DNA of 64,000 nucleotides from an uncultured Dehalococcoidia bacterium. GTDB lineage: Bacteria; Chloroflexota; Dehalococcoidia; Lucifugimonadales; UBA3495. Position 1 is the stretch's first letter. Every line of letters begins with the position of its first letter. The DNA lies in the NCBI GenBank assembly GCA_950072105.1, contig CATMOE010000002.1, forward strand, positions 79,778 through 143,777. Reading direction: 5' to 3'. Under the pieces are notes generated by a model, which saw nothing but the letters and a program-made list of their open reading frames with translations, ran no database searches and was not told the DNA's origin. This document shows, in pieces, positions 1-64,000 of this stretch. Position numbers and translations under genes: made by a program.

Positions 1-898
1 AATAATAGAAGAGGATTGCGTCTTCTTTAGCAAATGCTCCTTCGATGGCAGCAGCCAAAGCCCCTGACGTACCAGGATCACGCAATACCACGTGGTCTTC
101 CAAACCCATCCCGACTATTTGCCCTACCCCAGTGTCGGGTGAGCCATCTTGCATGGTACGACAACCCCAGCCAGCTATGCACCCGAGTAGTACTGCTTTA
201 CCACCATCTTGTTCGAACAATGAATTGAATTCGTCGTTCTTCAAATCTTCGATAGAATCGAGTTCTGGGTTGGCATCCTGGAGATAACCCGGGATAAGGA
301 AGGAACTTTGCCAGTTATCTTCCAGGCTTTTGCCAACTGGAATCACTTCGCCTGCCTTAACAGCTTCATTCCACGCTGCGTCTTGGTTGGGAAGCCAGAT
401 CTCCATGGTTATATCTACGTCGCCCTTACGAAGGCCCTGGAACAGCGGTAAGGTCGAACCTTCTATCTGCGAAGTGGGATATCCATAACCATGTTCAACA
501 ATATATCGGGCCACACCGTTCTGGACTAATGCGCTGTCCCAGTCCAACCCACCAAAAACGATTTCTCTTTTGTCCTTGACCGGCGGTGCTATCTGGACTT
601 CTACGATTCTCTCTACGATTTTCTCTACGATTACCTCTTTTATGACCTCTACCGGAACTTCTTTGATTACCTGCTTTTCTACGGGTACCTCTTTAATTAC
701 TTCTTGCTTGACGATCTTTTCTACAGGTACCTCTTTGATTACCTCTTTGATGACGATCTTCTCTACAGGTACCTCTTTGATAACTTCGATTTGTCTGACA
801 GCCTGATCGCTCCCGCCACACGCCGCAACCACCGCAAAAAGGGTAAGCGCGAAGATCAGAAGAATTGCTTTCTTGGTCAGAAAATGGTGAATAAACAC
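1..898 (-). CDS. Glycine betaine/proline-type ABC transporter substrate-binding lipoprotein (ProX/OpuAC-like) with N-terminal (V/I)EK/EVPV repeats; 3' end runs off the window
   Basis: Hand translation from GTG at 898 (RBS GGAGG upstream): MFIHHFLTKKAILLIFALTLFAVVAACGG (lipobox), repeats EVIKEVPVEKIV, then IVFGGLDWDSALVQNGVARYIVEHGYGYP...GDVDITMEIWLPNQ...GCIAGWGC, typical of ProX-family binding proteins. Missing from the ORF track because it has no stop in the window. Confidence 0.85.
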   Translation of the reverse strand, partial: MFIHHFLTKKAILLIFALTLFAVVAACGGSDQAVRQIEVIKEVPVEKIVIKEVIKEVPVEKIVKQEVIKEVPVEKQVIKEVPVEVIKEVIVEKIVERIVEVQIAPPVKDKREIVFGGLDWDSALVQNGVARYIVEHGYGYPTSQIEGSTLPLFQGLRKGDVDITMEIWLPNQDAAWNEAVKAGEVIPVGKSLEDNWQSSFLIPGYLQDANPELDSIEDLKNDEFNSLFEQDGGKAVLLGCIAGWGCRTMQDGSPDTGVGQIVGMGLEDHVVLRDPGTSGALAAAIEGAFAKEDAILFYY

Positions 899-938
899 GT
901 GGTCGCCTCCAATGTCATCGGCTGGGTACGCAGCGACT

Positions 939-968
939 ACCCTATACTAGAATAAGCGGCGGCGTCAA
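939..968 (-). promoter_or_regulatory. Putative sigma70-type promoter for the ABC binding-protein gene
   Basis: Minus strand TTGACG-N16-TATAGG (or N18-TAGGGT), about 40 nt upstream of the GTG start. Confidence 0.4.
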
Positions 969-1039
969 CACCCAAATACCCGTGGCCACGCCAGGCAGTC
1001 CCGATTTGCGCCCGTGTAACGACCAAAGGCTTTAGCTCG

Positions 1040-2530
1040 TCAGTCGCTCTTTCCAGACCTACCGAGGCCGGTCCCCATTGCCAGAGCGGGGAGAATAGCC
1101 ACCAGCGCAACGCCCGCGGCAACCCTTAGAAAATTGTGGAATAGGGACAGTCCAACGGCGTTCAGGCCCGCGCTGTACTCAGCCAGCCGGGTTTGAACCT
1201 CCTCGGCGCTCTCCCCGGGTTGCGGCAGCGGAAACTCCAATTCGGACATAAGTGTCTGGAAATGCTCCACTCCCCAGGCGGACAACGCCGCCAGGCCCAG
1301 CGTCATCCCCAACATGCGGGCAACTACCACCAGCGAAGCGGCGGTGGCCCGGTAGTCGTCGGACACGGAGGTAAGGGCCTGCGTCATTATCGGCGAGATC
1401 ACCAGCCCAAATCCCAATCCGGCAACAGCCAGGTGCAGCGTCAACTGAGGCTCTCCCACGTCCAGTTCCCAACCGCTGACCAGGAACAATCCAAGGGCCG
1501 TCAGCCCTAGCCCGGCTACCATAACCGGCCTGATTCCCACCCGGCTCAACACCAAACCGCCAACCACCGCCCCCAAGGGGATGGCTCCAGTGATTCTCAG
1601 CAACCACATGGCGCCGGTCAGCGGCGTTTTCCCCATGACGGTGTTGGCCATCAGAGGCACAGTCACCATGGCGATGATCAGGGAGACGCCGACCAATAGT
1701 TGGGCTCCGTTGGCCGCCAGAAACGACGTCGCGCGGAATAGGGCGGGCGCGAGCAAGGGTTGCTCCGTCCGGCGCTCCACCGCAAGCAGTAACCCCGCCA
1801 AAGCCAGTCCGGCGGCCCCCAAGACGAAGGGAAGCGGCGACGAAAGCGTGAACAGGCTGCTCCTGGACAGCCCTAACGACACGAGAAGCAGGGCCGCCAC
1901 CAGCAGGGCGCTGCCCAAGTAATCTATCCTATTCTGCCGGTTCGGTTGGTTGGGCAGCCAGAACAGGGCCAGGAACAGTACCGCGCTCTGGGGGACGTTC
2001 AGCCAGAATATCCAACGCCAGTTGGCCAGCTCGATGATGGCCCCGCCATAGGCCGGGCCCAGCATGGAGCCGGCCTCCGCCGCGCCCGCCACGATGCCCA
2101 AGGCCAACCCCCATTGCTTCCGGGGAAGGGCGCTGCCCGCGATGGCCAACCCGATCGGCACGGTTGCCCCACCGCCCACGGCCTGTATCACCCGGGCGGC
2201 GACCATCCACTCCAGGCTTTGAGATACGGCCACCAGGCTGGTGCCTATGACGAACACCACTAAGGAGACTTGATAGACTCGGGTATAGCCGTAGACATCG
2301 GCCAGGCGGCCTATCACCGGCATCGCGGCCGTGTAGCCCAACAAGTAGGCGGTGATGATCCAGGACGCCCGGTCCAGTTGGGTTAAAGATATCTTCAGAT
2401 CCAGCATCAGACTGGGCAGGGCCGTAACCACCACCGTTTGATCCAAGGCGGTAACGAAGGCGCCCAACCCCACAACGGTGAGGATCATGGGCGCCGGCAA
2501 AGTGCGAGATGGTCCAATCATCGAGCCCAT
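1040..2530 (-). CDS. 14-TM MFS efflux transporter (DHA2/EmrB-QacA, P55-like)
   Basis: ALDQTVVVTALP, WIITAYLL, GRLADVYG motif A, RVIQAVGGG, GPAYGG, WRWIFWLNVP. Confidence 0.9.
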   Translation of the reverse strand: MGSMIGPSRTLPAPMILTVVGLGAFVTALDQTVVVTALPSLMLDLKISLTQLDRASWIITAYLLGYTAAMPVIGRLADVYGYTRVYQVSLVVFVIGTSLVAVSQSLEWMVAARVIQAVGGGATVPIGLAIAGSALPRKQWGLALGIVAGAAEAGSMLGPAYGGAIIELANWRWIFWLNVPQSAVLFLALFWLPNQPNRQNRIDYLGSALLVAALLLVSLGLSRSSLFTLSSPLPFVLGAAGLALAGLLLAVERRTEQPLLAPALFRATSFLAANGAQLLVGVSLIIAMVTVPLMANTVMGKTPLTGAMWLLRITGAIPLGAVVGGLVLSRVGIRPVMVAGLGLTALGLFLVSGWELDVGEPQLTLHLAVAGLGFGLVISPIMTQALTSVSDDYRATAASLVVVARMLGMTLGLAALSAWGVEHFQTLMSELEFPLPQPGESAEEVQTRLAEYSAGLNAVGLSLFHNFLRVAAGVALVAILPALAMGTGLGRSGKSD

Positions 2531-2534
2531 CAGG

Positions 2535-3365
2535 CTATTCCGGCGGAGCTATGTCTACCGGCACGTTAACATCGTCAATGAAAAGCAACCTTACGGTTTC
2601 CGGCACGTCACCGTTAACCACTGGGCCGGTGATGACCACCCGGCGCAGCAGGCCGTCTGCGCGGTCCACAAACAATTCCAACTTGACCTCAAGGCCCTCC
2701 GCCGCGCCCGGCACCAACGATGCCAGGGCTTCAGAACGCACCAGACCGGTGATACGTTGGTATTGCCGGCCTCCCGATTCTTCAACGCCCGACAAAGCAG
2801 GATCAGTGACAGCTTCCACTATGCTCGCCAAAGTTTGCCCGAAGTCCAAGAAATTCACCGGCAGAGATTCCGGAGGCACCATACGCCACTGCCCGGTGAA
2901 GAGATCGGTCATATATGCCTCTTGCCCAATGATGATAACGTTGATCTCCACAAAAGTGCGGGGGGCCGTTACCTCCGCCTCCACCGTCAGGCGTAGCCGG
3001 TCGGGAATATCCACCTCCCCCGTGGCTTTCTTCATGACCAAACCGGGCAGCAGCTGCGTGCTACCTATCTGGTGCTCTAACGTGAAGGCCACCGAGTTTA
3101 GCGAGAGCAGGTTGGCCACGGCAAGGGCCAGGGTTGCTTTCGGATCCGGCGGCGGTTCAAGCGTTGGCGTGGGGATGGGAGTTGGAGCCGATCCACACCC
3201 TGCCGCAAATGACAGCACCAGGGCCGCCAACAAGCCAAGCAGAACGTGGAACCTCGTTCTCCTAGGGCAGCGGCGTCCGGACCTAAAGTGGTATCCGGGC
3301 GAAAGGGAAGATTGTCCGGCCCGCCGCCTAATTCCACGACCAAAAAGCCAGCGACCCAGCTCCAA
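2535..3365 (-). CDS. LppX/LprAFG-family lipoprotein (start uncertain, between about 3233 and 3365)
   Basis: Lipobox FAAGC, Pro/Thr linker, then beta-rich LolA-like body (ATGEVDIPDRLRL, IIIGQEAYMTDLFTGQW, DGLLRRV, DVNVPVDIAPP). Confidence 0.75.
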   Translation of the reverse strand: MELGRWLFGRGIRRRAGQSSLSPGYHFRSGRRCPRRTRFHVLLGLLAALVLSFAAGCGSAPTPIPTPTLEPPPDPKATLALAVANLLSLNSVAFTLEHQIGSTQLLPGLVMKKATGEVDIPDRLRLTVEAEVTAPRTFVEINVIIIGQEAYMTDLFTGQWRMVPPESLPVNFLDFGQTLASIVEAVTDPALSGVEESGGRQYQRITGLVRSEALASLVPGAAEGLEVKLELFVDRADGLLRRVVITGPVVNGDVPETVRLLFIDDVNVPVDIAPPE

Positions 3366-4704
3366 CCTCCACCGGCTCGGAAGACCCGCTGGCTTCGACG
3401 ACGAATATCCTGGGCCCCGGCGGCGTAGAACCGTTTCGGCCCTCTCTAGACCGGTTCGGGACGATCGCCAAGACCAGACGAGAGCTGTCGGGAGACCAGG
3501 GGGAGTGGGAATAAGCGTATTGATCAAAAAAGCTCAGCGTGACCAGCATGTCGTTTGATGGTTGAGCGCGCAGCAGTTCCCGGGCCTCGCCTCCTTCGAC
3601 GGTTGCGGCCCACCAAACGAACTCCCTGTTACCGCCATCCAGTCCCACCCAGGCAAGCATCTCCCCATTGGGCGACCAATAGAACGCAATGATGCGGCCC
3701 TCCGCCACGGTCTTGATCGAACCACCATCACCGGGGACAACCCTCAGCCTATTAAAGGTGGGCGCATTGTCGTTCTGTTGGTCCGCCACCGCCAAGTCTC
3801 CACCTTGAGGAGACCAAGCGAAAGCTGCCCTGGAACCGATGTCAAGTGCATTTCTGGCGGTACCGGTAGCGCCCGTCTCGGCGATCAGCAATGACCCCGA
3901 GGTCGCACCAGTTCCCATATAAGCCATATATCTGCCGTCGGGGGACAGGGCCGGCACGCGAAACCCCGGATCGGCGTCGATAGGCTGACCCGATGAAGCA
4001 CCGAAAGGCCGGGTCAAAAATTTAAGCTCATCGCCCACGTGCAACAGCATCGATTGGCCGTCCGCTCCCCAATGGAAGTACAGGGGCGCTCCTGACTCGA
4101 TCACCGTTGGATCGGTCAATGATTCCGTGTCGGCGGCGAATAGGGTTAATCCTTGTGGAGTACTGGCTAGCACTGCCAAAGTCCGGCTATCAGGCGACCA
4201 ATAAAGGTAATGGGGCGCATTCTCAGCCACCAAGCCGGGGACTTCGTTCCGAAATACGGTAGTGGCCGCTCCTGTCGCCGCATCTATAACTTGGACAGAT
4301 ATCTCGGGCTGTCCATCGGTTACCTCCATCAAAGAAGCCGCCAGTTTTTTCCCATCGGGCGACCACGTCGGCCAGGAGTAGAAGAAATTCACGCCGCGTG
4401 GCTGAGCCATCACCGCGCCTAAAGGACCTCCCTGCACCTGGGTGTCTCCCGCAAGCTTTAGTTGCTCAGAACCGTCGGGGTTCACCAGGAACAGTTCACC
4501 GTCCGTTGTCATGAAAGCAATCCGGTCTACGGCCACCTCTTCGCTCTCTCCTTGCTCGACGATCCCAGGCTCCACCACTTTGTCAAGTTGTTCTTCGACC
4601 GGTTCGCTGGTCCCATTACAAGCGAGAGCCAGCGTCAATAACGAAAGTATAATTACCCAGCCGCCGGTTTTCTTCCCGCTGTAGGAGACCCGATCCAAGT
4701 CCAT
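3328..4704 (-). CDS. TolB-like (PD40) beta-propeller lipoprotein
   Basis: Lipobox LALAC; repeated WSPDG/WSPxS motifs. Confidence 0.8.
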   Translation of the reverse strand: MDLDRVSYSGKKTGGWVIILSLLTLALACNGTSEPVEEQLDKVVEPGIVEQGESEEVAVDRIAFMTTDGELFLVNPDGSEQLKLAGDTQVQGGPLGAVMAQPRGVNFFYSWPTWSPDGKKLAASLMEVTDGQPEISVQVIDAATGAATTVFRNEVPGLVAENAPHYLYWSPDSRTLAVLASTPQGLTLFAADTESLTDPTVIESGAPLYFHWGADGQSMLLHVGDELKFLTRPFGASSGQPIDADPGFRVPALSPDGRYMAYMGTGATSGSLLIAETGATGTARNALDIGSRAAFAWSPQGGDLAVADQQNDNAPTFNRLRVVPGDGGSIKTVAEGRIIAFYWSPNGEMLAWVGLDGGNREFVWWAATVEGGEARELLRAQPSNDMLVTLSFFDQYAYSHSPWSPDSSRLVLAIVPNRSREGRNGSTPPGPRIFVVEASGSSEPVEVGAGSLAFWSWN

Positions 4705-5121
4705 TACCTTCTCTTAGACGGTATCTCCCCAACCTTCACTATTTCCCCGCAGCCGCTCCGCCTCATCTTAGCCGCCTCAGGATACCACCCGCCTTTCCCC
4801 CCCGCAACGCCGATATTGGCATGCTTCCGCGGCTTCTAATACGCCAGCCTCAACTCGAATTCCCAGTGGATAACTGACATTTACTTGTTGACAATTTCCA
4901 GTTCGGCATGTATTACTGGTCCTCCTCAATACGAACGTCTTCAAGGCCGTGCACACATACCAACTTATTCCCAACTCTGTCAACTCCTGGCGCCAAGTAC
5001 TCCACTCTCCGAAATATCTACGCCATGTTAAAATAACAAGAGCCACCTACAAACTCGCACCCTTCACCCAAGTTCTCCACACTGTCAACGCTATTATTAT
5101 TACTCTATAGGTTAGGTCCAT

Positions 5122-6408
5122 TTGATTGATACAGTTAGACTAAATATTCACGCCGGTAGTGGCGGAAACGGTTGTATCAGCTTTCTGCGTGAAAAGTACC
5201 GCCCTAACGGAGGCCCGAATGGTGGCGATGGGGGTGGCGGTGGCAGTGCGTACATCAGCGGCGACTCTTCGTTTAATACCCTGCTACACCTGAAGTTCAC
5301 GAGTACTATCTACGTAGAACGGGGTGGCCATGGACGTGGTAAAGACCGTACGGGACGGAATGGTCAGGACCAGATCATCCGCGTGCCAATGGGAACGTTG
5401 ATCTGGAAAGAAGATGAGGACGGGGAGAGGTTCTTGTTGGCGGATATCTGTGATACATCTCCAGTAATGGTCGCTCAGGGGGGACGGGGCGGTTGGGGGA
5501 ACACTCGCTTTGTATCGCCGACCAACCAAGAACCGTTGTTGGCCCAAAATGGTGACCGCGGGGACCGGGAAATCTTATTTCTCGAGTTGAAGCTGCTAGC
5601 GGATGTGGGGCTTTTGGCATGTCCTAACGCGGGCAAGTCGACATTGATCTCCCGGTGTTCCAGAGCAAAACCCAAAGTCGCCGAGTATCCGTTCACGACA
5701 GTCGAACCGGTGTTGGGCGTGGTAAGCGCCCATGGGCAAGATTTCGTCATGATGGAAGTTCCTGGATTATTGGAAGGGGCACATAGCGGGGTGGGATTGG
5801 GGCACCAATTTCTGAGGCATGCTGAAAGGGCTAGGGTTTATATCCATGTAGTCGATGGATTGGCCGAAGATCCTGGCCGGCAATACCAGATGCTCAATAA
5901 TGAACTGCGCCAGTTTAGTGAGAAACTAGCGGAAAAACCCCAGGTCGTCGTCGTCAACAAGATGGATCTCACCGACGTGAAAGAACTGCAGGACGAGATT
6001 GCTGACTCGATACGCCAACGGGCCAAAGAGGATGGAATAGACGACTTGGATGTGTTGTTCATGTCGGCTGTAACCGGAGAGGGAGTGAACGAGGTCTTGG
6101 GAAAGGTTGTGGAGTTGCTTGCGGCGACGGCCAAAGAGGCTGCAGAACAAGAGATCGTGCCGGAACCGGTGAAGTGGGGGCAAAGCAAGAGGACCCCGAT
6201 CCGAGTCAGTCGAGAAGATGGAGTATTCGTTGTGCAAGCCCAGGAATTGGAGCGGCTGGTCGGCATGGCCGATACCAGGGATAGGCGCGTCTTATTGCAG
6301 CTATGGGACCAGATGAACAAGAATGGTGTAGCCAGAATGTTGGAGGATGCGGGAATAGAGGCGGGCGATACAATAAGGATCGGCAATTCCGAGATCGGGT
6401 GGTTCTAG
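5122..6408 (+). CDS. obgE: GTPase ObgE/CgtA with C-terminal OCT domain
   Basis: Gly-rich Obg fold (GGNGCISFLREKY..GGDGG), LKLLADVGL, NAGKST, YPFTT, NKMD; C-terminal GIEAGDTIRIG. Confidence 0.97.
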   Translation: MIDTVRLNIHAGSGGNGCISFLREKYRPNGGPNGGDGGGGGSAYISGDSSFNTLLHLKFTSTIYVERGGHGRGKDRTGRNGQDQIIRVPMGTLIWKEDEDGERFLLADICDTSPVMVAQGGRGGWGNTRFVSPTNQEPLLAQNGDRGDREILFLELKLLADVGLLACPNAGKSTLISRCSRAKPKVAEYPFTTVEPVLGVVSAHGQDFVMMEVPGLLEGAHSGVGLGHQFLRHAERARVYIHVVDGLAEDPGRQYQMLNNELRQFSEKLAEKPQVVVVNKMDLTDVKELQDEIADSIRQRAKEDGIDDLDVLFMSAVTGEGVNEVLGKVVELLAATAKEAAEQEIVPEPVKWGQSKRTPIRVSREDGVFVVQAQELERLVGMADTRDRRVLLQLWDQMNKNGVARMLEDAGIEAGDTIRIGNSEIGWF

Positions 6409-6409
6409 C

Positions 6410-7015
6410 GTGCGGGTAGGTGTTCTTGGGGGAACCTTTGATCCGATCCATCTGGGACACCTAAAGATCGCTGAAGAAGTCCGGCTTAAGCTGGACCTGG
6501 AGCGAGTCCTGTTCATCCCCACGGGACAGCCAAGGTTGAGAGTGGATGAGTTCCTGTCGCCGGTGGCGGACCGGCTGCGCATGGTGGAGCTGGCGACGTC
6601 CGACGATCCGTATTTCCAGGTTTGTGACAACGAGACGCGGCGCAGCGGACCAACGTATACCGTGGATACACTGATCGAGTTGCGAGACAGCCTGGGGACA
6701 GACGCGGCTTTGTACTTTATCGTCGGAGTAGATATTCTGAGCCGGTTTCAAGACTGGAAGGAGCCGGAGCGGGTACTGGAACTGTGCAATCTGGTGGTGG
6801 TGACCCGTCCGGGTTACGAAGATTTTGAATGGCCCGCCTGGTTAAGCAGTTTCCCCCAGGCCGCTGACCGGTTGACACGGTTGGATACGACCATGGTGGA
6901 TATTAGCGGGACTGAGATCCGGCGCCGAAGTGGGCAAGGGAAATCGGTGCGCGAGTTGGTCCCTGACTCGGTGGCGGAGTATATTCAAGAGCGGAACTTA
7001 TACGCGCGTCAATAG
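6410..7015 (+). CDS. nadD: Nicotinate-nucleotide adenylyltransferase
   Basis: GGTFDPIHLGH, TYTVDTL, ISGTEIRRR. Confidence 0.96.
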   Translation: MRVGVLGGTFDPIHLGHLKIAEEVRLKLDLERVLFIPTGQPRLRVDEFLSPVADRLRMVELATSDDPYFQVCDNETRRSGPTYTVDTLIELRDSLGTDAALYFIVGVDILSRFQDWKEPERVLELCNLVVVTRPGYEDFEWPAWLSSFPQAADRLTRLDTTMVDISGTEIRRRSGQGKSVRELVPDSVAEYIQERNLYARQ

Positions 7016-7052
7016 CTCAGATACGTTCGTATGAATCTGGGAGGTGGAGTAA

Positions 7053-7622
7053 GTGAGCGAAGGGGTTGACCGTCTTCTCCAGTTGGCGTTGGAGAAAGGC
7101 GCGCTGAAGTACGGAGATTTTACCCTCACTTCGGGCAAAAAGAGCACCTACTATTTCGACGGACGGCTGCTGAGTTTGGACCCGGAAGGGGCCTATTTGA
7201 TCTCCCGATCCCTACTGCCCGTGCTGCGGCAAGCCGGTGCGGAGGCTGTGGGAGGTCCGACCTTGGGGGCCGACCCGATCGTCGCGTCCATCGCTCTAGC
7301 CAGCTACATCAACGAAACGCCGATACCGGCCTTCATCGTCAGGAAGGAAGCCAAGAGTCATGGCACGGGCAAAGGAGTAGAAGGCCCACTGAAGGTGGGC
7401 AGCAAGGTAGCTATCATAGACGACACCTGCACCACCGGAGGGTCTCTCTTCCAAGCTATCGAAGCGGCCGAGGGAGAGGGCTGTGTCGTCGTGAAAGTGG
7501 TGGCTGTGTTGGATCGCCGGGAGGGTGGGGGAGAGGAGATACGGAGACGAGGCTACGACTTTATCGCCTTGTTGGAGGCCGATCCCGACGGGAAGATTCA
7601 GGTAGCCGCCGAATTTATGTAG
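7053..7622 (+). CDS. pyrE: Orotate phosphoribosyltransferase
   Basis: GDFTLTSGKKSTYYFD, RKEAKSHG, PRPP motif IIDDTCTTGGS. Confidence 0.96.
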   Translation: MSEGVDRLLQLALEKGALKYGDFTLTSGKKSTYYFDGRLLSLDPEGAYLISRSLLPVLRQAGAEAVGGPTLGADPIVASIALASYINETPIPAFIVRKEAKSHGTGKGVEGPLKVGSKVAIIDDTCTTGGSLFQAIEAAEGEGCVVVKVVAVLDRREGGGEEIRRRGYDFIALLEADPDGKIQVAAEFM

Positions 7623-7641
7623 CAGATAGTTAGTAGCTGGG

Positions 7642-8730
7642 TTAGCTAATCTTGTCCGGTCCGAACAGATGGGGCAGGGCCGTGATCTCAGCCTGGCCGC
7701 TGGAAGGATCGGCAAGCTCCAAGACGTTGCCCGGCGATGCGCTGGCTTTCCGCACGTACGCCATACCGACCAGGCCTAGGCCGTTGGGTAGTTTGGTCAC
7801 CGAAGTAACCTTACCCACGTCATGGCCGTCATCGTTCAAAGTGTCGCCCTCGGACACGGTGGCGTCCGCGGAAAACTCCAGCCGTACCAGGTGCTTCTGT
7901 ATCTTCTGGTAAGTGTCCAGCCTGGCGATGACTTCCTGGCCGATGTAGCAGCCCTTGGCGAAATCGATGGACCCGATAAGTCCGGCCTCCAAGGGATTAT
8001 AAGATTCGCCAAGTTCATGGCCGTACGCGGGCACGGCGTAGCTCAAGCGAACCGCTTCAAGGGCCTCTTCTCCCACCGGCGGGACTCCCGACTTCGATAG
8101 GTGATCCCAAACGCCGGCTGAGGCGTCCGGATCCATCAAGAGATCGAAGCTGGGGAGTCCCCCAAAAGGGCGATTGACTATGCGAACTTGGTGGCCGGCC
8201 ATTTCCGCAGTAACTGAATGATAGGGCGGCAATTCGTTCAGTGAGGTTCCTGCCGCCGATTCCACCGCAGCTTTGCTGGCCGGCCCCAAAACCGACAGCA
8301 TGGTGGATTCCCCGGTGATATCCTCGACGACGAGGTCCTCCATTATCGTGTATTTGTCCAGCCAGTCGATCACCTGCTGTTGGGCTCCAGGGCTGGTGAT
8401 TAACAATATATAGTCGTCAACGTTGACCACCCCGATCAAGTCCAGGATGCGTCCCCGGGCGGTGGTCAGGATGGTTGGAGCTCCTTGCCCCGGCTGTAGG
8501 TCCAACACTTTGTTGGTGGACAATCGGTTCAGCAGATCCAAGCCGTCGGCCCCGATGGCCCTGAGCCGTCCCGTGTAGGAGGCGTCGTGAACGCCCGCCG
8601 CTGTTGTTAAGGCCAGGTACTCTTCTTCGACGGTGCTATACACCGTGGCTAGGTCCCAACCGTGGCGCTCCTGAAATGCTGCTCCAGTGGCGGCGGCAAC
8701 GGGATGGAGGGCTGAACGCCGTAGAGCCAT
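7642..8730 (-). CDS. ygfZ: YgfZ/IBA57 folate-binding Fe-S assembly protein (GcvT superfamily)
   Basis: Signature KGCYIGQEVIARL within a GcvT-like fold. Confidence 0.85.
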   Translation of the reverse strand: MALRRSALHPVAAATGAAFQERHGWDLATVYSTVEEEYLALTTAAGVHDASYTGRLRAIGADGLDLLNRLSTNKVLDLQPGQGAPTILTTARGRILDLIGVVNVDDYILLITSPGAQQQVIDWLDKYTIMEDLVVEDITGESTMLSVLGPASKAAVESAAGTSLNELPPYHSVTAEMAGHQVRIVNRPFGGLPSFDLLMDPDASAGVWDHLSKSGVPPVGEEALEAVRLSYAVPAYGHELGESYNPLEAGLIGSIDFAKGCYIGQEVIARLDTYQKIQKHLVRLEFSADATVSEGDTLNDDGHDVGKVTSVTKLPNGLGLVGMAYVRKASASPGNVLELADPSSGQAEITALPHLFGPDKIS

Positions 8731-8756
8731 TGTGTCCTCCGAATCATCCGGAATTT

Positions 8757-8792
8757 AAAAGACGCCGCCTGTCTCTCGATAGGGCGGCGTCT
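8757..8792 (-). terminator. Intrinsic terminator after iscA
   Basis: Hairpin AGACGCCGCC/GGCGGCGTCT followed by TTTT on the minus strand. Confidence 0.6.
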
Positions 8793-8814
8793 AAAAGTTC
8801 AGTTGTGGTTGACG

Positions 8815-9171
8815 CTAAACGCTAAAGGAAGTGCCGCAACCGCAAGATGTCTTGGCGTTGGGATTGGTAAAGACGAATCCCTTACCGTTGAGACCGTCGG
8901 AGAACTCCAACTCTGTCCCAACCAGATAGATGTAGCTTTTCTTGTCGACCATAACCTTTACGCCATGCTGCTCGATGGTCTTGTCGCTCTCCAATTCCTG
9001 GTCGGTGATCTGCAGATCATAGGTCAACCCGGAACAGCCGCCGCCTTTGACCGAGACCCTTACGCCTACGTTCTCTTCGATACCTTGCTTATCCGCGAAG
9101 TATTTTATCTTAGTGGCCGCCAACTCGCTGATCTTAACGCCCAGTTCGACGCCGTCCATTGTGATAGCCAT
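8815..9171 (-). CDS. iscA: A-type Fe-S carrier (IscA/ErpA/HesB family)
   Basis: GGGCSGLTY and C-terminal NPNAKTSCGCGTSF. Confidence 0.93.
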   Translation of the reverse strand: MAITMDGVELGVKISELAATKIKYFADKQGIEENVGVRVSVKGGGCSGLTYDLQITDQELESDKTIEQHGVKVMVDKKSYIYLVGTELEFSDGLNGKGFVFTNPNAKTSCGCGTSFSV

Positions 9172-9247
9172 TGTATCCTCCAGAGCACTGCAATCCCGTA
9201 CGGGTTAGCTAGTCTTATTCTAGGTGGGAAGCGGGTTGCAAGTCAAG

Positions 9248-10294
9248 CTAAGATGACGTGGTCAAGACGGCAGAAAGAGCTTCCATGTCTAAGTTTTGCC
9301 GCATGAGCTGGCCGAACCTTTCTACCTTAGTTCGGGAGTAAGGCGTGGCCCGTTCCAAAACGCCCGCTAGGGCCTCGGCGGTGCTCAGCGTGCTTTCCGT
9401 CACCGAGATCAACGGCACGTCCTTTTCCAAGGCTTCGGCTTTAACGTAGTCCGAGGGCTCGGAGCCGCCGGTTAATACCAGGCATTTGGTGTCTTCCATC
9501 AAGCTGGCCATCTGGATATCGGGCCGCTCCGCCCGGACGATCACTGCCTGGTTGGCGTAGCGTCCATAGTATGTGTGTCCAGCGTCCATTATGTTGCCGC
9601 CCAACAAGAACCGGTCGATGCAGGCGTCCGTGTTCACCGGGTCTTGGATCCACCGCCCGCCTAGCTGCTCGGAGATCTGCTGCACAGTCACTCCCAGCAT
9701 GACACGGTCTTCGGGGATAGCGCCAAATACCGTTGCTCCGGCGGCGCGCAGTTGAGCCAGTGATCCCCGCTCAACGTCTCGTTGCCGATAGCTAGTCACG
9801 CCGTTGATGACAAGTCCGGACAAGCCTGGGGAAAAGCTCTCGGCGGCGCTTAGCACCGTCTGGAAGTCCAGTCCGTTAGCGTAGGGGAATATCAACAAGG
9901 CCGGGCACGCCAACAGATCGGTCAGGTCGATAGGCAGGGACCAAGGCTCTCCATCCGGTGACACGGCGTCGGGGCCCTCGATCAGGACTACGCCGGCGGT
10001 ACTTTGAATTTCTGATAGACACTGACGGATGGTTTGGGATTGTTCCTCCGGCAGGAGCGGGCCGTTAGAGCCGTTCCTCGGCAGCGCCAAAGGCGTAGGA
10101 ACCGGCGGGCCGTCCGTACCGGCAAGGATCGTTTCGGAGATAAATGAGATATCCGGGTCGTTGTCCGGGGAGGTGGAGAATGGTTTGTAATAGGCCACTC
10201 TCCGGCCTTCAGCGAGCAGCTGGGTCAGAAGCGCCGCTACCAGGCTGGTCTTGCCGGAGCCGGAAAGATGGGCGGAGACTAGCAATACTCCCAA
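9248..10294 (-). CDS. BioD-like P-loop + DRTGG domain protein (phosphotransacetylase N-terminal family)
   Basis: GSGKT, YYKP, VLIEG, AERPDIQMA, LVLTGG. Confidence 0.8.
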   Translation of the reverse strand: MGVLLVSAHLSGSGKTSLVAALLTQLLAEGRRVAYYKPFSTSPDNDPDISFISETILAGTDGPPVPTPLALPRNGSNGPLLPEEQSQTIRQCLSEIQSTAGVVLIEGPDAVSPDGEPWSLPIDLTDLLACPALLIFPYANGLDFQTVLSAAESFSPGLSGLVINGVTSYRQRDVERGSLAQLRAAGATVFGAIPEDRVMLGVTVQQISEQLGGRWIQDPVNTDACIDRFLLGGNIMDAGHTYYGRYANQAVIVRAERPDIQMASLMEDTKCLVLTGGSEPSDYVKAEALEKDVPLISVTESTLSTAEALAGVLERATPYSRTKVERFGQLMRQNLDMEALSAVLTTSS

Positions 10295-10339
10295 GAAAAC
10301 CTCCCGGGGTATACCGGCGGAACTGATGTATTCAGAACT

Positions 10340-11041
10340 TCAGTCCAGCACATCCTTCTCACCGGTGTGGTAGGGATCGAAACCCTGGGGAAATCGAGTG
10401 GTATCGTCGAACTTGGCCATGCTGAGGTCGGAACGGTGGAGACTGGCCCGGTCGAAGTTAGCACCCCTCATGTCGGACATAGTCCACATAGAATCGCGTA
10501 TCATCGCCTTGGTAAAGTCCGCGCCGGTCATCACCGCCCGGTCCATGTCCGCCCCGTTCATGTTGGCCGACTGAAAGCAAGCGTTGGTCAGATCCGTGCC
10601 GCGAAGGTCTACTTCCAACATGGTCGCCATGCTAAAGTCGGCCCCGGTCAGGTCGGCGCTTAGGAAGCAGGCACGCACCACACGGCTCCAGCGAAGGTTG
10701 GCTCCTCGTAGCGAAGCCCGCTTAACGTCGGCCCAATACAGATTAACGTTGGTCAAGTTTGCGCCTTCCAAGTTTGCGCCGGCTAGAGTAGCCCTGCCCA
10801 TATCGGCGCCTTCTAAGTTAGCGCTGGTGAGGTCCGCGCCGGCAAAGCTGGCCCGGAAGAGAGATGCTCCGGCAAGAGAGGCGCCGCTCAGGTTGGCGTT
10901 CCTGATCTTACACTCTTTTAGATCGGCGCCGGATAGGTCTACGCCTTCCAGGTCCAAAGCGACTCCCGGGTTCTCTTCACGCCAATCGGCGATGGACTTG
11001 GGGCCGGCTTTGACCACCGCTAGATGCTCTTGGTTGGCCAC
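10340..11041 (-). CDS. Pentapeptide repeat protein
   Basis: Tandem A(D/N)Lxx repeats, C-terminal TRFPQGFDP. Confidence 0.93.
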   Translation of the reverse strand: MANQEHLAVVKAGPKSIADWREENPGVALDLEGVDLSGADLKECKIRNANLSGASLAGASLFRASFAGADLTSANLEGADMGRATLAGANLEGANLTNVNLYWADVKRASLRGANLRWSRVVRACFLSADLTGADFSMATMLEVDLRGTDLTNACFQSANMNGADMDRAVMTGADFTKAMIRDSMWTMSDMRGANFDRASLHRSDLSMAKFDDTTRFPQGFDPYHTGEKDVLD

Positions 11042-11144
11042 TAGTTACGCTCCATGTATCAGTGCTTCACAAAATATGCAGCCCTGGAAAAGACCCCAGA
11101 GCTGCATCCCAACGAAGTTATCCTAAGTTGGCCTAGGCACGCTA

Positions 11145-11444
11145 TTATCCGCTGGCCACCGCCGTATCGAACTCGAATATCTTCTCGGCGACCATCATTT
11201 TTAGCTCGTTGATCTTGGTGAGGTTGGGGAACCCGTTGGGGTCGGCCTTGCGGTCGAAGATCAACTCCCCGTTCAGCATGACTTCAAGCCTGCCTTGATG
11301 GACCGGGGTTAGCTTGATCGCCACATCTCCGGGGTCATGGGCGGTCCACAACTCGGTCGCCATCCACGAGGCGACGGGATAGTAGCCTCAAGCCAAGCAG
11401 TAGATGACTTCAATCTCCACTTTGCCATACTCTGGATCCGGCAT
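11145..11444 (-). CDS. Rdx-family (SelT/SelW/SelH-like) selenoprotein, 99 aa, with Sec (TGA) at codon 19 in a CxxU motif
   Basis: RBS AGGAGG, ATG at 11444: MPDPEYGKVEIEVIYCLA-TGA-GYYPVASWMATELW...GRLEVMLNGELIFDRK...GFP. The in-frame TGA is at 11388-11390 and the downstream frame is the 72-aa ORF of the track. Confidence 0.88.
11356..11387 (-). promoter_or_regulatory. Candidate bacterial SECIS hairpin
   Basis: 12 nt after the UGA: stem GTCGCC...GGCGAC enclosing TCGTGGAT. Confidence 0.55.
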
Positions 11445-11544
11445 GTTCCTCCTAAGTTAAGGACCGATATATTCGCAGTGTAATCATTCCGTATATTGGA
11501 TGCAACCGGACTAACACCCGGTGCTTTGATCTACGGCGGCGTTG

Positions 11545-11964
11545 CTAAACGATGGCGGTACCGATGCCGGCGGCGGTCCTGTCATGGTTCTGGTTTTCGC
11601 AGTGGAGGTCCACCGTGATTTCCGTCCCATTCTCAACCTGCCGCTGGCTGCTGACCGAGCCAGTGACGGTAATGGTATCCCCGTTCTTCACCGGGCGCAG
11701 AAACTTGAGATTGACGCTGCCGGTGTGATGAAAGACGTCGGGGCCGAAGAACTTGCGCATGGCTTCAGAAGCAAAGGCTATGGACATACGGCCGGAAGCC
11801 AGCGTATAGGTGGTGCCCAAGCGTTGCTTGGCCAGTTCTTCGTTGTTGTGGATATTTTCGCGCTCCAGAATCGCACAGGACTCGAACTGGAGAATACTTT
11901 CCGTGGTCACGGATTTGGTAACCGAGGGAATCTGAGCGCCGATCTCTATGTTTGTGGATTCCAT
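11545..11964 (-). CDS. MaoC/hotdog-fold dehydratase
   Basis: ENIHNNEELAK, TLASG, KFLRPVKNGDTITVTG. Confidence 0.8.
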   Translation of the reverse strand: MESTNIEIGAQIPSVTKSVTTESILQFESCAILERENIHNNEELAKQRLGTTYTLASGRMSIAFASEAMRKFFGPDVFHHTGSVNLKFLRPVKNGDTITVTGSVSSQRQVENGTEITVDLHCENQNHDRTAAGIGTAIV

Positions 11965-12371
11965 TTCTTTCCTACCTCATCGGGTTTTTTCATTTGATAC
12001 GTCTTAAGCCTTTCCAACAACCGCCCGTCCTCATCAGTGGCTGTGGCCTCGATCACCAGATAGGGCTTGTCCCGGCGAAGGTACTTGTCGGCGATGCGGC
12101 CTTTGACGAAGATTTTCTTGCCGGGGATGGGTGGGTTGAAAAACTCAACCTCGTTGCCCGCGTTTACACCGCCGGTGGTGTCGTTATAAACTATGTTCAG
12201 AGCGGTGGCATCGTGCTTGACGGCGAGTGTCGGAAAGCAGGCTTCAGGGTCGTCGATGGAAGCGCGGAAGTTGTCCAGCATTTCCTGGGTGAGGAGGTAT
12301 TCGTAGGAGCCCAACTCCTCACCAATCTCCAGCTTGTCGTAGTCTAATATCTTCAGTGGTTGCTCGGCCAT
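11946..12371 (-). CDS. MaoC-N/hotdog-fold partner protein (start MAEQPLK)
   Basis: RBS GGAGGAG before ATG at 12371; GNEVEFFNPPIPG, IADKYLRRDKPYLVIE; overlaps the MaoC gene. Confidence 0.75.
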   Translation of the reverse strand: MAEQPLKILDYDKLEIGEELGSYEYLLTQEMLDNFRASIDDPEACFPTLAVKHDATALNIVYNDTTGGVNAGNEVEFFNPPIPGKKIFVKGRIADKYLRRDKPYLVIEATATDEDGRLLERLKTYQMKKPDEVGKKWNPQT

Positions 12372-12553
12372 TTGCAATCTCCTCCTGGCTGTTGGGTGTC
12401 CGGCGAGCCTGACGTATTCTATCATGTAACCGCCTAGCTCGGCGTCGTCGTGATCGGCCCCAGATGGGTTTGTCCTTAGCTCCCGCCATAGCCTATAATG
12501 AGCTTACCGATCCGGCCGGATGGATGATTGTTGCAAGGAAAGCACAAAAGAGT

Positions 12554-13348
12554 ATGGACTTAACCTTCGACATAGGAGACCCACGACGCCCCAAAGGGCA
12601 CGCCGTGTTGTATTTCCGGGTGGACACGGAGCCGGATAAAGTGTACGCCACTTACGTTGTCACGCTGCCCATCAAGGCAGACCTGGGCAAGTATGTCCCG
12701 CCATTCCTGGCGACACATCTTGGCGGGCTGCCCTTGAACGATCTATCTGCCTTCGCCATGCCTCCGCTACCGGAACCCGTGGACAGCTTCACGGAGTTGG
12801 AGCGCATCAGCAAATTGAGGCAAGACGATCTGGTTTACGCCAGCAGTATGTTTTCCTTTGATCTGCCCCGAATGATGGAAGCGGTGACTGAGGCGGTACA
12901 GGCGTACTCCGACCTTTGGACTCAGTGCCTTGGCGATGCTGGCATGGCGCCTGTTGAGGCCATTGAAGAGGCCACCACTTCGGATGTCCCAGCCCCCGAA
13001 GTCGATGATGATCAGTCTTATCAGGTAAACGAGGTCCTCTTTGGCTTGATGAGCGAAAGCGACAAACTGGCTGAGTTGGCGCGCTTACTGGGGACTATGC
13101 GGTTCGCCGTGGAAGGCGGAGACGCGGGCACCGTAGATGAGATGTCTCAAGAGATCACTGTCCTCGCCCGGCACCTGCCGGAGACTTTCCGAGTTAGCAG
13201 CCTGCTGGCGGTTGCCAAGGATACGTCACAGAAAGCGTCAAGGTTGGCTCAACTTTATCTGGACCGCTGCTTCCGCTTATCCGCGGGCGATTATTCCACC
13301 GTTCAAGGTCTTGACGACGAGATACGTGCCCTCGAAACCCAGGAATAA
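12554..13348 (+). CDS. Hypothetical protein
   Basis: Long ORF with protein-like composition; likely start MDLTFDIGD; no family recognised. Confidence 0.7.
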   Translation: MDLTFDIGDPRRPKGHAVLYFRVDTEPDKVYATYVVTLPIKADLGKYVPPFLATHLGGLPLNDLSAFAMPPLPEPVDSFTELERISKLRQDDLVYASSMFSFDLPRMMEAVTEAVQAYSDLWTQCLGDAGMAPVEAIEEATTSDVPAPEVDDDQSYQVNEVLFGLMSESDKLAELARLLGTMRFAVEGGDAGTVDEMSQEITVLARHLPETFRVSSLLAVAKDTSQKASRLAQLYLDRCFRLSAGDYSTVQGLDDEIRALETQE

Positions 13349-13493
13349 TCTGCTCCGCGCTTTCCCGTCCCCGAACGAGTATGTTCTCCCCGAAGATGAC
13401 CCCTAACCGGTCCTGACTGTTTTAGCCCTACCCGGCTGGTACAATAAACGCGGCAAGCGCCTCAGGGCTAGGAGTTGCTACTTCCGGGAGGGA

Positions 13494-14720
13494 ATGGACC
13501 GGGTGGCCTACATCTCACGCCTCAGCCTGACTAATTTCCGCAATCTAGTGGAGCTGGAACTGGACCTCCCTATAGGCGTGTCCGTGTTTTATGGCGCCAA
13601 TGCCCAGGGTAAGACCACATTGCTGGAGGCCATTTACCTCTTGGCGATCGCTCGCTCCTACCGGGCGGAGAACGAGCGGGAAGTGGTCAACTTCCAGGCG
13701 GCCGCCGAGGGAGGTCAAGCCTTGGTGGGAGGCATCGTCGAAAAGGACGGGGAGCGGCTGGCGGTCTACGTGGGTTACCAGAGCGTGCCCCACAGGACGG
13801 ATCCTCAAAGCGCTGAGAGGGTTACCGGGACTAAAGGCTACACCGTTCGAAAAGAGATCCGGGTTAGCCGGGTCCGCCGGACCGCCACCGAATTGGTGGG
13901 CATGGTCAATTCGGTTCTCTTCACCGCCGACGATATCCAACTCGTCTTCGGTCCTCCGGCCGGCCGCAGGCGCTACTTAGACATCCTTATCTCCCAAGCT
14001 GACAATCAGTACCTGAAGGGGTTGCAGCGTTATCAGCGGGTGGTGCAGCAGCGCAACCAGCTACTGCGTCTCGTCCGGGACGGGCGTGCCAGGGCGGACG
14101 AATTGGAGTTCTGGGATGGGGAATTGGTGCGTGAAGGGGCGTGGCTAACTTGGAAACGGCACGAAGCGATGAAAACGTTGTATTCTTGGTGCGCCCAGCG
14201 GCATCGTGATCTGAGCGGGACGGACGAAGAGTTTCGGCTGGAATACCGTCCAAGCGTTCCGGTAGCTGAAGATTCTAATGCGGTCGAGAAAAACTTTCGC
14301 GATTCGTTGGCAGCAGCCCAAGCCAAAGAACGCGCCACCGCCGTTACGGCGGCAGGCCCGCACCGGGATGATTTCTCTCTTCTGATAGACGGGGTCGACA
14401 TGGGCACCTTCGCGTCCCGTGGGCAGGCCCGCACCATCGCCCTTACGCTACGGTTGGCTGAGGCCGCCTATCTGTCGGCGGTGCGGCACGAGGCTCCCAT
14501 TATCTTGCTAGACGACGTATTGTCGGAGATGGACGCGTCCCGCCGCTTACGAGTGATGGAGCAAGTGACCCAGTATCAACAAGTTTTGATCACCACCACC
14601 GACTTGGAGCCGGTGCGGGACTTCTTCGGCCCGGCGGCAAGTTACTTCCGGGTTGGCGAGGGTAAGGTTTACCGCGAGGATTATCAGCCGGATGGGTCGC
14701 ATCCGGTGGGCACGTATTAA
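13494..14720 (+). CDS. recF: DNA replication/repair protein RecF
   Basis: NFRN, GANAQGKT, RRRYLD, GPHRDD, ASRGQAR, LLDDVLSEMD. Confidence 0.97.
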   Translation: MDRVAYISRLSLTNFRNLVELELDLPIGVSVFYGANAQGKTTLLEAIYLLAIARSYRAENEREVVNFQAAAEGGQALVGGIVEKDGERLAVYVGYQSVPHRTDPQSAERVTGTKGYTVRKEIRVSRVRRTATELVGMVNSVLFTADDIQLVFGPPAGRRRYLDILISQADNQYLKGLQRYQRVVQQRNQLLRLVRDGRARADELEFWDGELVREGAWLTWKRHEAMKTLYSWCAQRHRDLSGTDEEFRLEYRPSVPVAEDSNAVEKNFRDSLAAAQAKERATAVTAAGPHRDDFSLLIDGVDMGTFASRGQARTIALTLRLAEAAYLSAVRHEAPIILLDDVLSEMDASRRLRVMEQVTQYQQVLITTTDLEPVRDFFGPAASYFRVGEGKVYREDYQPDGSHPVGTY

Positions 14721-14761
14721 ATGACTCCTGATGTGTCCGAACGAAAGGTGCTAGAACCCCT

Positions 14762-16966
14762 ATGACAGTTACTCAACAAGAGCTGGATGAAATAGCCCTT
14801 TCCAGGGCCGAATACGACTTGATCTTGGACCGGCTGGACCGGGAGCCTAACCCGGTGGAGCTGGGCATGTTCGGCGCTCTTTGGAGCGAACATTGCGGAT
14901 ACAAGCATTCCCGCCCTCTGCTGAAGTTGTTCCCCAGCCGCTCGCCTCGGGTGCTGTCCGATCCAGGTGCGGAGAACGCCGGCGCGGTGGACTTGGGGGA
15001 TGGGATCGTAGCGGTCTTCAAAGTGGAGTCCCACAACCACCCCTCGGCCGTGGAACCCCTTCAGGGCGCGGCTACCGGTGTTGGCGGAATCGTGCGCGAC
15101 ATATTGGCTATGGGCGCCCGTCCAATCGCCCTGCTCAACTCCCTTCGCTTCGGTCCCCTGGATAACGCCCACAACCGCCACCTGTTCCAGGGCGTGGTGG
15201 GAGGCATCTCCTGGTACGGCAACTGTATCGGGATCCCCGACGTGGGGGGCGAGATCTACTTCGACAGTTGCTATTCCCAAAACCCGCTGGTCAACGCCAT
15301 GTGTGTTGGTTTGGTGAACAAGGCAGACCTGGCTACGTCAGCGGCGGGCGACGAGGGCAACGTCTTGCTGCTGGTGGGTTCAGGGACGGGCCGTGATGGG
15401 ATCCACGGCGCTTCGGGGTTGGCTTCACGCACCTTTGAGGAAGCGCAGGAACTGCGGCCCACCGTGCAGGTTGGCAACCCGTTTCTGGAAAAAATCTTGA
15501 TAGAATCCTGCCTCGAAGCCTTGGCAACCGGCGACGTGGTGGCGATCCAAGACCTGGGCGCCGCCGGACTGACCAGCTCAACCGTGGAATCGGCGGACAA
15601 GGCAGGGAAGGGGTTCATCCTGGATATATCTCAGGTGCACCGGCGAGAGGACGGTATGACTCCCTACGATGTCATGCTGTCCGAGTCTCAAGAAAGAATG
15701 CTATTGGTGGTTGCGCCGGCCAAGGTAGAGAGGATTCGCCGGATCTTCGATAAGTGGGAGATTCCCTGCCGTGATATCGGGCGGGTGATCAGCGATCCCG
15801 TTGCCCGCATCGTCGAAGAGGATAAAACGATAGCCCAGGTGCCCATTCGCCACCTGTCGGACGCCCCCAAGTACCGGCTTAAAGGGGTTCCTTCTGAGGA
15901 TCAAGCGCGGCGGCAGCGGCTCTCCCTTTCCGAAGTGTCATTGCCCTCGGTAAGTCCGGAAGAGGTGCTGTTGCGGCTTCTGGGGGCCCCAAACATCGCC
16001 AGCAAAGAAGGGGTGTACCGCCAATACGACCATCAGGTGCAAACCAACACGGTGGTGGGGCCTGGCAGCGATGCCGCTTTGCTGCGCCTCAGGGGCACGG
16101 ACAGGGCCATTGCGTTGAGCATTGACGGCAATGGCCGCTATTGCTACCTGGACCCCTTCCGGGGCGGCCAGATAGCCGTGGCCGAAGTTTGCCGCAATCT
16201 GTCTTGCTCAGGCGCCGAACCGATGGCCCTTACCGACTGCCTAAATTTTGGCGACCCAGAGAAGCCGGAGGTCTATTACCAGCTTGAGTGGTGCATCCGC
16301 GGCATGGCCCAGGCGTGCCGTGTCCTGGGAGTGCCCGTGGTTAGCGGCAATGTCAGTCTGTACAACGAGTCCCGGGGACAGGCGATCCATCCTACTCCGG
16401 TGCTGGGTGGGTTGGGCCTGCTGGAGGATATCGCACGCTACGCCCAATCCGCGTTCCCGGGTGATGGGCTGACGGTGGCTTTGTTGGGAGACGTTGGGAG
16501 CAGGCCCCGGTCCTCGGACCTGGCCGGAAGCGAGTATCTACAAGTGTTCCACGGCAAGATCGAAGGCCGTCCGGCTATAGACCTGGATATGGAGCGGAAG
16601 TTGCAAGCCCTCTGCCGCCGGGCTATCCGGGACGGAATCTTGGCTTCGGCTCACGACTGCGCCGAGGGCGGCCTGGCGGTGGCCCTGGCGGAATGCAGCG
16701 TTCAGGGCGGAGCCGGATTCATGGGTGAGTTCCCTCTGCCGCAAAGGTGGGACGCGGCTCTGTTCGGAGAGCGCCAATCCCGGATAGTGGTGTCCTTAGC
16801 TGAAAACGACTGGACGGCGCTGCAGCGGCTGGCGGACGAGTCAGGAGTCCCAATACGCCGGCTTGGGACCACCGGCGGGGACCGGTTTAGGGTGAATCGT
16901 CAGATCGACCTTCCCCTTCAGGAGATCAGCGGCGCTTGGCGGGAAGGGTTGGAGCGGGCGTTGTGA
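14762..16966 (+). CDS. purL: Phosphoribosylformylglycinamidine synthase subunit PurL
   Basis: WSEHCGYK, KVESHNHPS, DLGAAGL, SESQERM, SGNVSLYN, AHDCAEGG. Confidence 0.98.
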   Translation: MTVTQQELDEIALSRAEYDLILDRLDREPNPVELGMFGALWSEHCGYKHSRPLLKLFPSRSPRVLSDPGAENAGAVDLGDGIVAVFKVESHNHPSAVEPLQGAATGVGGIVRDILAMGARPIALLNSLRFGPLDNAHNRHLFQGVVGGISWYGNCIGIPDVGGEIYFDSCYSQNPLVNAMCVGLVNKADLATSAAGDEGNVLLLVGSGTGRDGIHGASGLASRTFEEAQELRPTVQVGNPFLEKILIESCLEALATGDVVAIQDLGAAGLTSSTVESADKAGKGFILDISQVHRREDGMTPYDVMLSESQERMLLVVAPAKVERIRRIFDKWEIPCRDIGRVISDPVARIVEEDKTIAQVPIRHLSDAPKYRLKGVPSEDQARRQRLSLSEVSLPSVSPEEVLLRLLGAPNIASKEGVYRQYDHQVQTNTVVGPGSDAALLRLRGTDRAIALSIDGNGRYCYLDPFRGGQIAVAEVCRNLSCSGAEPMALTDCLNFGDPEKPEVYYQLEWCIRGMAQACRVLGVPVVSGNVSLYNESRGQAIHPTPVLGGLGLLEDIARYAQSAFPGDGLTVALLGDVGSRPRSSDLAGSEYLQVFHGKIEGRPAIDLDMERKLQALCRRAIRDGILASAHDCAEGGLAVALAECSVQGGAGFMGEFPLPQRWDAALFGERQSRIVVSLAENDWTALQRLADESGVPIRRLGTTGGDRFRVNRQIDLPLQEISGAWREGLERAL

Positions 16967-18129
16967 GCGACGCCCCTCTCCGGGTCCTATTTTTGACCCC
17001 TTATTTTCGCCCTTACCTGGGCGGGATCGAGCGGGCCATCGAGCAACTCACTTTCCAGATTCAGAAATCCGATCAAGTTGAGGCGGTGGCGGTACTAACC
17101 ACCAAGTACGCTTTCCCCCGGGTGCCTCATCCGGACTGGGCCGACCGGGAAACCACGGAAGAGGGCATCGGCATCTACCGGCTGAAAGGATTTCCCAAAC
17201 GTTCTATCCCGCTGTATTCTTGCCCGCTGGTCTGGTTCTCGCCGATGCAGGTACGTGGTTACCTCAAAGAATTCAACCCCAACGTTGTCCACTTCGTGGG
17301 CGATGGCTGGTTCTGGGGACACTTCTGGTCGTGGTTCTGGTACCGCAATCAAGCCCGGTTCGTGTTCACCCCCTCCTACCACGCCTTGCCCCTGATCCGC
17401 TGGTGGCTCCGGCCCATAAACGCGTTCATCTGCAATGTGGTGGACCATGTGATCGCCCTGACTCGCCAGGAGGCCAACCTGGTGCGCCGGGCCTATCTGG
17501 TACCCGGGAAGAAACTGGGTATCATCGGGTGGGGGGCGCCCCTGCCCGAGACCACGCTTACTCCCGATCCCCAGGGGGCAGGTGAACCTCTCACTCTTTT
17601 ATGCGTTGGACGGTTGGGCCGGCACAAAGGTCAAGAGTGGCTGCTGGGAGTATACCGGCGGGCTCGCGGTCAATTTCAACGTTCGGTGCAGTTGATCCTG
17701 GTAGGACGAGATGAAGGTGATGAAAAGAAGATTGCTGGAATCATCCGGGATTATGGATTGGGCGATGAGGTAGCGATGGTCGGGGAAGTCTCCGATAAAG
17801 AGCTTACAGACTGGTACGCCAAAGCCGACCTCTTCGTCCTGTTTTCTCAATACGAGGCCTTCGGGTTGGTATTTTTCGAAGCGATGGCCTACGGAGCTCC
17901 CGTACTTACCCACGACGTAGGCGCCAATCGGGAGTTGTTGACCCGGGGCGCGGTGGTGGTGGAGCGGTTCGATGAGGATGAGGCCGTTGGAGAGTTGGTG
18001 CGGTTGGTGAACGACGGCGCCCACCGAGATCGATTAGCCGAGGACGCCCGGGACTACGCACTGTCAGAGTTCACCTGGCCGGCGGTTGCCGAAAAATACT
18101 TGGGCGTTTATGAGGTTGCGGGTTCTTAG
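16963..18129 (+). CDS. GT4-family (GT-B) glycosyltransferase
   Basis: GGIE, VGRLGRHKG, EAFGLVFFEAMAYG; GTG overlaps the purL stop. Confidence 0.9.
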   Translation: MSDAPLRVLFLTPYFRPYLGGIERAIEQLTFQIQKSDQVEAVAVLTTKYAFPRVPHPDWADRETTEEGIGIYRLKGFPKRSIPLYSCPLVWFSPMQVRGYLKEFNPNVVHFVGDGWFWGHFWSWFWYRNQARFVFTPSYHALPLIRWWLRPINAFICNVVDHVIALTRQEANLVRRAYLVPGKKLGIIGWGAPLPETTLTPDPQGAGEPLTLLCVGRLGRHKGQEWLLGVYRRARGQFQRSVQLILVGRDEGDEKKIAGIIRDYGLGDEVAMVGEVSDKELTDWYAKADLFVLFSQYEAFGLVFFEAMAYGAPVLTHDVGANRELLTRGAVVVERFDEDEAVGELVRLVNDGAHRDRLAEDARDYALSEFTWPAVAEKYLGVYEVAGS

Positions 18130-18184
18130 AAGCTGATTCCCACGAATTTAAGGGAGAAATTTCTCCTCCACATAAGGATTTAGG

Positions 18185-19414
18185 ATGGATAGACAAGAAT
18201 TGGAAGCCAAAGCTCGGCAGATTTTGTTGACCAATCTTAAGCAGGGAGTGGCCGACTGGAACGGCAAAGAATACAGCTTTGTTTGTCCCTCTCTGACCGG
18301 TTACCCCTTCCAGTGGTTCTGGGACTCCTGCTTCCACGCCATCGCCCTCATCCACTTGGACCTGGAACAGGCCAAGAAGGAGTTAACTACCCTGATGAGC
18401 GGTGCGCTGCCCAACGGCTTCATGCCCCACATGATCTTCTGGGAGATGGAGAAGCAGCCTGACTTCCTGAGCCGGAACATCGTTGGAATGACTACCCCCA
18501 ATACTTCAGCGACCATGCAGCCGCCCATCATCGCTTATGCCGTGGAGCGGGTCTACCAGGCCACCGGCGACGAGGCCTTTAAGGATGCGGCGCTACCGGT
18601 GTTAACCGGGTTCTACCGATGGCTGCGCGAGATGCGCGATCCCGATAACGACGGTCTGATCGCGGTTATCCAGCCCGAGGAGGCGGGTACCGACTGCTCG
18701 CCCAAGTACGATGAGGTCTTGGGCCTGGAGGAGTTGAGCAACCAGGGATTCATCACCGCGTTGCGCAAGGTCTATGCGGCGTACGAGCCCCTTCGTGGCG
18801 ACGACCACCGGATTCTGGCCGCCGATCTGTTCCATGTGGAAGACGTTCTGGTGAACTCCATCTACGTCATGGGATTGCGTTCGTTGGCCAGACTGTTGGG
18901 CGACGCGCCGGAGGCGGCGGAGTTTAACCGGGAAGCCGACAAGACTCGAGACGCTTTGCTGGCCAAGTGTTGGGACGAGGAAGTGGGTGCCTTTTTCGAT
19001 CTATCCGGAGTGGCCGAGAAGCCTCTGAAAGAAGTGACGATAAGCTCGTTGATGCCGCTGGTGATGGAAGACCTGCCCCGGCCCATCGTCGAGCGGTTGG
19101 TGAACACGTGGGTAACGGATCCCAAGCATTTCTGGACACCCTACCCGCTGCCATCGGTGCCCGCCTCGGACCCCAAGTTCATGCCAGGTAACCCCAGAGG
19201 GTTCATCTGGCGTGGGCCTTCCTGGATTAACACCAACTGGTTCTTGTCCCACGCCCTCCGACGCCATGGCTATGCGGACCTGGCGGACACGATCGTGGCG
19301 AAGAGTCAAGAGTGCATCGAGAAGTCAGGATTCCGGGAATACTACGAGCCATTCACCGCCGTAGGACTGGGGGCCAGGGACTTCGGCTGGTCCACCCTGA
19401 TTCTGGACATGTGA
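18185..19414 (+). CDS. GH63-like (mannosyl/glucosylglycerate hydrolase-type) glycoside hydrolase
   Basis: YPFQWFWDSCFHAI, TMQPP, WRGPSWINTNW, GFREYY, FGWST. Confidence 0.85.
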   Translation: MDRQELEAKARQILLTNLKQGVADWNGKEYSFVCPSLTGYPFQWFWDSCFHAIALIHLDLEQAKKELTTLMSGALPNGFMPHMIFWEMEKQPDFLSRNIVGMTTPNTSATMQPPIIAYAVERVYQATGDEAFKDAALPVLTGFYRWLREMRDPDNDGLIAVIQPEEAGTDCSPKYDEVLGLEELSNQGFITALRKVYAAYEPLRGDDHRILAADLFHVEDVLVNSIYVMGLRSLARLLGDAPEAAEFNREADKTRDALLAKCWDEEVGAFFDLSGVAEKPLKEVTISSLMPLVMEDLPRPIVERLVNTWVTDPKHFWTPYPLPSVPASDPKFMPGNPRGFIWRGPSWINTNWFLSHALRRHGYADLADTIVAKSQECIEKSGFREYYEPFTAVGLGARDFGWSTLILDM

Positions 19415-19424
19415 GGCGATCGAA

Positions 19425-20427
19425 ATGGTGAATTATTGGCAGATTGCCGCTGGTTCGCGTGGCCGCGACTACTCTAGAGTACTTTTTCCGGTTTGGCATC
19501 GCCTTCGTTGGTGGGAAAATAAATTCAGAATTGATGACTGAGGTTGAACTTGGCGACCAGGTGCTCCTGAAAAAGGGCAGATCGCAATTAGTGGCCGCCG
19601 GGGAAGTCGTTAGCCGTGATGGCAAGCATCGTGGGAACGGAGACAAGAAGTGGCTGAAGGATGTTGATGGCTGGGACCTGAGTGCCTATTGCTACGTTGA
19701 TTGGCATATTCCGGCCAAGCCGGTGGGCGTTGAGGGATTCACTCGTAACACGATTCAAAGGGTGCATAAGCAACAACTTCGGTTGGACGCAGACCAAGTT
19801 ATCTCAGATTTTCCTGCCCAGGAGATCATTGCTTCCGGACCGGGGCAAACCACGGTGGTCGACGATGATGAAATCGTACAGCACTTGATCAGCCAAGGGC
19901 TACGCCCCGGGGCGGCGGAGGAATTGACTGCGACCTTTAACCGGATCCGCCGCCTGGCTCGGTATTACCATGGACGCCGTTGGGAGGATGTCGGGGAACA
20001 CGAGGCTCGTACCTTCCTAGTTATTCCTTTGCTTTTAGCTCTGGGCTAGGCTGAGCAAAAAATAAAGATTGAATTACCGGCCGGAGGGCGAGAACGGGCG
20101 GACATAGCCTGTTTTTCCAGACCATATGGGAGAAACAATGGCGAATGTGTCCTTATTATCGAGACCAAGAGCTTTAGCCAAGGTCTACATTACGCTCGGA
20201 ACCAGGTAGAGAGGTACGCGAAGGAATTCCCGAATTGTAAGTGCATCGTCGTTTCAAACGGTTATTGATATAAGACGTGGGAACGTAAAGAAGACGGAGG
20301 ATTCGGAAATGATCCATCAGCATTTCTTAATCTACTGGCGCCAAAGAATTGCTACCCGCTCGATCCTGACAACGTTCTAGGCTGTCTTGAGGTCCTCAGG
20401 ATGCTACTGCCAACGACCTGGATGTAA
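19425..20427 (+). pseudogene. Disrupted restriction-endonuclease-like gene (N-terminal recognition-like domain + HsdR-N-like PD-(D/E)xK nuclease)
   Basis: MVNYWQIAAGSRGRDYS, then a +1 frameshift near 19476 into EYFFRFGIAFVGG...; in-frame TAG at 20047 (LG*AEQ) and TGA at 20266; read-through shows ERADIA...LIIETK...QVERYA...VVSNG. Confidence 0.75.
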
Positions 20428-20464
20428 TATCGTCGGGTGCTGGCTCTGGGCGAGCCTGTTGGAA

Positions 20465-22285
20465 TCACCGGTTAGAGCGGAAGATTCTGGAGAGGAAAGA
20501 AGGCTCCGTTGAGTCAGCAGTTCCCTCGTTTGTGGACGTCCCAATAGTGTCGGAACTATCCCCGTATTCGGAGGGTCCGGCAGGTTCGGGACCGGCTACG
20601 GATACGGCGGCAACAGGTTCGTCCTGGGATTCCTGAGGGGCCCAGCGGTCTTCTAAAACCTTCTCCACCAAGGGATGGGTGCGGTTCAGATAGAAAGTCC
20701 GCAAGCGCCTGCTGCGCCCCGACTCGCTGTCCGTGGCTGTGTGCCAACCTTTGGTGAACAGATCGGCGTTCCCCAGACTTCGGACCATCTTGGTAACGTA
20801 GGTCCGGGAAAAGTCCTGGCCCCAACGCTGAGTGATTTCCAGGTGCTCCGCTTTCAGCCCTTCGTCCAGTGCCTGGCAGACCTCGCTCACCAGGAAGTTG
20901 AAAGCCACGTGGCTGACGGCTTCTTGATGTTCCAGGGTGTCGGCCATGATGATAATGTCGGCTACCCGGCGGCCGTCCAAACCGTCCGGCTGGCTTGGCG
21001 GGAGGTTAAGTTGGGGAAGTGTCTCGGCTAGTATCGCGGCTAGTCCGTTGATCTGGGTGGTTTGCGGGACCGCGACAGCATCATCGCTGACGAATTCGCC
21101 GATGATTTTCGGGGATACATCTTCCGGAACATCCTGGGGAGCGTCGTCGGGCTCATCGTCAACGCTTCCAGCGGCCATTGTGGGTGACTCGACCGGTTGT
21201 TCGGTTGAATCATCCTCGGTTGAAACATCTTCAGCCGGTTCTTCCGGGGTCTCAGCGGCAGTCTCTTGCCGCTCTGGGGTCCTGCGCCGCCCAAAGGAGA
21301 AACGGCTTCGCTTGACTTCCGCTGGGCACTCGTCTGAGGAATCATCCTCTGCGCTTTGAGCACTATCTGATTCAGTGGCTTTGGCGTCCGCAGGGGTCTC
21401 TTCGTCGGCCATGATGGCCCAATCGACCAGTCCAGCGGTTATCAGCCGGATGTTTCCTTCCTGGGCCACACGGGACATGAGCTTTTTGAAACCGGAAAAA
21501 CCGACTTTTTTCTCGTCGAAGTCGGGGTAGCGGCGCAATAGTCGTTGTTTGATCGACGTGAGCAGGGGCGTGCCCCCGGCCTGACGCTCGGTGCGGATAA
21601 TATCTTCGATCGCCGAGATGATCGCCGCCAGATCCTGCTTGCCGACAGGCGCACTTGGCCGGGCGGGACCGCGTCCGCCGGTTGCCGGAGGTGGCTCCGA
21701 CGGGGCACGGGCGCCGGTGCCGGTTGCCGCAGCCGGCTCCTCTGGGACAACGGTGTCGATGTCTTGGTCGTAGAGGATAAGGGCGTCCACCGTGTCGGCG
21801 AACCGGCGGGACGTGGCCCAGGAAACGCCGATGATAATCACCCGCTTGCCCATGGTCCGCAAGGCGTTGATCACGTGGATGAAATCCGAGTCGCCTGAAA
21901 CCAGAACGTAAGTGCCGATGTTGGGGTAGGAGTGGGCGATCTCGATGCAGTCGGCGGTCATTTTAACGTCGACGCTGTTCTTCACCCTGGTGGTGCGAGA
22001 GGAGTTGCTGCCCAAAGCCAGACGGGTAGGCACGTAGACGGGCTCGATACCCGCGGCGTAGAGGGCAGGAGGGTCGTTGATGAACTGGCTGGCGCCCCGC
22101 AGTTCGGGGGCGCGGGTTACCCAGTCGGCATAGGCTTTAGCTACCACCACCCGGCCGTGGTTGGAAACCTCTTCCTTCAGGGCGGAGACGTTGGGAGTCC
22201 GGTGGCCCACCGCCAGGCTGATCTTAAAGTTCTCCCAATCGATAAAAAGGGCTACGTCGTCGCCGGAGTGTATAGGTCCGTTCAT
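20465..22285 (-). CDS. NYN (LabA/DUF88) ribonuclease domain + OST-HTH/LOTUS domain + acidic linker + C-terminal domain
   Basis: ALFIDWEN, AYADW, KNSVDVKM, LVSGDSDF, GKRVIIIG; LOTUS-like YPDFDEKKVGFSGFKKLM. Confidence 0.88.
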   Translation of the reverse strand: MNGPIHSGDDVALFIDWENFKISLAVGHRTPNVSALKEEVSNHGRVVVAKAYADWVTRAPELRGASQFINDPPALYAAGIEPVYVPTRLALGSNSSRTTRVKNSVDVKMTADCIEIAHSYPNIGTYVLVSGDSDFIHVINALRTMGKRVIIIGVSWATSRRFADTVDALILYDQDIDTVVPEEPAAATGTGARAPSEPPPATGGRGPARPSAPVGKQDLAAIISAIEDIIRTERQAGGTPLLTSIKQRLLRRYPDFDEKKVGFSGFKKLMSRVAQEGNIRLITAGLVDWAIMADEETPADAKATESDSAQSAEDDSSDECPAEVKRSRFSFGRRRTPERQETAAETPEEPAEDVSTEDDSTEQPVESPTMAAGSVDDEPDDAPQDVPEDVSPKIIGEFVSDDAVAVPQTTQINGLAAILAETLPQLNLPPSQPDGLDGRRVADIIIMADTLEHQEAVSHVAFNFLVSEVCQALDEGLKAEHLEITQRWGQDFSRTYVTKMVRSLGNADLFTKGWHTATDSESGRSRRLRTFYLNRTHPLVEKVLEDRWAPQESQDEPVAAVSVAGPEPAGPSEYGDSSDTIGTSTNEGTADSTEPSFLSRIFRSNR

Positions 22286-22478
22286 ATTTGTATTCGTAGT
22301 AATTCCAGAGGTGTATTTGTCTAATGCCCAGTGTAAGCGGCCCGCTGGAACCAGTCAAGGAAACAGTAGGAGAGTTCCGGACGTTTTAGCGGCTTGAGCC
22401 TGGCTTGACAAGTCCCGGCATTTCCTTGATTGTACCATTTAGCCAAGAAACGCAGGCAAGAACCCAAGGAGCAAACCC

Positions 22479-23291
22479 ATGCCGGAACGACCTAGACTGG
22501 AAGGTAAAGTAGCCATCGTCACCGGGGCCGGGTCCAGCGGGCCTGGGATCGGCAACGGAAAGGCGACCTCGCTGTTGTTTGCCCGGGAAGGGGCCAAGGT
22601 ATTGCTGGTGGACGCCACCCTGGAACGGGCCGAAGAAACGCAAAGGATGATCCAGGAAGAAGGAGGAGAGGCCTCCGTGTTCGAGGCCGACATGACCAAC
22701 CGCGACGATTGCCAGGCGATGGCGGACGCGGCCGTGGAGCGCTACGGCCGGCTGGATATCTTGGACAATAACGTTGGTATGTCCATGCGGGGAACGGTGG
22801 TGGACGTTAGCGAGGACGACTGGGACCGCATCATCGCGGTCAACGTGAAAAGCATGATCTTCGCCAGCGGCGCCGCGATTCCTTACATGATAAAAAGCGG
22901 CGGCGGATCCATCATCAACATTTCGTCCATCGCCGGGCTCCGGGCCCATTCCCAAACACCTTACACCACCACCAAAACCGCCGTTATCGGTCTGACTTTT
23001 TCGATGGCGGCTGATCATGGTAAGGACAACATCCGGGTCAACTGCATCGCTCCGGGCCTGCTGCACACGCCGATGACCGCTCCCCGGATGAACGACGAGC
23101 AGCGCGAGCAACGCAAGTCCGCGGCGCCCCTGGGCACCGAGGGAACCGGTTGGGACGTCGGTTGGGCTGCGGTCTTCCTGGCCAGCGAAGAGGCCCGCTG
23201 GATCACCGGGATAGTTCTGCCGGTGGAGGCGGGCTTAACCGTGACTAGCCCGGTCACTTACACGACTATAGGTCAGCAAGCCCGGTTCTAG
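22479..23291 (+). CDS. Short-chain dehydrogenase/reductase
   Basis: VTGAGS..GIG, NNVG, NISS, YxxxK (YTTTK), IRVNCIAPG. Confidence 0.95.
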   Translation: MPERPRLEGKVAIVTGAGSSGPGIGNGKATSLLFAREGAKVLLVDATLERAEETQRMIQEEGGEASVFEADMTNRDDCQAMADAAVERYGRLDILDNNVGMSMRGTVVDVSEDDWDRIIAVNVKSMIFASGAAIPYMIKSGGGSIINISSIAGLRAHSQTPYTTTKTAVIGLTFSMAADHGKDNIRVNCIAPGLLHTPMTAPRMNDEQREQRKSAAPLGTEGTGWDVGWAAVFLASEEARWITGIVLPVEAGLTVTSPVTYTTIGQQARF

Positions 23292-23305
23292 AAGCAGGCC
23301 GGGAT

Positions 23306-23373
23306 GTGGTTCGACAGGCTCACCACGAACGGTAATTACTTCTTCTCACGTTCGTCCTGAGCTTGTCGAAGGA
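23306..23373. repeat. REP-like palindromic pair, family A (TTCGACAGGCTCA...TGAGCTTGTCGAA)
   Basis: Inverted pair between convergent genes; near-identical element at 35039-35105. Confidence 0.85.
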
Positions 23374-23377
23374 CCTT

Positions 23378-24919
23378 TCACCTGGATCGAGCCAGGTCAC
23401 CCACGGCCTTCACTCGGACTAGGGTGGCGTTGCTGGGGAGGTAGGTTAGTGGGACTTCGTCGATCTCCACGACTTCCACCGTGTCCCGTTTGGCGCCGGC
23501 GGCTACCGCTTTGTTGATAGCCTCGGCTCGGGCTTCGGCCAAGGCCTCTTGACGGCTCGTAGACTCGAGAGAATAAACCCTTTCAACCTGACCACCTACC
23601 TGGGCGATAGCCGCTCCGATGGCGTTGGCGACGTCGCCATGTTCCGGGCGCAGCACCTGAGAAGCTCCGCTTAGGGAGCTGTCCGCCAGGATGCGACCCC
23701 CGCCTACCAGGACAACGGGCACATCCGTAGAGCTGACCTTGACTTGGTCGATGGCGGTTTCCATTCTGTGCTGAATCTCTTGCGACGCCTGCTCCACCAA
23801 CGAGCTTGCCAGCCCTTGTACTAGAGCGGGGTTTCCGACTTGGGCCAGTCCCGCGGACACGGCAATATCGGTACCGGTCAGCGTGCCACCGCCGAAAACT
23901 ATCGCTTCCTCGGTTAAACGGTACCCCACGCTGTTGGGGCCGATGCGCAGTGGATTTTCTTGGATAACGCTGCCCCCGCCCAAGGGAATAGATAGTACGT
24001 CCGGCATCCGGAAATTGGTCCGCACGCCGGCTATGCTGACCGCCACCGCCGCTTCCCGGGGGAAACCCTTGACCAAAGCGCCCACGTCAGTGGAGGTGCC
24101 GCCCACGTCCACCACGATGCCGTCGCGGACACCGGATAAGAAGGCAGCACCTCGCATGCTGTTGGTGGGGCCTGAAGATATCGTTAGCACCGGAAACCGG
24201 GCGGCGAATTCAGCGTCCATCAGCGTCCCGTCGTTCTGGCTCATGTACAGAGGAGCTTCGAGGCCCAAGGATCTGATGGCGTTTTGGATGCCCTGAATGG
24301 TACGCGCCGCGACATCGCCGAGACAGGCGTTGAGCGCGGCGGCGTTTTCCCGTTCCAGCAGGCCGATGCGCCCATTCTCGTGGGAGAGGGTTATCTTGAG
24401 ACCGGGAGCTACCCGGCTTATCACGGCGGCGGCCTCGATCTCGTGGGCCGGGTTCACCGGGGAGAACACCCCGGAGATGGCGACGGCCCGTACCCCTTGA
24501 CGCAGCATTTCTTTCGCCGCGTCAGCAACTTTCGAGGCGTCAAAGGAAGAGATTTCCCTGCCATCGAACTCGTGTCCACCAGGCACCATGTAGGTGAATC
24601 CGCCGATGGCATCCCGCAAGGGGCCGGGCCAGTCCACCAGAGGAGGAAGTAGAGTGGTGGCGGGAAGACACAACCGGATGACCGCGGTTGGAGTCAGTTG
24701 CCGGCTCTCTAGGAGGGCGTTGGTGAAGTGGGTGGTGCCCACCATCACTCCATCCACCGTTCCATCGGAAGGCCGCTGGGCAAGAACCTCTGTCAAGGCG
24801 GCCACGATACCCTCGGTTACGTCGGGCGTAGTGGACAGCTTGGCCTTGGCCAGCAGCTCTACACCGTCCATCAGGACGGCGTCGGTGTTGGTTCCCCCCA
24901 CGTCGACGCCTATAAACAC
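23378..24919 (-). CDS. Hydantoinase A/oxoprolinase family protein
   Basis: GVDVGGTNTDAV, GTTHFTNAL, GGHEFDG, SGPTNSMRGA, VDVGGTSTD, ANAIGAA. Confidence 0.92.
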   Translation of the reverse strand: MFIGVDVGGTNTDAVLMDGVELLAKAKLSTTPDVTEGIVAALTEVLAQRPSDGTVDGVMVGTTHFTNALLESRQLTPTAVIRLCLPATTLLPPLVDWPGPLRDAIGGFTYMVPGGHEFDGREISSFDASKVADAAKEMLRQGVRAVAISGVFSPVNPAHEIEAAAVISRVAPGLKITLSHENGRIGLLERENAAALNACLGDVAARTIQGIQNAIRSLGLEAPLYMSQNDGTLMDAEFAARFPVLTISSGPTNSMRGAAFLSGVRDGIVVDVGGTSTDVGALVKGFPREAAVAVSIAGVRTNFRMPDVLSIPLGGGSVIQENPLRIGPNSVGYRLTEEAIVFGGGTLTGTDIAVSAGLAQVGNPALVQGLASSLVEQASQEIQHRMETAIDQVKVSSTDVPVVLVGGGRILADSSLSGASQVLRPEHGDVANAIGAAIAQVGGQVERVYSLESTSRQEALAEARAEAINKAVAAGAKRDTVEVVEIDEVPLTYLPSNATLVRVKAVGDLARSR

Positions 24920-24988
24920 GTTAGTATTGACTCCTGTCGGTTATACTCATTCGCCCTATTATTTAGGTTACGCAAGCGTGTCCTGTAG

Positions 24989-26059
24989 TCACAACTGGAT
25001 CGGGGAGAAGTCGGTGTCATAGCCGAAGACTCGGGGTCCGGCCACCGCTAATCCTTCCGGAGTTGTCCACAGGTCAGGCGCGGGCAAACCCAGGACGATT
25101 ACCCGCAACCCGTAGCGCAGCAACTCCGTGGTCACCGGCTCCCCGGTCTCCGAGTCTACGACGCAGATCAGGTCCGGGACGGTGCACACGATCTGCCCGT
25201 CACGGCGGGCGATGAGGTTTTCATTCTGGAACTCGATGGCCAACCGTTCGCCGTTGTAGTCCGCCAGTCCCTCGATGGATAGGCTACCCCGGGCGAAGCC
25301 CGCTGTCGTCCGCCGATCCACGTCGGCGATTTTACCATTGAACAGAATCTTGCCCGGACACGTGCCTAAGATGGATTCGATTGGGTCTTCACCACGCACA
25401 CGAGCGGTAATGACCGCGTCTCCCAAGTTCCGGGCCAAGGATAGAGTGTTCAGCACCGCCGTCCGCCGAACCTGCTCAGCGGTCATGGGAGCTACGGCGT
25501 AGCAGGCGACGCATCCCATCTGAACCGTTATCGCCCGGGCCAGTCGTTCGGCCCATGCCGGGCTGATGGTTTCGGGGATGACCACGGTGTTGCCCTTTTC
25601 GTCGGCGATGGCCATGGGGCAGCAAGGCACTCCGTAGACGAAGAAGGTTTTCATCTGAAACTCGGGAAAGGCCCGGCCCATGCCGTCTGCGTCGACCACT
25701 GGGAGGCCAGTCATGGCCGCCGGTATCAACGGCTCCACCGAGTTGCTCCCCCCGATCTCGTTGGATATGAGGGCGGTGGCTTTCTTGCCGGTGAACTCTT
25801 CGATGGCCCGAAGAGCGTAAAGCGATTGGAGGTCCCGCACCTTCTCAATCCCAACCGTAGGCGCACCGATGCCTCCCACGCAGATGACCTGGGCATCGTC
25901 AGGCAGTTCATCCGGGTCCAGCACTGTTACCGGGCCGTGCTCTTTGATCGCCTGCCGGGCTCGAAGCTGACCTATATAGGGGTTGCCGCCCCCGCCCGTG
26001 CCCAATATCCCCGCGCCCATGGCGATGGCTTCCAGGTTGTCCTCGTTGGCTTCCCACAT
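24989..26059 (-). CDS. DUF917 family protein (start MWEANED)
   Basis: GAGILGTGGGG, EIGGSN, VVDADGMGRAFPE, FQNENL, PDLIC; RBS GGAG before ATG at 26059. Confidence 0.88.
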   Translation of the reverse strand: MWEANEDNLEAIAMGAGILGTGGGGNPYIGQLRARQAIKEHGPVTVLDPDELPDDAQVICVGGIGAPTVGIEKVRDLQSLYALRAIEEFTGKKATALISNEIGGSNSVEPLIPAAMTGLPVVDADGMGRAFPEFQMKTFFVYGVPCCPMAIADEKGNTVVIPETISPAWAERLARAITVQMGCVACYAVAPMTAEQVRRTAVLNTLSLARNLGDAVITARVRGEDPIESILGTCPGKILFNGKIADVDRRTTAGFARGSLSIEGLADYNGERLAIEFQNENLIARRDGQIVCTVPDLICVVDSETGEPVTTELLRYGLRVIVLGLPAPDLWTTPEGLAVAGPRVFGYDTDFSPIQL

Positions 26060-26132
26060 ATGTGGTGTGTCTCCTGATTGTCGCACCGGGGTAGGCCGGC
26101 GTCCACGGCTAAACAGGTTGCCAGCGGGTCCG

Positions 26133-26159
26133 TGGATTCCGGTATGCGCCGGAATGACG
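26133..26159. repeat. REP-like palindrome (TGGATTCCGG...CCGGAATGAC type)
   Basis: ATTCCGG-TATGCG-CCGGAAT hairpin in the divergent intergenic region. Confidence 0.6.
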
Positions 26160-26190
26160 GGAACCCTCCTGGTGGCGTGGCAACTACCGT

Positions 26191-26238
26191 TATACAATGG
26201 GCGGCATCATCCTGTATACAATGGGCGGCATCATCCTG
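26191..26238 (+). repeat. Perfect 24-bp tandem duplication TATACAATGGGCGGCATCATCCTG x2
   Basis: Copies at 26191-26214 and 26215-26238. Confidence 0.95.
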
Positions 26239-26293
26239 ACAAATTTGGGCCGCTAAAGACGGGAGAGCCAACGAGCGCCGGAGGGGGAACAGA

Positions 26294-28627
26294 TTGGGTT
26301 ACACAGGACAGCCAGTCAGAAGATTTGAAGATGCCAGGCTCGTGTCCGGGCAGGGTTCGTATGTGGATGACATCAAGATTCCGGGGATGCTTCACGCCGC
26401 TTTCCTGCGCAGTCCCCATGCGCATGCCCGAATCAGGTCCGTAGATGTGGCGGCTGCGCAAGAGATGCCCGGCGTGGAGGTTGTACTGACCGGAGAGGAC
26501 ATATTAGGAATCGTTCCGGACCTGCCTACCAGGTCAATGAGCGGGGAGTGGGAGGTGGACGAATTCAACGCTCCGGAGCATCCTGCCCTGGCCGTGGGGA
26601 AAGTTTCCTACGTGGGGCAGACGGTGGCGGTGGTGGTGGCTCAAGACCCTGGCCAGGCTAGAGACGCCCTTGAAATGATACAAGTCGACTACGAACCGCT
26701 GCCGGTGGTGTTGGACCCATGGGAGGCGGCTTCTCCGGACTCCATCCCGATCCATGAAGAGTTGGGCACCAACGTGGCGTTGCGCATCCACCACGACCGG
26801 CAGGGCGAAGAACTGGATAAAGCCTTTTCCCAAGCCGACCTGATCGTGGAGCAGCGTTACGACGTGCAAAGGTTGGCGCCGGTGCCGATGGAGACGAGGG
26901 GCCTGGTCGCCCACTACCAGCCCGAAGACGATTTCCTGACCATCTGGGCCTCGACCCAAGGGGCCCATCGGGTGCAAAAGCAAATTTCCCGGCTGCTGGA
27001 TTTCCCAGAAGCAAAGATTCGTGTGATCGCTCCCGACGTGGGCGGTGGGTTTGGCGAGAAGGGCGGCGTGTTTCCCGAAGATTTGGCGGTGTCCTACTTG
27101 GCGCTGAAGCTGGGCAAGCCAATCAAGTGGGTGGCGGACCGGCAGGAGAACATGCTGGGGTTCCATGGCCGGGGACATTCGGTGAATGTGGAAGCCGCCG
27201 TACAGAATGACGGAACGATATTGGGCATCCGCCTCCAGATCGTTGGCGACGGCGGGGCTTATTTCGGCAACTCGACACCGGGACCGCCCTACCGGGCCAG
27301 TCACCGCATCATCGGTCCCTACAAGACTCCGACGGCGAGAATCGAGGTGCTGGGAGTCGTTACCAACAAGCCGCCCACCGGCGCTTACCGGGGGGCGGGA
27401 GGCCCTGAGTCGGCATTTTGCATGGAGCGGACGGTGGACCTGGTGGCCCAAGAGTTGGGTTTGGACCCGGTGGAGGTGCGAAGAATCAACTTTATCTCCT
27501 CCGATGATTTCCCTTACCTGACGCCTACCGGCCTTATCTACGACACCGGCGACTATGACACAGTGTTCGACCGGACCCTGGAAATGGCCGACTACTCCGG
27601 ATGGCGCGAAAAGGCCCGGGAAAGCAAGAACGGAAACGGCCCTCTCATCGGCGTAGGCGTGGCGACCGTGATCAAGATGTCCGGAGGGTCGGGAGAGTCG
27701 AGAAACGAGGAAGCCTGGCTCAAGATTGAGCCGGACGGCCGGATCACGGCGCTGACCGGCATTTCTCCCCACGGCCAAGGCTCGGCAACAGCGTTTGCCC
27801 AGGTTGTGGCCGACCAGTTGGGGGTGACGCCCGCCGACGTTCAGGTATTGCACGGAGACACGGCCGTGGTGCCTTCAGGCGGTGGTACCGGCGCGACCCG
27901 GGCCACCGTGGTCGGTGGATCCGCCCTTTACCTAGTTGCCGAGAAAGCCCACCACAAGTTGGTGAGCATCGCCGCCCATCAACTGGGGTGTGCCGAAGCA
28001 GACGTTGTTTTGGAAGAAGGACAGGCCTTCAGCAGTCATGACCCTGGGCGAACCGTTGCCTTCCGGGAGCTGGCGGCCGCGGCTTATAGCGAAGAGCGGT
28101 TGCCACCGGGCGTTACGGCGGGTCTGGACTTCAGCGGAAGCTTTACGCTGGGTCAACCCTATCAAAGCCCCCACTCATTCAGCACCCACGTGGTGGCAGT
28201 CCAAGTTAGCCGGGAGAACGGCATGGTGGAAATCCTGAACTATACCGCCATCCATGACTGCGGCCGAATACTTAACCCTATGCTGGTTGAGGGTCAGGTC
28301 CATGGGGGTATAGCCCAGGGGATCGGGCAGGCATTGTGGGAAGGAGTGGCCTATTCCCCGGATGGCCAACCCCTGACCGCCAGCCTGATGGACTACGCCA
28401 TGCCCTTGGCGCAAGGTCTACCCGAGTTGAACTTGGACACTCACGAAACACCCTCCCCAATGAATCCGTTGGGAATCAAAGGAGTTGGAGAGTTGCCCAC
28501 GGTGGCGGCTCCCGCCGCGGTAGCCAACGCGGTGATGGATGCCCTGTCCGGCTTCGGCGTGCGCCATATCGACACGCCGCTGACGCCGGAAAAAGTCTGG
28601 AACGCGATGCAGGGACGGACCGGATGA
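26294..28627 (+). CDS. Xanthine dehydrogenase-family molybdopterin-binding large subunit (form II CoxL-like)
   Basis: RSPHAHA, PMETRG, DVGGGFGEKG, AYRGAGG loop, HGQG, GQVHGGIAQGIG, KGVGE. Confidence 0.93.
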   Translation: MGYTGQPVRRFEDARLVSGQGSYVDDIKIPGMLHAAFLRSPHAHARIRSVDVAAAQEMPGVEVVLTGEDILGIVPDLPTRSMSGEWEVDEFNAPEHPALAVGKVSYVGQTVAVVVAQDPGQARDALEMIQVDYEPLPVVLDPWEAASPDSIPIHEELGTNVALRIHHDRQGEELDKAFSQADLIVEQRYDVQRLAPVPMETRGLVAHYQPEDDFLTIWASTQGAHRVQKQISRLLDFPEAKIRVIAPDVGGGFGEKGGVFPEDLAVSYLALKLGKPIKWVADRQENMLGFHGRGHSVNVEAAVQNDGTILGIRLQIVGDGGAYFGNSTPGPPYRASHRIIGPYKTPTARIEVLGVVTNKPPTGAYRGAGGPESAFCMERTVDLVAQELGLDPVEVRRINFISSDDFPYLTPTGLIYDTGDYDTVFDRTLEMADYSGWREKARESKNGNGPLIGVGVATVIKMSGGSGESRNEEAWLKIEPDGRITALTGISPHGQGSATAFAQVVADQLGVTPADVQVLHGDTAVVPSGGGTGATRATVVGGSALYLVAEKAHHKLVSIAAHQLGCAEADVVLEEGQAFSSHDPGRTVAFRELAAAAYSEERLPPGVTAGLDFSGSFTLGQPYQSPHSFSTHVVAVQVSRENGMVEILNYTAIHDCGRILNPMLVEGQVHGGIAQGIGQALWEGVAYSPDGQPLTASLMDYAMPLAQGLPELNLDTHETPSPMNPLGIKGVGELPTVAAPAAVANAVMDALSGFGVRHIDTPLTPEKVWNAMQGRTG

Positions 28628-28660
28628 GGTTAACTGCTTAAACAGCCAATACCGCCAGCC

Positions 28661-28819
28661 CTATCTCTGGCTACGGATATATTCAACGAGGAAAAGGACT
28701 CCGCTCACGAAGATTATCGTGATGCCTACGTTGATGTCCAGGTTATCGGTGCTTGCGGCGACCGCCCCGGCTAGCATGGCGATGGCGGCGGCGAGCAGCC
28801 GCACTTGCACGTTGGTCAT
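28661..28819 (-). CDS. Small two-TM membrane protein
   Basis: ATGA overlap with the upstream gene stop; MTNVQVRLLAAAIAMLAGAV...ITIIFVSGVLFLVEYIR. Confidence 0.6.
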   Translation of the reverse strand: MTNVQVRLLAAAIAMLAGAVAASTDNLDINVGITIIFVSGVLFLVEYIRSQR

Positions 28820-29793
28820 GGGAGCTCCCGAACTATCCCAGGAGACCAATCAGGATAGCTTTCATCCGCCGGGTTGTTAGTCAGGTTTGTCTGGTTGGAT
28901 CCATCGGGACTCATCACGTATATCTCCTCGTTACCGTCCCTCCCGGACGTGAAAGCGATCTGGCGGCCATCGGGAGACCAAGCAGGCCACGCATCTGAGC
29001 TATCGTTATCGGTGAGCCTGGTTTGGTTCAAGCCATCCGAGTTCATGACATATATCTCCCGGTTGCCGTCTCTCTCTGAAACAAAGGCCAGCCTCTTCCC
29101 ATCGGAAGACCAGGAGGGAAAGAAGTCGGATTCTGGATGGTTCGTGAGGTTGGTCACTTCCGACCCGGTTGCAGTCATGACGTAGACCTCGCTGTTGCCG
29201 TCCCTGGTTGACGTGAACGCGATCTTTGCGCCATCGGGTGACCAGGAAGGATGCACGTCGGTAGACGCCCCGAAATTAGTGAGGCTGACGGGGTTAGAGC
29301 CCGTGGCGTTCATCATGAATATCTCGAATAGCACGACTTGCCGGTGGAAAGCTATCTTTGACCCGTCAGGGGACCACTTGGGGAAAGCGTCGAATCCGGG
29401 GTTATTGGTGAGGCGGGTCTGATTGGATCCATCGGCGTCCATTACATAAACCTCCGACCCCTCCCGGCTGCCGTCCCGGTCAGACGTGAAAGCGATCCGT
29501 TTGGCGTCGGGAGACCATGCGGGCGCATCGTCCTCAGACGGGTCGTTGGTAAGTCTCGTTAGGCCGGAGCCATCGGCATTCATGGTGTAGATCTCATGGT
29601 TGCCGTCTCTATTGGACCGAAAAGCGAGAAGGGAAGGCCGTTCTGTCAGGTTGGTGTCTGCGGGGGCCAATGTCTGAGGAGTCGCCGGAGTATCTTCCGG
29701 GCCGCCACAGGCAATCATCAGCAACAATACGAACAGCGACGTAATCACAACTATGGGATGTACCGCTACTTTAGCCGCTAATTTTTGCAGCAC
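28816..29793 (-). CDS. TolB-like PD40-repeat lipoprotein
   Basis: Lipobox MIAC; six repeats of PxWSPDGxxIAFxSxRDGNxEIYVM. Confidence 0.92.
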   Translation of the reverse strand: MLQKLAAKVAVHPIVVITSLFVLLLMIACGGPEDTPATPQTLAPADTNLTERPSLLAFRSNRDGNHEIYTMNADGSGLTRLTNDPSEDDAPAWSPDAKRIAFTSDRDGSREGSEVYVMDADGSNQTRLTNNPGFDAFPKWSPDGSKIAFHRQVVLFEIFMMNATGSNPVSLTNFGASTDVHPSWSPDGAKIAFTSTRDGNSEVYVMTATGSEVTNLTNHPESDFFPSWSSDGKRLAFVSERDGNREIYVMNSDGLNQTRLTDNDSSDAWPAWSPDGRQIAFTSGRDGNEEIYVMSPDGSNQTNLTNNPADESYPDWSPGIVRELP

Positions 29794-30065
29794 TTGAAAA
29801 ACCTCACTTGGGACGTTCTTGCCTTTCCAGCTTCGTATAAGACGGAAAGGCCCTGGGAAAATTTCCTTTGCAGCGCATTTTAACTAGCCAATAGTTCGGC
29901 AGCATCCCCCGGATTGTGTATTCTGGTTCGACGATCCGGCCCATTAGGTTCCCGGCCTGAAGGCAACACTTCCCTTTGTGCGCCCGGACGTCTTAGGACC
30001 CATGACCAGGTGTGCCACTAGGAGTGCATTTTCGATAGATTGTCATGCCCGTCAGCCCAGAACTT

Positions 30066-30242
30066 CTAATTTCTGGTGAGCCGCAAAATAATCACAGGTT
30101 GTGATCCGAATGCTGGTGGAGAAATTTGCATGTCGACTACTTCCCACCCTTCCTTTTCTTTCTCCGCGATACGTTCGTTCAATTCGAACTCTTTCTTCTC
30201 CGGGGTTCCGACCAAACCACGAATCAATACCGTCGACTGCAT
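30066..30242 (-). CDS. Small hypothetical protein (58 aa)
   Basis: RBS GGAGG 8 nt before ATG; EKEGWEVVDMQI resembles small beta-alpha-beta proteins. Confidence 0.55.
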   Translation of the reverse strand: MQSTVLIRGLVGTPEKKEFELNERIAEKEKEGWEVVDMQISPPAFGSQPVIILRLTRN

Positions 30243-30536
30243 AAGTAGCACCTCCGTTTAAGTCCCAGTGTTGTACGCCACTATGGCCACTGTTATTGAT
30301 GTTGAATCAACCATACAGGGCAAGATCCTGGGCTGTAAACAGGCGTTAGGGGGATAGTGACATAGTCAAAAAGAACTATTTCGGTGTCCGCCAGACTGCC
30401 AGAGGACGAGGAGTTTCGGCCAACGGCGTGTTGCTTGAAGGGAAAGTCTTTCCTGCCGTATCCAACCACGAGTGGGAGGAGGGACCGAGTGGTGGTAAAG
30501 CAGGCAGGGGTTTAATGTTTAGTGGCGAAGCCGGAG

Positions 30537-30968
30537 CTAAGCTGCTTCCCTCAGAATGGGCTCCAATGTCTGAATCATGGCAGATAGCCTGAATGAGAGT
30601 TCCACCAGGAAGTCGTCGTCGAGGGTGTCTAGTTCCACGGTCGTGTGAACACGGGTCCACCCTCGGACCCATTCCTCGACCTCAATGTCGGCGCCCAACG
30701 ATTCCTTGATATCCTCTGACCGTTGGCTCATCAACTCAAGATACTCGAAGTTGGTGTCGGGGTCGGACTCGAAGTGAAGCCCTAGCTCTACCTCTTTCTT
30801 CTTTTTCTGGATATGGACCTCGTAGTGGACGGCAAGACGGTCGTAATACATCTTGGTGAGGCTGGTAGCCCGGTGGGCTATCTGGAAATCGGCGAACTCC
30901 GGTGGAAGTTGCTGCCTTAGTAGGTCTGGCAGAAGCTCCAGGAATTCTTTGGTCTTCATTGTCGTCAT
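30537..30968 (-). CDS. Hypothetical protein
   Basis: TAATG overlap with the upstream amidohydrolase; HYEV..ELGLHFE..EEW.RGWTRV. Confidence 0.7.
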   Translation of the reverse strand: MTTMKTKEFLELLPDLLRQQLPPEFADFQIAHRATSLTKMYYDRLAVHYEVHIQKKKKEVELGLHFESDPDTNFEYLELMSQRSEDIKESLGADIEVEEWVRGWTRVHTTVELDTLDDDFLVELSFRLSAMIQTLEPILREAA

Positions 30969-31768
30969 TACAGGCCTATGAACAGCCTGGCGTTTTCGCC
31001 CAAGATGCCTTCCTTCTGGGTGTCGGACAGGGGGAGACTCTCGATGTAGTCGGACTCTTCGGCTTGACTGACCAGCGGGTAATCGGTGCCGAAGCAAACT
31101 TTATGGGCGCCGTGTTTGTTGATGATGGCGGTTAGGGTGTCCGAGGCTATATCCCGCAGTGACGGCGGCCAGGTTGTGTCAACGAGCACGTTTCCCTGGC
31201 CGATGACTTCCCGCTCCGCCTCATCCAACATGTAGAGTCCGCCTAGGTGGAGAGCAATCACTTTTAGGCGAGGGAATTGGCGGACCACGTTCATGATCCG
31301 CTCCGGCGCCGCATAAAGCGTTTCGTCCGGCTGGGCGTTGGGGAACCGGCCCGAGTGTATCTCAAGGACCATGTCGTCACCCAGTTCTTCGTAGACGGGG
31401 AACATCTGCGGGTCGTCAGGATAAAAGCTGTTCATCATGGGGTGAAGTTTGATGCCCTTGATGCCGTTCTCGCGGAGGCGGCGCACCTCGCCGGCTTTGT
31501 CATCCATGGCCGGATGTAACGCGCCGAAGGGCACGAGCATGTCATCTTGGATAGAGATGAGCCAGTCATTGGCCCGCCGCACCTGGTTGGGGCGGTCCAC
31601 GATGCCCAGCACGATGGACTTGTCCACTCCTGAGGCCCGCATGTGGGCCTTGATACCGTCCACCGTGTTGGAGGAGACTGCCTCAAAGCCCAGGTCCTTG
31701 GTCATTGAGTCCAGCACAGCCTCGGCGATGCGGTCCGGCCAGACATGGGTGTGAACGTCTACCCGCAT
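30968..31768 (-). CDS. Amidohydrolase_2 family metallohydrolase
   Basis: DVHTH, GIKLHP, IHSG, LHLGG, FGTDYP. Confidence 0.92.
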   Translation of the reverse strand: MRVDVHTHVWPDRIAEAVLDSMTKDLGFEAVSSNTVDGIKAHMRASGVDKSIVLGIVDRPNQVRRANDWLISIQDDMLVPFGALHPAMDDKAGEVRRLRENGIKGIKLHPMMNSFYPDDPQMFPVYEELGDDMVLEIHSGRFPNAQPDETLYAAPERIMNVVRQFPRLKVIALHLGGLYMLDEAEREVIGQGNVLVDTTWPPSLRDIASDTLTAIINKHGAHKVCFGTDYPLVSQAEESDYIESLPLSDTQKEGILGENARLFIGL

Positions 31769-31791
31769 AAGTTTTGACTCACTAAATCCTT

Positions 31792-32000
31792 AAAATCCCC
31801 CCAACCCCCCTTTACGAAAGCGGGGTTGGGGGGGTACCCGCTCAGCCGTGTTACTGGCTTTTCGGCGACCCTTGATGGGGATACTTTAATTCAAAATTAT
31901 GGAACCGGCGACTGAAGACTCTCCGTTCGGCGGCATAGCTCAAACCGAGTCTTCCAACCCCCGATCTAGCCCCCTTTCGTAAAGGGGGTTGGGGGATTTC
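31792..32000. repeat. Two REP-like palindromes, family B (AATCCCCCCAACCCCCTTTACGAAAGGGGG), in inverted orientation
   Basis: Copies at 31792-31833 and 31968-32000; relatives at 35963-35995 and 44355-44388. Confidence 0.85.
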
Positions 32001-32001
32001 C

Positions 32002-33213
32002 CTACGCAGTCACCTCGGCCGCTTTTACTTTGCTGGGGGCGTGCTCCAGGTTGAAGAATTTTACGGTGTTGCCGGCCCACATCTTGAGCTTCTCGTCCTC
32101 TGGGACGTTGGCGTAGATCTCTTCAACGATGGGCTTGGTGTCCGGCCACTCACATTCGATGTGGGGGAAGTCGGTGGCGAACATGATGTGGTCCACACCG
32201 ATGTGGTGGCGCAATTCCACGGCCACCCGCTCGTATTGGACGCTGAACAGGATGTGTTCTCTAATGACTTCGCTAGGCAATCGTTTTAGCGGCTTGAAGC
32301 CCAACTGCTCCTCCGCCCATCCGATGTGGCGCTGGTACCACAGGTCCGCGTGCTCCAGCCAGAATGGCACCCAGCCCAGGCGCGTCTCAGCAAAGAACAC
32401 TTGCAGCGAAGGGAACCGGTCGAACACGCCGGAGAAGACCAGCTGCATGATCCCCACCGCCGGCCTCTGGCCGAAGTTGCATACCCATTCCAGTAGAGGC
32501 CGGCGGATCCTCCGCATGGTTTCCGGGTCTTCTATTGGGTACCTGAAGGTGGGCTCGTGCTCACGAGGTCCCGAGCGGTCGAAGGTCACGTGCACCGTCA
32601 CCGGCATGTTCATGTCCACCGCCGCCGCCCAGAACCGGTCGTCCTCGGGCAGGGGGTAGGACTTTCCGTTGGGGTGCGCGCCTAGAACAACCCCTTTCAA
32701 ACCCAACTTGGCGATGTGTTCCAGTTCTTCGATGGCGTCGTCCACGTTGGTCCACGGGATTATCCCCATGCCGATCAGGCGGTCCGGGTCCACCGGGCAA
32801 TACTCCTCGCCCAGCCAGTCGTTATAGGCCCGGATCATCGACTTGTAAACATCATCGTGGCTGATGTTGCGCCACAGGGACGGCCCGGCTACCTGGGCTG
32901 GGAACAACACCTCGCCGTCAAGACCGTCCTGGTCTTGCTCTTGTATCCGCTGCTCCGGCGAACCGATGCCCGCCGCGCCCTCTACCCTCAATCCGAAGGG
33001 CTGCCACTGGCCGGTGGCCCGTCCGGCGCGAAGGTCCAGGAAGTTCGCCTCTCTGAGGGGTTGTCCTTCGATCAGCAACGCGTCGCCGCCGTTGGGCAAA
33101 GTGATGCTGCGGGGAGCGCGGTCGCGGTATTTCTCAGGTACACGGTGTACCCACCGTTCCGGGGGTACTTCCAGGTGGCCGTCGCTGGACATCAGTCGGT
33201 AATCCCGAGCCAT
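32002..33213 (-). CDS. Amidohydrolase_2 family protein (start MARDYRL)
   Basis: SSDGHLEV, DGLDGEVLFP, RAYNDWL, GVFDRFPSL, FATDFPH; RBS GAGGAGG. Confidence 0.92.
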   Translation of the reverse strand: MARDYRLMSSDGHLEVPPERWVHRVPEKYRDRAPRSITLPNGGDALLIEGQPLREANFLDLRAGRATGQWQPFGLRVEGAAGIGSPEQRIQEQDQDGLDGEVLFPAQVAGPSLWRNISHDDVYKSMIRAYNDWLGEEYCPVDPDRLIGMGIIPWTNVDDAIEELEHIAKLGLKGVVLGAHPNGKSYPLPEDDRFWAAAVDMNMPVTVHVTFDRSGPREHEPTFRYPIEDPETMRRIRRPLLEWVCNFGQRPAVGIMQLVFSGVFDRFPSLQVFFAETRLGWVPFWLEHADLWYQRHIGWAEEQLGFKPLKRLPSEVIREHILFSVQYERVAVELRHHIGVDHIMFATDFPHIECEWPDTKPIVEEIYANVPEDEKLKMWAGNTVKFFNLEHAPSKVKAAEVTA

Positions 33214-33521
33214 GAGATCCTCCTCGTGCGATTCGATACGTCTATTCGAGTCTAGGGTTAAACTGTGGGCACATGCTAATACTTCTCGACTAAGGTGGCA
33301 ACTATTGTCCGCCAACGCCACCACAAGTTACGGATATCTCCGTCAGATTGCCCGAAAGACTTAAGCAACGTATAATCGCAGGGATTCTAAGCGCCGGTTC
33401 CGTCCTGCGGCGCGTGCCGAGAATGCGCGCCCGGAAAGCGTGGATAAATAGCGTCGAAAATGACAGTAGGACATCCGGTTAGGCAAAATTCCTAAGCTTG
33501 TTTCCCCAGAGGTGGTACTAA

Positions 33522-34124
33522 GTGCTACGGTCGCTATTCGGAAAAGGGAAGAAAAAAGGCGACGGCTCTCCCTCTTCGCAAGATGACAGTATCCGGGCGG
33601 CAAAGGTTGGGGACGTCGTTTCCATCTCCGGGCTGCGGCTGGAATACGACGATGTGTACTTTTTCATCGAGAAGATAAACCGCTACTCCAGTGAGACTGA
33701 GACTTGGTATGAGGCGCTGTGCGTGGATGGCGATAATCAAGTGTGGATCGATTGGACTGATGGTCACGATCTCACGGTAACAGCCACCGATGATCCTGAA
33801 CCGGTAGGTCTGGGGAGCATTGGGACTACGGAAGAAGAGTTGATTCAACTGGACGAAGAACACTCCATCGACAATTTCATCGAGGTTGAAGGGGACAAGT
33901 ACTATTACCGGAACAGTACCGAAGTGACGTTCTACCAGGACAATCGTGGCCAAGGCGAGGGATTTTATAATTGGGACTTGGTCCACGAGGATGGTGAACA
34001 CGTCTTATCCGTGTCCAAGTGGGAAGGGAAGCCTTTCGAGGCTACGTTCAGCGAGGTGATATCACCGGATAGGATCGTCTTATACAAAGGGGACCGCGGG
34101 GACGCTGGGAAAGGGAGGAAATAA
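33522..34124 (+). CDS. DUF4178-family protein
   Basis: KVGDVVSI..W.E..WIDW..IEVEGDKYYY..YNWD..LSVSKWEG pattern; translationally coupled to a DUF350 gene. Confidence 0.7.
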   Translation: MLRSLFGKGKKKGDGSPSSQDDSIRAAKVGDVVSISGLRLEYDDVYFFIEKINRYSSETETWYEALCVDGDNQVWIDWTDGHDLTVTATDDPEPVGLGSIGTTEEELIQLDEEHSIDNFIEVEGDKYYYRNSTEVTFYQDNRGQGEGFYNWDLVHEDGEHVLSVSKWEGKPFEATFSEVISPDRIVLYKGDRGDAGKGRK

Positions 34125-35026
34125 TGATTGAGAGCATTATCGACACGCTGCAGGCATTCCCACGGGGGCTAGTGTTCGTTGGGTTGGGGTTGGTGGTACT
34201 TCTACTGGCCAAACTGGCGCGAGACTTGATAACGCCATACAAGATCGATCAGGAAGTCGGCGAAAAACAGAATCTAGCGGTGTCTTTGCGGCTGACCGGA
34301 TACCTTGCCGGAGTGATTCTGGTTTTCCTGGGTGCGTTATATCAAAGTCCGACGCTGGTAGGCCCTGAAGGGCTGGGATTCGACCAAGCCTTTGGACAAG
34401 AGGTATTAAGGGTCTTCATTTACTCTCTAGCCGGGATAGTTGCGTTGAACCTGGTTCGGCTGGTGATGGACCGGGTGATACTGTACAAGTTCAAGCTAGA
34501 GGAAGAAGTGGTGCGGGGGCAAAACGTGGGCGCCGGGGCCGCTGAGTTGGGCATGTACGTGGCCACGGGACTGATGATTGCCGGTGCGATTTCCGGCGAT
34601 GCAGCCGGCACGGAGCTCAATGCGGCGTTGATCGCCCTGGCGTTCTTCGGGCTCGGATTGGCATTGCTGGTGGTATTCGCTCTGTTCTATCAGATCACCA
34701 CGCCCTACGATATACACTCGGAGATAGAGGGCAGCAATACTGCGGTGGGTGTCGCCTTCGGTGGCAACTTGGTCGCGATCGGCCTGGTGACCTTTAAAGC
34801 CCTTTTCGGGGATTTTACCGGGTGGGGCGAAAGTATCGCGGCGTTCCTCACATTCGGAATAATCGGGTTTGTTTTGCTATACGTGATGCGGTTTCTGATC
34901 GATCTGCTTCTACTGCCCAAATTCAACGTCTCCCAGGCTCTGGCGAATGGACGGAACGTGGGTGTCGCTGTCATTGAAAGCGGGGTGGTAATCAGCGCGG
35001 CATTGATCCTGTTTCTGGCGATCTGA
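34124..35026 (+). CDS. Tandem DUF350 (YjfL-like) membrane protein
   Basis: Repeated ITPYxIxxEI/V...NxAVG(V/L) units in a hydrophobic multi-TM protein. Confidence 0.85.
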   Translation: MIESIIDTLQAFPRGLVFVGLGLVVLLLAKLARDLITPYKIDQEVGEKQNLAVSLRLTGYLAGVILVFLGALYQSPTLVGPEGLGFDQAFGQEVLRVFIYSLAGIVALNLVRLVMDRVILYKFKLEEEVVRGQNVGAGAAELGMYVATGLMIAGAISGDAAGTELNAALIALAFFGLGLALLVVFALFYQITTPYDIHSEIEGSNTAVGVAFGGNLVAIGLVTFKALFGDFTGWGESIAAFLTFGIIGFVLLYVMRFLIDLLLLPKFNVSQALANGRNVGVAVIESGVVISAALILFLAI

Positions 35027-35038
35027 CCGTTAGCGGGG

Positions 35039-35105
35039 CCTTCGACAGGCTCAGGCCGAACGGAATGAAACACTCCCGCCGTTCGTGGTGAGCCTGTCGA
35101 ACCAC
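35039..35105. repeat. REP-like palindromic pair, family A
   Basis: CCTTCGACAGGCTCAGGCCGAACGG ... CCGTTCGTGGTGAGCCTGTCGAACCAC. Confidence 0.85.
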
Positions 35106-35121
35106 TGTTTTCAACTAGGTC

Positions 35122-35288
35122 TAGTGCTTCATCCAGGTAGAAATGCCGAATGTCGTTCCCACCCTTCCGCCGAAGGGCTGGTGTCGGAAGGACAAAGTGT
35201 GCGACCGAAAGTTGTCCATTCTATTTTCGGAGCAATGACAGGCTGTCGCAGCCAGCTAGTAGACCACAATTAGCTTGACCTAGCACTA
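35122..35288. mobile_element. Possible IS630-like miniature element or remnant
   Basis: Imperfect terminal inverted repeats TAGTGCTtcaTCcA / TAGTGCTaggTCaA starting with TA; the right TA coincides with the stop codon of the adjacent gene. Confidence 0.35.
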
Positions 35289-36386
35289 AGACTCGGCCCT
35301 TGCGCTCTGGATAATCTCTTCCCGGCTTGCTGATTCTCTGGCCTCTTCGTGCTTCTCCTCTAGATACACGAAACCAGCGCCTACGATACGCTCCAACAGC
35401 TGCTCTTCTACGTCTTGCCGGTTTACCACGGGTTCGAGAATTCCGGCAAAGAAACTTTCGTCGCTGATTAGTTCTTGCCAGGTTGACCCGAAGGCATCGA
35501 GGGTCCCGTCGTACAGGCGCAGCAGGAAAAGAGTCCTTATGGGGTCCAGCCCCTCGGCGATAAATACCAGCACACGCAGGTCAGCGCCGCGTCCTGTGTC
35601 GAATTCAACCATATCAGCGTCCTCTTCAGATGCGGTGTCTTTGAAGTGGTCGTACAGGTCGATGTAGGACTCGGTTTCGGCCAGCAGGCGGCCGATGAAC
35701 CTCCGGCCTTCTCGGGTGATGGCGAAAGTGTTGGTTTCTGGAGAGAGGGCTATCAGTTCTTGTGCCTGGAGCAAGTGGGCTATGGATAGCAAGGCATGAT
35801 CAACCACGCCGGGCGGAGATACCTGGAGGCGCAGTTCGTGTTTGTCCATGAAGTAGAGAAGGGTGTGGGTTTGCAGCCATTCCAGAAGTTCGGCTTTGGT
35901 GTCCCAGAAGCCTTGCCGTATCGCGTATTCCAGCGGCTGGTAGTGGCGGTGGATGTGCAGGTGAAATCCCCCAGCCCCCCCTTTCGTAAAGGGGATCTTT
36001 GCGTCCCCTGGTTGCAGATGATTTGTGATCGGGTCAGCCAGGTCTAGAGGCTGGTTGGCATCGTTTTGGAAGGATAGGGTGGAGCGACCGGTTCTCCACT
36101 CATCGAAAGCGTCCAGGATGGTTTCGTAGATGTCTGGTAGGTCTGGATTGGCGCGGACGTCCAACAGGGAGATCACTCGTTGCTGTTGGTCTTCGTCCTC
36201 GGGAAAGACCTGGTCCAAGAAATCGGACAGGGAAGTAGCCGCGGACGGGGACGGCAATTGGATGCGCAGGCCGTCCTCCGGGTCCATACCGTCCAGCGCC
36301 ACATGGAGTTCAAATGCGCCACCTGATTCTGGCGTGGGATGTTGTGGTGATTGGTCTGGGCCGGGAACTGCGCCGCCGTTGTTCAT
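35286..36386 (-). CDS. Hypothetical protein: unannotated N-terminal domain + winged-helix-like region
   Basis: LLQAQELI...FAITREGRRFI wing motif; ATGA overlap with the upstream lipoprotein gene. Confidence 0.7.
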   Translation of the reverse strand: MNNGGAVPGPDQSPQHPTPESGGAFELHVALDGMDPEDGLRIQLPSPSAATSLSDFLDQVFPEDEDQQQRVISLLDVRANPDLPDIYETILDAFDEWRTGRSTLSFQNDANQPLDLADPITNHLQPGDAKIPFTKGGAGGFHLHIHRHYQPLEYAIRQGFWDTKAELLEWLQTHTLLYFMDKHELRLQVSPPGVVDHALLSIAHLLQAQELIALSPETNTFAITREGRRFIGRLLAETESYIDLYDHFKDTASEEDADMVEFDTGRGADLRVLVFIAEGLDPIRTLFLLRLYDGTLDAFGSTWQELISDESFFAGILEPVVNRQDVEEQLLERIVGAGFVYLEEKHEEARESASREEIIQSARAES

Positions 36387-37189
36387 CCAGGCCGGTTCCC
36401 GGTGTTTATCCGCATGGCGCCGCCACCCCCTCTCGCCCCGGAGCGACCCGAAGAGCGGAAGGAAGACCTTGACGACCGGGTGCGGGACACCGCGCTGCTT
36501 TTCTTGAAGGCACCGCTGGTCTTCTGGGTCTGCTGATAGGTTTGGCGGTTGCTGCCGACGTTGTTTCTGGCTTGCTGATATCGAGACCCGGCGAATGACG
36601 CCTGTTTTCGGTTAAAATTGCTGTTTCTTTGCGCTTGCCGGCTATAGGCTGAGGACTGGCGGTATCTGGACCGCTGGTTCCTCATCGTGGATCCCCGGGA
36701 TATGGGAGTAGAGTAGTAATAGCCCCGGGGAGAGATGGCGGAGATCAGCATATAGGTGAACAGGAAATTTCCGGCGCCAAAGGAGCTACGGTAGTACCCG
36801 TTGCCGTTGTGGCCCCTCATGTTGTATTGATTTTCGTTGCCCTTGACGATGGAGAACAATCGATCGTCCTTGGCGTCGTCAATCTCATTGTTGCCGTCCA
36901 GGTCTTCCCATCCTTCCAGGGTCAACCCTTCACCGTCCTGGCTAGCCCGGATCAGAACCAGGCCGTCACCCTCGTAGATCTTGTTGACTTTTTCCTCGAA
37001 TTCCGTGGCGCTCTTGGAGTTTTTGAACGCCTCTTGAACGTCGTCCAGGTTGATCCGGCCCGCCGCTCCGTCGGTGGCTGCCCAGTTGTCGTAGGACGCT
37101 CCGGAGCCACATGCGGCGATCAGTGGCGATGCGGCTACGACGCCGCCCAAGGAAACCGCCGTCCACTTGCTGAAACGTTTGCCAGCCAT
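36383..37189 (-). CDS. Lipoprotein with a DxDxN Ca-binding-like loop and a Gln/Arg/Ser/Gly-rich tail (YjfM/DUF1190-like architecture)
   Basis: Lipobox LIAAC; EDLDGNNEID; hydrophobic FLFTYMLISA; tail SSRSSFRSSGRSGARGGGG. Confidence 0.75.
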   Translation of the reverse strand: MAGKRFSKWTAVSLGGVVAASPLIAACGSGASYDNWAATDGAAGRINLDDVQEAFKNSKSATEFEEKVNKIYEGDGLVLIRASQDGEGLTLEGWEDLDGNNEIDDAKDDRLFSIVKGNENQYNMRGHNGNGYYRSSFGAGNFLFTYMLISAISPRGYYYSTPISRGSTMRNQRSRYRQSSAYSRQAQRNSNFNRKQASFAGSRYQQARNNVGSNRQTYQQTQKTSGAFKKSSAVSRTRSSRSSFRSSGRSGARGGGGAMRINTGNRPG

Positions 37190-40100
37190 CTAGTTCCTCC
37201 TTGTCGATCCCGAATCCCCAGCCAGGGCCATTGGCCGGTCCGCTATGAGTGTTTGTACGTCGTCGTTCAACTGAACTTTAGGTGTAGAGAGGGCGTATCC
37301 CTTGGCCGAAGGGAAGGCAAATAGGCGAAACATGAACTCGGCGTTCACCCGCTCCCAGAAGCCTTGCCACGCTTGAAAACTACGTTGGATGTAGAGGGCC
37401 ACCGCCGATTTGTGGTCGGTGGACGCCAGCAGTTGGTTGGAGATAGAGTCCTGCAACTCGACGATGTGCGCCTTCCAAATCTCGTCGCAGGCCTTCAAGT
37501 AGATCGAACGGGCCAGGGCGGCATACTCTTTGGCGCCCTGGCTACTCTCCAGATCTGCCATTCTGTCGATGAACAAGTGGCCAAGTTCTTCGGGAAGGAT
37601 GTTCATGTCCCATCCCCTCAGTGAGGAGCAATCGACTTGGTAGTCCAGTTGAACTTCTTCAACCAGCCGGTCGAACTGGGCATCGTATTCTTCCAAAGTG
37701 ACCTGGGGAAAGTGGGCGGACACGAGTTCAATAGCCCTTTCCTGGGCCTGATCGCGCCAGAGAGATGGACCGGAGCCCGGTGAACCGGCAACGGCTACTT
37801 CCCCGCGCCGCCGGTAAAACAATCTGGTCTGGTGGTCCAGCACCGAGGCGTAATCCTGTACCAAGGCGCGTTGGGTCTCGCCCTCATGTTCGGCGATACC
37901 TTGCACCTCTTGAACGTGCCGGTCGACGTCTTGGCCCGAATAGTAGGTTCGGCCCATTCCATCCAAGTCGCGGCGCTTGGTCAGCTTGAGCACGCCGTCC
38001 ACGTGAAGGTTAAGCAACCGGTCTTCCAAGGACAGGAAAGTTTGGGACACACCGAAGCTGCCTTGACGGCCGCTGCGGCCGTTCAGTTGGAGGTCGATTC
38101 GCGGAGTATCGTTGAGTTCGGTGCCAATCACCCGAAGACCTAAAGCGAAGTCCAGCGATCGCGGCTTGGCGGTAATGCCTGAGGTGTCATGGAGCCGAAC
38201 GGTGAGCCTGAGGCCGTTCGGGGAACCCTCTTTTTCTACGCGAAGGCCGGAATCGGCTAGCAGTAGAGATTTCAAGACGCTGAACTCCCGGGGAGACAGG
38301 CAGTTGATCTCAACGGAGCCGTCTTCTCGCTCGAGAGTCTGGTGGACCAATCTGATGCAACGCTGGGCGATCTGGCCGTCTAAGCCCGGCGCCAGCAGGA
38401 TGTCGGTACCCCGGCCGGCCATGTTGGTTGCTACCGTGGCCGCGCCGAAGGAGCCGGCATTCCTGATGATTTCCGCTTCGGTGTCCGAATTGACGGCGTT
38501 GAGCAGGTTATGAGGAATCGCTTTATCCGAGAGCATTCGGCTGATCTCTTGGGATTGCTCCACCGTGAGGGTCCCCACCAGGACCGGCTGTCCCAGTTCA
38601 TGACTGGAGATCACCTGATCGATGATCGCCGAAGTTTTTTCAGCGTCGGTGAGATAGACCCGATAGCCAAGATCCACTCGTTGCAGGGGATGCATCGGCG
38701 GCAGCACGGTTACCGGTAAACCGTACTTCTGCTGAAATTCGTCCTGGGAACCGATGGCGGTGCCGGTCATTCCGCAAAGAGATTGGAACTGCTTGACGAA
38801 CCCTTCAACGGAGATATGACCCAGGGTTTCACCCTCCGGATTGGGAGTAAGCCCTTCTTTGGCTTCCAGAGCGGGCTGCAGGCCGTGCTGGTAGATGGCG
38901 TCGGGCTTAGGCCGCCCCGTGGCTTTGTCGATAAGCACCAGTTGGTCCTCGGCCACCAGGTAATCCACGTCCCGCTCCAGCAGCAGGTAGGCCCGGAGCA
39001 TCTGATAAACCTGGTTGCCCAGATTGTATTGCCGGGCCAGGCGGGTGGTTAGGCTCGCCGCCTTCTTGCGGCGCTCTGCCAAGGGCATTTCGCGGTTGGT
39101 CCAAAGGGACTCCAGAGACTCCTCCATCGAACGGCCGTCGTAGAAAGGACCCAAACATTGGGTAAGGAAATCCCGGCCCTTTTCCGCCAGGGTAACGAAA
39201 CGTCTATCTGGGTCGATAACGTAATAAAGCTCCGATGTGAGGCCGGTCTGTTCCTGCTCAGCTTCAGATTTAATCTCTTTGAAGCGTCGGGGGTTGTCAC
39301 GTAATCGCTGCTCTAGGGCGGGGTTATCCGGTTCGGCTAGGAGCAGCTTGGCTAGGATGTGGGAGGCTCCATCTAGGCTCGTGTCCGGCCGGGCGAGTTC
39401 ACCCGCTAATTCCCGGACAACGTCCCTTTGCAGCCGAATCAGTTGGGTGACGGCCTTCTTCACTTTGGCCGTGGGACTACGGTTTCCCAGGGGAGCGCCG
39501 GATATAATCATCGGCGTTGACGCTTCGTCGATCAGCCCGTGATCCGCTTCGTCGATGATGGCCGCATCCAGCTTGCCTTGAACGCGGGACGAGGCGGTTG
39601 TCTTAAGATTGTCACGGAGATAGTCGAACCCCATCTCCCGCATAGTGCTGTAGACGATCGCCATCTGGTAGTTATATCTTCGTTCGTCGTCCTCCATGTA
39701 TTCGAGCACGGCCCCTACGGTGATGCCCAGTGACTGGTAAACGGGAGCCAGTAGGTCGGCGTCCCTGGCCGCCAGGTAATCGTTGGCGGTGATGACATAA
39801 ACTGAGGTCCCAGCCACGGCATGTAACACTGCCGGAAACGCCCCGGCGACGGTTTTGCCTTCGCCGGCGTTCATCTGGACGATATTTCCTTGAAATAGGT
39901 GCAGTCCAGCCAATAACTGCTCCTCGGTAGCTTCAAAGGTGAGATGCCCTTTCTCGTCTTGCCTTCGCAATGCTTGGTAAAACCCGGCGGGCATGGAGAT
40001 GTCCCAAGGCGGCCTAACTTGGATCTCCCGGTGCACCATTAACATGGCATCAACGATGGTCTGTTGATCGGGGCCGGTTGCGGCTGTCCCGGATGACCCT

Positions 40101-40450
40101 CGGGAGAGGTCTGCCGTTCGCCAACAGGTTTGCAGGGATTCAGGAAGGGATTTCCGGTCGAAGCCGGTGTCAAACAGCCGCCAGGCGCCAAGGCGGCGAC
40201 TGATGACCTCGCTAACGATGGCGAAGACTTCCGGCAGGACTTGACTGACGCTCGGATGCGGCGGACGTGTCCGTAGGCGCGCCATCGCGTCCTTGAGATC
40301 CGTGTCGGAATAGGCTGTTACGTCGTGCCGGCGAATCGCGTCCAAAACCGCCCGGCTGTCTTTCGGCGGCCCGAGCTTCGGATGTGAAGTCGGCGGTCCC
40401 TGGTTAACCGGCCCAAACGTCAATGCTGATGATCCCAACAAGGAATTCAC
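37190..40450 (-). CDS. Divergent SecA paralog (accessory SecA-like ATPase), no C-terminal zinc-binding motif
   Basis: QMNAGEGKT, TANDYLAARD, GFDYLRDN, IDEADHGLIDEASTPMIISG, GMTGTA, ATNMAGRGTDI, RIDLQLNGRSGRQG. Confidence 0.92.
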   Translation of the reverse strand: MNSLLGSSALTFGPVNQGPPTSHPKLGPPKDSRAVLDAIRRHDVTAYSDTDLKDAMARLRTRPPHPSVSQVLPEVFAIVSEVISRRLGAWRLFDTGFDRKSLPESLQTCWRTADLSRGSSGTAATGPDQQTIVDAMLMVHREIQVRPPWDISMPAGFYQALRRQDEKGHLTFEATEEQLLAGLHLFQGNIVQMNAGEGKTVAGAFPAVLHAVAGTSVYVITANDYLAARDADLLAPVYQSLGITVGAVLEYMEDDERRYNYQMAIVYSTMREMGFDYLRDNLKTTASSRVQGKLDAAIIDEADHGLIDEASTPMIISGAPLGNRSPTAKVKKAVTQLIRLQRDVVRELAGELARPDTSLDGASHILAKLLLAEPDNPALEQRLRDNPRRFKEIKSEAEQEQTGLTSELYYVIDPDRRFVTLAEKGRDFLTQCLGPFYDGRSMEESLESLWTNREMPLAERRKKAASLTTRLARQYNLGNQVYQMLRAYLLLERDVDYLVAEDQLVLIDKATGRPKPDAIYQHGLQPALEAKEGLTPNPEGETLGHISVEGFVKQFQSLCGMTGTAIGSQDEFQQKYGLPVTVLPPMHPLQRVDLGYRVYLTDAEKTSAIIDQVISSHELGQPVLVGTLTVEQSQEISRMLSDKAIPHNLLNAVNSDTEAEIIRNAGSFGAATVATNMAGRGTDILLAPGLDGQIAQRCIRLVHQTLEREDGSVEINCLSPREFSVLKSLLLADSGLRVEKEGSPNGLRLTVRLHDTSGITAKPRSLDFALGLRVIGTELNDTPRIDLQLNGRSGRQGSFGVSQTFLSLEDRLLNLHVDGVLKLTKRRDLDGMGRTYYSGQDVDRHVQEVQGIAEHEGETQRALVQDYASVLDHQTRLFYRRRGEVAVAGSPGSGPSLWRDQAQERAIELVSAHFPQVTLEEYDAQFDRLVEEVQLDYQVDCSSLRGWDMNILPEELGHLFIDRMADLESSQGAKEYAALARSIYLKACDEIWKAHIVELQDSISNQLLASTDHKSAVALYIQRSFQAWQGFWERVNAEFMFRLFAFPSAKGYALSTPKVQLNDDVQTLIADRPMALAGDSGSTRRN

Positions 40451-41515
40451 CTAACCCATTGCCTCCTGCAATCCCTGCCATGTATAGCGGTGCGAGCTGA
40501 TGTACACCAATAGGTCTCCAGGGGACAAAAATAGGTCTCCGAACTTGAAATGGGGCTTTTTATCCCGAATCACCCCAAGCAGGTTTATATCCTTGCTCAG
40601 TAGCTTCACGGCTACCTCTTGGTAGGTTAACCGCTCTCCAACCGGAGGGTCAACCATCGTGCTGGCCATTGTGCCTTCGACCTTATTGCTGGTCATGGCC
40701 TGGGCCAAGATGGTCACGCCCGGGTCCTGGGTTTCCTGGATCAAGAGATTGTTCGCCATATGTATCGTATAAACCAGGGAGACATCCGCCAAGTTGCTGA
40801 ACAAGAGCTCGTGACTGAGACTCAGACATTCGGCGACGACCCTCACGTGGGGGCTCAGGTGGTTGATCACCGAAGCTACCGACGCTACGACGCTGTCGCT
40901 GTTGGGATCGTCGTAATCGGTGCTCAGTATGATGGCCTTGGACGCCCTGCTGAGTTGGGCCCGTTGGTAAGTCTCTTGTTCGAGAGGAGAGCCACGGACG
41001 AAAGAGACGTTGGGGTGGCTGAATGGCAGGGTCTGTAATTTGTCGGTGATCACGACAATGTCAACTTTTTTGTGGTTGTTGTCGGAAACGAACTCCTCCA
41101 CGATGTGGCGGACCCTGGTCTCGTTCGGGAAATGGATGATTAGCAAATGATCTTTGGATTGCACGGTCGCCATACCGTTTTGCTCCCTCATGCGAAGGTC
41201 GAATATCCAGTCAACCAACATCCCGGCGGTAGTGGTAAAGGCCACCAAACCGACCAGAACGATAAAAAACACAGTTCCGATACGGGCGCCAACCGTAGAC
41301 GCGGACAGATCCCCGTATCCAATGGTTGTGATAGAGATGATGCTATACCAGAAACTGTCTCCGAGATTATATTCCGGGTGGACCGGGGCCTCGAAGTAAA
41401 AAAAAGTGAGGGCGTTCCCAATCACACTGGCAACCAGCACCGCGAACATGGACAGTAAGCCGAGGGTTCTCCTCCGCCGGATCCGGTGCATCAACCTTTT
41501 TATCGAATAAAACAT
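40451..41515 (-). CDS. 2-TM potassium channel with RCK/TrkA-N-like domain
   Basis: Selectivity filter TTIGYGD; cytoplasmic FVRGSP..RAQLSRASKAIIL. Confidence 0.92.
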   Translation of the reverse strand: MFYSIKRLMHRIRRRRTLGLLSMFAVLVASVIGNALTFFYFEAPVHPEYNLGDSFWYSIISITTIGYGDLSASTVGARIGTVFFIVLVGLVAFTTTAGMLVDWIFDLRMREQNGMATVQSKDHLLIIHFPNETRVRHIVEEFVSDNNHKKVDIVVITDKLQTLPFSHPNVSFVRGSPLEQETYQRAQLSRASKAIILSTDYDDPNSDSVVASVASVINHLSPHVRVVAECLSLSHELLFSNLADVSLVYTIHMANNLLIQETQDPGVTILAQAMTSNKVEGTMASTMVDPPVGERLTYQEVAVKLLSKDINLLGVIRDKKPHFKFGDLFLSPGDLLVYISSHRYTWQGLQEAMG

Positions 41516-41536
41516 GTGGCGGTGTTCGGGCGCGGG

Positions 41537-42988
41537 TCACCGGTCCAGAGGGACCGGTGATTGGTTAAGTAGCTTCATGATGACTAGCCCTGCTTGATGG
41601 CCGGGGCCGTCGCACTCGTCCAGACGGGTCAAAAGATGTCCCCCAGCCCGCAAGATTTTATCGGTGACGGTCGGCTCAGATCGGCGGAACTCTTCTCCCA
41701 AATGCGAGTCCAGTGTCCAATCAGCGGTGACCGAACATTCCAGCCCGGCCCGCTGGGCAACATCCAGGTACTCCTGACGCTCCCTGCTGAACTCTTTTTC
41801 ACTCTTGAAGGCCAAAGGCATCACGTAGAATTCCCTGGACAGATACAATCCCAGTTCGTTATCGAATACTTGCATCAGGTCGGAGAAGGACACCCAGCCT
41901 TCCAGGGCGAAGAAAAAGTTTTCGGGAATATCCTGGGGCACGCGATGGTAGTAGAAATCTTCATCCGCCTCAACCATCTTCACCGTGACTGGAAGCTTTT
42001 TTTGGTAACCCAGGATGCGTTCCGCCGCGTCGTCCTTAAGGAATAAGAAGGGTATGTTCCCATTGGTGGCGTCCACTAAGACTTGAGTACCATCGATATC
42101 ATACAACAACGCCGTGTGCTGCCAGAATCGCATGTAACGCTTGGAAAAGCGAAAATCGAACGTGGTTAGAAGCTCCCGTAGTTTCTCGACAGGCACGGGG
42201 CCGGTAGCGTTTTCCCCGGCGATGATGTATTCCGACTGAAGTCCGTAGTGATCAGTGAGGAACTTCAGCGCCTGCACTTTTTCCGAGCAGATCGCCCCGG
42301 CGCCTTCCATGATGTTATCAATGGTCTCGTCTCCCGATTTGTAGACCAGTTTCTTGCCGATGAACCGGGAGTAGTTTTCAAATTGGGCATCCCAGATCGT
42401 TTTGGCCAGTCCTTTCAACAGCTTTATCTTGTGGCTGGTGGATCCCAGTTGAAGAATGGCATCGGTCTCGTGGCTGCCGAACTCGTGAATCAGGGAATCT
42501 CGCACGAATCCAGAGTATCTGGATTTGTTGCGGAGCCACTTGCGCCGATGGAAGCCCGTCCAATTGCGGCTGTATTGCAGGTTGATGCGGTCTATCGTTA
42601 AATCAACCACCGAAACGTCTTGACCCTCCACCTGAAGCTGGTGATTTGTGGGGACCTGGTCCAAAGCGAGGGACTCTTCGCCCTCTTTGAACGCCATACC
42701 GGAAAACATGTCCTTCAGTTCACCGGCGTCCGTGCTCAGGTAGACCAGGTCTTGCATCGCATAGAGGGCGGCGGCGGAGGGCTGGGTGATGCGGGATTCT
42801 TGAAGAAGTTGGCTGATGGGAGGTTGCTTCAGATATTTGTCCAGCAAGCCTCCTAAAGACAAATAGGCGTCGCCGGGGTCCATACGTAGAGTACATCTCC
42901 GGTTGGACACCGTGTCCCACAGTTGAAGGATCTGATTGTTGGTGTTTTCCACTAAGGGCGCAAACCCGCTGTTCTTAATCTTGATCAT
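41537..42988 (-). CDS. Transglutaminase/NAT-superfamily (Cys-His-Asp) enzyme with an unannotated N-terminal domain
   Basis: GAICSEK (C234), WQHTALLY (H291), VLVDATNG (D306). Confidence 0.7.
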   Translation of the reverse strand: MIKIKNSGFAPLVENTNNQILQLWDTVSNRRCTLRMDPGDAYLSLGGLLDKYLKQPPISQLLQESRITQPSAAALYAMQDLVYLSTDAGELKDMFSGMAFKEGEESLALDQVPTNHQLQVEGQDVSVVDLTIDRINLQYSRNWTGFHRRKWLRNKSRYSGFVRDSLIHEFGSHETDAILQLGSTSHKIKLLKGLAKTIWDAQFENYSRFIGKKLVYKSGDETIDNIMEGAGAICSEKVQALKFLTDHYGLQSEYIIAGENATGPVPVEKLRELLTTFDFRFSKRYMRFWQHTALLYDIDGTQVLVDATNGNIPFLFLKDDAAERILGYQKKLPVTVKMVEADEDFYYHRVPQDIPENFFFALEGWVSFSDLMQVFDNELGLYLSREFYVMPLAFKSEKEFSRERQEYLDVAQRAGLECSVTADWTLDSHLGEEFRRSEPTVTDKILRAGGHLLTRLDECDGPGHQAGLVIMKLLNQSPVPLDR

Positions 42989-43038
42989 GATTCCGAGTTA
43001 TTGACGCGCTTGCCGCCGGTGGCCGGGCCGGTCCAGTG

Positions 43039-44268
43039 TTATACGGCAGCGTGAGGTCCCAAGCCCCACCGGGCGGCGTATTGATCGAAAGTGAACGTGC
43101 TCTTCTGAACGAACTCCCCTTGGGTGGTTAACGCGTAAACCGATGGGAGGCCGATGCCGTTGAACGCGTGGGCCTTGGTCATCGTGTACGATCCGGCATT
43201 GTTGAATATTACCTTGTCGCCAACCTTCAGCGGGTCCTGGAACCGGTATTCACCTAAGATGTCTCCGGCCAGACAAGTGCATCCAGCCAGCAGATATTTG
43301 TGGGGAGCGTCGTCGTCGTGGCCGACCACGTCGGGCTCGAAATCGTATTCGAATACCTCCGGCATGTGATTGATGCTCGTGTCCAGCACGGCCAACATCG
43401 AACCCTCACTGGGGAATACGTCCAGAACCGTGGACACGATGTACCCGGCGGCTCGGATGAGAGCGGACCCGGGTTCAAAGAACACGTCCACTTTAAGGCG
43501 AGCTTTGAGAAAATCCAAAGCCTGGTGCAGACCGTCAAGGTTTTGCCCGTCCTCGAATAGATAGCCACCACCCAAATTGATCCATTCGAGGTTCTCCAGG
43601 ATGCTACTGGCGCTGGAGTAGAGGTGGCGCACCGTGGAGAGCAACTCGCCGAAGTTGGGCGAGTCGCAGTTTGAGTGGAACAGGATGCCTCGGACCCCAG
43701 CCAGGCGGGCCGGGTCGTCATGGAACGCGGCCACCAGGTCTTCCAAGGGAACGCCCAGCTTCGATGCGGGCCGGCAAGGGTCGTAGCGCTCGTCGCCCAG
43801 GAAAGAAAGTTGAGGATTTACCCTCAGCCCACAGCTGGCGCTATCTTTGATGCGGTCGCGGTACATGTCCCATTGGCTCAGGGAGTTGAATGACACGTAG
43901 TCGCATAGGGAGCCGATCTCCTCTACTTCATCGCTCCTTAGGCCAGGCGCCGTGATGTGAAGGGTGCCGCCGCTCGTATTGGCTTTTTGAGCCAGTTTGG
44001 CTTCGAAAAGGGAGCTCACAGCGAATCCGTCCAGGCGTGGGGACATGAGCTTCAAAGCATCGACGAAGGAGAAGGACTTTATCGCGAACAGTACCTGGCA
44101 CCGGCCTTCTTGGCGCAGCCGATCGGCATGGGTGAGGAGTTGGTCGAGGACTGCCTCGTCGTATACGAAGGCCGGAGTAGAGATGTGGGCAAGGCCGCCG
44201 GGAAAGGCTTTGGCGTCGTCCAAAAGGGAGGAAGGCGTTGAATTTGCGCCGGCCTGTTTGGTACTCAT
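43039..44268 (-). CDS. nspC: Carboxynorspermidine/carboxyspermidine decarboxylase
   Basis: TPAFVYD, LFAIKS (PLP Lys), RVNP..YDPC..SKLG, FHSNC, WINLGGG, EPG, HMPEV, GCTCLAGD, YTMTK..FNG. Confidence 0.88.
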   Translation of the reverse strand: MSTKQAGANSTPSSLLDDAKAFPGGLAHISTPAFVYDEAVLDQLLTHADRLRQEGRCQVLFAIKSFSFVDALKLMSPRLDGFAVSSLFEAKLAQKANTSGGTLHITAPGLRSDEVEEIGSLCDYVSFNSLSQWDMYRDRIKDSASCGLRVNPQLSFLGDERYDPCRPASKLGVPLEDLVAAFHDDPARLAGVRGILFHSNCDSPNFGELLSTVRHLYSSASSILENLEWINLGGGYLFEDGQNLDGLHQALDFLKARLKVDVFFEPGSALIRAAGYIVSTVLDVFPSEGSMLAVLDTSINHMPEVFEYDFEPDVVGHDDDAPHKYLLAGCTCLAGDILGEYRFQDPLKVGDKVIFNNAGSYTMTKAHAFNGIGLPSVYALTTQGEFVQKSTFTFDQYAARWGLGPHAAV

Positions 44269-44354
44269 TGAACGTACATGCACGCCATAGACGTTAGGGA
44301 GTGTTTCTAAGATTGAGGAATGGGAGGGTGGTTGATGGGTATTTTAACATACGG

Positions 44355-44388
44355 GAATCCCCCCAACCTCCTTTACGAATGGGGGGCT
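44355..44388. repeat. REP-like palindrome, family B
   Basis: GAATCCCCCCAACCTCCTTTACGAATGGGGGGCT. Confidence 0.75.
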
Positions 44389-44468
44389 CTTTCGGTCTCA
44401 TCCACACGTGGCTATGGAAGATAGGGACGTTTGCTTCTATCTTGGCGGTCGAGCCGGAAGGCGTTAGG

Positions 44469-45872
44469 CTACACCCTGGTTTGCTGGCCGGGTATGCCTG
44501 ATCCGGCGATGCCATTGGTGTTGCCGGACGGCGTTTCCGCCGATGCGCCTTGGGAGTTTTCCACGGTGACCGGGTTGATAGGGCGCCGGACGGAGTTGGG
44601 AGCGATTCCCGCTTTTAAGGCGGACATGACGCCGGCCGCCTCCCAATAGTTATCAACGATGTGAAGTTGCCCCTGCTGCCAGGGTAGTTGGGTCAGGTTG
44701 TTTCTCATGAGGTTTCGGTTTTCCCGCACGGCGATGACCGGGATGCCCTGTTCCAGCGCGGCCAGGGTGGGCAGGCCCAGGCATCCGTCGGGTATCACCA
44801 AGCAAGAAACGGCACTAGCGGTGAACACGCCGGGATTTCGGAGTGCTTCTCGATCGGTGACGATTCTGGGGCTTTTTTGTAGGCCCTTGAGGATGGACTG
44901 CAAGAAGGTGGTTGATATGGCTTCAGCGGCCATGCGGGGGTCGACGATGCCGGTGTCCGCGTCCAAGACTTCCTGGGACTCCATCATGGGGGAGTGGGCC
45001 GAGGGCACGTCGTAGATGCTGGAGATGGTGTGGGTAAGCATGGATTCCACGCCACCCCAGGGATTGACCATGCTGCCGCCGCTGTTGAAGTAGTCGCCGT
45101 GGTAGCTGGTGGGAACGGTTATGACCGACGATATGGCCACGGCGTCGTATTCCCCGCGGTGTCTGTCCAGCAGTTCAAGCACGTGTTCCAAGTCTTCCAC
45201 CCGTCCCGCCGCCCGGGACGATGAAGTGTACTCGGAGATCATCACAAGTGGCGGAGTCAACTCGATCACCAGTGGGCAGATCAGCCCATAGGATGCCCGG
45301 GCGGCGTTAACCGAGTTGACTGTCATTGTGTGAAATAGCCGGTCGGTATGCGAGTTCATCAGAACCAGGACACGGTTAGACCGAACCGGCTGCAACCCAG
45401 CCGTGCCCATCAGCAAACGGCAGATGACGCTGCCTTCCACGTATAGCCCGTTGCCCGGAATCTCGTTGATGTCCGAGGCGTTGACCACGTTTGGGTGGGT
45501 GACCAAAGTGTCGCAGACGGAGGCCAGCAGTTGAGCCACGGGCGTGGCATCACCGGCGTGCCCCCCGATTTCAGCGCCTATCCCGGTTGGTACCAGCAGG
45601 ATGGCGTTGAAGCTCCCGGTATTTTCCACTTGGCGGTGGCGAAATTCCAGGATGGAGTTATTGGGCAACCGGCTGGAATCGTTGCCGTCATCGAAGGTTG
45701 TGACCTCGCACCGGTATCCGGTGGCGTCCGAAGACGTGACCACCAACCGCACTGGCGAGACTCCACCGGGCAACTTTTCTCGTGTCTTCTGGGACAGCCA
45801 TTCCAATAGGTTGCTGCTGTCCGGCGGCGGGGGTAGATCGAGTCCAATTTCCGAAAGCATCACGGATTTCAA
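44469..45872 (-). CDS. DUF3326-family protein with an N-terminal extension
   Basis: VPTGIGAEIGGHAGDA, THPNVVNAS, LYVEG, NPWGGVE..TH, PSAHSP, DPRMAAE, IAVREN. Confidence 0.85.
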   Translation of the reverse strand: MKSVMLSEIGLDLPPPPDSSNLLEWLSQKTREKLPGGVSPVRLVVTSSDATGYRCEVTTFDDGNDSSRLPNNSILEFRHRQVENTGSFNAILLVPTGIGAEIGGHAGDATPVAQLLASVCDTLVTHPNVVNASDINEIPGNGLYVEGSVICRLLMGTAGLQPVRSNRVLVLMNSHTDRLFHTMTVNSVNAARASYGLICPLVIELTPPLVMISEYTSSSRAAGRVEDLEHVLELLDRHRGEYDAVAISSVITVPTSYHGDYFNSGGSMVNPWGGVESMLTHTISSIYDVPSAHSPMMESQEVLDADTGIVDPRMAAEAISTTFLQSILKGLQKSPRIVTDREALRNPGVFTASAVSCLVIPDGCLGLPTLAALEQGIPVIAVRENRNLMRNNLTQLPWQQGQLHIVDNYWEAAGVMSALKAGIAPNSVRRPINPVTVENSQGASAETPSGNTNGIAGSGIPGQQTRV

Positions 45873-46753
45873 TTTCTTACATCCTCATGATTGGTTGATT
45901 CAGTGGTTTCGAAGGTAGTCTTCCGGCTGGGAACCTTGTCACAGGGGGACGACCACATCTCCGCCACGTCGATGGCGCGCATGAATTCTACGTTGGCGAA
46001 GGTGCGGATGTGGGTGATCAATTGCTCCAACATTTTCAGGCGTCCGGGACGGCCGATGTATTGGGGGTGCATGGTTAGGGTGAAGGCCCGGCCATAGTGA
46101 TATAGGCCCTCAAACTCGGCTGCCCAAGTTCCGTAGACTTCCTCCGGGTTGCGCATGGGGCCCAGCCGCCCCGCTGCCGGCGCGTAGACGAAATTTGGGG
46201 CGTCGTCCAAGAGCCAATGGATGGGAATCTCCACCAGGCTTTGGGGAGTGCCCGGATTGAGCATGTATGGCGCGTCATCGCCCATCAGACTGCTGTCGTA
46301 CAGGAAGCCGTGGGAGGCCAGCAGGTCCACCGAGCGCTCGCTCAACTCCCAACTAGGGGACCGGTAGCCTCGGGGGGCTTCTCCGGTGATGTCGCCAAGG
46401 ATGGAGCTGCCCTGGTGCAGCACCTCTTCTTCCTTCTCCGGCGTTAAAGAGGCTGGAGGTTCGTGCATGTACCCGTGGTGGGCGATCTCATGCCCCCGGC
46501 GGGAGATCTCTTTGACCATCTCAACGTGGGTTTCGGCGACATAGCCTGGAACGTAAAAGCTGGCCTTGATGGAGTGGCTGTCCAGCATGTCCAGGATACG
46601 GGGGGTTGCGACGCTGGGGCCGTATTCGGCCATGGACATCAGGCTGGGAAGCTGGGCGAAGTTGGGGTCGCGGTTCAACCACGAAGAGACGCCGTCGACG
46701 TCGAACCCCAACATCACCACGCATTGAATGTCTCCGGGCCAGATACCGGACAT
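45869..46753 (-). CDS. Polysaccharide deacetylase (CE4, PuuE/HpPgdA-like)
   Basis: GFDVD, EYG, HEIAHHGYMHE, GYRSP, YDSS, LTMHP. Confidence 0.9.
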   Translation of the reverse strand: MSGIWPGDIQCVVMLGFDVDGVSSWLNRDPNFAQLPSLMSMAEYGPSVATPRILDMLDSHSIKASFYVPGYVAETHVEMVKEISRRGHEIAHHGYMHEPPASLTPEKEEEVLHQGSSILGDITGEAPRGYRSPSWELSERSVDLLASHGFLYDSSLMGDDAPYMLNPGTPQSLVEIPIHWLLDDAPNFVYAPAAGRLGPMRNPEEVYGTWAAEFEGLYHYGRAFTLTMHPQYIGRPGRLKMLEQLITHIRTFANVEFMRAIDVAEMWSSPCDKVPSRKTTFETTESTNHEDVRN

Positions 46754-46778
46754 GTTGTTCCTCCCCGGTCTTGATTGA

Positions 46779-48056
46779 CTACTGGGGCGGGATGGTGTCG
46801 AAGCCGGTGTAGGGACGGAGGACCTCTGGAATCACCACCGTGCCATCCGCCTGCTGGTAGTTCTCCAAAATGGCGATCACCACCCGGGGCAGGGCCAGCC
46901 CGGAGCCATTTATGGTGTGAGGCAGTTGGGGACGGTCACCCTGGCCGGGCCGGTAGCGGATGTTGGCGCGCCGAGCTTGGAAATCGGTGCAATTGGAGCA
47001 AGAACTGACCTCCAGCCACTCCTGGCAGCCGGCGGCCCACACTTCTATGTCGTAGGTCTTGGCGGACTGAAACCCGATGTCCCCGGTGCAGAGTTGCAAT
47101 ACCCGGTAGGGCAATTCCAGTTTCTGGCACACGTCCTCGGCGTCGGCGAGCAGAGTTTCCAGTTCAGCTTCAGAGGTTTCCGGGGTGACGAACTTGTACA
47201 TCTCCACCTTGTTGAACTGGTGCACCCGCTTGATGCCCCTGGTGTCACGGCCGGCCGCCGCCCGCTCGTTGCGGAAACAGGGAGTTTGAGCCACGTAGCG
47301 GAGGGGCAGGCTATCCGGGGGAATAATCTCGTCCCGGTAAAGATTGGTGATGGGTACCTCGGCGGTGGGAATCATCCACAGGTCGGCTTCCTCGTCGTGG
47401 TACAAGAAATTGCTGAACTTGGGCAGATTCCCCGCCCCCTCCATCACCTCTCGCTTGACCACTGCGGGAACCATAACCTCGGTATAGCCGTGCTGCCGCG
47501 TGTGCAGATCCAGCATCCAGGCGATGAGGGAGCGTTCCAGCTTAGCGCCGGCGCCGAACATGGTGTAGAAGCGGCTGCCGGATATCTTCACTCCCCGCTC
47601 GAAGTCGATAAGCCCCAATCGCTCGCCCAACTCCCAGTGGGGCACCGGCGTGAAATCCAGAGTAGCCGGCTCGCCCCATTGGCGGATGATTACGTTGGAC
47701 TCTTCGTCCAGCCCTTTGGGAACGTCAGGAAGGGGTATGTTGGGCAGGCGCATCAAGATGGTACTGATCTGCTCCTCAAGCACGCCCGCGTCCTGCTCAA
47801 GCCGGCTGATCTGATCCCCGACTTGGCGCATCTCGGCAACGACGTCCGGCGGAGGTTCCTGACCGGCGCCACGGGCCTGGCCCACTTGGCGGCTAACCTG
47901 GTTACGCCGCGCCCTCAGATCGTCTGCTTCGGTGATAGCCTGCCGCCGGTTGGTGTCCAGCGTCAATAGCTCGCCTAAAGGGTCTTCCTCGCCTCTGGAT
48001 TCAAGGGCGCTCTTTACGAAGTCGGGGTCTCGGCGTATCAGCTCAATGGATAGCAT
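46779..48056 (-). CDS. serS: Serine--tRNA ligase
   Basis: SGSRF, IPTAEVP, FRNE..AGRDTRG..RVHQFNKVE, EVSSCSNCTDFQARR, NGSGLA. Confidence 0.98.
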   Translation of the reverse strand: MLSIELIRRDPDFVKSALESRGEEDPLGELLTLDTNRRQAITEADDLRARRNQVSRQVGQARGAGQEPPPDVVAEMRQVGDQISRLEQDAGVLEEQISTILMRLPNIPLPDVPKGLDEESNVIIRQWGEPATLDFTPVPHWELGERLGLIDFERGVKISGSRFYTMFGAGAKLERSLIAWMLDLHTRQHGYTEVMVPAVVKREVMEGAGNLPKFSNFLYHDEEADLWMIPTAEVPITNLYRDEIIPPDSLPLRYVAQTPCFRNERAAAGRDTRGIKRVHQFNKVEMYKFVTPETSEAELETLLADAEDVCQKLELPYRVLQLCTGDIGFQSAKTYDIEVWAAGCQEWLEVSSCSNCTDFQARRANIRYRPGQGDRPQLPHTINGSGLALPRVVIAILENYQQADGTVVIPEVLRPYTGFDTIPPQ

Positions 48057-48076
48057 ATTAGGTTTGCCGGAGACCG

Positions 48077-48136
48077 CCCTCGCCCCGGCCTGCGGCCACC
48101 CTTCTCACTGAGGGTGAGGGGACGGGGGTGAAGGGG
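48077..48136. repeat. REP-like palindromic element (CCCTCNCCCC...GGGTGAGGG type)
   Basis: C-rich/G-rich imperfect palindrome between lysS and serS. Confidence 0.55.
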
Positions 48137-48167
48137 AAACGCCTGCTTTCATCAGTCTTGCCGGATA

Positions 48168-49679
48168 TCATTCGGAATCATCCTTTTGTCCTGATTGGAT
48201 TGTCCGCATCTGAGGGAACAGGATCACGTCTCTGATAGATGTTTGGCCGGCCAATAGCATGACCAGCCGGTCGATGCCAATGCCCAGGCCGCCGGTGGGG
48301 GGCATGCCGTATTCCAGTGCCACTAGAAAGTCCTCGTCTAAGCGGTCTGTTTCATCATCGCCTAATAAGAGCCGAAGCGATTCTTGATCCTCAAATCGGT
48401 CCCGCTGTACCTGCGGGTCGTTCAGTTCGGTATATGAGTTGGCGATCTCCATGCCGGCGGCAAAGCCCTCGAACCGCTCCACGTAGCCGGGAGTCCCTGG
48501 CTTGGCTTTGGCCAATGGAGACATGACCTCTGGGTAGTCCAGCATAAATGTGGGTTGCACCAGATGGGGTTCTACAAAGGTCGAGAATAGCTTGTCGATC
48601 ACCTTGCCGCGGCTGTCCTTGGGTTCAATATCCAAGCCCAGTTCGGCGGCCCGCTGTTTAAGCGACGCGTCATCGTTAAAGTCATCGATGTCGATGCCGC
48701 TTCGGTCCTTTAACTCTTGCCTAAAATCGAGCTGCTTCCAAGGGGGCGTGAAGTCTATCAGATGGTCTCCGTATTGGACTTGGTTGGTGCCCAAGACATC
48801 GAACGCCACGGTTGAAACCAGGGATTCAACCATAGCCATAACATCGTTGTAGTCGGCGTAGGCCTGGTAGCTCTCCAGTAGGGTGAATTCCGGGTTGTGG
48901 TCTTGGTCGATGCCCTCGTTGCGAAAAACGCGACCAATCTCGAATACCCGGTCGAACCCGCCGATGATCAGCCGTTTTAGATATAGCTCGGTGGCGATGC
49001 GCAGGTAAAGCTGTTGGTCCAGAGTGTTGTGGTGGGTGATGAAAGGGCGGGCGTGGGCGCCTCCTGCAACCGGCACCAGAATAGGCGTGTCAACTTCCAG
49101 AAACCCTTGGCTTTGGAAGAAAGCCCTGATCCGCTCGATGATCCGGCTGCGCATGGCGAAGACGGGCATGATTTCGGGATTGGCGATCAGGTCCAGGTAC
49201 CGCTGCCGGTACCTGGTTTCCACGTCCCTTAAGCCGTGGAATTTCTCCGGAAGCGGCCGCATGCCCTTGGAAGTTATGGTTAGTTGATGGGCCTCGATCG
49301 TGATCTGGCCGGTTCGGGTGCGTATGACCGGACCGTATACCCCCAAGTGGTCGCCCAGATCCAGGTCCTTGAGCAGTTCGTAGGCTTCGCCAAGCACGTT
49401 CTGCCTGAGCAATGCTTGGATAGTGCCGGAACTGTCCCGAAGGTCCAGAAAGGCCGCCCGTCCCATGACGCGCATGGAAATGATTCGGCCGCCCAATGAG
49501 ACGCTGGTGGTGGTGGATTCGGGCGGGTCACCGCTCTCCACGGCTTCGAACATGGCAGTAGCGGCGGCGTTGTCGCAGGTCCGGACGAAACGTGGCGGGT
49601 AGGGGTCGATTCCACTCTGGCGGAGGTGGTCGAGTTTGCTGAACCGGCTGGCCAGCAGGCCTTCTTCTCGGTCGGGCAT
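48168..49679 (-). CDS. lysS: Lysine--tRNA ligase (class II)
   Basis: PLPEKFHGL, RYRQRYLDL, LRIATELYLKRL, FRNEG, HNPEFT, GMPPTGGLGIGIDRL. Confidence 0.98.
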   Translation of the reverse strand: MPDREEGLLASRFSKLDHLRQSGIDPYPPRFVRTCDNAAATAMFEAVESGDPPESTTTSVSLGGRIISMRVMGRAAFLDLRDSSGTIQALLRQNVLGEAYELLKDLDLGDHLGVYGPVIRTRTGQITIEAHQLTITSKGMRPLPEKFHGLRDVETRYRQRYLDLIANPEIMPVFAMRSRIIERIRAFFQSQGFLEVDTPILVPVAGGAHARPFITHHNTLDQQLYLRIATELYLKRLIIGGFDRVFEIGRVFRNEGIDQDHNPEFTLLESYQAYADYNDVMAMVESLVSTVAFDVLGTNQVQYGDHLIDFTPPWKQLDFRQELKDRSGIDIDDFNDDASLKQRAAELGLDIEPKDSRGKVIDKLFSTFVEPHLVQPTFMLDYPEVMSPLAKAKPGTPGYVERFEGFAAGMEIANSYTELNDPQVQRDRFEDQESLRLLLGDDETDRLDEDFLVALEYGMPPTGGLGIGIDRLVMLLAGQTSIRDVILFPQMRTIQSGQKDDSE

Positions 49680-49705
49680 ATCAATCGTTGGAGGCTATTT
49701 GTGGA

Positions 49706-50062
49706 TTATTCAATTGCCAATACTTCGAGCCTGATTTCGCCCGACGGGGCGTTGACCTTGGCTACGTCGCCGACCCGTTTTCCTAACAGGCTTTGGCCGA
49801 TGAGAGAAACGTTGGATATCGTTCCTCGGGAGGGATCGGCTTCGGCGCTGCCGACGATGGTGTATCTGAAGGACCGTCCGTCTTGGTCCATTACGGCGAT
49901 GGTGGTTCCGACCTCGAGCGTGGCCCGGCCGCCCTGGGTTTCTTCGATGATGACGGCATTGTTAATCATGTTGTCTAGGGTAAGGATGCGCCCTTCGGTG
50001 AAGGCCAGCTCGTTCTTCAAGTTTTCCAGCCCTTCCCGAGACAAGTAGCTGGGCTGTGCCAT
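49706..50062 (-). CDS. greA: Transcription elongation factor GreA, 118 aa, lacking the coiled-coil tip
   Basis: YLSREGLENLKNELAFTEGRI...YTIVGSAEADPSRGTISNVSLIGQSLLGKRVGD; immediately upstream of lysS; the GDLSENAEY segment is absent. Confidence 0.8.
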   Translation of the reverse strand: MAQPSYLSREGLENLKNELAFTEGRILTLDNMINNAVIIEETQGGRATLEVGTTIAVMDQDGRSFRYTIVGSAEADPSRGTISNVSLIGQSLLGKRVGDVAKVNAPSGEIRLEVLAIE

Positions 50063-50527
50063 GATTGCATCCCCCGGCCAAAGGGGGAAAAACAATGTGG
50101 GAGAGAAGGCCGGGTCGGCGCTCTCATCCCGAAGCCGATTGTAGTCTCCAGCAAAGGCGTTGTAAAGCATGCCCGGCCGAGGCGATAGGACGTGGTGGAA
50201 TCAAAGGATGGACGGGGCAGGCCGCCGCAAGGGTGAGGCTCATGAATTGACAATGTTTATAGCCGTCATTAGGATTCTTTATATGGCAACCAACTCCGTC
50301 AACGTCTTTATACCGCCGGGCGCCGGCTTTACGTGAGTCCAGACCTGTGGGGCCTGGACCGTTCAGCGGTCCCACCGGGCGCGTTTCGTCTAACCAAGCT
50401 ACTGCTTCTTTCGCCGCGATCTGCTGCCGTCCTTGCCCCCAGGTAAGCCGTTGGACTACCACAACACTCCTTGGATGCGTCTTTGGTATTCCACGTGGTT
50501 TTCCCAAGCAAGTTCGACAGAAGGTAA

Positions 50528-51427
50528 TTGTTGCTCATATCCAGACGATATTTCAGAGCTACTTTGGTGTCCTTTTTCCTGCTGGCTATGGCGGCTACGG
50601 CCTGCACCGGAAATCAGGAACAGTTGGTTTTGAAAGTCGGGGGCATCCCCGACCAAGATACGTCTCGCCTGGCGCGAAGGTACCAGGTATTTTCGGATTA
50701 CTTATCCCGGCAACTTGGAGTGCCGGTTAAGTACACCCCAAGCGTGGACTATGCCGCGGTAGTCACGGCTTTTACCCAAGGCGAGATTGACCTGGCCTTC
50801 TTCGGTGGATTGACCGGGGTGCAGGCGCGGCTGCAAAACCCCGGAGCTCGTGTTATCGCCCAAAGGGAAAACGATAACCGGTTCCACTCCAAGTTCATCG
50901 TCCGCTACGGGCTATCCATAGACTCGTTGGCCGGCCTTAAAGAGCAGGCTAAAGAGTTGACCATTACTTTCGGCAGCGAAAGCTCCACCTCCGGGCACTT
51001 GATGCCCCGGTATTTCCTGATCCAGGCGGGGATAGACCCGGATCGAGATTTCCGGTCCCTACCCAACTTCTCCGGTTCCCACGATCTGACCTGGCATCTG
51101 GTATCCAGCGGCTCGTTCGACGTGGGAGTTCTGAATGAAGATGTTTGGGGCCGGGCGGTTCGGGACGGGAAGGTCGACGCCGGTAAAGTTCGGGTTTTCT
51201 ATACGACTCCGGAATATTTCGATTACAGCTGGACAGTTAGTGCGGAGTTGGAACGGATCTACGGAGAAGGGTTTGCCGATAAGCTTCGCGCCGCCCTTCT
51301 GGCGCTGAACCCGCAAGAGCATGGCGAGATCTTGGACCTATTCAACACCCGGCGATTTATCGAGAGCAACAACGCCAACTACGGGGAGATCGAGGCGGTG
51401 GCCCGGAATCTAGGAATCGTCCGATGA
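50528..51427 (+). CDS. PhnD-family ABC substrate-binding lipoprotein, putative selenate-transporter type
   Basis: Lipobox ATAC; IPDQD, FGGLTGVQAR, FGSESSTSGHLMP, FSGSHD, TPEYFDYSW. Confidence 0.8.
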   Translation: MLLISRRYFRATLVSFFLLAMAATACTGNQEQLVLKVGGIPDQDTSRLARRYQVFSDYLSRQLGVPVKYTPSVDYAAVVTAFTQGEIDLAFFGGLTGVQARLQNPGARVIAQRENDNRFHSKFIVRYGLSIDSLAGLKEQAKELTITFGSESSTSGHLMPRYFLIQAGIDPDRDFRSLPNFSGSHDLTWHLVSSGSFDVGVLNEDVWGRAVRDGKVDAGKVRVFYTTPEYFDYSWTVSAELERIYGEGFADKLRAALLALNPQEHGEILDLFNTRRFIESNNANYGEIEAVARNLGIVR

Positions 51428-52215
51428 GCATGAAAAAATCTGACGCGAATCATTTGTTAGTGGCCACCGGAATCTCCAAGAGTTTTGGGCGAGTCCAAGC
51501 CCTGGCTCCGTTGAGTTTGACGATATCCCAAGGGGAGCGGGTGGCCTTGGCCGGTCCGAGCGGTAGCGGCAAGACCACCCTGCTGTACCTGCTGGCCGGC
51601 ATCATCCAGCCCGATGCCGGGGAGCTGCTCCTGGCGGGACAAGACCTGGCGCGCCAGCGGCCGGGTAAAGAGAAAGCAGGCCTGGTGGGCCTGATACACC
51701 AGCAATACGACCTAGTGCCACATCTCTCGGTGGTGCACAACGTTCTGGCTGGGCGGTTGGGCCAGTGGAGCTTGTTCCGATCGATGATTTCCCTAGTTTG
51801 GCCCCAAGACCGCCAAGTGGCGGAAGAAGCCCTGGCCCAGATGGGTATCGCCGACAAGATTCACGAGCGAACGTCCCACCTTTCCGGGGGCGAACAGCAG
51901 CGGGTGGCCATCGCCCGGCTGATGGTCCAGGGGTCGCGCGTTATCCTGGCCGATGAGCCGGTTTCCTCGCTGGACCCGGTCCGGGCAGATGACATATTGG
52001 AGATTTTGACGGCTTTGGCCGGTGGCTCCGGCAAGACCCTTATCGCCAGTATCCACTCGCCCAGTTTGATGCGCAAACACTTTACCCGGGTCATTGGTCT
52101 GCGGGAAGGACGGCTGGAGTTTGACGTCCCGGCGGCGGAGGTAACGGACCGGGCATTGGAACGGCTCTACGATCTGGACCAGTCGGAAGCGGCTGTATGG
52201 GGAGGCGGGAACTGA
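51424..52215 (+). CDS. PhnC-like ABC ATPase
   Basis: GPSGSGKT, NVLAGRLG, LSGGEQQRVAIAR, ILADEPVSSLDP. Confidence 0.9.
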   Translation: MSMKKSDANHLLVATGISKSFGRVQALAPLSLTISQGERVALAGPSGSGKTTLLYLLAGIIQPDAGELLLAGQDLARQRPGKEKAGLVGLIHQQYDLVPHLSVVHNVLAGRLGQWSLFRSMISLVWPQDRQVAEEALAQMGIADKIHERTSHLSGGEQQRVAIARLMVQGSRVILADEPVSSLDPVRADDILEILTALAGGSGKTLIASIHSPSLMRKHFTRVIGLREGRLEFDVPAAEVTDRALERLYDLDQSEAAVWGGGN

Positions 52216-52994
52216 AACTCCTGGAAAGCCGCCGGCTGTTGACCCTGTTGCTGGCCGGGGTCTTTCTGTGGAGCCTATCCACCGTCGATTGGCGGGGGCC
52301 GCTGATCCATACAGGCGGACTTGGCGCGTTCTTGGATTTTCTCGCTTCTCTCTTTCCTCCAGAGCTGTCTCCCGGGTTTCTTGGGCTGGCTCTGTCCGCC
52401 AGTTGGAAAACCTTAGCTTACGCCGTGGCGGGAATCACTTTGGCGGTGCTCATTGGATTTCCTTTGGGTGTGATTGCCTCTGGGTCCGTGTCTGGCTCGC
52501 CCAGAATGGGCTTGGGACTGGCGGTGGCGGTGCGGTTGATCCTGGCGGCCATGCGCTCGATACATGAACTGGTTTGGGCGGTATTGTTCGTCGCCGCCTT
52601 TGGGTTGTCGTCAATGACAGTGATACTGGCCTTGGCATTGCCCTATGGGGGCATACTTGGGCGGATCTACGGGGAGTTGTTCAACCAAGTGCCGGAGGGA
52701 CCGTTGCGCGCCCTCCGGGCGTCCGGGGCCTCCCCTTTCCGGGTGCTTCTGTACGGACGGCTGCCCATGGCTTTGCCAGATATGCTGGGCTACACCTTTT
52801 ACCGCTTGGAGTGCGCCATCCGGTCGGCGGCAATCATGAGCTTTGTCGGCATACGGGGTCTGGGCTACGAGATACAGCTATCCCTGCACGACCTGCTGTT
52901 CGACGAGGTGTGGACGCTACTTTTGTTCATGGTGGGGATGGTGGTGTTGGTCGATATGTGGAGCAGTCGGGTGCGGCGGAGTTTGGTGTCTTGA
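52197..52994 (+). CDS. PhnE-like ABC permease
   Basis: RSIHELVWA, GILGRIYGE, ALRASGAS, YRLECAIRS. Confidence 0.88.
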   Translation: MGRRELKLLESRRLLTLLLAGVFLWSLSTVDWRGPLIHTGGLGAFLDFLASLFPPELSPGFLGLALSASWKTLAYAVAGITLAVLIGFPLGVIASGSVSGSPRMGLGLAVAVRLILAAMRSIHELVWAVLFVAAFGLSSMTVILALALPYGGILGRIYGELFNQVPEGPLRALRASGASPFRVLLYGRLPMALPDMLGYTFYRLECAIRSAAIMSFVGIRGLGYEIQLSLHDLLFDEVWTLLLFMVGMVVLVDMWSSRVRRSLVS

Positions 52995-53875
52995 TGGGAA
53001 ACGCCCCAGCGTTCCGCCTCTTCAGAGGCCGACGGCGCCCGATGACCTTTGTCCGTGCCTCCCTGTACGGGTTCGTAGTCCTGGCGTTTGTGTCCTGGGG
53101 TTACATCTTGGTGGTTACCGATAGCGGAGCGGCCGACTTAGTTTCGGCCAAGACTTGGAGCAACGCGGGCAATTTTATCCGGCAGTTGATCGGCGTTGAC
53201 TCGCCAACCCAGCCTGCCTATTTGGTAGTTGACCGCTGGTTGGTCACGGGGAGACTTGCCCTGGATACTCTGGCGATGAGCGTTCTGGCAATCGTTCTGA
53301 CCGGCGTCGCCGTGCTGCCGACATTCTTGCCCGGGGCCCGCAACGTCAGCAACGGCGACTTGGGCGGCGCACCATCCCGGTTGGGGACCCTTTTCTACCA
53401 TGTATTGCGTCTGGCCTTCACCCTGACACGGGCAGTGCCGGAACTGGTGTGGGCCATGGTGATCGTCTTTTTTCTATCGCCGGGCATCGTGCCGGGGGCC
53501 GTGGCCTTGGCGGTGCATAACTACGGAGTGGTTGGACGCCTTTCGGCGGAAGTGGTGGAAAACCTGGACCCCGGTCCCGCCAAGGCGCTTCGGTCCGCCG
53601 GGGCCAGCAACCTTCAGATGCTGATCTACAGCATCTTCCCCCAAGCCCTCCCGCACTTCCTCACCTACCTGCTTTACCGATGGGAGGTAATCATACGGAC
53701 CACTGTGGTGGTGGGCTTTGTCAGCGCCGGAGGGTTGGGCCGGGAGTTTCGGTTAAGCCTAAGCTTCTTTCACTACACCGACCTGGCGTTGTTAATCATG
53801 TGGTACCTGATCTTGGTGATCGCCGTTGACCTGTTGAGCGCATGGCTCAGAAGGCTGGTGACCGGGAAGGGGTAA
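52994..53875 (+). CDS. Second PhnE-like ABC permease
   Basis: TGATG coupling at 52992-52996; RAVPELVWA, GRLSAEVVE, YRWEVIIR, GFVSAGGLG. Confidence 0.88.
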   Translation: MGNAPAFRLFRGRRRPMTFVRASLYGFVVLAFVSWGYILVVTDSGAADLVSAKTWSNAGNFIRQLIGVDSPTQPAYLVVDRWLVTGRLALDTLAMSVLAIVLTGVAVLPTFLPGARNVSNGDLGGAPSRLGTLFYHVLRLAFTLTRAVPELVWAMVIVFFLSPGIVPGAVALAVHNYGVVGRLSAEVVENLDPGPAKALRSAGASNLQMLIYSIFPQALPHFLTYLLYRWEVIIRTTVVVGFVSAGGLGREFRLSLSFFHYTDLALLIMWYLILVIAVDLLSAWLRRLVTGKG

Positions 53876-53927
53876 AAGGCGCAATCCGTCGATGGATTGT
53901 TGACGATGTGTGTGACCATCAACGCGG

Positions 53928-53956
53928 GTAGGGGCGGGTTTAAAACCCGCCCCTAC
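53928..53956. repeat. GTAG-type REP palindrome; likely bidirectional terminator
   Basis: GTAGGGGCGGGTTTAAAACCCGCCCCTAC between convergent genes. Confidence 0.85.
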
Positions 53957-54001
53957 ATTCAGAGCAAACGTTCGCGATTGGTCGGGGGAGGCGTGGCAGA
54001 C

Positions 54002-54769
54002 TTACATCTGCACGTTGTAGACCACTTGGACTACCTTACCGTCCCGGAGCGCTTCGAAGTAGGGTTGGGGCGACGACGGGTTTTGGAGCCACCGCCGGGC
54101 AAAGTAGGCGCACATATTGGCCAGTTGCGTGCCCACTGAGTGTTCCGAGCCGACGTAGCAGAAGTTGGCCAATACGGCCGTTGAATCCATGCCATCGTCG
54201 GACTTAAGGAATTGAGTCATGAACCGGGGTTCCACGGACCTGCCGTCACCGGCGACCACCATGGCGAAGTCGGCGACGGGCCATTGGGACTCCATCAACT
54301 GGTCGCTATTTAAACCGGACATGTTCAGTTCGTCGACGAACATATTCAAGGCGAAAAGGAACCGGCCCATGGTGATCTCCGAGGGACTTTCCCACACCAT
54401 GTTGGGGTCGTCCCCATTACTGCGAGACTTGGCGAACGTCTCCTTGTCGACATAGGCGGTTATCAAAGGGGTTTCCCGCCGGATCAGGATGCTCAGACAG
54501 TCCTGAATAAGTTCGTGTCTTTTCTGGACAGGCCAGGATGTGAAGTCGCCGCGCCCTTGGAAGATGTCGCTGGGGCGAAGTTCCTTGGGGGTCCCGGCTT
54601 CGCCAAGAGGCCGCCCGAAGTGACGCCGGCAGAGGGCGTTGAACTCACCGTTGATGGATATAGATTGAGACTCGTGAATCAGCAGGCCGACATGGACGTG
54701 GTGCGGCTGATTCGAGTCGGCGACACTTACGCCGGTATTACCGGATTCGCCAAGGTACACCAGGTACAT
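54002..54769 (-). CDS. DUF3800-family (RNase H-like) protein, probably catalytically inactive
   Basis: MYLVYLGESGNTG and GTQLANMCAY match the family's YxDESG and QLADxxAy motifs with D->G and D->N. Confidence 0.7.
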   Translation of the reverse strand: MYLVYLGESGNTGVSVADSNQPHHVHVGLLIHESQSISINGEFNALCRRHFGRPLGEAGTPKELRPSDIFQGRGDFTSWPVQKRHELIQDCLSILIRRETPLITAYVDKETFAKSRSNGDDPNMVWESPSEITMGRFLFALNMFVDELNMSGLNSDQLMESQWPVADFAMVVAGDGRSVEPRFMTQFLKSDDGMDSTAVLANFCYVGSEHSVGTQLANMCAYFARRWLQNPSSPQPYFEALRDGKVVQVVYNVQM

Positions 54770-54809
54770 GGAGCGGCCTCCGAACCGTGGTTGATTGTTG
54801 CGGCTTCTA

Positions 54810-55451
54810 TTAGGCCTCGGGTTCGTCCTCGGATTCCGTGGAGGCGTCCGCGCCTTCATCTTCGGCAAAGACCTCTTCCTCTACCGCTCGGAGGACCTCG
54901 ATTCTTACTACCACGTCCTCAGGATCAGTCAAAAGAGTCACATTGCCGGGTATCACTATGTCGGCGGCCCGGAGCACTCCGTCCGGTTCGGTCAACATTG
55001 TCAGGTCCAATTCAAGCTCTCTAGGGACTTCCAGCGGCAACGCTTCCACGTTCAGATCGCGGAGTTGCTGCATCACTGTGCCGCCGGCCGTTCGAGCGCC
55101 CGGCGATTCTCCGATCAAGGTGATGGGCACCTGGGCCGAGACTGGCCGAGACGCATCCACCGCCAGGAAATCGACATGGAGGATGTCATCGCGCCTGGGA
55201 TCCCACTGTATCTCCCTAGCAAAGGCCAGGTGGGTCTCCTGGCCACCCTGAACAGTGACCGTAACCGCCGTGTTTCCGCCGGCCCTAACCAGTACGTCAA
55301 CCAGCTTCGTGGTCTCGCATTGCAGTGGTTGAGGATCTACTCCCGGTCCGTACAAGTGTACTGGAATCACACCTTGTTGGCGCAACCGCTTTACTTTCTT
55401 GCCCAGAACCTCCCTGGGGGATAACTCCAGACTGATTGACGCGGTGGTCAT
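54810..55451 (-). CDS. rplY: 50S ribosomal protein L25 (Ctc type)
   Basis: REVLGKKVKRLRQQGVIP..YG, EIQWDP..ILHVDF, VPITLIGE, acidic tail. Confidence 0.95.
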   Translation of the reverse strand: MTTASISLELSPREVLGKKVKRLRQQGVIPVHLYGPGVDPQPLQCETTKLVDVLVRAGGNTAVTVTVQGGQETHLAFAREIQWDPRRDDILHVDFLAVDASRPVSAQVPITLIGESPGARTAGGTVMQQLRDLNVEALPLEVPRELELDLTMLTEPDGVLRAADIVIPGNVTLLTDPEDVVVRIEVLRAVEEEVFAEDEGADASTESEDEPEA

Positions 55452-55621
55452 AGCGGTTGCTTCTCCTATTCGGGTCTATTTTGGCGGTCGAAACGGGCCT
55501 ATCCAACGGACGGGGGAGCGTTGACCGGCCGCTCTATGATAGCACCCGCAGTGCGCCAATGGAAATAATTTTCTTGACACGAAAGGTATTATGAGTGTGA
55601 CTTTTGTTGGGAGGTTGTCTA

Positions 55622-56524
55622 ATGGCGTCTCATTCGCTGGGCTTGACCCTTTACGATGCGGCAAGACAGATGGGAGTATCTTTTTCCCAGGAAAATGAGC
55701 CGGTTGATAAATCGGTTCAGATCGATGGGATGAACTTCCACTACCTGGAATGGGGCGACCCGTCCAACCCTTCCATCCTGATGCTCCACGGCAATAGCCA
55801 GCAGTCACATAGCTGGGACTTCGTGAGCCTGGCCCTTTCCGAACAATTTCATCTTATTGTCTTGGACCAACGGGGCCACGGCGATAGCGACTGGGCGGGG
55901 GACGGCGATTACTCCATAGAAGCCCAACAGAAGGATATCGACGGTTTTGTGCAGGCAGTTGGGTTGGACGGTTTCACGTTGATGGGACACTCCATGGGCG
56001 GCCGGAACTCCTACGTTTGGGCCTCACGCCATCCCGGCGCTTTGAAGGCGCTGATCATCGTCGATACCGGACCGCAAACCCAGCGCACCGGCTCTAACCG
56101 GATCCAGCAATTCAAAGAGTTGCCCGACGAGCTGGACTCGTTCGATGATTTTGTGCAACGGGTGCAAGAATACACCGGCCGCACCCAGGAACAAGTTTTG
56201 GGCGCGCTGAAATACAGTATCCGCCAGCGCTCCGACGGTAAATGGACCTGGAAGTACGACAAAATCATGCGAACCCCCGGGGCCCGGCCGCCAGGATGGA
56301 CTTCGGAGCAGTTGTGGGACTGTGTGGGAAAGATCGATTGCCCCACGCTGGTACTGCGGGGAGACCGGAGCGATATTTTCGCCGATGAAACTATGCAGCG
56401 GATGGAGCAGGTGATACCCGACTGCACCACCGTCACGATCTCCAACGCCGGACACCTGGTTCAGGGGGATAATCCCGCCGAGTTTTTGGTTGAGGTGGGG
56501 AAGTTTCTGGGGCGGGTGCACTGA
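55622..56524 (+). CDS. Alpha/beta-fold hydrolase
   Basis: LHG, LDQRGHGDS, GHSMGG, AGHLV; RBS GGAGG. Confidence 0.93.
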   Translation: MASHSLGLTLYDAARQMGVSFSQENEPVDKSVQIDGMNFHYLEWGDPSNPSILMLHGNSQQSHSWDFVSLALSEQFHLIVLDQRGHGDSDWAGDGDYSIEAQQKDIDGFVQAVGLDGFTLMGHSMGGRNSYVWASRHPGALKALIIVDTGPQTQRTGSNRIQQFKELPDELDSFDDFVQRVQEYTGRTQEQVLGALKYSIRQRSDGKWTWKYDKIMRTPGARPPGWTSEQLWDCVGKIDCPTLVLRGDRSDIFADETMQRMEQVIPDCTTVTISNAGHLVQGDNPAEFLVEVGKFLGRVH

Positions 56525-56622
56525 CACGCTTCTGGCTACGCCATTGGGCGGTGACGCTTAGAGGGGGACGTGGAAAGGCTCCTCGCTCGGTGAGAAGAGT
56601 ATTTACCTGAGGGGTGTCACCC

Positions 56623-56663
56623 CCATCCTAACCTTCCCCCATCGAGGGGGAAGGTTAGGATGG
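56623..56663. terminator. Long perfect hairpin (REP-like) between convergent genes
   Basis: CCATCCTAACCTTCCCCC / GGGGGAAGGTTAGGATGG 18-bp stem. Confidence 0.7.
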
Positions 56664-56690
56664 CCCGGCACTTTACAGGCTTAGTGATAT

Positions 56691-57926
56691 CTAAGAAATC
56701 AACCGGGGGATGCCGTCTCCCAAGGCGAAGCCGATGGCTGCCGAGACAGCGCCGATACCCAAAATCTCCAAGCCCTGTAAGATGGGCGACTTCTGCACCA
56801 GGCGGCCTTTGAGGCTTCCTAATACGAAGAGGGCCACCAGCGCACCCGCGACCGAGACCGATATCGCCGCCGTGCCGGTTAGCAAGATGTGAGGGATGAT
56901 AGGCACCGAGGCGGCCAACAGAAACGAGAGACCCATGGCGGCCGCGTCCTTCATAGGGTTGGACGTTTCGTCCGGGCTTATGCCCAGTTCTTTCTCCACC
57001 AAAGTCCTCAGCCATAGTTCCTTGTCTTCGGCGATCTCGTCGGCCATCCGGCGGGCTTCTTCGAAGGACCTTCCCTCCCGCTGATATATAACTACCAATT
57101 CGGCCAGTTCCTCGGCGGGCTTTTCCTCTATCTCTTGGGCCTCGCGGGCTATCTCCGCTCTTTGAACGTCCTGCTCGGCCCGGGATCCTAGATACGCTCC
57201 GGTGGCCATCGAGATCGTTCCGGCGGCGGCGGCAAGCCCGGCAACCAGGACTGCGGTTTGACTGTCCAGAGCCACGGCCACCGAGGTTACCAAGGCCACG
57301 GTGCTGAGAATTCCGTCTTGGGCGCCGAAGACAACCTCTCGGATCCGGCCCAACGAGGCGACCCGCCATCTCTCCCGGTCCAGCTCGATGGTGGCGTTGA
57401 CGAAGGTATCCAGGTCATTCGCGGCTACTGGAGCGAACTCGGCCCGTTCCCGGCCTAGGGTGTCTTCTACGGCTTCTGCCGTTGTTTCTGTCGCCGGCGA
57501 CGGTGGGGCAACGGCGACGGTTCGTCTGGCTTCCAACTGGTCCAGGGCCTGGGTAAATACCTCCAGGTGATGCCGCTCCCGCTCCATGGCCAAGGAGAAG
57601 GAATCCGCGGCGTCCTTGCGGCCTTCGTCCTGAGCGTCCCGGATCATCCGGGGATACATGGTGCTGAACTCTTTGGACTCGCCTTCAGTGACCGTGCGCA
57701 GGTTCTCCAGAGTGCTCTTGATGTCTCCGGAAACCCGGAGGTGGTTGAGGCCGTGAATGGTCTCGGCTCCGGCGACTTCCTGGAAGACTTGGGCGATCTC
57801 AGGAAGCCCTTCTTCCAGCGCGCGGTGGGCATAAGCGTTGTACTTCAGGTAGGCCAAGGCCTCATCGACGATGGCGCTTCACAGATTCTTTTCCGTCTTG
57901 GTCATGTTGGGGGTTTCTGAGGCCAT
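56691..57926 (-). CDS. Rubrerythrin/ferritin-like + VIT1/CCC1 fusion (MbfA-like metal exporter) with an in-frame TGA at codon 16
   Basis: RBS AAGGA, MASETPNMTKTEKNL-TGA-SAIVDEALAYLKY..ETIH..E..MYP..ERHH; VIT1 motifs REVVFGAQDG, SMATGAYLG, EKELG. Confidence 0.8.
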
Positions 57927-57985
57927 GCTAAGGTTCCTTTCGCTAATGGGTTGCGGGGATGGTTATTTGGTGGAATCGCGGGGGG

Positions 57986-58381
57986 TTACATGCCTGAAGA
58001 GGCGTGGTGGGCGGAAAGTTTCCAACCCTGAGGGGTCCGGACGAAGATGTTGGTAGCCAGCACGCCGAAGTTGCTGGCCCGGCCCTGCAAGACGCTGGAG
58101 ATGTGCTCCACGCAGGTCACCCAGGCCGCGTCGCCGTGCACCGCCACATTCACGTAGCGAATGTTGAAGTGCATCAGCATGGTGTTGTCGAAGATGCCCG
58201 CCCAACTGGCTCGTATGTTATCCCAGCCGATCAATGGCTCCCAGCCGGGATGCACGCATAGGGAATCGCCGGACGTATCACAGATCTCTTCCATCTGCCC
58301 GATGTCCAGAGCGCCGAAGGCGTCGTAGAACCGTTGGTTGGCTGCTTTGACCGCTTCAACTTCCGCCGATTGGGATTCCAT
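57986..58381 (-). CDS. SnoaL/NTF2-like protein
   Basis: ANQRFYDAF, CVHPGW..GW..IRASW, ATNIFVR..GWKL..HHAS. Confidence 0.88.
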   Translation of the reverse strand: MESQSAEVEAVKAANQRFYDAFGALDIGQMEEICDTSGDSLCVHPGWEPLIGWDNIRASWAGIFDNTMLMHFNIRYVNVAVHGDAAWVTCVEHISSVLQGRASNFGVLATNIFVRTPQGWKLSAHHASSGM

Positions 58382-58416
58382 CGCACTCCGTTCGCATGTG
58401 GTATCGGAAAATTTAG

Positions 58417-58452
58417 AATCCCCTTCCCCCCGGAGTGGGGGCTGGGGGATTC
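58417..58452. repeat. REP-like palindrome related to family B
   Basis: AATCCCC...GGGGGCTGGGGGATT. Confidence 0.55.
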
Positions 58453-58506
58453 TCTCAGTCCTTTAGCTAGACCCGCCTCCCACCATATCGCTGGTGAGAT
58501 GGGAGG

Positions 58507-59127
58507 TTAGTGCAATGGCGAGAACGACGCCGGCGCCAGAATCTTGTTCTGTTGGTTGACCAAGAACTCCCGGGTAGGCGGCGGCCAATGGGGCGACTTG
58601 CCAGCCTCGGCGCGGATTTTGTCGCGGTCTCCCAGGGACTTGTAAGGCCAAACGTGCATCCACTTGTTGAGGCCGCCCAGTTCGCTGGTCATGCCCAAGG
58701 CCAGGGGAGAGTGCTCTTCCCGATGGGGGATCGCGGCGGCCCAAAGCTCCAGCACTTTGCCCATGGTGCCGGTCTGGTAGGTATAGGTCCGCATCTCATA
58801 GATGCTGCCCAAGGCTTGGTCTTCGCCCAAGGGACGCATGAATGGAGCGGGATGCCAGATCTCCGACTCCTGGGACACGTACATGTCCGAGGGGTTGGAC
58901 GGGGGCCATTCGGGGTCCTTGGCGGCGTCGGCGCGAACGTCGTTACGCTCTTCCACGCTCTCATAAGGCCATACGTGAATCACTTGGTTCAGCGGACCGA
59001 TCTCGGTGTGCCAGAAGGCGCCCAGCTTGGAATACTTCTGCCTGGCGGGTAAGGCCTTGCCGAAATTTTCCTCGAATTTTGCAACCGATCCGGGTTTCAA
59101 AGTGTAGGTCCTGACTTCGTAAATCAT
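58507..59127 (-). CDS. Tandem NIPSNAP-domain protein
   Basis: Two YExRTY...E(I/L)GxLN..HVWPY..R units; SPLH terminus. Confidence 0.93.
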   Translation of the reverse strand: MIYEVRTYTLKPGSVAKFEENFGKALPARQKYSKLGAFWHTEIGPLNQVIHVWPYESVEERNDVRADAAKDPEWPPSNPSDMYVSQESEIWHPAPFMRPLGEDQALGSIYEMRTYTYQTGTMGKVLELWAAAIPHREEHSPLALGMTSELGGLNKWMHVWPYKSLGDRDKIRAEAGKSPHWPPPTREFLVNQQNKILAPASFSPLH

Positions 59128-59355
59128 GGCGACTCCTCTTGCGGTTATCTAGTTCCTTCCCCTGGCAAAATGTTGCCGGTCCGCCGAAGGGTCGGATTTA
59201 CCGGCCTAGTGTAGCAAAAACGCTATTGGCGGGCAAACGGGGTTGAATACGTGCCGCATCCCCCGGTATATGGCCGTGCTAAGCGAGACTCTTGATGCAC
59301 CGAATCGTATACTGGTAAAGAGCTTCCGATTACCCTACCGGAGAAGGCCCGAATC

Positions 59356-60126
59356 ATGACACAAGGCGGGGTTCCAACAACCAAAGCCGGGACCGGACGG
59401 ACCATAGGCAAAGCCGCGCTGGAACGGCTGTTGGTTGAAAGCGCTCCCGAGACGGGAGAACCGGCGTCGACGCTGTATCTGAGGCCCGGCGAGGGTCAGG
59501 AGTTCTTGGAATCCCTAGGCGCAACCGGGCAAGACTGGCGGGAGCGATTAACCAAGCTGAACGATTCGATCTTGGATTCCGGAACCGGGCTGGCCGTCCT
59601 GCGCTCCGGGGACCAGTGCCTGGTGGTAGCCCCGCCATTCCCTCTGCCGGAGAGCCTCTTTTTTTCTAGCTGGGACTTCTCCACATTGTTGCTGCTTTTG
59701 AAGTCTGAATTTACCCTGGGCGTGGTGTTGTTGCGCTTGGGACGTTCATCGGTGGCGGTGTATCGGGGGGAAAAGCTAATATCCTCCAAAACCGATGCCC
59801 GGTACGTGAAAGGAAGGCACCACGCCGGGGGCACCTCCCAGCTAAGGTTCCAGCGCATCCGCGAAGGCCAGATGAAGCTGATGTACGAGAAGACTTGCGA
59901 AGCGGTCCATAGTCAGTTCACTTCGATCGCCGGCGACTTGGACTACATGTTCCTGGGCGGCGAGAGATTTACCCTCAACGGTTTCCTGAAGATCTGTACT
60001 TATATGGAGAGATTCCGTTCCATCACGTTGGGCCGGCGCCTGAACATCAGGGACCCAAAACGTGATACGCTGGACCAAGTTGGGAGGCTCTTGCACGAAA
60101 GCCGAATCTACCAGTTTCAGTGGTAA
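59356..60126 (+). CDS. acVLRF1 (Vms1/ANKZF1-like) release-factor-fold protein
   Basis: GVVLLRLG..VAVY.G..LISSK...YVKGRHHAGGTSQLRFQRIREGQ, LGG. Confidence 0.85.
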   Translation: MTQGGVPTTKAGTGRTIGKAALERLLVESAPETGEPASTLYLRPGEGQEFLESLGATGQDWRERLTKLNDSILDSGTGLAVLRSGDQCLVVAPPFPLPESLFFSSWDFSTLLLLLKSEFTLGVVLLRLGRSSVAVYRGEKLISSKTDARYVKGRHHAGGTSQLRFQRIREGQMKLMYEKTCEAVHSQFTSIAGDLDYMFLGGERFTLNGFLKICTYMERFRSITLGRRLNIRDPKRDTLDQVGRLLHESRIYQFQW

Positions 60127-60181
60127 AAGCCACTTAAAATCACCTTAAATCGTCAGAACTATAGGATATATTCACGGAAGT

Positions 60182-62578
60182 ATGGTATTAGACGACCTGA
60201 CACAGGACTCGGCTGATCAGTCCCACGTGCTGGGTGGATTCTCCCAGTCTGTAGAGCTTCTGGAGTTCAACCAGATTCGCCAACAAGTGGCTTCCTACGC
60301 TCGCACGCTTATGGGTCAGGACGCCGCCCGCAACCTGGCGCCGGACCGAGACCTCTTGGAGATTGCTACCCGCCAGCAAGAGACCACCGAATCGCGTCAA
60401 TTTCTTGAGCAGGGGGGCTCCCTGGAATTCGGACCCCAGGAAGACTTTCAAGAGTACGTCCAACGGGCGTTGTTGGGCGGATTACTGCGGGGTGGCGAGC
60501 TTTACCCCATCCATGATTTGGTGAGGGCAGCGGGGTACGACCGGGCGAACCTCTCCCGCCACGAAGAGCTCCCCCTGCTATCTTCCTATGCGGAGAATAT
60601 TCCCGACCACTCTTCCCTGCAACGGGCCATCGGCGCGGCGATCAGTCCGGCCGGGGAGGTCTTGGACGATGCGAGCCCCACGCTCAGGGATCTACGCCAC
60701 GAATCCCGGCGCATCCAACAAAACTTGAACGAGGTGATGGAACGCAGTTTGCGCCGTTTCCAGCGTCAGGAGTTGGTGCAAGAGCCCATCATCACCCAGC
60801 GCAACGGCCGGTTAGTGCTGTTGATCAAGGCGGAGATGCGGCCCCGGGTGGCCGGCATCGTCCACGACGTTTCCGACAGCGGAGCCACGGTCTTCATCGA
60901 ACCGATGGCCGCCGTGGAACAGGGCAATCGGTGGCGGGAGGCCAGGCTGGCCGAGGACCGGGAAGTGGAACGGGTCCTGCGGCAACTCTCCGGCATGGTC
61001 GGCCAAGCCGGAGAGGACCTTTTGTTGACACTGGATCTGCTGGGCAGGTTGGACCTGAGCATGGCCAAGGGGCGCTACTCCATATCGTTGAAGGCAACTC
61101 AGCCTTGGGTCACCGGCCAAGAGGGCCAAGATCGCAACCTGCGGCTAACGGGAGCGCGGCATCCCCTGCTTACGGGCGACGTAGTTCCGGTGAGTCTGGA
61201 CCTGGGCGCCGAGTTTACCGTTATGTTGATCACCGGTCCCAACGCCGGAGGCAAGACGGTTACCCTAAAAACGGTGGGGTTGTTGGCCTTGATGGCTCAC
61301 GCCGGACTTCACGTTCCCGCCGAAGAGGCTCACTTTCCTTTGCTGGATGGAGTCTACGCCGATATCGGCGATCAACAGAGCATCGAACAGGCCCTATCGA
61401 CATTCAGCTCCCATGTCCAGAACCTGTTGTCCATCATGGGCCAGGCCACGGGCAACTCCCTGGTGTTGGTGGACGAGTTGGGCACCAGCACTGACCCTGA
61501 GGAAGGTTCAGCCCTAGCCACCGCCATATTGAGTCACTTTCAGAGCCTGGGGCCATGGGTGGTCGCCACCACCCATCACCGAGGAGTGGCGAGGTACGTC
61601 CAAGAAACCCCGGGCATGATCAACGCCAGCGTTGACCTGGACCCGCAGACCCTGGGACCCACCTACCGACTGACCCTTGGCCTGCCGGGCCGCAGTTACG
61701 CCTTGACCATCGCTGCCCGGTTAGGGTTGCCGCCGGAAGTTATTGAACAGGCGCGGACGTCCATGTCTCCGGTGGAGCGAGACACCGAGAGCCTGCTGGG
61801 GGAACTGCAGGAAGAACGTCGAGTAGTGGAGCAACTGCGCCAAGATGCGGAAGCCGCCATGGCCCAGTCACGCCAAAACCTGGCCGAGACGGAATCAAGC
61901 TTAGCGGCTGTTGAAGCTACCAAGGCAGAGATGCTAGAGGAGTCACGGCAGGAATTGCAAGAGCGGATCGCGGACCTGTTGCAGCGGCTTCAACGAGCTG
62001 AACGGGCCTTGGACCAACCCGAAGCACGCTCGGCGCTACAAGAGCAACGGTCCCAGTTACAAGAAGCGGCACGGGAGGTCCGGTCTGTTCACTGGCAACC
62101 GATCGAGGTAAAACGGACTCCCTGGCAGGAGAAGCTTGGCAGCGGTGACAGGGTATTTATACGGGGAATTCCACGCCCGGTGGAGGTGATCTCCTCGCCT
62201 GACGACGAGGGGCAGGTAGAGGTTTTGTTGGGGACCATGCGGGCCAAGATTCCGTCATATCAGTTGGAGCGTCCGGCAGCAGGCCACGAACCCGCCGCGC
62301 GCCAGGGCGTTTACTTCAACCGCCCCTCAATACGCCAGCTCAATACCGAGGTTGACCTGCGCGGCCTGCGGGTGGATGAGGCCCTATCCAAGGTGGATGA
62401 CTTGCTGAACAATGCTGCTCTGGGGGGCGTGGAAGCGGTACGAATCATTCACGGCAAGGGGACCGGCGTGCTTCGCCGGTCCATTCGGGAATACCTGACC
62501 AGGCATTCCTTGGCCGGAAGCATAGCTCCGGGAGACGGAAGCGGCGGCGACGGAGTGACGGTGGTGGAATTGAAATAG
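60182..62578 (+). CDS. mutS2: MutS2 (ribosome collision sensor/splitting factor; endonuclease)
   Basis: HDVSDSGATVFIEP, ITGPNAGGKT, DIGDQQSI..LSTFSSH, DELGTSTDP.EG, coiled coil, KOW, SMR domain DLRG..IIHGKGTG. Confidence 0.97.
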   Translation: MVLDDLTQDSADQSHVLGGFSQSVELLEFNQIRQQVASYARTLMGQDAARNLAPDRDLLEIATRQQETTESRQFLEQGGSLEFGPQEDFQEYVQRALLGGLLRGGELYPIHDLVRAAGYDRANLSRHEELPLLSSYAENIPDHSSLQRAIGAAISPAGEVLDDASPTLRDLRHESRRIQQNLNEVMERSLRRFQRQELVQEPIITQRNGRLVLLIKAEMRPRVAGIVHDVSDSGATVFIEPMAAVEQGNRWREARLAEDREVERVLRQLSGMVGQAGEDLLLTLDLLGRLDLSMAKGRYSISLKATQPWVTGQEGQDRNLRLTGARHPLLTGDVVPVSLDLGAEFTVMLITGPNAGGKTVTLKTVGLLALMAHAGLHVPAEEAHFPLLDGVYADIGDQQSIEQALSTFSSHVQNLLSIMGQATGNSLVLVDELGTSTDPEEGSALATAILSHFQSLGPWVVATTHHRGVARYVQETPGMINASVDLDPQTLGPTYRLTLGLPGRSYALTIAARLGLPPEVIEQARTSMSPVERDTESLLGELQEERRVVEQLRQDAEAAMAQSRQNLAETESSLAAVEATKAEMLEESRQELQERIADLLQRLQRAERALDQPEARSALQEQRSQLQEAAREVRSVHWQPIEVKRTPWQEKLGSGDRVFIRGIPRPVEVISSPDDEGQVEVLLGTMRAKIPSYQLERPAAGHEPAARQGVYFNRPSIRQLNTEVDLRGLRVDEALSKVDDLLNNAALGGVEAVRIIHGKGTGVLRRSIREYLTRHSLAGSIAPGDGSGGDGVTVVELK

Positions 62579-62620
62579 GCCAGTCGCCAGCCCGGCGGCG
62601 CAGGCGATGGGACGAACGCC

Positions 62621-64000
62621 TTAGCCGCCGTCAGGAACGGTGGTATCCGCTTCCCACTGGAAGTTGCCCCGGTCGTCGAATTTCTGTACGCGACGGCCTT
62701 CTATGTCTCCTATGTAAATGAATCCTGAGTCGTCGATCACGATTGTGCTGGGCGCCTGGAATTCTCCTGTCGCGTCACCCTGTATGCCCCACTCTCTGGA
62801 GAATTCACCCCTGGATCCGAATCGTTGGACCCGCCGATTTCCTTTGTCTAGAACGTAGATCCAATTGCCGCCCGGTTCGATGGCGATGTCGCCCGGCGTT
62901 TCGAACTGTCCTTCTGCGCTGCCTTTCGACCCCCAGGACAACAGGAACCGGAGACGAGAGTCGAACTTTTGGATCCGGTGATTACCCTGGTCGACAACGT
63001 AGATCCAGTTGTTTACCTTATCCACGGCGATGGCGGTGGGCCGGTTGAACTGTTCGTTGGCGCTGCCCCGGCCCCCCTTTTCGCCGAAAGCCCTGCCCTT
63101 AAAATCGAACCATTGAATCCGATCGTTCCCGGTGTCCACGACGTATAGCCATCCCCTATTTTGGTCCAAGGCTAATTCCGCCGGCTCTTGGAACGAACCA
63201 ATGGCGGGGCCCTCCATGCCCCATTTACCCAGGTATCCACCTTTCGAAGTGAATCGTTGGATCCGGTGATTCGCCTTGTCGACAACGTAGATCCACTCGT
63301 TCACTGTGTCGAATAGAATCTGACCGGGCTCGTTGAACTGGCCGTTGCCAACACCCCAGCCGCCCCAGCTGTTAAGGAATTCACCTCGGACATTGAACCG
63401 TAGGATCCTTTGGTTCCCGGCATCGACTACGTACACCCAGCCGTCGTTCACGTTGATCGCTATGTTGCTGGGCTGGCGAAACTCGTCGTCTCCGCCGCCC
63501 CTGCTGCCCCAGGTATTGATGAGCCGGCCCTTGCTGTCGAACCGCCGCACTTGGTTGTCCACCGCGTTAACCGTGAACAGCCATCTGTTTTCGCTATCCA
63601 CGGCAATGTCACTGGGGTTGCCGAATCGCACGTTGCCACCCAGCGGTGTCGGCGACGGTGTGGGTCTTGGCGGGAAGGTCGGTGTAGGGATGGGCGTCGC
63701 GGTAGGAATTGGCGTGGCAATGGGGACGGGCGTGGGAGTTGGAGCTGGGGTTGACGTAGGCGCGGGAGGTGGCACGGCGGTCGCTGTCGGCGCTGCCGTG
63801 GGCATTGGCGCGGTTGTCGGAGGCGTCGTCGGCGCTGGCGCTACGGTTGGCGCCCGGGCTATCGTTGGAGTCGGCTCCGGAAAAGTAAGTGGCTTGGGTG
63901 TGGCGGTTGGATCTTCCACGACGATGGGTATGGGAGCAACCGTGGCTATTGGGGAGGGCTCCGGTGTTGCCGTCGCGACTGCCGCCGTGGTTTTGTCATC
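62621..64000 (-). CDS. NHL-repeat six-bladed beta-propeller protein with a Pro/Thr-rich stalk (5' end outside the window)
   Basis: Repeats FxxPxxIAxD..W(I/L)YVVDxGNxRIQxF; (PT)n linker; frame stays open to the window edge. Confidence 0.9.
   Translation of the reverse strand, partial: DDKTTAAVATATPEPSPIATVAPIPIVVEDPTATPKPLTFPEPTPTIARAPTVAPAPTTPPTTAPMPTAAPTATAVPPPAPTSTPAPTPTPVPIATPIPTATPIPTPTFPPRPTPSPTPLGGNVRFGNPSDIAVDSENRWLFTVNAVDNQVRRFDSKGRLINTWGSRGGGDDEFRQPSNIAINVNDGWVYVVDAGNQRILRFNVRGEFLNSWGGWGVGNGQFNEPGQILFDTVNEWIYVVDKANHRIQRFTSKGGYLGKWGMEGPAIGSFQEPAELALDQNRGWLYVVDTGNDRIQWFDFKGRAFGEKGGRGSANEQFNRPTAIAVDKVNNWIYVVDQGNHRIQKFDSRLRFLLSWGSKGSAEGQFETPGDIAIEPGGNWIYVLDKGNRRVQRFGSRGEFSREWGIQGDATGEFQAPSTIVIDDSGFIYIGDIEGRRVQKFDDRGNFQWEADTTVPDGG

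Follow-up and report, generated by a model that had tools for sequence, protein, structure and literature searches.

Gene content and boundaries of the cluster

The window, a stretch of 64,000 nucleotides, contains a DUF4178–DUF350 gene pair that converges with a minus-strand operon. The locus raises the question of which of these genes belong together and whether they act as one system. The cluster consists of nine genes of a marine Dehalococcoidia genome (Table 1), and many relatives keep it beside membrane-repair genes. Eight of the open reading frames had been described in the original prediction; the frames, their spacing and most of the family assignments were reproduced. The ORF coordinates confirm gaps of 50, 21, 0, 0 and -4 nt on the minus strand, from the NspC-like gene through the u366 gene. 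The stop codon of the DUF4178 gene and the start codon of the DUF350 gene overlap by 1 nt. The start of the predicted range, 33522, is correct, while its end, 44268, falls on an ATG inside the NspC-like frame, which reaches 44283. The prediction that these genes form a conserved unit holds, but it omitted the DUF3326 gene, the likely partner of the NspC-like gene, which should be taken into the cluster.

Table 1. Genes of the cluster, their positions in the window and the basis of each assignment
Product	Position	Strand	Basis
DUF4178 protein, 200 aa	33522..34124	+	PF13785
Duplicated DUF350 (YjfL-type) membrane protein, 300 aa	34124..35026	+	PF03994
u366, 366 aa, beta-grasp, winged helix and acidic helical part (predicted)	35286..36386	-	Predicted structure; without Pfam/NCBIfam family
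Lipoprotein, 268 aa	36383..37189	-	LIAAC lipobox, alignment
SecA paralog, 1086 aa	37190..40450	-	Pfam SecA domains, tree
Two-TM K+ channel with RCK domain, 354 aa	40451..41515	-	Ion_trans_2, Slo-like_RCK
CHD483, Cys-His-Asp enzyme, 483 aa	41537..42988	-	Invariant residues, predicted fold
NspC-like PLP decarboxylase, carboxy(nor)spermidine decarboxylase family, 414 aa	43039..44283	-	TIGR01047
DUF3326 protein, 467 aa	44469..45872	-	PF11805

We tentatively propose that the genes encode a cell-envelope module, conserved in marine Dehalococcoidia and linked to PspA, in which three sub-modules (a polyamine arm, an export arm and a membrane arm) may act together. We rate the cluster as a new form of PSP-linked polyamine system. 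For this proposal we infer what the polyamine pair makes, which reaction CHD483 catalyses and on which target, what the SecA paralog acts on, how the lipoprotein tail lies relative to the membrane, and every protein contact. The combination of genes had been predicted to be undescribed, and no description of it was found in the literature.

The polyamine genes and CHD483

The NspC-like protein matches TIGR01047 (1.6e-89) with 300 bits, under the cut-off of 409. Among solved structures it is closest to carboxynorspermidine decarboxylases (9eaf, 6e-76), and its gene is the only one of this kind in the genome. The DUF3326 protein matches PF11805 (1.2e-90). The genome yielded no Sacchrp_dh_C (CANSDH-type) gene. 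An excerpt from a preprint states that PavB (DUF3326) and PavA (NspC-like domain) are both required for a triamine backbone (bioRxiv 10.64898/2026.06.12.731819). By analogy, the DUF3326 protein is probably the condensing or reducing enzyme of the pair, and the two proteins probably make the polyamine, which we infer to be of the (nor)spermidine type and which would be produced locally. NspC may thus supply the polyamine, as suggested originally.

Profile searches of CHD483 returned no Pfam or NCBIfam family, Acetyltransf_2 included. The residues C234, H291 and D306 are invariant among 23 homologs in the alignment, and the C-terminal domain carries an invariant C459..G461..H464. The predicted model is only moderate (pLDDT 69.7, with parts of the core below 50). 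In VIA-align comparisons, residues 17-141 matched ubiquitin-like domains (Z 5.4-7.0). Residues 142-333 matched TglA (9crn, Z 8.4), factor XIII (4kty, 8.2), NAT1 (2ija, 8.1), GdmF (8oom, 8.0), a NAT malonyltransferase (7.5), LapG (7.6), the putative cysteine protease 3isr (7.6), CPR-C4 (6.4) and PeiW/PeiP (6.2-6.7). The transglutaminase/NAT fold expected for this enzyme is thus borne out (Z 6.4-8.4), and CHD483 is predicted to work in the cytoplasm and to consist of a beta-grasp domain at the N-terminus, the transglutaminase/NAT-fold domain and a further domain at the C-terminus. The fold does not settle the chemistry, because transglutaminases, NATs, amide synthases and proteases tie in score. 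We propose that the cysteine of CHD483 would form a thioester intermediate and then an amide bond to the polyamine, and we favour as its target the conserved basic tail, which contains Gln, of the lipoprotein from the same cluster. The spacing of 57 residues between the cysteine and the histidine is nearer to what we take to be the spacing in transglutaminases than to that in NATs, and counts against a NAT-like activity.

A similar arrangement exists in Escherichia coli, where yjfM, the gene of a DUF1190 lipoprotein, is followed by yjfC, annotated as an ATP-grasp peptide--spermidine ligase. CHD483 would be the counterpart with transglutaminase chemistry and, as originally inferred, may stand in for the ligase. 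In an excerpt from a TolC review, Pederick 2023 is cited in connection with this analogue.

CHD483 could instead be an arylamine-N-acetyltransferase-like acyl-CoA:polyamine N-acyltransferase, an explanation which we regard as rather unlikely. The product, an N-acyl polyamine, would act at the membrane surface or within the membrane; its effects would be sensed and buffered by the lipoprotein, u366, DUF350 and PspA, and the SecA paralog would export the lipoprotein or other clients regardless of modification. The structural matches to NAT1, GdmF and the NAT malonyltransferase, which tie with those to the transglutaminases, fit this explanation, whereas the missing Acetyltransf_2 match does not. 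Arylamine N-acetyltransferase clusters were also found in the Atlas (score 0.87-0.88), as a lead only. A PaaK-like ligase (NF045666, 1.3e-30) and/or c17 is present in 15 loci, and in some variant loci the PaaK-like ligase and GNAT-type proteins take the place of the polyamine genes, which speaks for acyl-CoA chemistry with a small amine as substrate. There, the GNAT would help or replace CHD483, and the PaaK-like acyl-CoA ligase would feed it. Triads of lipoprotein, u366 and GNAT, the last passing its Pfam cut-off, and five genomes in which the CHD483 and NspC-like genes (with or without DUF3326) lie apart from the export arm also agree with acylation. It would, however, assign no role to the lipoprotein tail, which is strictly conserved. 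Furthermore, CHD483 and the lipoprotein occur in the identical 6 genomes of a sample of 401 from Dehalococcoidia, which points to a closer connection than would be needed for a diffusible metabolite; these counts are not independent, because the system-positive genomes belong to only three families.

Conservation of the gene cluster

Conservation was assessed in 80 related Chloroflexota/Dehalococcoidia loci, picked via CHD483. Of these, 72 contain the SecA paralog, 66 the lipoprotein, 66 u366, 56 DUF350 and 53 DUF4178. The NspC-like and DUF3326 genes are found in 54 loci each and together in 49. The K+ channel occurs in 35 loci, so the predicted channel is confirmed as to its family but is only an optional member. 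DUF4178 and DUF350 are each present in 50 of the 52 related loci with at least 2.2 kb beyond the u366 gene. The gene-neighbourhood analysis proposed with the original prediction thus supports co-occurrence.

The shared neighbourhood could also be inherited synteny of separate functions (polyamine metabolism, a general SecA of accessory type, a PSP stress module, and a lipoprotein plus regulator). We consider this improbable. The genes flanking the cluster are kept in only 1-5 of the 80 loci, and the order CHD > (c34, PaaK-like, c17) > SecA > lipoprotein > u366 is retained down to about 35% CHD identity, which argues against mere inheritance, as do the touching or overlapping starts and stops of the window genes. 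The separation of the two halves in five genomes would favour inherited synteny, but all five retain the SecA paralog and the lipoprotein elsewhere and encode exactly two SecA proteins each. The genome loci are nearly all from one class, and the K+ channel, the polyamine genes, the PaaK-like genes and PspA vary in presence; both observations are in its favour. So is the broader DUF350 family, found in 54 of the 401 genomes versus 6 for CHD483. On the other side, a rearranged version, DUF3326 > DUF350 > lipoprotein > u366 > CHD > channel, is seen repeatedly among unrelated contigs from metagenomes.

The lipoprotein–u366 pair is a constant unit across metagenome contigs, where the u366 gene comes immediately after the lipoprotein gene in all 44 informative loci. 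Distant u366 homologs are confirmed by hhalign (97.2% and 99.5%).

The SecA paralog

The SecA paralog contains SecA_DEAD (4.4e-73), P-loop_SecA (6.7e-50), PP_bind (2e-14) and SW (2.9e-11) domains. It scores 506 bits with NF009538, for which the cut-off is 814 and the canonical SecA of the same genome reaches 1110, and it falls under all four SecA2 models. In the tree, 65 SecA paralogs group as one clade apart from six canonical SecAs (support 1.0). On these sequence comparisons the protein is a true, fast-evolving paralog outside every curated SecA and SecA2 model. GEGKT, DEAD, MTGTA, TNMAGRGTD and GRSGRQG are retained across 62 orthologs; the paralog has lineage-specific inserts and is without the SEC-C zinc tail. 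The motif survey showed that the tip motif of the two-helix finger is not retained, and canonical pushing through SecY is therefore not assured. The genome encodes a single SecY. We propose that the paralog, as an active ATPase, would export or insert the downstream-encoded lipoprotein via the single SecYEG.

The prediction of a dedicated SecA was right in that a real paralog exists beside the canonical SecA. Eight metagenome loci carry the lipoprotein, u366, CHD, DUF350 and DUF3326 without any SecA. Since such variants exist in other lineages, SecA is an addition and does not belong to the core, and the lipoprotein has no universal need of a private SecA.

The lipoprotein and u366

The lipoprotein has a LIAAC lipobox, and the genome carries a gene for Lgt. 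Its N-domain is acidic (Asp+Glu 21-26 versus Arg+Lys 7-12), with the motifs FE.RVNEIYEGD and WEDLNGNNEIDD; with a profile of this domain, 175 cluster representatives were retrieved (E<=0.001). The protein also has a moderately hydrophobic stretch of 17 residues (mean Kyte-Doolittle 0.9-1.6), which is borderline for a membrane helix. The tail of about 115 aa is conserved, basic (Arg+Lys 17-26 versus Asp+Glu 0-4) and rich in Ser, Arg, Gln and Tyr. The alignment has a mean column identity of 63%, the tail included; the tail Gln is not kept among distant relatives.

The original assignment of the lipoprotein to the YjfM type (DUF1190) was rejected. None of 26 orthologs gave a significant match to DUF1190 or another Pfam family, and hhalign against E. 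coli YjfM gave a probability of 0.5%. The two lipoproteins are alike in architecture, but a sequence relation is not detectable.

For u366, profile searches returned no Pfam or NCBIfam family. Its model (pLDDT 89, pTM 0.81) was compared using VIA-align: residues 23-149 resemble ubiquitin-like, PB1 and DIX domains (Z about 6), and residues 160-250 resemble PadR/MarR winged helices (Z 6-6.8), which agrees with the predicted winged helix. The presumed recognition helix is poorly conserved and without basic residues, as judged by eye from the alignment. According to the model, u366 is a cytoplasmic protein that begins with a beta-grasp domain, continues with a winged helix and ends in a helical, strongly acidic portion. 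Its median net charge of -35.5 (n=30 homologs) is complementary to that of the basic lipoprotein tail. We propose that u366 may hold or sense the tail on the cytoplasmic side, as an adaptor and possibly a regulator. We consider it very doubtful that CHD483 acts as a cysteine protease, transglutaminase-like and of the LapG or pseudomurein-endoisopeptidase type, which would cut the lipoprotein tail or u366 and so free a signal, with u366 then serving as a winged-helix transcription factor: the matches to LapG, 3isr, CPR-C4 and PeiW/PeiP and the winged helix would suit it, but the tight coupling with polyamine-making genes would be unexplained and the recognition helix speaks against it.

The proposed membrane arm and expression

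Both membrane-arm assignments exceed the Pfam cut-offs, as predicted: DUF4178 matches PF13785 with 41.1 bits (2.4e-10; cut-off 25) and DUF350 matches PF03994 in two repeats with 177.9 bits (1.2e-52). The predicted link to the PSP system is supported by relatives, since a PspA–PspAA pair (6.5e-27 and 6.7e-32) adjoins DUF4178 in 32 of the 35 with at least 2.5 kb past this gene. In the genome studied, the window is free of PspA, as stated originally, and the pair is encoded elsewhere on this contig, at a distance of about 87 kb. DUF4178 and DUF350, in most relatives with PspA–PspAA, would monitor and repair the membrane. The K+ channel (Ion_trans_2, 9.4e-12; Slo-like_RCK, 2.4e-10; a TIGYGD filter read in the sequence) may balance cations where present.

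The cluster is present in RNA libraries, which were suggested as a check. In four metatranscriptome libraries, contigs account for 28-30 of the 30 bins and span the u366/lipoprotein/SecA and SecA/channel junctions, with DNA carry-over possible.

Gene organization of the cluster

The positions of the cluster genes and of the neighbouring features are collected in the table. The eight open reading frames of the original prediction were recovered in place, together with the spacings of 50, 21, 0, 0 and -4 nt between the minus-strand genes. The plus-strand genes encoding DUF4178 and DUF350 overlap by 1 nt. A ninth gene, encoding a DUF3326 protein (PF11805, 304.4 bits against a gathering threshold of 25), is part of the cluster, though it was outside the original gene set.

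Positions of the cluster genes and neighbouring features, and loci with a tblastn match to the window protein among the best 80 of 107 loci of relatives
Feature	Position	Strand	Loci
REP-like element, second copy	23310-23370		
Amidohydrolases (two Amidohydro_2 genes, flank)	30968-33324		1/80 each
DUF4178	33522-34124	+	53/80
DUF350	34124-35026	+	56/80
REP-like element	35041-35101		
u366 (acidic protein)	35286-36386	-	66/80
Lipoprotein	36383-37189	-	66/80
SecA paralog	37190-40450	-	72/80
K+ channel	40451-41515	-	35/80
CHD483 (Cys-His-Asp enzyme)	41537-42988	-	
NspC-like decarboxylase	43039-44283	-	54/80
DUF3326	44469-45872	-	54/80
Polysaccharide deacetylase (flank)	45869-46753		5/80
Seryl-tRNA synthetase (flank)	46779-48056		3/80

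Most of the predicted family memberships were borne out by profile searches. The DUF4178 protein matches PF13785 (41.1 bits against a gathering threshold of 25, E 2.4e-10, profile positions 3-136 of 136). The DUF350 (YjfL) protein matches PF03994 with two repeats (177.9 bits against 26), both of which were also recovered by the genome search. Four Pfam SecA domains were found in the SecA paralog, and a pore domain and an RCK domain in the K+ channel. CHD483 (483 aa), u366 (366 aa) and the lipoprotein (268 aa) have no Pfam or NCBIfam family match.

The start of the DUF3326 gene overlaps the stop of the polysaccharide deacetylase gene by 4 nt; 25 nt upstream of the deacetylase gene is that for seryl-tRNA synthetase. 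Therefore the minus-strand transcription unit of this genome may begin further up than DUF3326. Only a few of the loci have either gene with the cluster (table). A promoter and terminator scan of positions 33000-48500 gave counts no higher than those of shuffled sequences (5 versus 6.6 and 13 versus 14.5), so the operon boundaries cannot be drawn from the scan. A mobile element or a defence island found no support, as the GC content is even over the window and no integrase or transposase is present among the annotated open reading frames.

Conservation of the cluster and its link to PspA

One genome per species was scanned with an alignment of CHD483. This gave 107 relatives, and the analysis used the best 80 loci; the record titles of 79 name Chloroflexota, Chloroflexi or Dehalococcoidia, and one reads "uncultured bacterium". 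The claim that the genes form a set was upheld: they are kept as a unit in up to 72 of the 80 loci, versus 1-5 for the flanking genes, and many of the misses are due to contig ends or to the 10-kb limit of the flanks. Where at least 2.2 kb of sequence is available beyond u366 (52 loci), DUF350 and DUF4178 are each present in 50. DUF3326 and NspC occur together in 49 of the 80 loci.

Of 401 sampled genomes of the class, six have both CHD483 and the lipoprotein, and the remaining 395 have neither. The six genomes come from three families, so this co-occurrence is not independent. In four of them the Cys-His-Asp enzyme is only about 35% identical to CHD483, yet the order Cys-His-Asp enzyme > c34 > PaaK-like ligase > c17 > SecA paralog > lipoprotein > u366 is kept (c34 and c17 being further proteins encoded in these loci). 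Five genomes carry the Cys-His-Asp enzyme and NspC apart from the rest; all of them have the SecA paralog beside the lipoprotein elsewhere, and each has exactly two SecA genes. DUF350 alone is far more widespread (54 of the 401 class genomes, 36 above the cut-off). In a phylum-wide sample, CHD483 was found in one of 401 genomes, that of the window; this sample is poor in close relatives, so the count says little about the range of the enzyme.

As the original prediction had noted, the window contains no PspA/IM30 gene. The relatives do carry such a neighbour: further conserved genes next to DUF4178 encode PspA (6.5e-27) and PspAA (6.7e-32), which are present in 40 and 39 of the 80 loci, respectively. 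Among the 35 loci reaching at least 2.5 kb past DUF4178, the PspA-PspAA pair is found in 32. In the genome of the window itself, a distance of about 87 kb along the contig separates the cluster from the genes for PspA (241 aa) and PspAA (92 aa). The link of the cluster to PspA-linked stress and envelope (PSP) systems is thus real. The place next to DUF4178 that PspA-PspAA take in most relatives is occupied in the window by the two Amidohydro_2 genes, a replacement shared with the locus of the closest relative (L004, Cys-His-Asp enzyme 93% identical).

A SecA paralog outside the curated SecA2 families

The predicted second SecA beside the canonical one was confirmed. The canonical SecA of the genome (892 aa) has a SEC-C tail and scores 1110.2 bits with NF009538 and 1027.6 bits with TIGR00963. 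The paralog remains below the cut-offs of both models (505.8 versus 814 and 501.7 versus 800) and below those of all four curated SecA2 models (TIGR04397, 441.2 versus 1085; TIGR03714, 416.4 versus 930; TIGR04221, 406.1 versus 725; NF012136, 332 versus 1100), on each of which it is outscored by the canonical SecA of the same genome. Its membership in the SecA superfamily is evident from the SecA_DEAD, P-loop_SecA, preprotein cross-linking and wing/scaffold domains, all above the Pfam cut-offs. The superfamily hallmarks Walker A and B and the arginine finger are likewise present: 62 orthologs retain the motifs GEGKT (Walker A), DEAD, MTGTA, TNMAGRGTD and GRSGRQG, whereas the tip motif of the two-helix finger of canonical SecA is not kept in them. 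The paralog is about 40% identical to canonical SecA, in the motor blocks only. It has inserts at about positions 61-140, 321-400, 441-473 and 688-760 and lacks the zinc (SEC-C) tail. The solved SecA and SecA2 structures are all about equally distant from it (360-295 bits). In a phylogenetic tree, 65 paralogs form a clade with a support of 1.0 versus six canonical SecAs from system-bearing genomes, and the paralog branches are much longer. Judged by these profiles and the tree, the paralogs are a new accessory-SecA clade outside every curated SecA2 family.

Accessory SecA2 systems are of the SecA2-only type or of the SecA2-SecY2 type, which exports modified serine-rich adhesins. Like these, the cluster provides a diverged second SecA beside the canonical one, and its gene adjoins those of a Ser-rich candidate substrate and a candidate modifying enzyme. 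The clade comes with an obvious candidate client encoded alongside. A single SecY match was obtained in the genome (92% complete), as in the SecA2-only type; the second SecY of SecA2-SecY2 systems was not found. In contrast to the SecA2 systems, the cluster has no Asp or glycosyltransferase genes, its SecA has inserts of its own and no SEC-C tail, and the genomic context is that of PSP and polyamine genes.

The Cys-His-Asp enzyme CHD483

The predicted Cys-His-Asp triad was substantiated. Residues C234, H291 and D306 are invariant in an alignment of 23 homologs that are 58-86% identical to CHD483; over the 120 homologs listed, the identity is 58-96%. The family is sizeable, with 825 matches at E<=0.001 among 8000 candidates scored. 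In the structural model, which is of moderate quality (pLDDT 69.7) with a core partly of low confidence, a helix begins at residue 234, and the His and Asp residues lie on the adjacent strands 291-298 and 301-306. Comparison of residues 142-333 by VIA-align gave fold matches at Z 6.4-8.4. The top 13 rows all belong to the transglutaminase/NAT/papain-like superfamily (Z 7.2-8.4, where Z 7-8 is common for the tool), including TglA (8.4), factor XIII (8.2), NAT1 (8.1), GdmF (8.0) and LapG (7.6). These values are ties, so a transamidase, an N-acyltransferase and a protease are all possible.

CHD483 resembles these enzymes in that a helix starts with the Cys and that successive strands carry the His and the Asp. 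It differs from them in its N-terminal beta-grasp domain (residues 17-141, similar to ubiquitin-like domains at Z 5.4-7.0 by VIA-align), in a conserved C-terminal domain and in having no sequence-level Pfam or PDB match. No Transglut_core or Acetyltransf_2 match was obtained in Pfam at E<=0.01, and the CHD483 profile gave no match to PDB sequences at E<=10. Foldseek returned no PDB match at E<=0.001 for the models of CHD483 and u366. Within the C-terminal domain (residues 380-475), C459, G461 and H464 are invariant (RLDECDGPGH) and possibly constitute a metal site or a second active site.

The lipoprotein and u366

The lipoprotein possesses a lipobox, and Lgt is encoded in the genome. Its acidic N-terminal domain is followed by a 17-residue segment of borderline hydrophobicity and by a basic tail, which is conserved in sequence and not only in composition. 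A profile of the N-domain collected 175 cluster representatives with the shared motif FE.RVNEIYEGD. The assignment of this protein to the YjfM/DUF1190 family had to be abandoned. The window lipoprotein has no match to PF06693 (DUF1190, gathering threshold 22 bits), one of 26 orthologs reaches E 0.27, and hhalign against E. coli YjfM gave a probability of 0.5%. Three of 35 distant relatives score 18.3-19.5 bits with PF06693, below the cut-off, in the hydrophobic segment and the tail. The order of the elements, namely lipobox, acidic metal-binding-like motif, short hydrophobic segment and Ser/Gly/Arg-rich tail, can be recognized by eye in both YjfM and the window lipoprotein; this is a likeness of form. 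In two genomes the lipoprotein frame contains an in-frame stop codon (TGA at G758:C3:2050700-2051485 and TAG at G528:C50:20466-21239), which could be due to sequencing errors, pseudogenes or recoding.

The model of u366 is confident (pLDDT 89) and consists of a beta-grasp domain, a winged helix and a helical C-terminal part. Residues 160-250 of the model match a PadR/MarR-like winged helix fold (Z 6-6.8), and no PadR or MarR Pfam match was found. The protein is very acidic, with a median net charge of -35.5 over 30 homologs. The Atlas search with u366 yielded no usable match. Shared ancestry of the beta-grasp domains of CHD483 and u366 found no support, as hhalign of the alignments indicated no relation (probability 1.1%).

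The probable polyamine pair

The NspC prediction held for the family and not for the equivalog. Among solved structures, the decarboxylase is closest to carboxynorspermidine decarboxylases (9eaf, 6e-76), and TIGR01047 aligns over its full length with 300 bits versus the equivalog cut-off of 409. The substrate may therefore differ from that of NspC. The cluster copy is the sole NspC-like gene of the genome, in which no Sacchrp_dh_C match indicative of a carboxynorspermidine synthase (CANSDH) of the saccharopine dehydrogenase type was found (92% completeness). DUF3326 gave no match to PDB sequences at E<=1. As far as the available part of the preprint describes it, PavA, which contains an NspC-like domain, and PavB, a DUF3326 protein, are both needed for the triamine backbone in pavettamine biosynthesis (bioRxiv 10.64898/2026.06.12.731819). 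Given this precedent and the missing CANSDH-type gene, DUF3326 is likely to be the partner of the NspC-like enzyme. The cluster thereby adds evidence for a role of DUF3326 in polyamine synthesis. It resembles PavA/PavB in the pairing of DUF3326 with a carboxynorspermidine-decarboxylase-like enzyme; unlike the system in that part of the preprint, its decarboxylase stands alone, with no Rieske fusion and no JmjC-like PavC.

Variants of the system

Among the Dehalococcoidia loci, 59 contain polyamine genes, 15 a PaaK-like ligase and/or c17, and one contains both. In the 15 variant loci (L048, L049, L054, L060, L063, L066, L068, L069, L072, L075, L076, L078 and L081-L083) the polyamine genes are replaced, the K+ channel is always present (15/15) and no PspA is within reach. 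These loci often also contain genes for DegV, a PadR regulator and a tandem universal stress protein. The assignment of c17 to the GNAT acetyltransferases is a lead only: the Pfam matches are below threshold (E 0.0026-0.07), and a home-made profile gave low scores (10-18 bits) to all five GNATs in a set of seven sequences.

A metagenome scan with distant lipoprotein members returned 80 loci. In all 44 with room downstream, a u366 homolog directly follows the lipoprotein gene on the same strand; two distant homologs checked by hhalign reached 97.2% and 99.5%. Eight metagenome loci (L102, L103, L107, L108, L109, L111, L112 and L113) represent a form without SecA, with the order (AdoMet decarboxylase or NspC) > DUF3326 > duplicated DUF350 > lipoprotein > u366 > Cys-His-Asp enzyme > (PaaK-like) > SNase-like > RCK K+ channel. 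Their neighbours encode sulfatases, a PEP-CTERM protein and a DUF7133/HEAT/cytochrome c protein; guessing from these, the origin of the SecA-less form is probably outside Chloroflexota. In L126, L131, L144 and L161 the set comprises lipoprotein > u366 > GNAT acetyltransferase, a minimal triad; the Cys-His-Asp enzyme and SecA were not found in the contig stretch. In L153 and L166 the order is SecA > lipoprotein > u366. The SecA of these loci is near-canonical (803 and 821 bits versus a cut-off of 814) and may be a paralog or the sole SecA of the organism.

Relation to known systems and proposed function

To our knowledge, PSP-linked polyamine operons such as yjfIJKLMC and ygiBC of E. coli are widespread and their mechanism is not known. 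According to the main text of the PSP survey (PMC11237479), the yjf type consists of PspA-CesT/Tir, an ATP-grasp peptide-spermidine ligase, DUF350, a DUF1190 lipoprotein and DUF2491, with a K+ channel in other species; operons with the ATP-grasp ligase, DUF350, DUF1190 and the K+ channel are one of its types. In the E. coli K-12 annotation yjfM is followed by yjfC, which encodes the peptide--spermidine ligase. The cluster resembles the yjf type in the PspA-family gene nearby (in relatives), DUF350, the ligand-gated K+ channel, a lipoprotein in which an acidic motif precedes a short hydrophobic segment and a Ser/Gly/Arg-rich tail, and an enzyme predicted to be able to form an amide with a polyamine. 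In contrast to it, the cluster has no ATP-grasp ligase, CesT/Tir (DUF2170) or DUF2491, its lipoprotein is not detectably DUF1190, DUF350 is duplicated and the partner of PspA is PspAA. It adds the SecA paralog, u366, the Cys-His-Asp enzyme and the DUF3326 and NspC-like pair.

The same main text (PMC11237479) describes operons with DUF350, DUF4178, a lipoprotein and a spermine synthase, and a group comprising a 7TM-spermine-synthase fusion, an 8TM DUF350, the Ctha_1186 lipoprotein and DUF4178. Shared with the Ctha_1186 group are the 8TM-type DUF350 coupled to DUF4178, a lipoprotein, a polyamine enzyme and the PspA link. The cluster differs in that the polyamine would be provided by DUF3326 and the NspC-like enzyme and not by a spermine-synthase fusion, in the absence of CesT/Tir, and in the additional SecA paralog, CHD483 and u366. 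The words "SecA" and "transglutaminase" do not occur in the main text of the survey (PMC11237479). Full-text searches of the literature, together with the main text of the survey, yielded no SecA paralog or transglutaminase-fold enzyme in PSP/polyamine operons or Dehalococcoidia, in agreement with the original view that the combination is undescribed. New here are three sizeable protein families without a name or Pfam model (the Cys-His-Asp enzyme, the lipoprotein N-domain and u366) and the accessory-SecA clade, within a known type of PSP-linked system.

We read the cluster as a PSP-linked envelope system whose constant unit is the lipoprotein-u366 pair. The amide-forming or acyl-transfer enzyme of this system would be CHD483 or a GNAT, and the supply of amine or acyl groups would vary between DUF3326 with NspC or AdoMet decarboxylase and a PaaK-like ligase. 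Recurrent partners in this reading are the DUF350 membrane protein and, in Dehalococcoidia, also the dedicated SecA paralog and DUF4178 with PspA-PspAA. Tentatively, we favour attachment of a polyamine to the lipoprotein tail, with the SecA paralog possibly handling the same lipoprotein. The main rival is a small-molecule acyl-polyamine route, which seems rather doubtful to us.

Tail modification in its most specific form would make the lipoprotein-u366 pair the heart of an undescribed protein-polyamination system. The transglutaminase-fold enzyme would put the locally made polyamine on the Gln-bearing tail of the membrane-anchored lipoprotein, that single modified client would be served by a dedicated accessory SecA of a fifth, independently evolved kind, and DUF350 and DUF4178 would wire the system to membrane repair by the bacterial ESCRT-III (PspA-PspAA). 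We regard this full version as improbable; if true, an envelope protein covalently marked with polyamine and tied to a Sec motor of its own would be without precedent in bacteria.

The cluster appears to represent a second, non-homologous enzyme solution in the PSP-polyamine context, with a transglutaminase/NAT fold versus ATP-grasp. The occurrence of two non-homologous enzymes narrows the likely shared chemistry to an amide bond to a polyamine near a tailed lipoprotein.

Expression and a REP-like element

The host belongs to a group of abundant marine Dehalococcoidia. In six metatranscriptome runs, 43-75% of the words sampled from the stretch are present. Contigs of four RNA runs, no two of them from one study, span 28-30 of 30 bins over positions 33000-48200 and bridge the u366/lipoprotein/SecA and SecA/channel junctions; such contigs report presence and not strand, starts or level, and DNA carry-over is possible. 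As these contigs cover the locus in four runs, use of the system in the ocean is probable.

Between the converging DUF350 and u366 genes lies a palindromic REP-like element with a predicted RNA fold of -43.3 kcal/mol (z -3.99). A second copy is located 12 kb away (4 arm matches versus 0 expected). Many contigs of the four RNA runs break off or join up again at 35039-35106, where their loop letters differ, and this bin has the highest contig depth. The element looks like a member of a dispersed repeat family and is perhaps a two-way terminator.

Follow-up and report, generated by a model that had tools for sequence, protein, structure and literature searches.

The window analysed here is a stretch of 64,000 nucleotides from an uncultured Dehalococcoidia bacterium (GCA_950072105.1, CATMOE010000002.1:79778-143777). 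Two of its genes, designated P0001 and P0002, belong to a conserved Dehalococcoidia cluster that also comprises a polyamine module, a SecA paralog, a lipoprotein and DUF350 and DUF4178 proteins (Table 1). Conservation was counted over 80 loci, each centred on a P0002 homologue; in 67 of them a P0001 homologue follows downstream, and in all five tested loci without an adjoining P0001 the homologue is located elsewhere in the genome. The convergent DUF4178/DUF350 pair adjoins the P0001 homologue in 5/5 genomes where P0001 sits apart from P0002.

Table 1. Features of the cluster, with positions counted from the first nucleotide of the window; the last column gives occurrence among the 80 loci centred on P0002 homologues.
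Feature	Coordinates	Strand	Length or residues	Description and basis	Loci
P0001	35286..36386	-	366 aa	Ubl-like N-domain, then MarR-like wHTH, then conserved helical C-terminal part (ORF and translation)	
P0001 predicted beta-grasp/Ubl domain	35943..36317	-	aa 24-148	AF2 model; VIA/Foldseek matches almost all Ubl folds	
P0001 MarR-like wHTH, moderate support	35685..35873	-	aa 172-234	hhalign against MarR	
P0002	41537..42988	-	483 aa	Ubl-like N-domain, then arylamine-N-acetyltransferase-like Cys-His-Asp domain (ORF and translation)	
P0002 predicted beta-grasp/Ubl domain	42590..42934	-	aa 19-133		
P0002 NAT-like domain core	42053..42409	-	aa 194-312	Invariant C234, H291, D306	
SecA paralog	37190..40450	-	1086 aa	Pfam SecA_DEAD, P-loop_SecA, SecA_PP_bind, SecA_SW	71/80
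Lipoprotein-like protein	36383..37189	-	268 aa	...LIAAC at aa 23-27; Ser/Arg/Gly/Gln-rich tail	67/80
K+ channel with RCK domain	40451..41515	-	354 aa	Pfam Ion_trans_2, Slo-like_RCK	32/80
Carboxynorspermidine-decarboxylase-like PLP enzyme	43039..44283	-	414 aa	NCBIfam TIGR01047 nspC	51/80
DUF3326 protein	44469..45872	-	467 aa	Pfam PF11805, E=1.2e-90	53/80
DUF4178 (33522-34124) and DUF350 (34124-35026) pair	33522..35026	+		Pfam; convergent with P0001	62/80 and 64/80

The best NCBIfam model, with a cut-off at 814, gives the SecA protein of the cluster 505.8 bits, and this protein stays under every SecA/SecA2 cut-off, while a second, canonical SecA is encoded elsewhere in the genome; on these grounds the 1086-residue protein is classified by sequence as a divergent paralog and not as an equivalog of known SecA or SecA2. 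The composition of the lipoprotein tail is conserved over 67 homologues. The nspC-like enzyme matches TIGR01047 with E=1.6e-89 and 300 bits, under the 409-bit cut-off of that model, and is accompanied by the DUF3326 protein; a cluster encoding this pair is tied to hydroxylated polyamine biosynthesis in a preprint (10.64898/2026.06.12.731819).

P0001 and P0002 belong to large families. At E<=0.001 there are at least 399 homologues of P0001, none with a recorded Pfam domain, and at least 825 of P0002, both figures being minimum numbers of clusters at 90% identity, and a P0002 relative is present in 244 species-level genomes. Neither protein, N-domains included, matches any Pfam or NCBIfam model, so that the N-terminal domain that the initial annotation had called unannotated is indeed covered by neither collection at either N-terminus. 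The open literature (subscription journals lie outside this coverage) yielded no account of either family, and, among the papers listed, nothing relevant on a SecA paralog or SecA2 in Chloroflexota or on SecA together with beta-grasp domains and polyamines.

Beyond their N-termini, the two proteins have unlike bodies. The family profile of P0001 aa 151-366 aligns with six MarR (PF01047) segments over 63 columns (hhalign probability 50.3%, P=1.6e-4), and no Pfam HTH family directly matches any of 42 family members; the designation of P0001 as a wHTH protein is thus partly backed by the profile comparison but not by Pfam. The wHTH helix 2-3 region is poorly conserved, so DNA binding by P0001 is uncertain. 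In P0002, residues C234, H291 and D306 are invariant in 42/42 aligned homologues. Comparison of its C-terminal part with two Chloroflexota arylamine N-acetyltransferase (PF00797) sequences gives a probability of 39.9% (P=3e-4, 93 columns), with the FEN motif aligned and the three invariant residues placed on the Cys, His and Asp that form the catalytic triad of that family, and an ESM Atlas search leads from P0002 to PF00797 clusters (0.87-0.88). The earlier label of enzyme is supported to this extent; no PF00797 match lies above the Pfam threshold, the best among 42 members being a single one at E=0.18. A transglutaminase core (PF01841), suggested by the Cys/His/Asp pattern, was considered for this body and rejected (hhalign 0.75%, against 39.9% for PF00797). 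By comparison with the arylamine N-acetyltransferases, P0002 adds the N-terminal Ubl domain and about 170 C-terminal residues, and a fusion to an arginase/agmatinase-family domain occurs in some of its relatives.

The N-termini themselves had been aligned by eye in the initial annotation, which proposed that the two proteins share one domain, possibly a beta-grasp with a helical insertion. All of the segments it quoted occur at the positions given for them: TLRMDPGDAYLSLGGLLDKYL at aa 33-53, MAFKEGEESLALDQVPTNHQLQ at aa 98-119 and DLTIDR at aa 129-134 in the translation of P0002, and LRIQLPSPSAATSLSDFLDQVF at aa 40-61, LSFQNDANQPLDLADPITNHLQ at aa 104-125 and HLHIHR at aa 142-147 in that of P0001. 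The proposed domain ranges (aa 25-147 in P0001, aa 19-134 in P0002) differ from the modelled limits by at most one residue.

Structure prediction and structural search, both suggested as checks of this proposal, return Ubl folds for both N-domains. In the AF2 models, P0001 has strands at aa 24-31, 40-45, 103-107 and 140-148, helices at aa 53-60, 65-72 and 83-98, and a variable, low-confidence loop at aa 128-132; P0002 has strands at aa 19-25, 31-36, 99-102, 105-107, 116-120 and 123-133, and helices at aa 45-54, 58-63 and 69-82. The order E-E-H-H-H-E...E is common to the two models, the regions having been folded independently. The best model of P0001 (aa 20-152) has a pLDDT of 84.9 and a pTM of 0.78, and that of the P0002 N-domain a pLDDT of 91.6 and a pTM of 0.86. 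VIA, a search independent of Foldseek that covers 48,161 PDB representatives, finds nearly exclusively Ub, Ubl, SUMO, PB1, DIX, UBX, RBD, MoaD and SAMP chains among the 50 matches listed per model; these matches span nearly the whole of the small targets (71-82 residues of 74-88-residue chains, rmsd 2.2-2.9), and 22 of the best 50 entries are common to the two lists. The best Foldseek rows are likewise Ubl chains, with a bacterial Ubl (8tyx_A) at E=2.3e-3 and probability 1.00 and SAMP1 at E=3.8e-2. Queried with P0001 aa 22-150, the ESM Atlas gave no usable match, and PDB sequence searches with both full-length family profiles returned chance-level rows only (E=0.74 and 0.45).

From these models, the N-termini of P0001 and P0002 are very probably beta-grasp (ubiquitin-like) domains. 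Each is predicted to carry three helices between strands 2 and 3, or some 42-47 extra residues in comparison with the single helix of ubiquitin; a 77-residue Ubl aligns across 123 residues of one model and 116 of the other, leaving 47 and 42 residues unaligned. The anticipated fold with a helical insertion is therefore supported by prediction and search alike. That there is no genuine shared feature, and that over-confident models merely dress up a fortuitous succession of strands and helices, is highly improbable in view of mean pLDDT values of 79.8-84.9 (P0001) and 89.6-91.6 (P0002) across five AF2 models per domain and of a Foldseek-independent search that gives essentially Ubl folds only for both. 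The domains would constitute a divergent new family of a well-known and very widely reused fold, which is in itself unsurprising.

This raises the question as to whether the two domains descend from one ancestor. BLASTP finds no similarity between P0001 and P0002 (best E=11), and for the N-termini Smith-Waterman comparison ranks first an alignment other than the one drawn by eye, with a score that 14 of 1000 shuffles reach. Full-length family alignments (A1 and A2) compared with hhalign give a probability of 0.6% (P=0.096), the sole alignment corresponding to the first of the three blocks drawn by eye. When the family alignments are trimmed to the N-termini (A3, 67 rows; A4, 80 rows), hhalign recovers all three blocks, collinear, in an alignment of 92 columns at 21% identity with a score of 25.4, a probability of 15.3% and P=0.0017, a value that is not selection-free because the pair had been picked by eye among many possible pairs. 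Reversed profiles score 11 against 22.6 for the real ones; none of 150 column shuffles reaches the real score, but shuffling 10-column blocks does so in 13 of 150 cases. The profile comparison thus returned the alignment that had been seen by eye, consistently though at a weak, sub-significant level.

Beta-grasp families built for this analysis served as controls. ThiS/MoaD (30 segments) gives probabilities of 1.7% and 0.5% with the two N-domain profiles, TGS 0.1% and 0.2%, and Fer2 1.3% and 0.5%, over 1-17 columns against the 92 collinear ones of the pair; among the families tested, the two N-domains are each other's best match, at a score comparable to that of TGS against Fer2 (10%, P=0.0032). 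This mutual best match supports the inference of fold and makes a common origin likely, though unproven. Secondary structure agrees on 46 of the 92 hhalign columns overall, and on 32 of the 39 at which both domains have regular structure, which is not above the agreement obtained after displacing the partner by 2-14 residues, so that this test is non-discriminating; in the middle of the alignment, the third helix of P0001 stands opposite a hairpin of P0002.

A search for further carriers of the domain had also been suggested. A HMMER profile of each N-domain run against the 4.08-Mb genome finds its own gene only, even at E<=10, and there is therefore neither a third copy nor a cross-match in the genome. 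The P0002 N-domain profile has 87 matches at E<=0.001 among 1.84 billion proteins, none of them of the P0001 type, and none of 322 candidate longer, fused proteins scored for the P0001 N-domain, the latter being weak evidence.

These blank cross-searches, the sub-significant profile probability and the block shuffles speak for separate origins, with each N-terminus coming from a beta-grasp lineage of its own and the alignment by eye reflecting nothing but the fold pattern and a coincidental 'sL..LLD' helix. The fold is among the commonest small ones, the best PDB matches differ (the SAMP1/MoaD class for P0002, eukaryote-type Ubl, DIX and PB1 for P0001), and so do the conserved motifs. Such separate origins are nevertheless the less likely reading, since the two profiles are mutual best matches over far more columns than any control, the three helices occupy the same position in both domains, and both domains are N-terminal in proteins whose genes occur together in one cluster. 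A single shared beta-grasp domain of common origin is accordingly the reading we favour as likely, yet unproven: of the original proposal, the common predicted fold stands, and kinship by profile remains below significance. A single ancestral domain would then have given rise to copies taken up by two proteins of this one conserved Dehalococcoidia cluster and fused to unlike working parts, a MarR-like wHTH with a helical domain in P0001 and a NAT-like enzyme in P0002.

Ubiquitin, SUMO, SAMP1, MoaD/ThiS and the bacterial Ubl of E1-E2-Ubl operons are modifiers or sulfur carriers with one helix between strands 2 and 3, whereas the present domains have three, are both N-terminal and internal and lack a free Gly-Gly tail. 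In P0001 (366 aa) the last strand extends to aa 148, in P0002 (483 aa) to aa 133, and in both the chain runs on into conserved domains, with more than 200 residues following; no free C-terminal Gly-Gly tail follows the last strand of either domain. In contrast to the bacterial E1-E2-Ubl operons, no E1, E2 or JAB protein is found among the 16 neighbouring ORFs scanned, and membership of ThiS/MoaD (PF02597) is indicated neither by Pfam nor by the hhalign values given above. Because of their N-terminal, internal position and the lack of a free C-terminal tail, the N-domains are built-in modules and not conjugated modifiers. They are also constant parts of their proteins, being kept in 66/66 P0001 and 79/79 P0002 homologues read from the loci, a locus with ambiguous bases (L001) having been left out of both sets beforehand.

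The most conserved stretches of both domains lie in the helical part, NPDLPxIY in P0001 and SRIT..SAD.LYALQDLVY in P0002, and are unrelated to each other, which argues against a single common binding surface. The roles put forward in the initial annotation, a docking tag (for example for the SecA paralog) or a heterodimerisation module, are neither supported nor refuted. Our best guess as to function, a tentative one drawn from little evidence, is that the N-domains act as protein-protein adaptors. They may keep P0001 and P0002 in a cluster-encoded, membrane-associated assembly with the SecA paralog, the lipoprotein, DUF350/DUF4178 and the K+ channel, a separate contact surface having perhaps evolved on the helical part in each family. 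Complex prediction with the two N-domains (A3 and A4) scored 0.00 in two runs and gives no verdict either way. Built-in Ubl domains that serve protein contacts (PB1, DIX, UBX and the Ubl of USP4/USP15, TBCE and Herpud) belong to eukaryotic families. A bacterial likeness is offered by the N-terminal Ubl of ESX (type VII) systems and YukD-type Ubl, non-conjugated and encoded in clusters built around a secretion ATPase: Foldseek matches of the P0001 N-domain include ESX-5/ESX-3 chains (7npt_D8 at E=6.9e-3, as well as 7np7, 7b9s and 6umm), presumably EccD. The likeness is structural, from Foldseek; ESX systems have an FtsK/SpoIIIE-type ATPase and carry the Ubl on a polytopic membrane protein, whereas the ATPase here is a SecA paralog.

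Beta-grasp domains that bind ligands also exist. The N-domains could instead form a shared ligand-sensing domain, with a putative pocket for, say, a cluster-derived polyamine or acyl-polyamine, so that P0001 and P0002 would respond to the same metabolite and no protein docking would be involved. The polyamine-type module (nspC-like decarboxylase and DUF3326), its link to a hydroxylated polyamine in the preprint cited above, the arginase/agmatinase-family fusions of P0002 relatives and the wHTH-like part of P0001, which suggests a regulator, all fit such a role. It is rather unlikely, given that the two families do not share their conserved residues, so that a common ligand is not suggested, and that DNA binding by P0001 is itself in doubt.

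In terms of composition, the cluster resembles the polyamine-linked operons around PspA described in the relevant sections of PMC11237479, which share with it an 8-TM DUF350 (YjfL) protein, DUF4178, a lipoprotein, a ligand-gated K+ channel and a polyamine enzyme. PspA and CesT/Tir, by comparison, are not found among the scanned neighbours here, and the operon descriptions in those sections make no mention of a SecA paralog or of two Ubl-domain proteins.

The most far-reaching reading makes adaptors part of an undescribed accessory SecA system with P0002-driven modification of the lipoprotein tail and Ubl docking, and is very unlikely as a whole. P0002 would attach a polyamine or acyl group to the Ser/Arg/Gln-rich tail of the lipoprotein, the polyamine coming from the nspC-like decarboxylase and DUF3326, joined in some relatives by the agmatinase fused to P0002; the Ubl domains would dock P0002 and P0001 onto the SecA paralog or onto membrane partners (DUF350/DUF4178). 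SecA2 systems export proteins that are modified in the cytoplasm, and the analogy between them and such a scheme would be a loose one.

Two large families of "hypothetical proteins" thereby gain a first structural handle, and attention is drawn to a conserved Dehalococcoidia cluster that joins a SecA paralog, polyamine-type enzymes, a K+ channel and a DUF350/DUF4178 pair. Should the two Ubl domains serve as interaction modules, they would indicate partnerships among the cluster's proteins, and the function of the divergent SecA paralog would thus become testable.

The N-terminal domains of P0001 (the 366-aa protein with a putative winged helix) and P0002 (the 483-aa enzyme-like protein) probably represent a new family, so far without annotation, of a fold that is itself very well known. 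Neither protein matches any Pfam or NCBIfam model, the same is true of the 42 members of each family scanned at E<=5, and a PDB sequence search with the two family profiles returned rows at chance level only. At E<=0.001 the families comprise 399 (P0001) and 825 (P0002) homologue clusters, named solely "hypothetical protein" across sources; one P0001 homologue (P0020, 60% identity) bears a Planctomycetaceae MAG label, which might be explained by misbinning, mislabelling or a transfer. AlphaFold2 was run on two alignments built from related loci, A3 (P0001 aa 20-152, 67 rows) and A4 (P0002 aa 12-150, 80 rows), and gave confident models (pLDDT 84.9 and pTM 0.78 for P0001; 91.6 and 0.86 for P0002) in which the order of elements is identical. 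In a Foldseek-independent structural search of 48,161 PDB representatives, nearly all matches of both models are ubiquitin-type β-grasp chains, apart from a few rows for large complexes, where the title does not allow the aligned segment of 75-90 residues to be classified, and the two top-50 lists have 22 entries in common. The β-grasp fold proposed from the eye alignment for both N-termini is thus supported. One and the same 77-residue ubiquitin-like domain stretches over 123 and 116 residues of the two models, so that each domain holds about 42-47 extra residues; in both models these form a further two helices, which follow strand 2 and precede strand 3.

The strings quoted in the initial annotation, which had aligned the N-termini in three blocks, are all present at their assigned residues in P0001 and P0002. 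BLASTP finds no match between the two proteins (best E=11), the Smith-Waterman optimum of their N-termini differs from the three-block alignment and its score is reached by 14 of 1000 shuffles, and comparison of full-length profiles (42 vs 42 sequences; probability 0.6%, P=0.096) yields a sole alignment, which is the first block. With A3 against A4, hhalign recovers all three blocks in order over 92 columns at 21% identity (score 25.4, P=0.0017), so that this comparison, named beforehand as a check, returns the same alignment but not significance (probability 15.3%); the P value is weakened because the pair had been selected by eye. Controls used another, independent pair of alignments, also trimmed (real score 22.6): the reversed-profile control scores 11 and the remaining domain pairs 12.2-17.6, and the real score is reached by 0/150 column shuffles and 13/150 shuffles of 10-column blocks. 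Searched with HMMER against the 4.08-Mb source genome at E<=10, each N-domain profile retrieves its own gene only. The similarity, taken as sequence, is suggestive and short of significance.

By comparison with control β-grasp alignments built from same-class genomes (ThiS/MoaD, 30 segments; TGS, 17; Fer2, 4), A3 scores best against A4, and A4 against A3, among the families tested, since hhalign gives A3 probabilities of 1.7%, 0.1% and 1.3% and A4 0.5%, 0.2% and 0.5% against these three, with 1-17 columns aligned vs 92 for A3/A4. Among the controls, TGS reaches 10% with Fer2 and 96% with ThiS, and the A3/A4 score level is typical for remote relatives inside the fold. Two observations count against kinship: per-residue secondary-structure agreement over the aligned columns is no better than in shifted registers, and the middle of the alignment, near the third helix, is structurally out of register. 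A common origin of the two domains appears somewhat the better reading, and is unproven. The observation and the fold proposal of the initial annotation stand, with homology likely rather than proven.

A search for further carriers, likewise planned, was made with the A4 profile against 1.84 billion representative proteins. It returned 87 matches at E<=0.001, mostly P0002-type proteins or their fragments as judged by length and match position, and no P0001-type protein among them. Six matches off this pattern were scanned for domains. In P0297 (771 aa) an arginase-family domain (E=1.2e-65) is fused to the N-terminus of a P0002-type protein, and P0293 (570 aa) has a partial one ahead of a P0002-type protein; this arginase/agmatinase-family domain in front ties the P0002 enzyme to polyamine metabolism. 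P0283 (252 aa) has a partial 2-hydroxyacid dehydrogenase domain ahead of its matching region, P0330 is long and built of Ig-like (Big_4) repeats, P0331 is likewise long with matches in ten stretches, and neither P0331 nor P0274 contains any Pfam family. A search for a longer fused form of the P0001 N-domain found none among 322 candidates.

Behind the N-domain, the profile of P0001 aa 151-366 aligns with six MarR segments over aa 172-234 (hhalign probability 50.3%, P=1.6e-4), giving moderate support to a MarR-like wHTH there. The body of P0002 (aa 141-483, window 41537-42569) is, with similarly moderate support, predicted to be an arylamine-N-acetyltransferase-type Cys-His-Asp enzyme: its profile aligns with two Chloroflexota PF00797 sequences (39.9%, P=3e-4), matching the FEN motif plus C234, H291 and D306, these three being invariant in 42/42 homologues, and the ESM Atlas lead is also PF00797. 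A transglutaminase core was rejected, with a probability of just 0.75%.

Genes of the cluster and elements of the AlphaFold2 models, with tblastn occurrence in 80 related loci
Feature	Position	Strand	Length (aa)	Loci of 80	Remarks
DUF4178, DUF350 genes	33522-35026	plus		62 (DUF4178), 64 (DUF350)	one-base overlap at 34124; convergent with P0001
P0001	35286-36386	minus	366	67	
Lipoprotein-like protein	36383-37189			67	Cys at aa 27 after ...LIAA
SecA paralog	37190-40450		1086	71	all four SecA Pfam domains
K+ channel with RCK domain	40451-41515			32	between P0002 and SecA paralog
P0002	41537-42988	minus	483	80	
nspC-like PLP decarboxylase, adjoining DUF3326 gene	43039-45872			51 (nspC-like), 53 (DUF3326)	
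Polysaccharide-deacetylase-family gene, seryl-tRNA synthetase (SerRS), class II (D/K/N type) tRNA synthetase, GreA-like gene	45869-50170				same strand, upstream
P0001 model, strands 1-2	aa 24-31, 40-45
P0001 model, helices	aa 53-60, 65-72, 83-98
P0001 model, later strands	aa 103-107, 140-148
P0001 model, variable loop	aa 128-132				low confidence
P0002 model, strands 1-2	aa 19-25, 31-36
P0002 model, helices	aa 45-54, 58-63, 69-82
P0002 model, short extra hairpin	aa 83-94
P0002 model, later strands	aa 99-102, 105-107, 116-120, 123-133

The genes around P0001 and P0002 form a conserved cluster. Related loci were drawn from species genomes (316 pattern-matching stretches, 244 confirmed, 80 kept), all titled as Chloroflexota or Dehalococcoidia MAGs save one reading only "uncultured bacterium", and were scored with the window proteins. 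The N-domain is retained in 66/66 P0001 and 79/79 P0002 homologues from these loci, one locus with ambiguous bases (L001) having been left out beforehand. Where the P0002 locus lacks P0001, the latter was found elsewhere in the genome in 5/5 tested, adjoining the SecA paralog and lipoprotein in 2/5 and DUF350 and DUF4178 in 5/5, which makes this last pair its tightest neighbour. The K+ channel is an optional member, as it holds its position in fewer than half of the loci, and the upstream region is probably outside the cluster, since the deacetylase and SerRS occur in just 5 and 3 of 80.

The SecA paralog falls under every NCBIfam SecA/SecA2 cut-off, and its DEAD-domain profile match starts at residue 161, at profile position 65; a canonical SecA is also encoded in the genome, on a different contig, and no description of such a Chloroflexota paralog was found in the literature searched. 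In the lipoprotein-like protein a segment at roughly aa 137-153 is hydrophobic, and the composition of the C-terminal tail is kept over 67 homologues (last 100 residues: S+T about 29, R+K 18, G 15, Q+N 14); should that segment cross the membrane, the tail, rich in Arg, might lie in the cytoplasm. The nspC-like decarboxylase, whose 300 bits fall short of the equivalog cut-off of 409, may form with DUF3326 a non-canonical polyamine module. Passages of a preprint (10.64898/2026.06.12.731819) propose that pavettamine, a hydroxylated polyamine, is made by a cluster encoding a DUF3326 protein and a carboxynorspermidine-decarboxylase-like domain, and parts of a paper on PSP systems (PMC11237479) describe operons linked to polyamines in which DUF350 and DUF4178 occur together with a lipoprotein and a K+ channel.

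As to their role, the N-domains are not conjugated modifiers, being internal, without a free tail and without an E1, E2 or JAB neighbour (none among 16 scanned neighbouring ORFs). Conserved residues sit in the helical part and are family-specific (NPDLPxIY in P0001 vs SRIT..SAD.LYALQDLVY in P0002), which argues against a single identical docking surface. The cluster is an interesting and undescribed one, in which the N-domains might, tentatively, act as built-in adaptors, like those of PB1, DIX, USP and ESX proteins, that would hold the enzyme P0002 and the wHTH protein P0001 in a membrane-associated assembly.

Follow-up and report, generated by a model that had tools for sequence, protein, structure and literature searches.

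The window, a stretch of 64,000 nucleotides from an uncultured Dehalococcoidia bacterium, holds an operon in which a gene for a large SecA-like protein lies between a K+ channel gene and a lipoprotein gene (Table 1). The reading frame is uninterrupted across 1086 aa, and the product carries the full SecA domain set, with all four Pfam families above their cut-offs (SecA_DEAD 4.4e-73, P-loop_SecA 6.7e-50, SecA_PP_bind 2e-14, SecA_SW 2.9e-11). Its AF2 model has a pLDDT of 79.7, and the best Foldseek match was B. subtilis SecA (6itc_A, TM 0.85, normalised to the target). The first 28 residues show no conservation in the family alignment and are disordered in the model. The zero-nucleotide gaps on both sides of the gene, pointed out in a first-pass annotation of this DNA, follow from the stop and start codons: the GTG start lies directly at the TAG of the channel gene, and the gene's own TAG lies directly at the lipoprotein ATG. 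With stop and ATG abutting, and a Shine-Dalgarno sequence (AGGAGG, 6 nt upstream of the ATG) inside the SecA-like gene, this second junction suits translational coupling. The lipoprotein gene in turn overlaps the gene after it by ATGA.

Table 1. Genes and protein features at the SecA-like locus (positions in the window; residues are those of the SecA-like protein unless a row concerns another protein).
Feature	Coordinates	Strand	Basis or remark
SecA-like paralogue, 1086 aa (NBD1, PPXD, NBD2, helical scaffold and wing domains)	37190..40450	(-)	Pfam, NCBIfam, AF2, Foldseek
Walker A, GEGKT, residues 196-200	39851..39865	(-)	Invariant in 58/58 family members
Walker B, DEAD, residues 300-303	39542..39553	(-)	Family alignment, n=58
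Motif VI, RIDLQLNGRSGRQG, residues 784-797	38060..38101	(-)	Family alignment, n=58
Helical insert specific to the family, in NBD1 ahead of Walker A, residues 90-172, ~83 aa	39935..40183	(-)	Alignment
Helical insert in PPXD stem, residues 325-400, conserved motif LLLAxPDNP	39251..39478	(-)	Alignment, AF2
Alpha/beta insert in NBD2, residues 690-770, ~80 aa	38141..38383	(-)	Alignment
Two-helix finger tip, ASTDHKSA, residues 1009-1016	37403..37426	(-)	Aligns with E. coli RGYAQKDP
DUF4178 protein, convergent with the SecA-like operon	33522..34124	(+)	Pfam 2.4e-10; at locus in 12/14 relatives
DUF350 (YjfL family) membrane protein	34124..35026	(+)	Pfam 1.2e-52, two repeats; at locus in 13/14 relatives
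366-aa protein, predicted cytoplasmic: beta-grasp (ubiquitin-like), winged-helix, long C-terminal helix	35286..36386	(-)	AF2
Lipoprotein, 268 aa: signal peptide, lipobox LIAAC, acidic domain, FLFxY stretch, Arg-rich tail	36383..37189	(-)	Sequence
K+ channel with RCK domain	40451..41515	(-)	Pfam Ion_trans_2 and Slo-like_RCK; at locus in 9/14 relatives
483-aa enzyme, putative Cys-His-Asp triad (C234, H291, D306)	41537..42988	(-)	Invariant residues
Carboxynorspermidine-decarboxylase-like PLP decarboxylase	43039..44283	(-)	TIGR01047 1.6e-89, 300 bits, below cut-off 409
DUF3326 protein	44469..45872	(-)	Pfam 1.2e-90; at locus in 10/14 relatives

The motor motifs quoted by the first-pass annotation (QMNAGEGKT, DEAD and ELNDTPRIDLQLNGR) are all present in the translation. 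In Walker B, D300, E301 and D303 are invariant across the 58 aligned family members, while position 302 varies (V in 30, A in 27, I in 1). The same invariance holds for the TNMAGRGTDI core (T675, A678-I684) and for R784, Q788, G791, R792, S793, R795, Q796 and G797 of motif VI, and the GRSGRQG motif is mostly invariant in the 58. With these motor residues intact, the SecA-like protein is predicted to be catalytically competent.

Inserts were defined by alignment with the same genome's canonical SecA and with E. coli SecA. Both of those described earlier, before motif I and in NBD2, are confirmed, and the alignment adds helical inserts in the PPXD region that the earlier description did not mention, the second of them at about residues 440-472. 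In the AF2 model the NBD1 insert forms three helices (H104-118, H127-142, H155-164) and the NBD2 insert a mixed set of elements (H690-708, E712-717, H720-732, E736-740, E748-753, E764-768). The finger loop (1010-1012) sits between helices H973-1009 and H1013-1045; tip residues 1009-1012 are variable, H1013 is kept in 57/58 members, and no tyrosine is conserved at the fingertip, where the aligned position carries, among others, H (15 of the 58), R (12), L (11) or S (8). Divergence is greatest in the C-terminal helical domains (scaffold and wing), which retain only 22-27% identity to canonical SecA. As had been proposed from the letters alone, the alignment with canonical and E. coli SecA revealed no C-terminal Cys/His motif, whereas the canonical copy of the same genome ends in CPCGSGKKYKRCHG, a zinc tail.

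That canonical SecA, which the first-pass annotation had suggested looking for, is encoded on another contig of the genome (C12); it has 892 aa and is ~40% identical to the paralogue, over the nucleotide-binding cores only. The SecA-like gene is a genuine further copy of the export motor SecA and has diverged strongly. A PF00344 search of the genome, which is 92% complete, gave a single SecY and no second one (SecY2), in agreement with the claim that SecY2 is missing; the accompanying claim that Asp proteins are missing stands for Asp2, the one searched, as TIGR03712 had no match in the genome. Pfam scans found no glycosyltransferase in the operon and no M50 or HlyD match among the operon neighbours. 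A second SecA beside a canonical SecA1, with one SecY in common, matches the arrangement of the SecA2-only class. Scores fell below the cut-offs of the housekeeping models (TIGR00963 and NF009538, 501.7 bits versus 800 and 505.8 versus 814) and of four SecA2 models, namely TIGR03714 for the SecA2-SecY2 type (416.4 versus 930), TIGR04221 for mycobacteria (406.1 versus 725), NF012136 for Listeria (332 versus 1100) and TIGR04397 for the Bacillus anthracis type (441.2 versus 1085). In a search of PDB sequences, C. difficile SecA2 (6t4h, 360 bits) came out best in a near tie with B. subtilis SecA (355).

In a quick-search tree with E. coli SecA as sole outgroup and sole non-Chloroflexota row, where long-branch attraction is possible, 15 paralogues formed one clade (SH-aLRT 100) outside 50 canonical Chloroflexota SecAs (SH-aLRT 93). 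The clade is long-branched, with a stem of 2.85 changes per column and tips up to 1.6, compared with a median of 0.25. The gene is vertically inherited: the branching of the paralogues follows that of canonical SecA from the same genomes. The paralogue is thus neither the only secA of its genome nor grouped with housekeeping Chloroflexota SecA, the two outcomes that had been named as speaking against an accessory copy, and the proposal of a separate accessory SecA lineage is upheld by the second copy, the scores below the housekeeping and the four SecA2 cut-offs, the clade of its own and the searches that gave no SecY2 or Asp2. The gene was carried by 82 of 301 sampled genomes from the window's order, and 400 genomes from elsewhere in the phylum yielded no strong match to it. 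A search of genome contigs with the SecA-like protein alone returned just one near relative, and the sole named entry among the cluster members listed is a 276-aa fragment, 'preprotein translocase subunit SecA'. In metatranscriptomes from four studies (four runs), contigs span the gene and its operon, and in each run at least one of them bridges the junction to the lipoprotein gene; such contigs may include carried-over DNA.

In one marine Chloroflexota order, the SecA-like gene has a constant place in a membrane module particular to the lineage, made up of the Cys-His-Asp enzyme, often the K+ channel, the SecA-like motor, the lipoprotein and the 366-aa protein. Conservation of the neighbours was another check proposed beforehand: among 30 relatives, the paralogue, the lipoprotein and the Cys-His-Asp enzyme all occur in the same 15, gene order is kept in 14/14 fetched relative loci, and gene and module are absent together from the other half. 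The module is larger than the first-pass annotation had described, with the Cys-His-Asp enzyme, a DUF4178/DUF350 pair convergent to the operon, a flanking polyamine-synthesis pair and, in some genomes, a flanking PspA. The DUF350 protein, with 7-8 predicted transmembrane segments (hydropathy), is found in 16/30 relatives, which are all 15 carriers and one incomplete genome. PspA lies beside the module in 6/15 loci, and the window's own genome has a single PspA, ~88 kb away on the same contig.

The 483-aa enzyme is putatively N-acetyltransferase- or transglutaminase-like because of Atlas leads, weak Acetyltransf_2 matches in 5/14 members and the invariant C/H/D pattern; Pfam gave nothing for the window's own enzyme even at E up to 10, and the family profile gave chance-level rows only among PDB sequences (E 0.27 and 0.59). 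The PLP decarboxylase is present at the locus in 9/14 relatives, and the DUF3326 protein is probably its partner in polyamine synthesis; in a 2026 preprint, PavB (DUF3326) acts together with PavA. The 366-aa protein was found in 14/14 fetched relative loci. Its AF2 model (pLDDT 85.5) had no PDB match by Foldseek at E <= 0.001, VIA-align gave middling Z values (6-7.3) to ubiquitin-like and winged-helix folds, and an Atlas search with the protein gave no usable match. A match to LRAT (E 0.069, in 1/15 members) was treated as chance, and a predicted complex of SecA-like residues 30-685 with residues 23-366 of this protein scored 0.00, which is no answer either way.

Genomic context points to a link between the paralogue and the adjacent lipoprotein, because the two genes adjoin in 15/15 carriers and are present in the same 15/30 relatives. 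Export or remodelling of the lipoprotein by the paralogue, as put forward in the first-pass annotation, is a hypothesis from this context. The lipoprotein, which had no Pfam match, is the sole soluble operon product with a signal peptide, and this peptide looks ordinary for lipoproteins. The Arg-rich tail spans ~100 aa and is almost without acidic residues, with medians of 17 Arg, 2 Lys and 1 Asp+Glu in the 95 parsable sequences of 120 homologues. The hydrophobic FLFxY stretch, considered as a membrane span, has ~12 residues and falls short of the 19-residue hydropathy threshold, so the tail may lie on either side of the membrane.

We tentatively favour, at somewhat less than an even chance, the reading that the paralogue serves the co-encoded lipoprotein as its own ATP-driven polypeptide motor, acting on the genome's single SecYEG. 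Cargo, engagement of SecYEG and working direction are inferences. The cargo would be the lipoprotein translated directly after the paralogue, ordinary Sec export would handle its Arg-rich tail poorly, and the paralogue would work on the one SecYEG as SecA2-only systems do. The second copy, an intact motor, co-inheritance with the module, the coupled junction, the lipoprotein as only exported product, its Arg-rich tail, vertical descent and the RNA libraries argue for such a motor, with the reservation that the RNA-library contigs could contain carried-over DNA. Allen et al. 2022 (PMC9110029) report that Sec transport is limited by the passage of arginine. On the other side, the fingertip tyrosine, the N-terminus and the C-terminal helical domains, features through which canonical SecA contacts the membrane and SecY, are all altered in the paralogue, and the housekeeping SecA could serve the ordinary-looking signal peptide. 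By the positive-inside rule, an Arg-rich tail past the hydrophobic stretch may stay cytoplasmic, without need for export.

The altered contact features and the charge pattern of the tail would also suit a paralogue that does without SecYEG and, from the cytoplasm or the inner side of the membrane, spends ATP on unfolding, chaperoning or remodelling its targets. Such targets could be the lipoprotein's cytoplasmic Arg-rich tail, the DUF350 protein or a PspA-type assembly, and the paralogue would take the place of the chaperone-PspA pairs in related polyamine-linked operons. We regard this as rather unlikely. It gains from the lack of a conserved fingertip tyrosine, a residue that helps SecA bind SecYEG with high affinity (Whitehouse et al. 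2012, PMC3518217), from an N-terminus without conservation, from scaffold and wing domains that diverge most, and from PspA beside the module in some loci. Ravi et al. 2024 (mSystems, PMC11237479) describe PspA/polyamine-linked operons with DUF350 (YjfL), DUF4178 and a lipoprotein, in which a chaperone-PspA pair is exchangeable with other modules, and a ligand-gated K+ channel in one operon group. However, the paralogue retains the complete SecA architecture, and a pure chaperone would have no obvious need of its preprotein cross-linking domain and two-helix finger; the lipoprotein's internal hydrophobic stretch is short for a membrane span. We also know of no SecA-family protein that acts without SecY. 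A general auxiliary SecA with wider substrates, for example under envelope stress, as for mycobacterial and listerial SecA2, is improbable: SecA2-only systems do export several unrelated substrates, and the single SecY is common to any SecA of the genome, but exact co-occurrence and fixed order with the module in 15/15 carriers, and their joint loss from half of the relatives, point to a role specific to the module. A decaying or non-functional secA duplicate is disfavoured and scarcely credible; although the branches are long and every curated model score is under its cut-off, the frame is open over its whole length, the catalytic residues are invariant in all 58 members, the gene is kept in more than a quarter of the order's sampled genomes with a subtree congruent with canonical SecA, and it is seen in RNA libraries.

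A more far-reaching reading, which we hold to be quite improbable, is that the module is an export pathway coupled to modification of the cargo. The decarboxylase/DUF3326 pair would produce a polyamine, the Cys-His-Asp enzyme would use it in the cytoplasm to modify the Arg/Ser/Gln-rich tail of the lipoprotein, and the specialised SecA would then drive this polycationic segment, which otherwise resists Sec export, across the membrane. Such a pathway may be a stress-triggered switch of tail topology, tied to the K+ channel and PspA. If true, it would be a Chloroflexota counterpart, made from unrelated parts, of the accessory Sec systems that export glycosylated serine-rich adhesins.

To our knowledge, accessory SecA proteins come almost only from Gram-positive pathogens, and our literature search found no published description of this SecA lineage or module. 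The paralogues would represent a further, independent accessory SecA lineage in free-living marine bacteria, associated with genes for polyamine synthesis, a K+ channel and membrane stress and not with virulence cargo. They offer a natural experiment in the re-tooling of a SecA motor (three inserts, altered fingertip, no zinc tail), in the handling of arginine-rich sequences at the membrane and in the role of the widespread, uncharacterised DUF350/DUF4178/lipoprotein modules.

Compared with housekeeping SecA, the window's protein has all four Pfam SecA domains, all motor motifs and the predicted fold, but it has a canonical SecA beside it in the genome, branches apart from the canonical Chloroflexota SecAs, has three inserts and is without a zinc tail or a conserved fingertip tyrosine. 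With the SecA2-only systems of Mycobacterium, Listeria, Clostridioides difficile and Bacillus it shares the status of a second, non-housekeeping SecA beside a canonical SecA1, without a second SecY and without the zinc-binding tail. In contrast to them, it reaches none of the SecA2 model cut-offs, exceeds SecA1 in length (1086 versus 892 aa) because of its three inserts, occurs in Chloroflexota and not in Gram-positive pathogens, and has a fixed place in an operon that also encodes a lipoprotein, a Cys-His-Asp enzyme and polyamine/DUF350 proteins. The accessory Sec systems of streptococci and staphylococci (SecA2-SecY2, Asp1-3, glycosyltransferases) likewise encode a SecA beside the presumed cargo, which has a low-complexity, serine-rich region, and beside an enzyme of cargo-modifying type; here, however, TIGR03714 gives 416 bits against 930, the genome has one SecY and no Asp2 match, and the operon is without a glycosyltransferase. 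The operons of Ravi et al. 2024 (PMC11237479), whose main text has no occurrence of SecA, resemble the module in their 8-TM-type DUF350, DUF4178, lipoprotein, K+ channel with a cytoplasmic ligand-binding domain and polyamine enzymes, with PspA adjacent in 6/15 of our loci, while the decarboxylase-like/DUF3326 pair and the Cys-His-Asp enzyme stand here instead of their spermine-synthase fusion or ATP-grasp ligase.

At 37190-40450 the window carries a gene for an intact SecA-type motor, co-inherited with genes for a lipoprotein, a Cys-His-Asp enzyme and the DUF350 and DUF4178 proteins. Its translation exceeds the cut-offs of all four Pfam SecA families (SecA_DEAD, E 4.4e-73; P-loop_SecA, E 6.7e-50; SecA_PP_bind, E 2e-14; SecA_SW, E 2.9e-11), and the altered helicase motifs quoted in the first-pass annotation, made from the sequence alone, read as given there. 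Alignment with the canonical SecA of the same genome and with E. coli SecA located the two long insertions it had described, ahead of Walker A (~83 aa, residues 90-172) and in the second nucleotide-binding domain (~80 aa, residues 690-770), and agreed that the C-terminal zinc motif is absent; helical inserts also lie around the preprotein cross-linking domain (~325-400 and ~440-472). In a 58-member paralogue alignment, the ATPase residues GEGKT, D300/E301/D303, T562/G563, R784 and most of GRSGRQG were invariant, as was the core of TNMAGRGTDI (T675, A678-I684). The AF2 model (pLDDT 79.7, pTM 0.74) best matched, among SecA structures, the substrate-engaged SecA of 6itc (TM 0.85, normalised to target; rmsd 5.1 Å), and residues 1-28 were unconserved and disordered in the model.

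A whole-genome search with PF07517 (4.08 Mb, 92% complete) matched two places, the SecA-like gene and, on contig C12, a canonical SecA of 892 aa with the C-terminal end CPCGSGKKYKRCHG, so the gene is a second copy, as had been supposed. Identity between the two proteins is ~40% and confined to the nucleotide-binding cores. The accompanying statement that SecY2 and Asp proteins are missing fits a genome in which, at 92% completeness, SecY matched once and Asp2 gave no match. NCBIfam scores were far under their cut-offs for NF009538 SecA (506 bits, cut-off 814), TIGR00963 SecA (502, cut-off 800), TIGR04397 B. anthracis-type SecA2 (441, cut-off 1085), TIGR03714 aSec SecA2 (416, cut-off 930), TIGR04221 mycobacterial SecA2 (406, cut-off 725) and NF012136 Listeria SecA2 (332, cut-off 1100), which by sequence places the protein outside all curated SecA families. 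Against PDB sequences, the protein scored 360 bits with C. difficile SecA2 and 355 bits with B. subtilis SecA, a tie.

A maximum-likelihood tree was computed from 66 rows, namely 15 paralogues, canonical SecAs from the same order (21) and from elsewhere in the phylum (29), and the E. coli protein (LG+C20, 854 columns, quick search). It united all 15 paralogues in a single clade with SH-aLRT 100, whose stem measures 2.85 changes per column. With E. coli as the sole outgroup, this clade fell outside a group that takes in every one of the 50 canonical SecAs from Chloroflexota (SH-aLRT 93), in line with the separate lineage proposed earlier; the tree tool warned that the paralogues are long-branched and odd in composition, and with a single outgroup the clade may have been attracted towards the root. 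Groupings within the clade parallel those of the canonical SecAs from the same genomes, a pattern that fits vertical descent with losses. Canonical SecA was found in 30/30 relatives (the window's own genome counted) and the long paralogue, with open frames of 1028-1140 aa, in 15 of them. At E <= 1e-90 the paralogue matched 82 of 301 sampled genomes of the order, patchily by family (e.g. 11/11, 13/14 and 5/5 vs 0/14 and 0/13), and none of 400 other phylum genomes (394 outside the order), a strict threshold at which very distant members could be missed. When 1.84 billion cluster representatives were searched, ~50 of the best 150 rows showed the family signature, in which Walker A comes late, GEGKT is preceded by A or S, and the zinc motif is lacking; later rows looked canonical. 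Organism labels among the listed homologues read 'Chloroflexota bacterium' or 'Dehalococcoidia bacterium'.

Two observations concern the length of the frame. The nearest database relative (labelled Dehalococcoidia bacterium, 92% identity) is entered at 1317 aa, 231 aa more than the protein of the window, and its start may have been called too far upstream. In genus g289 of the order sample (e.g. genomes G659, G687 and G597), the match crosses one or two in-frame stops (TAA or TAG) and the reported open frames are ~1300-1360 aa, which may reflect an alignment that runs on into the gene upstream, or else a protein that is fused or longer.

Features of the window, with the presence of module neighbours at 14 loci fetched from relatives and their identity to the window's copies
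Feature	Position	Strand	Loci	Identity
NYN-domain ORF	20465-22285	-		
DUF4178 gene	33522-34124	+	12/14	42-95%
DUF350 gene	34124-35026	+	13/14	46-95%
366-aa protein	35286-36386	-	14/14	28-87%
Lipoprotein	36383-37189	-	14/14	43-90%
SecA-like ORF (open over 1086 codons)	37190-40450	-		
K+ channel	40451-41515	-	9/14	49-92%
483-aa Cys-His-Asp enzyme	41537-42988	-	14/14	47-93%
Decarboxylase	43039-44283	-	9/14	44-93%
DUF3326 gene	44469-45872	-	10/14	57-90%
BPD_transp_1 ORF	52197-52994	+		
BPD_transp_1 ORF, other frame	52574-53875	+		
Rubrerythrin/VIT1 ORF	56691-57857	-		
acVLRF1 protein	59356-60126	+		
MutS2-type protein	60182-62578	+		

The neighbourhood is conserved, with the 366-aa, lipoprotein and 483-aa genes present at every locus fetched. 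Gene order runs from the 483-aa protein through an optional channel to the SecA-like protein, the lipoprotein and the 366-aa protein, and this operon lies tail-to-tail with DUF4178-DUF350. The zero-nucleotide junctions described in the first-pass annotation are real: the K+ channel stop adjoins the GTG start of the SecA-like gene, whose own stop directly adjoins the lipoprotein ATG. The AGGAGG of the lipoprotein gene sits within the SecA-like gene, and the lipoprotein and 366-aa genes share an ATGA overlap. Of the 30 relatives, exactly the 15 with the paralogue carry the 483-aa protein, and the same holds for the lipoprotein, while DUF350 occurs in those 15 plus one more (89% complete); at E <= 1e-5 the lipoprotein was found in 0/250 other phylum genomes. 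A PspA/IM30 gene (Pfam 3.2e-27) adjoins DUF4178 in 6/15 loci; in the window's genome the only PspA is on the same contig as the module, at a distance of ~88 kb. Four of the 15 loci (L021, L026, L027 and L028, in relatives G024, G028, G026 and G020) carry two added genes in the stretch that separates the SecA-like and 483-aa genes, next to the gene for the K+ channel. One (~425 aa) matches AMP-binding weakly and the other (~280 aa) has no Pfam match; L027 and L028 have a further gene of ~230 aa.

RNA libraries also cover the 7.7-kb operon. In six metatranscriptome runs, 41-74% of sampled words were present, and contigs of four of these runs (four studies) cover the SecA-like gene at 95-100% identity, with the SecA-like/lipoprotein junction bridged by at least one contig in each of the four; since these are contigs without a silent-stretch control, the cover may include carried-over DNA.

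Among the other module products, the 483-aa protein has invariant C234, H291 and D306, with weak Acetyltransf_2 matches in 5/14 members of its family and Atlas leads to N-acetyltransferase and transglutaminase-like clusters. The 366-aa protein was modelled with confidence (pLDDT 85.5) and shows beta-grasp and winged-helix domains plus one long helix; its structural matches were middling only. The decarboxylase is carboxynorspermidine decarboxylase-like (300 bits, under cut-off); a 2026 preprint (10.64898/2026.06.12.731819) describes PavA, a decarboxylase of this type, and PavB, a DUF3326 protein, as both required for making a polyamine.

The lipoprotein has a conserved lipobox and an acidic domain of ~110 aa, in which 22 Asp+Glu stand against 11 Lys+Arg. 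After a short hydrophobic stretch, conserved as FLFxY, the C-terminal tail of ~100 aa counts 23 Lys+Arg and is free of acidic residues. Across the 95 parsable of 120 homologues, median counts for the tail are 17 Arg, 2 Lys and 1 Asp+Glu. The acidic domain is 72-88% identical to the window's copy in all 120 homologues listed. SecA-like homologues on apparently the same contigs reach only ~46-59%, so the acidic domain is far better conserved than the motor.

We tentatively propose, at somewhat less than even confidence, that the paralogue is a dedicated motor for this lipoprotein, which would be the module's only exported product, and that it would work through the genome's single SecYEG. The arginine-rich tail makes a dedicated motor plausible, as arginine passage is reported to limit Sec transport (Allen et al. 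2022, PMC9110029). Against this proposal stand the lipoprotein's ordinary-looking signal peptide, the possibility that the arginine-rich tail stays cytoplasmic, and the alteration in the paralogue of features by which canonical SecA contacts SecY and the membrane. The tip of the two-helix finger reads ASTDHKSA where E. coli has RGYAQKDP, and the Tyr794-equivalent position varies across the 58 paralogues (H 15, R 12, L 11, S 8); Tyr794 is reported to have a part in binding SecYEG with high affinity and to be dispensable for translocation (Whitehouse et al. 2012, PMC3518217). The main rival is a SecY-independent motor acting on the lipoprotein tail or on the module's membrane parts, which we judge rather less likely than the lipoprotein-dedicated motor.

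Elsewhere in the window, a MutS2-type gene whose product has MutS_V and Smr domains is immediately preceded by one for an 'Actinobacteria/chloroflexi VLRF1 release factor' protein (acVLRF1, 2.6e-22), a pairing that suggests ribosome rescue. A single ORF combines rubrerythrin and VIT1 iron-transporter domains, and a 606-aa protein has an N-terminal NYN nuclease domain only, its remaining ~430 residues being without a Pfam match. In an operon for a phosphonate-type ABC transporter, two ORFs that both match BPD_transp_1 (ABC permease family) share ~420 nt in different frames; an ORF called too long is the probable cause, with a frameshift as the alternative.

Literature searches on SecA2 in Chloroflexi, SecA in SAR202 and SecA paralogues, covering chiefly the main texts of openly available papers, returned no description of this lineage. 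For DUF350 with DUF4178, a search of the same coverage found Ravi et al. 2024 (PMC11237479) alone, on PspA- and polyamine-linked operons in which DUF350 and DUF4178 occur with lipoproteins and with a K+ channel that is ligand-gated. The main text of that paper does not name SecA, whereas the module in the window includes a SecA-type motor.
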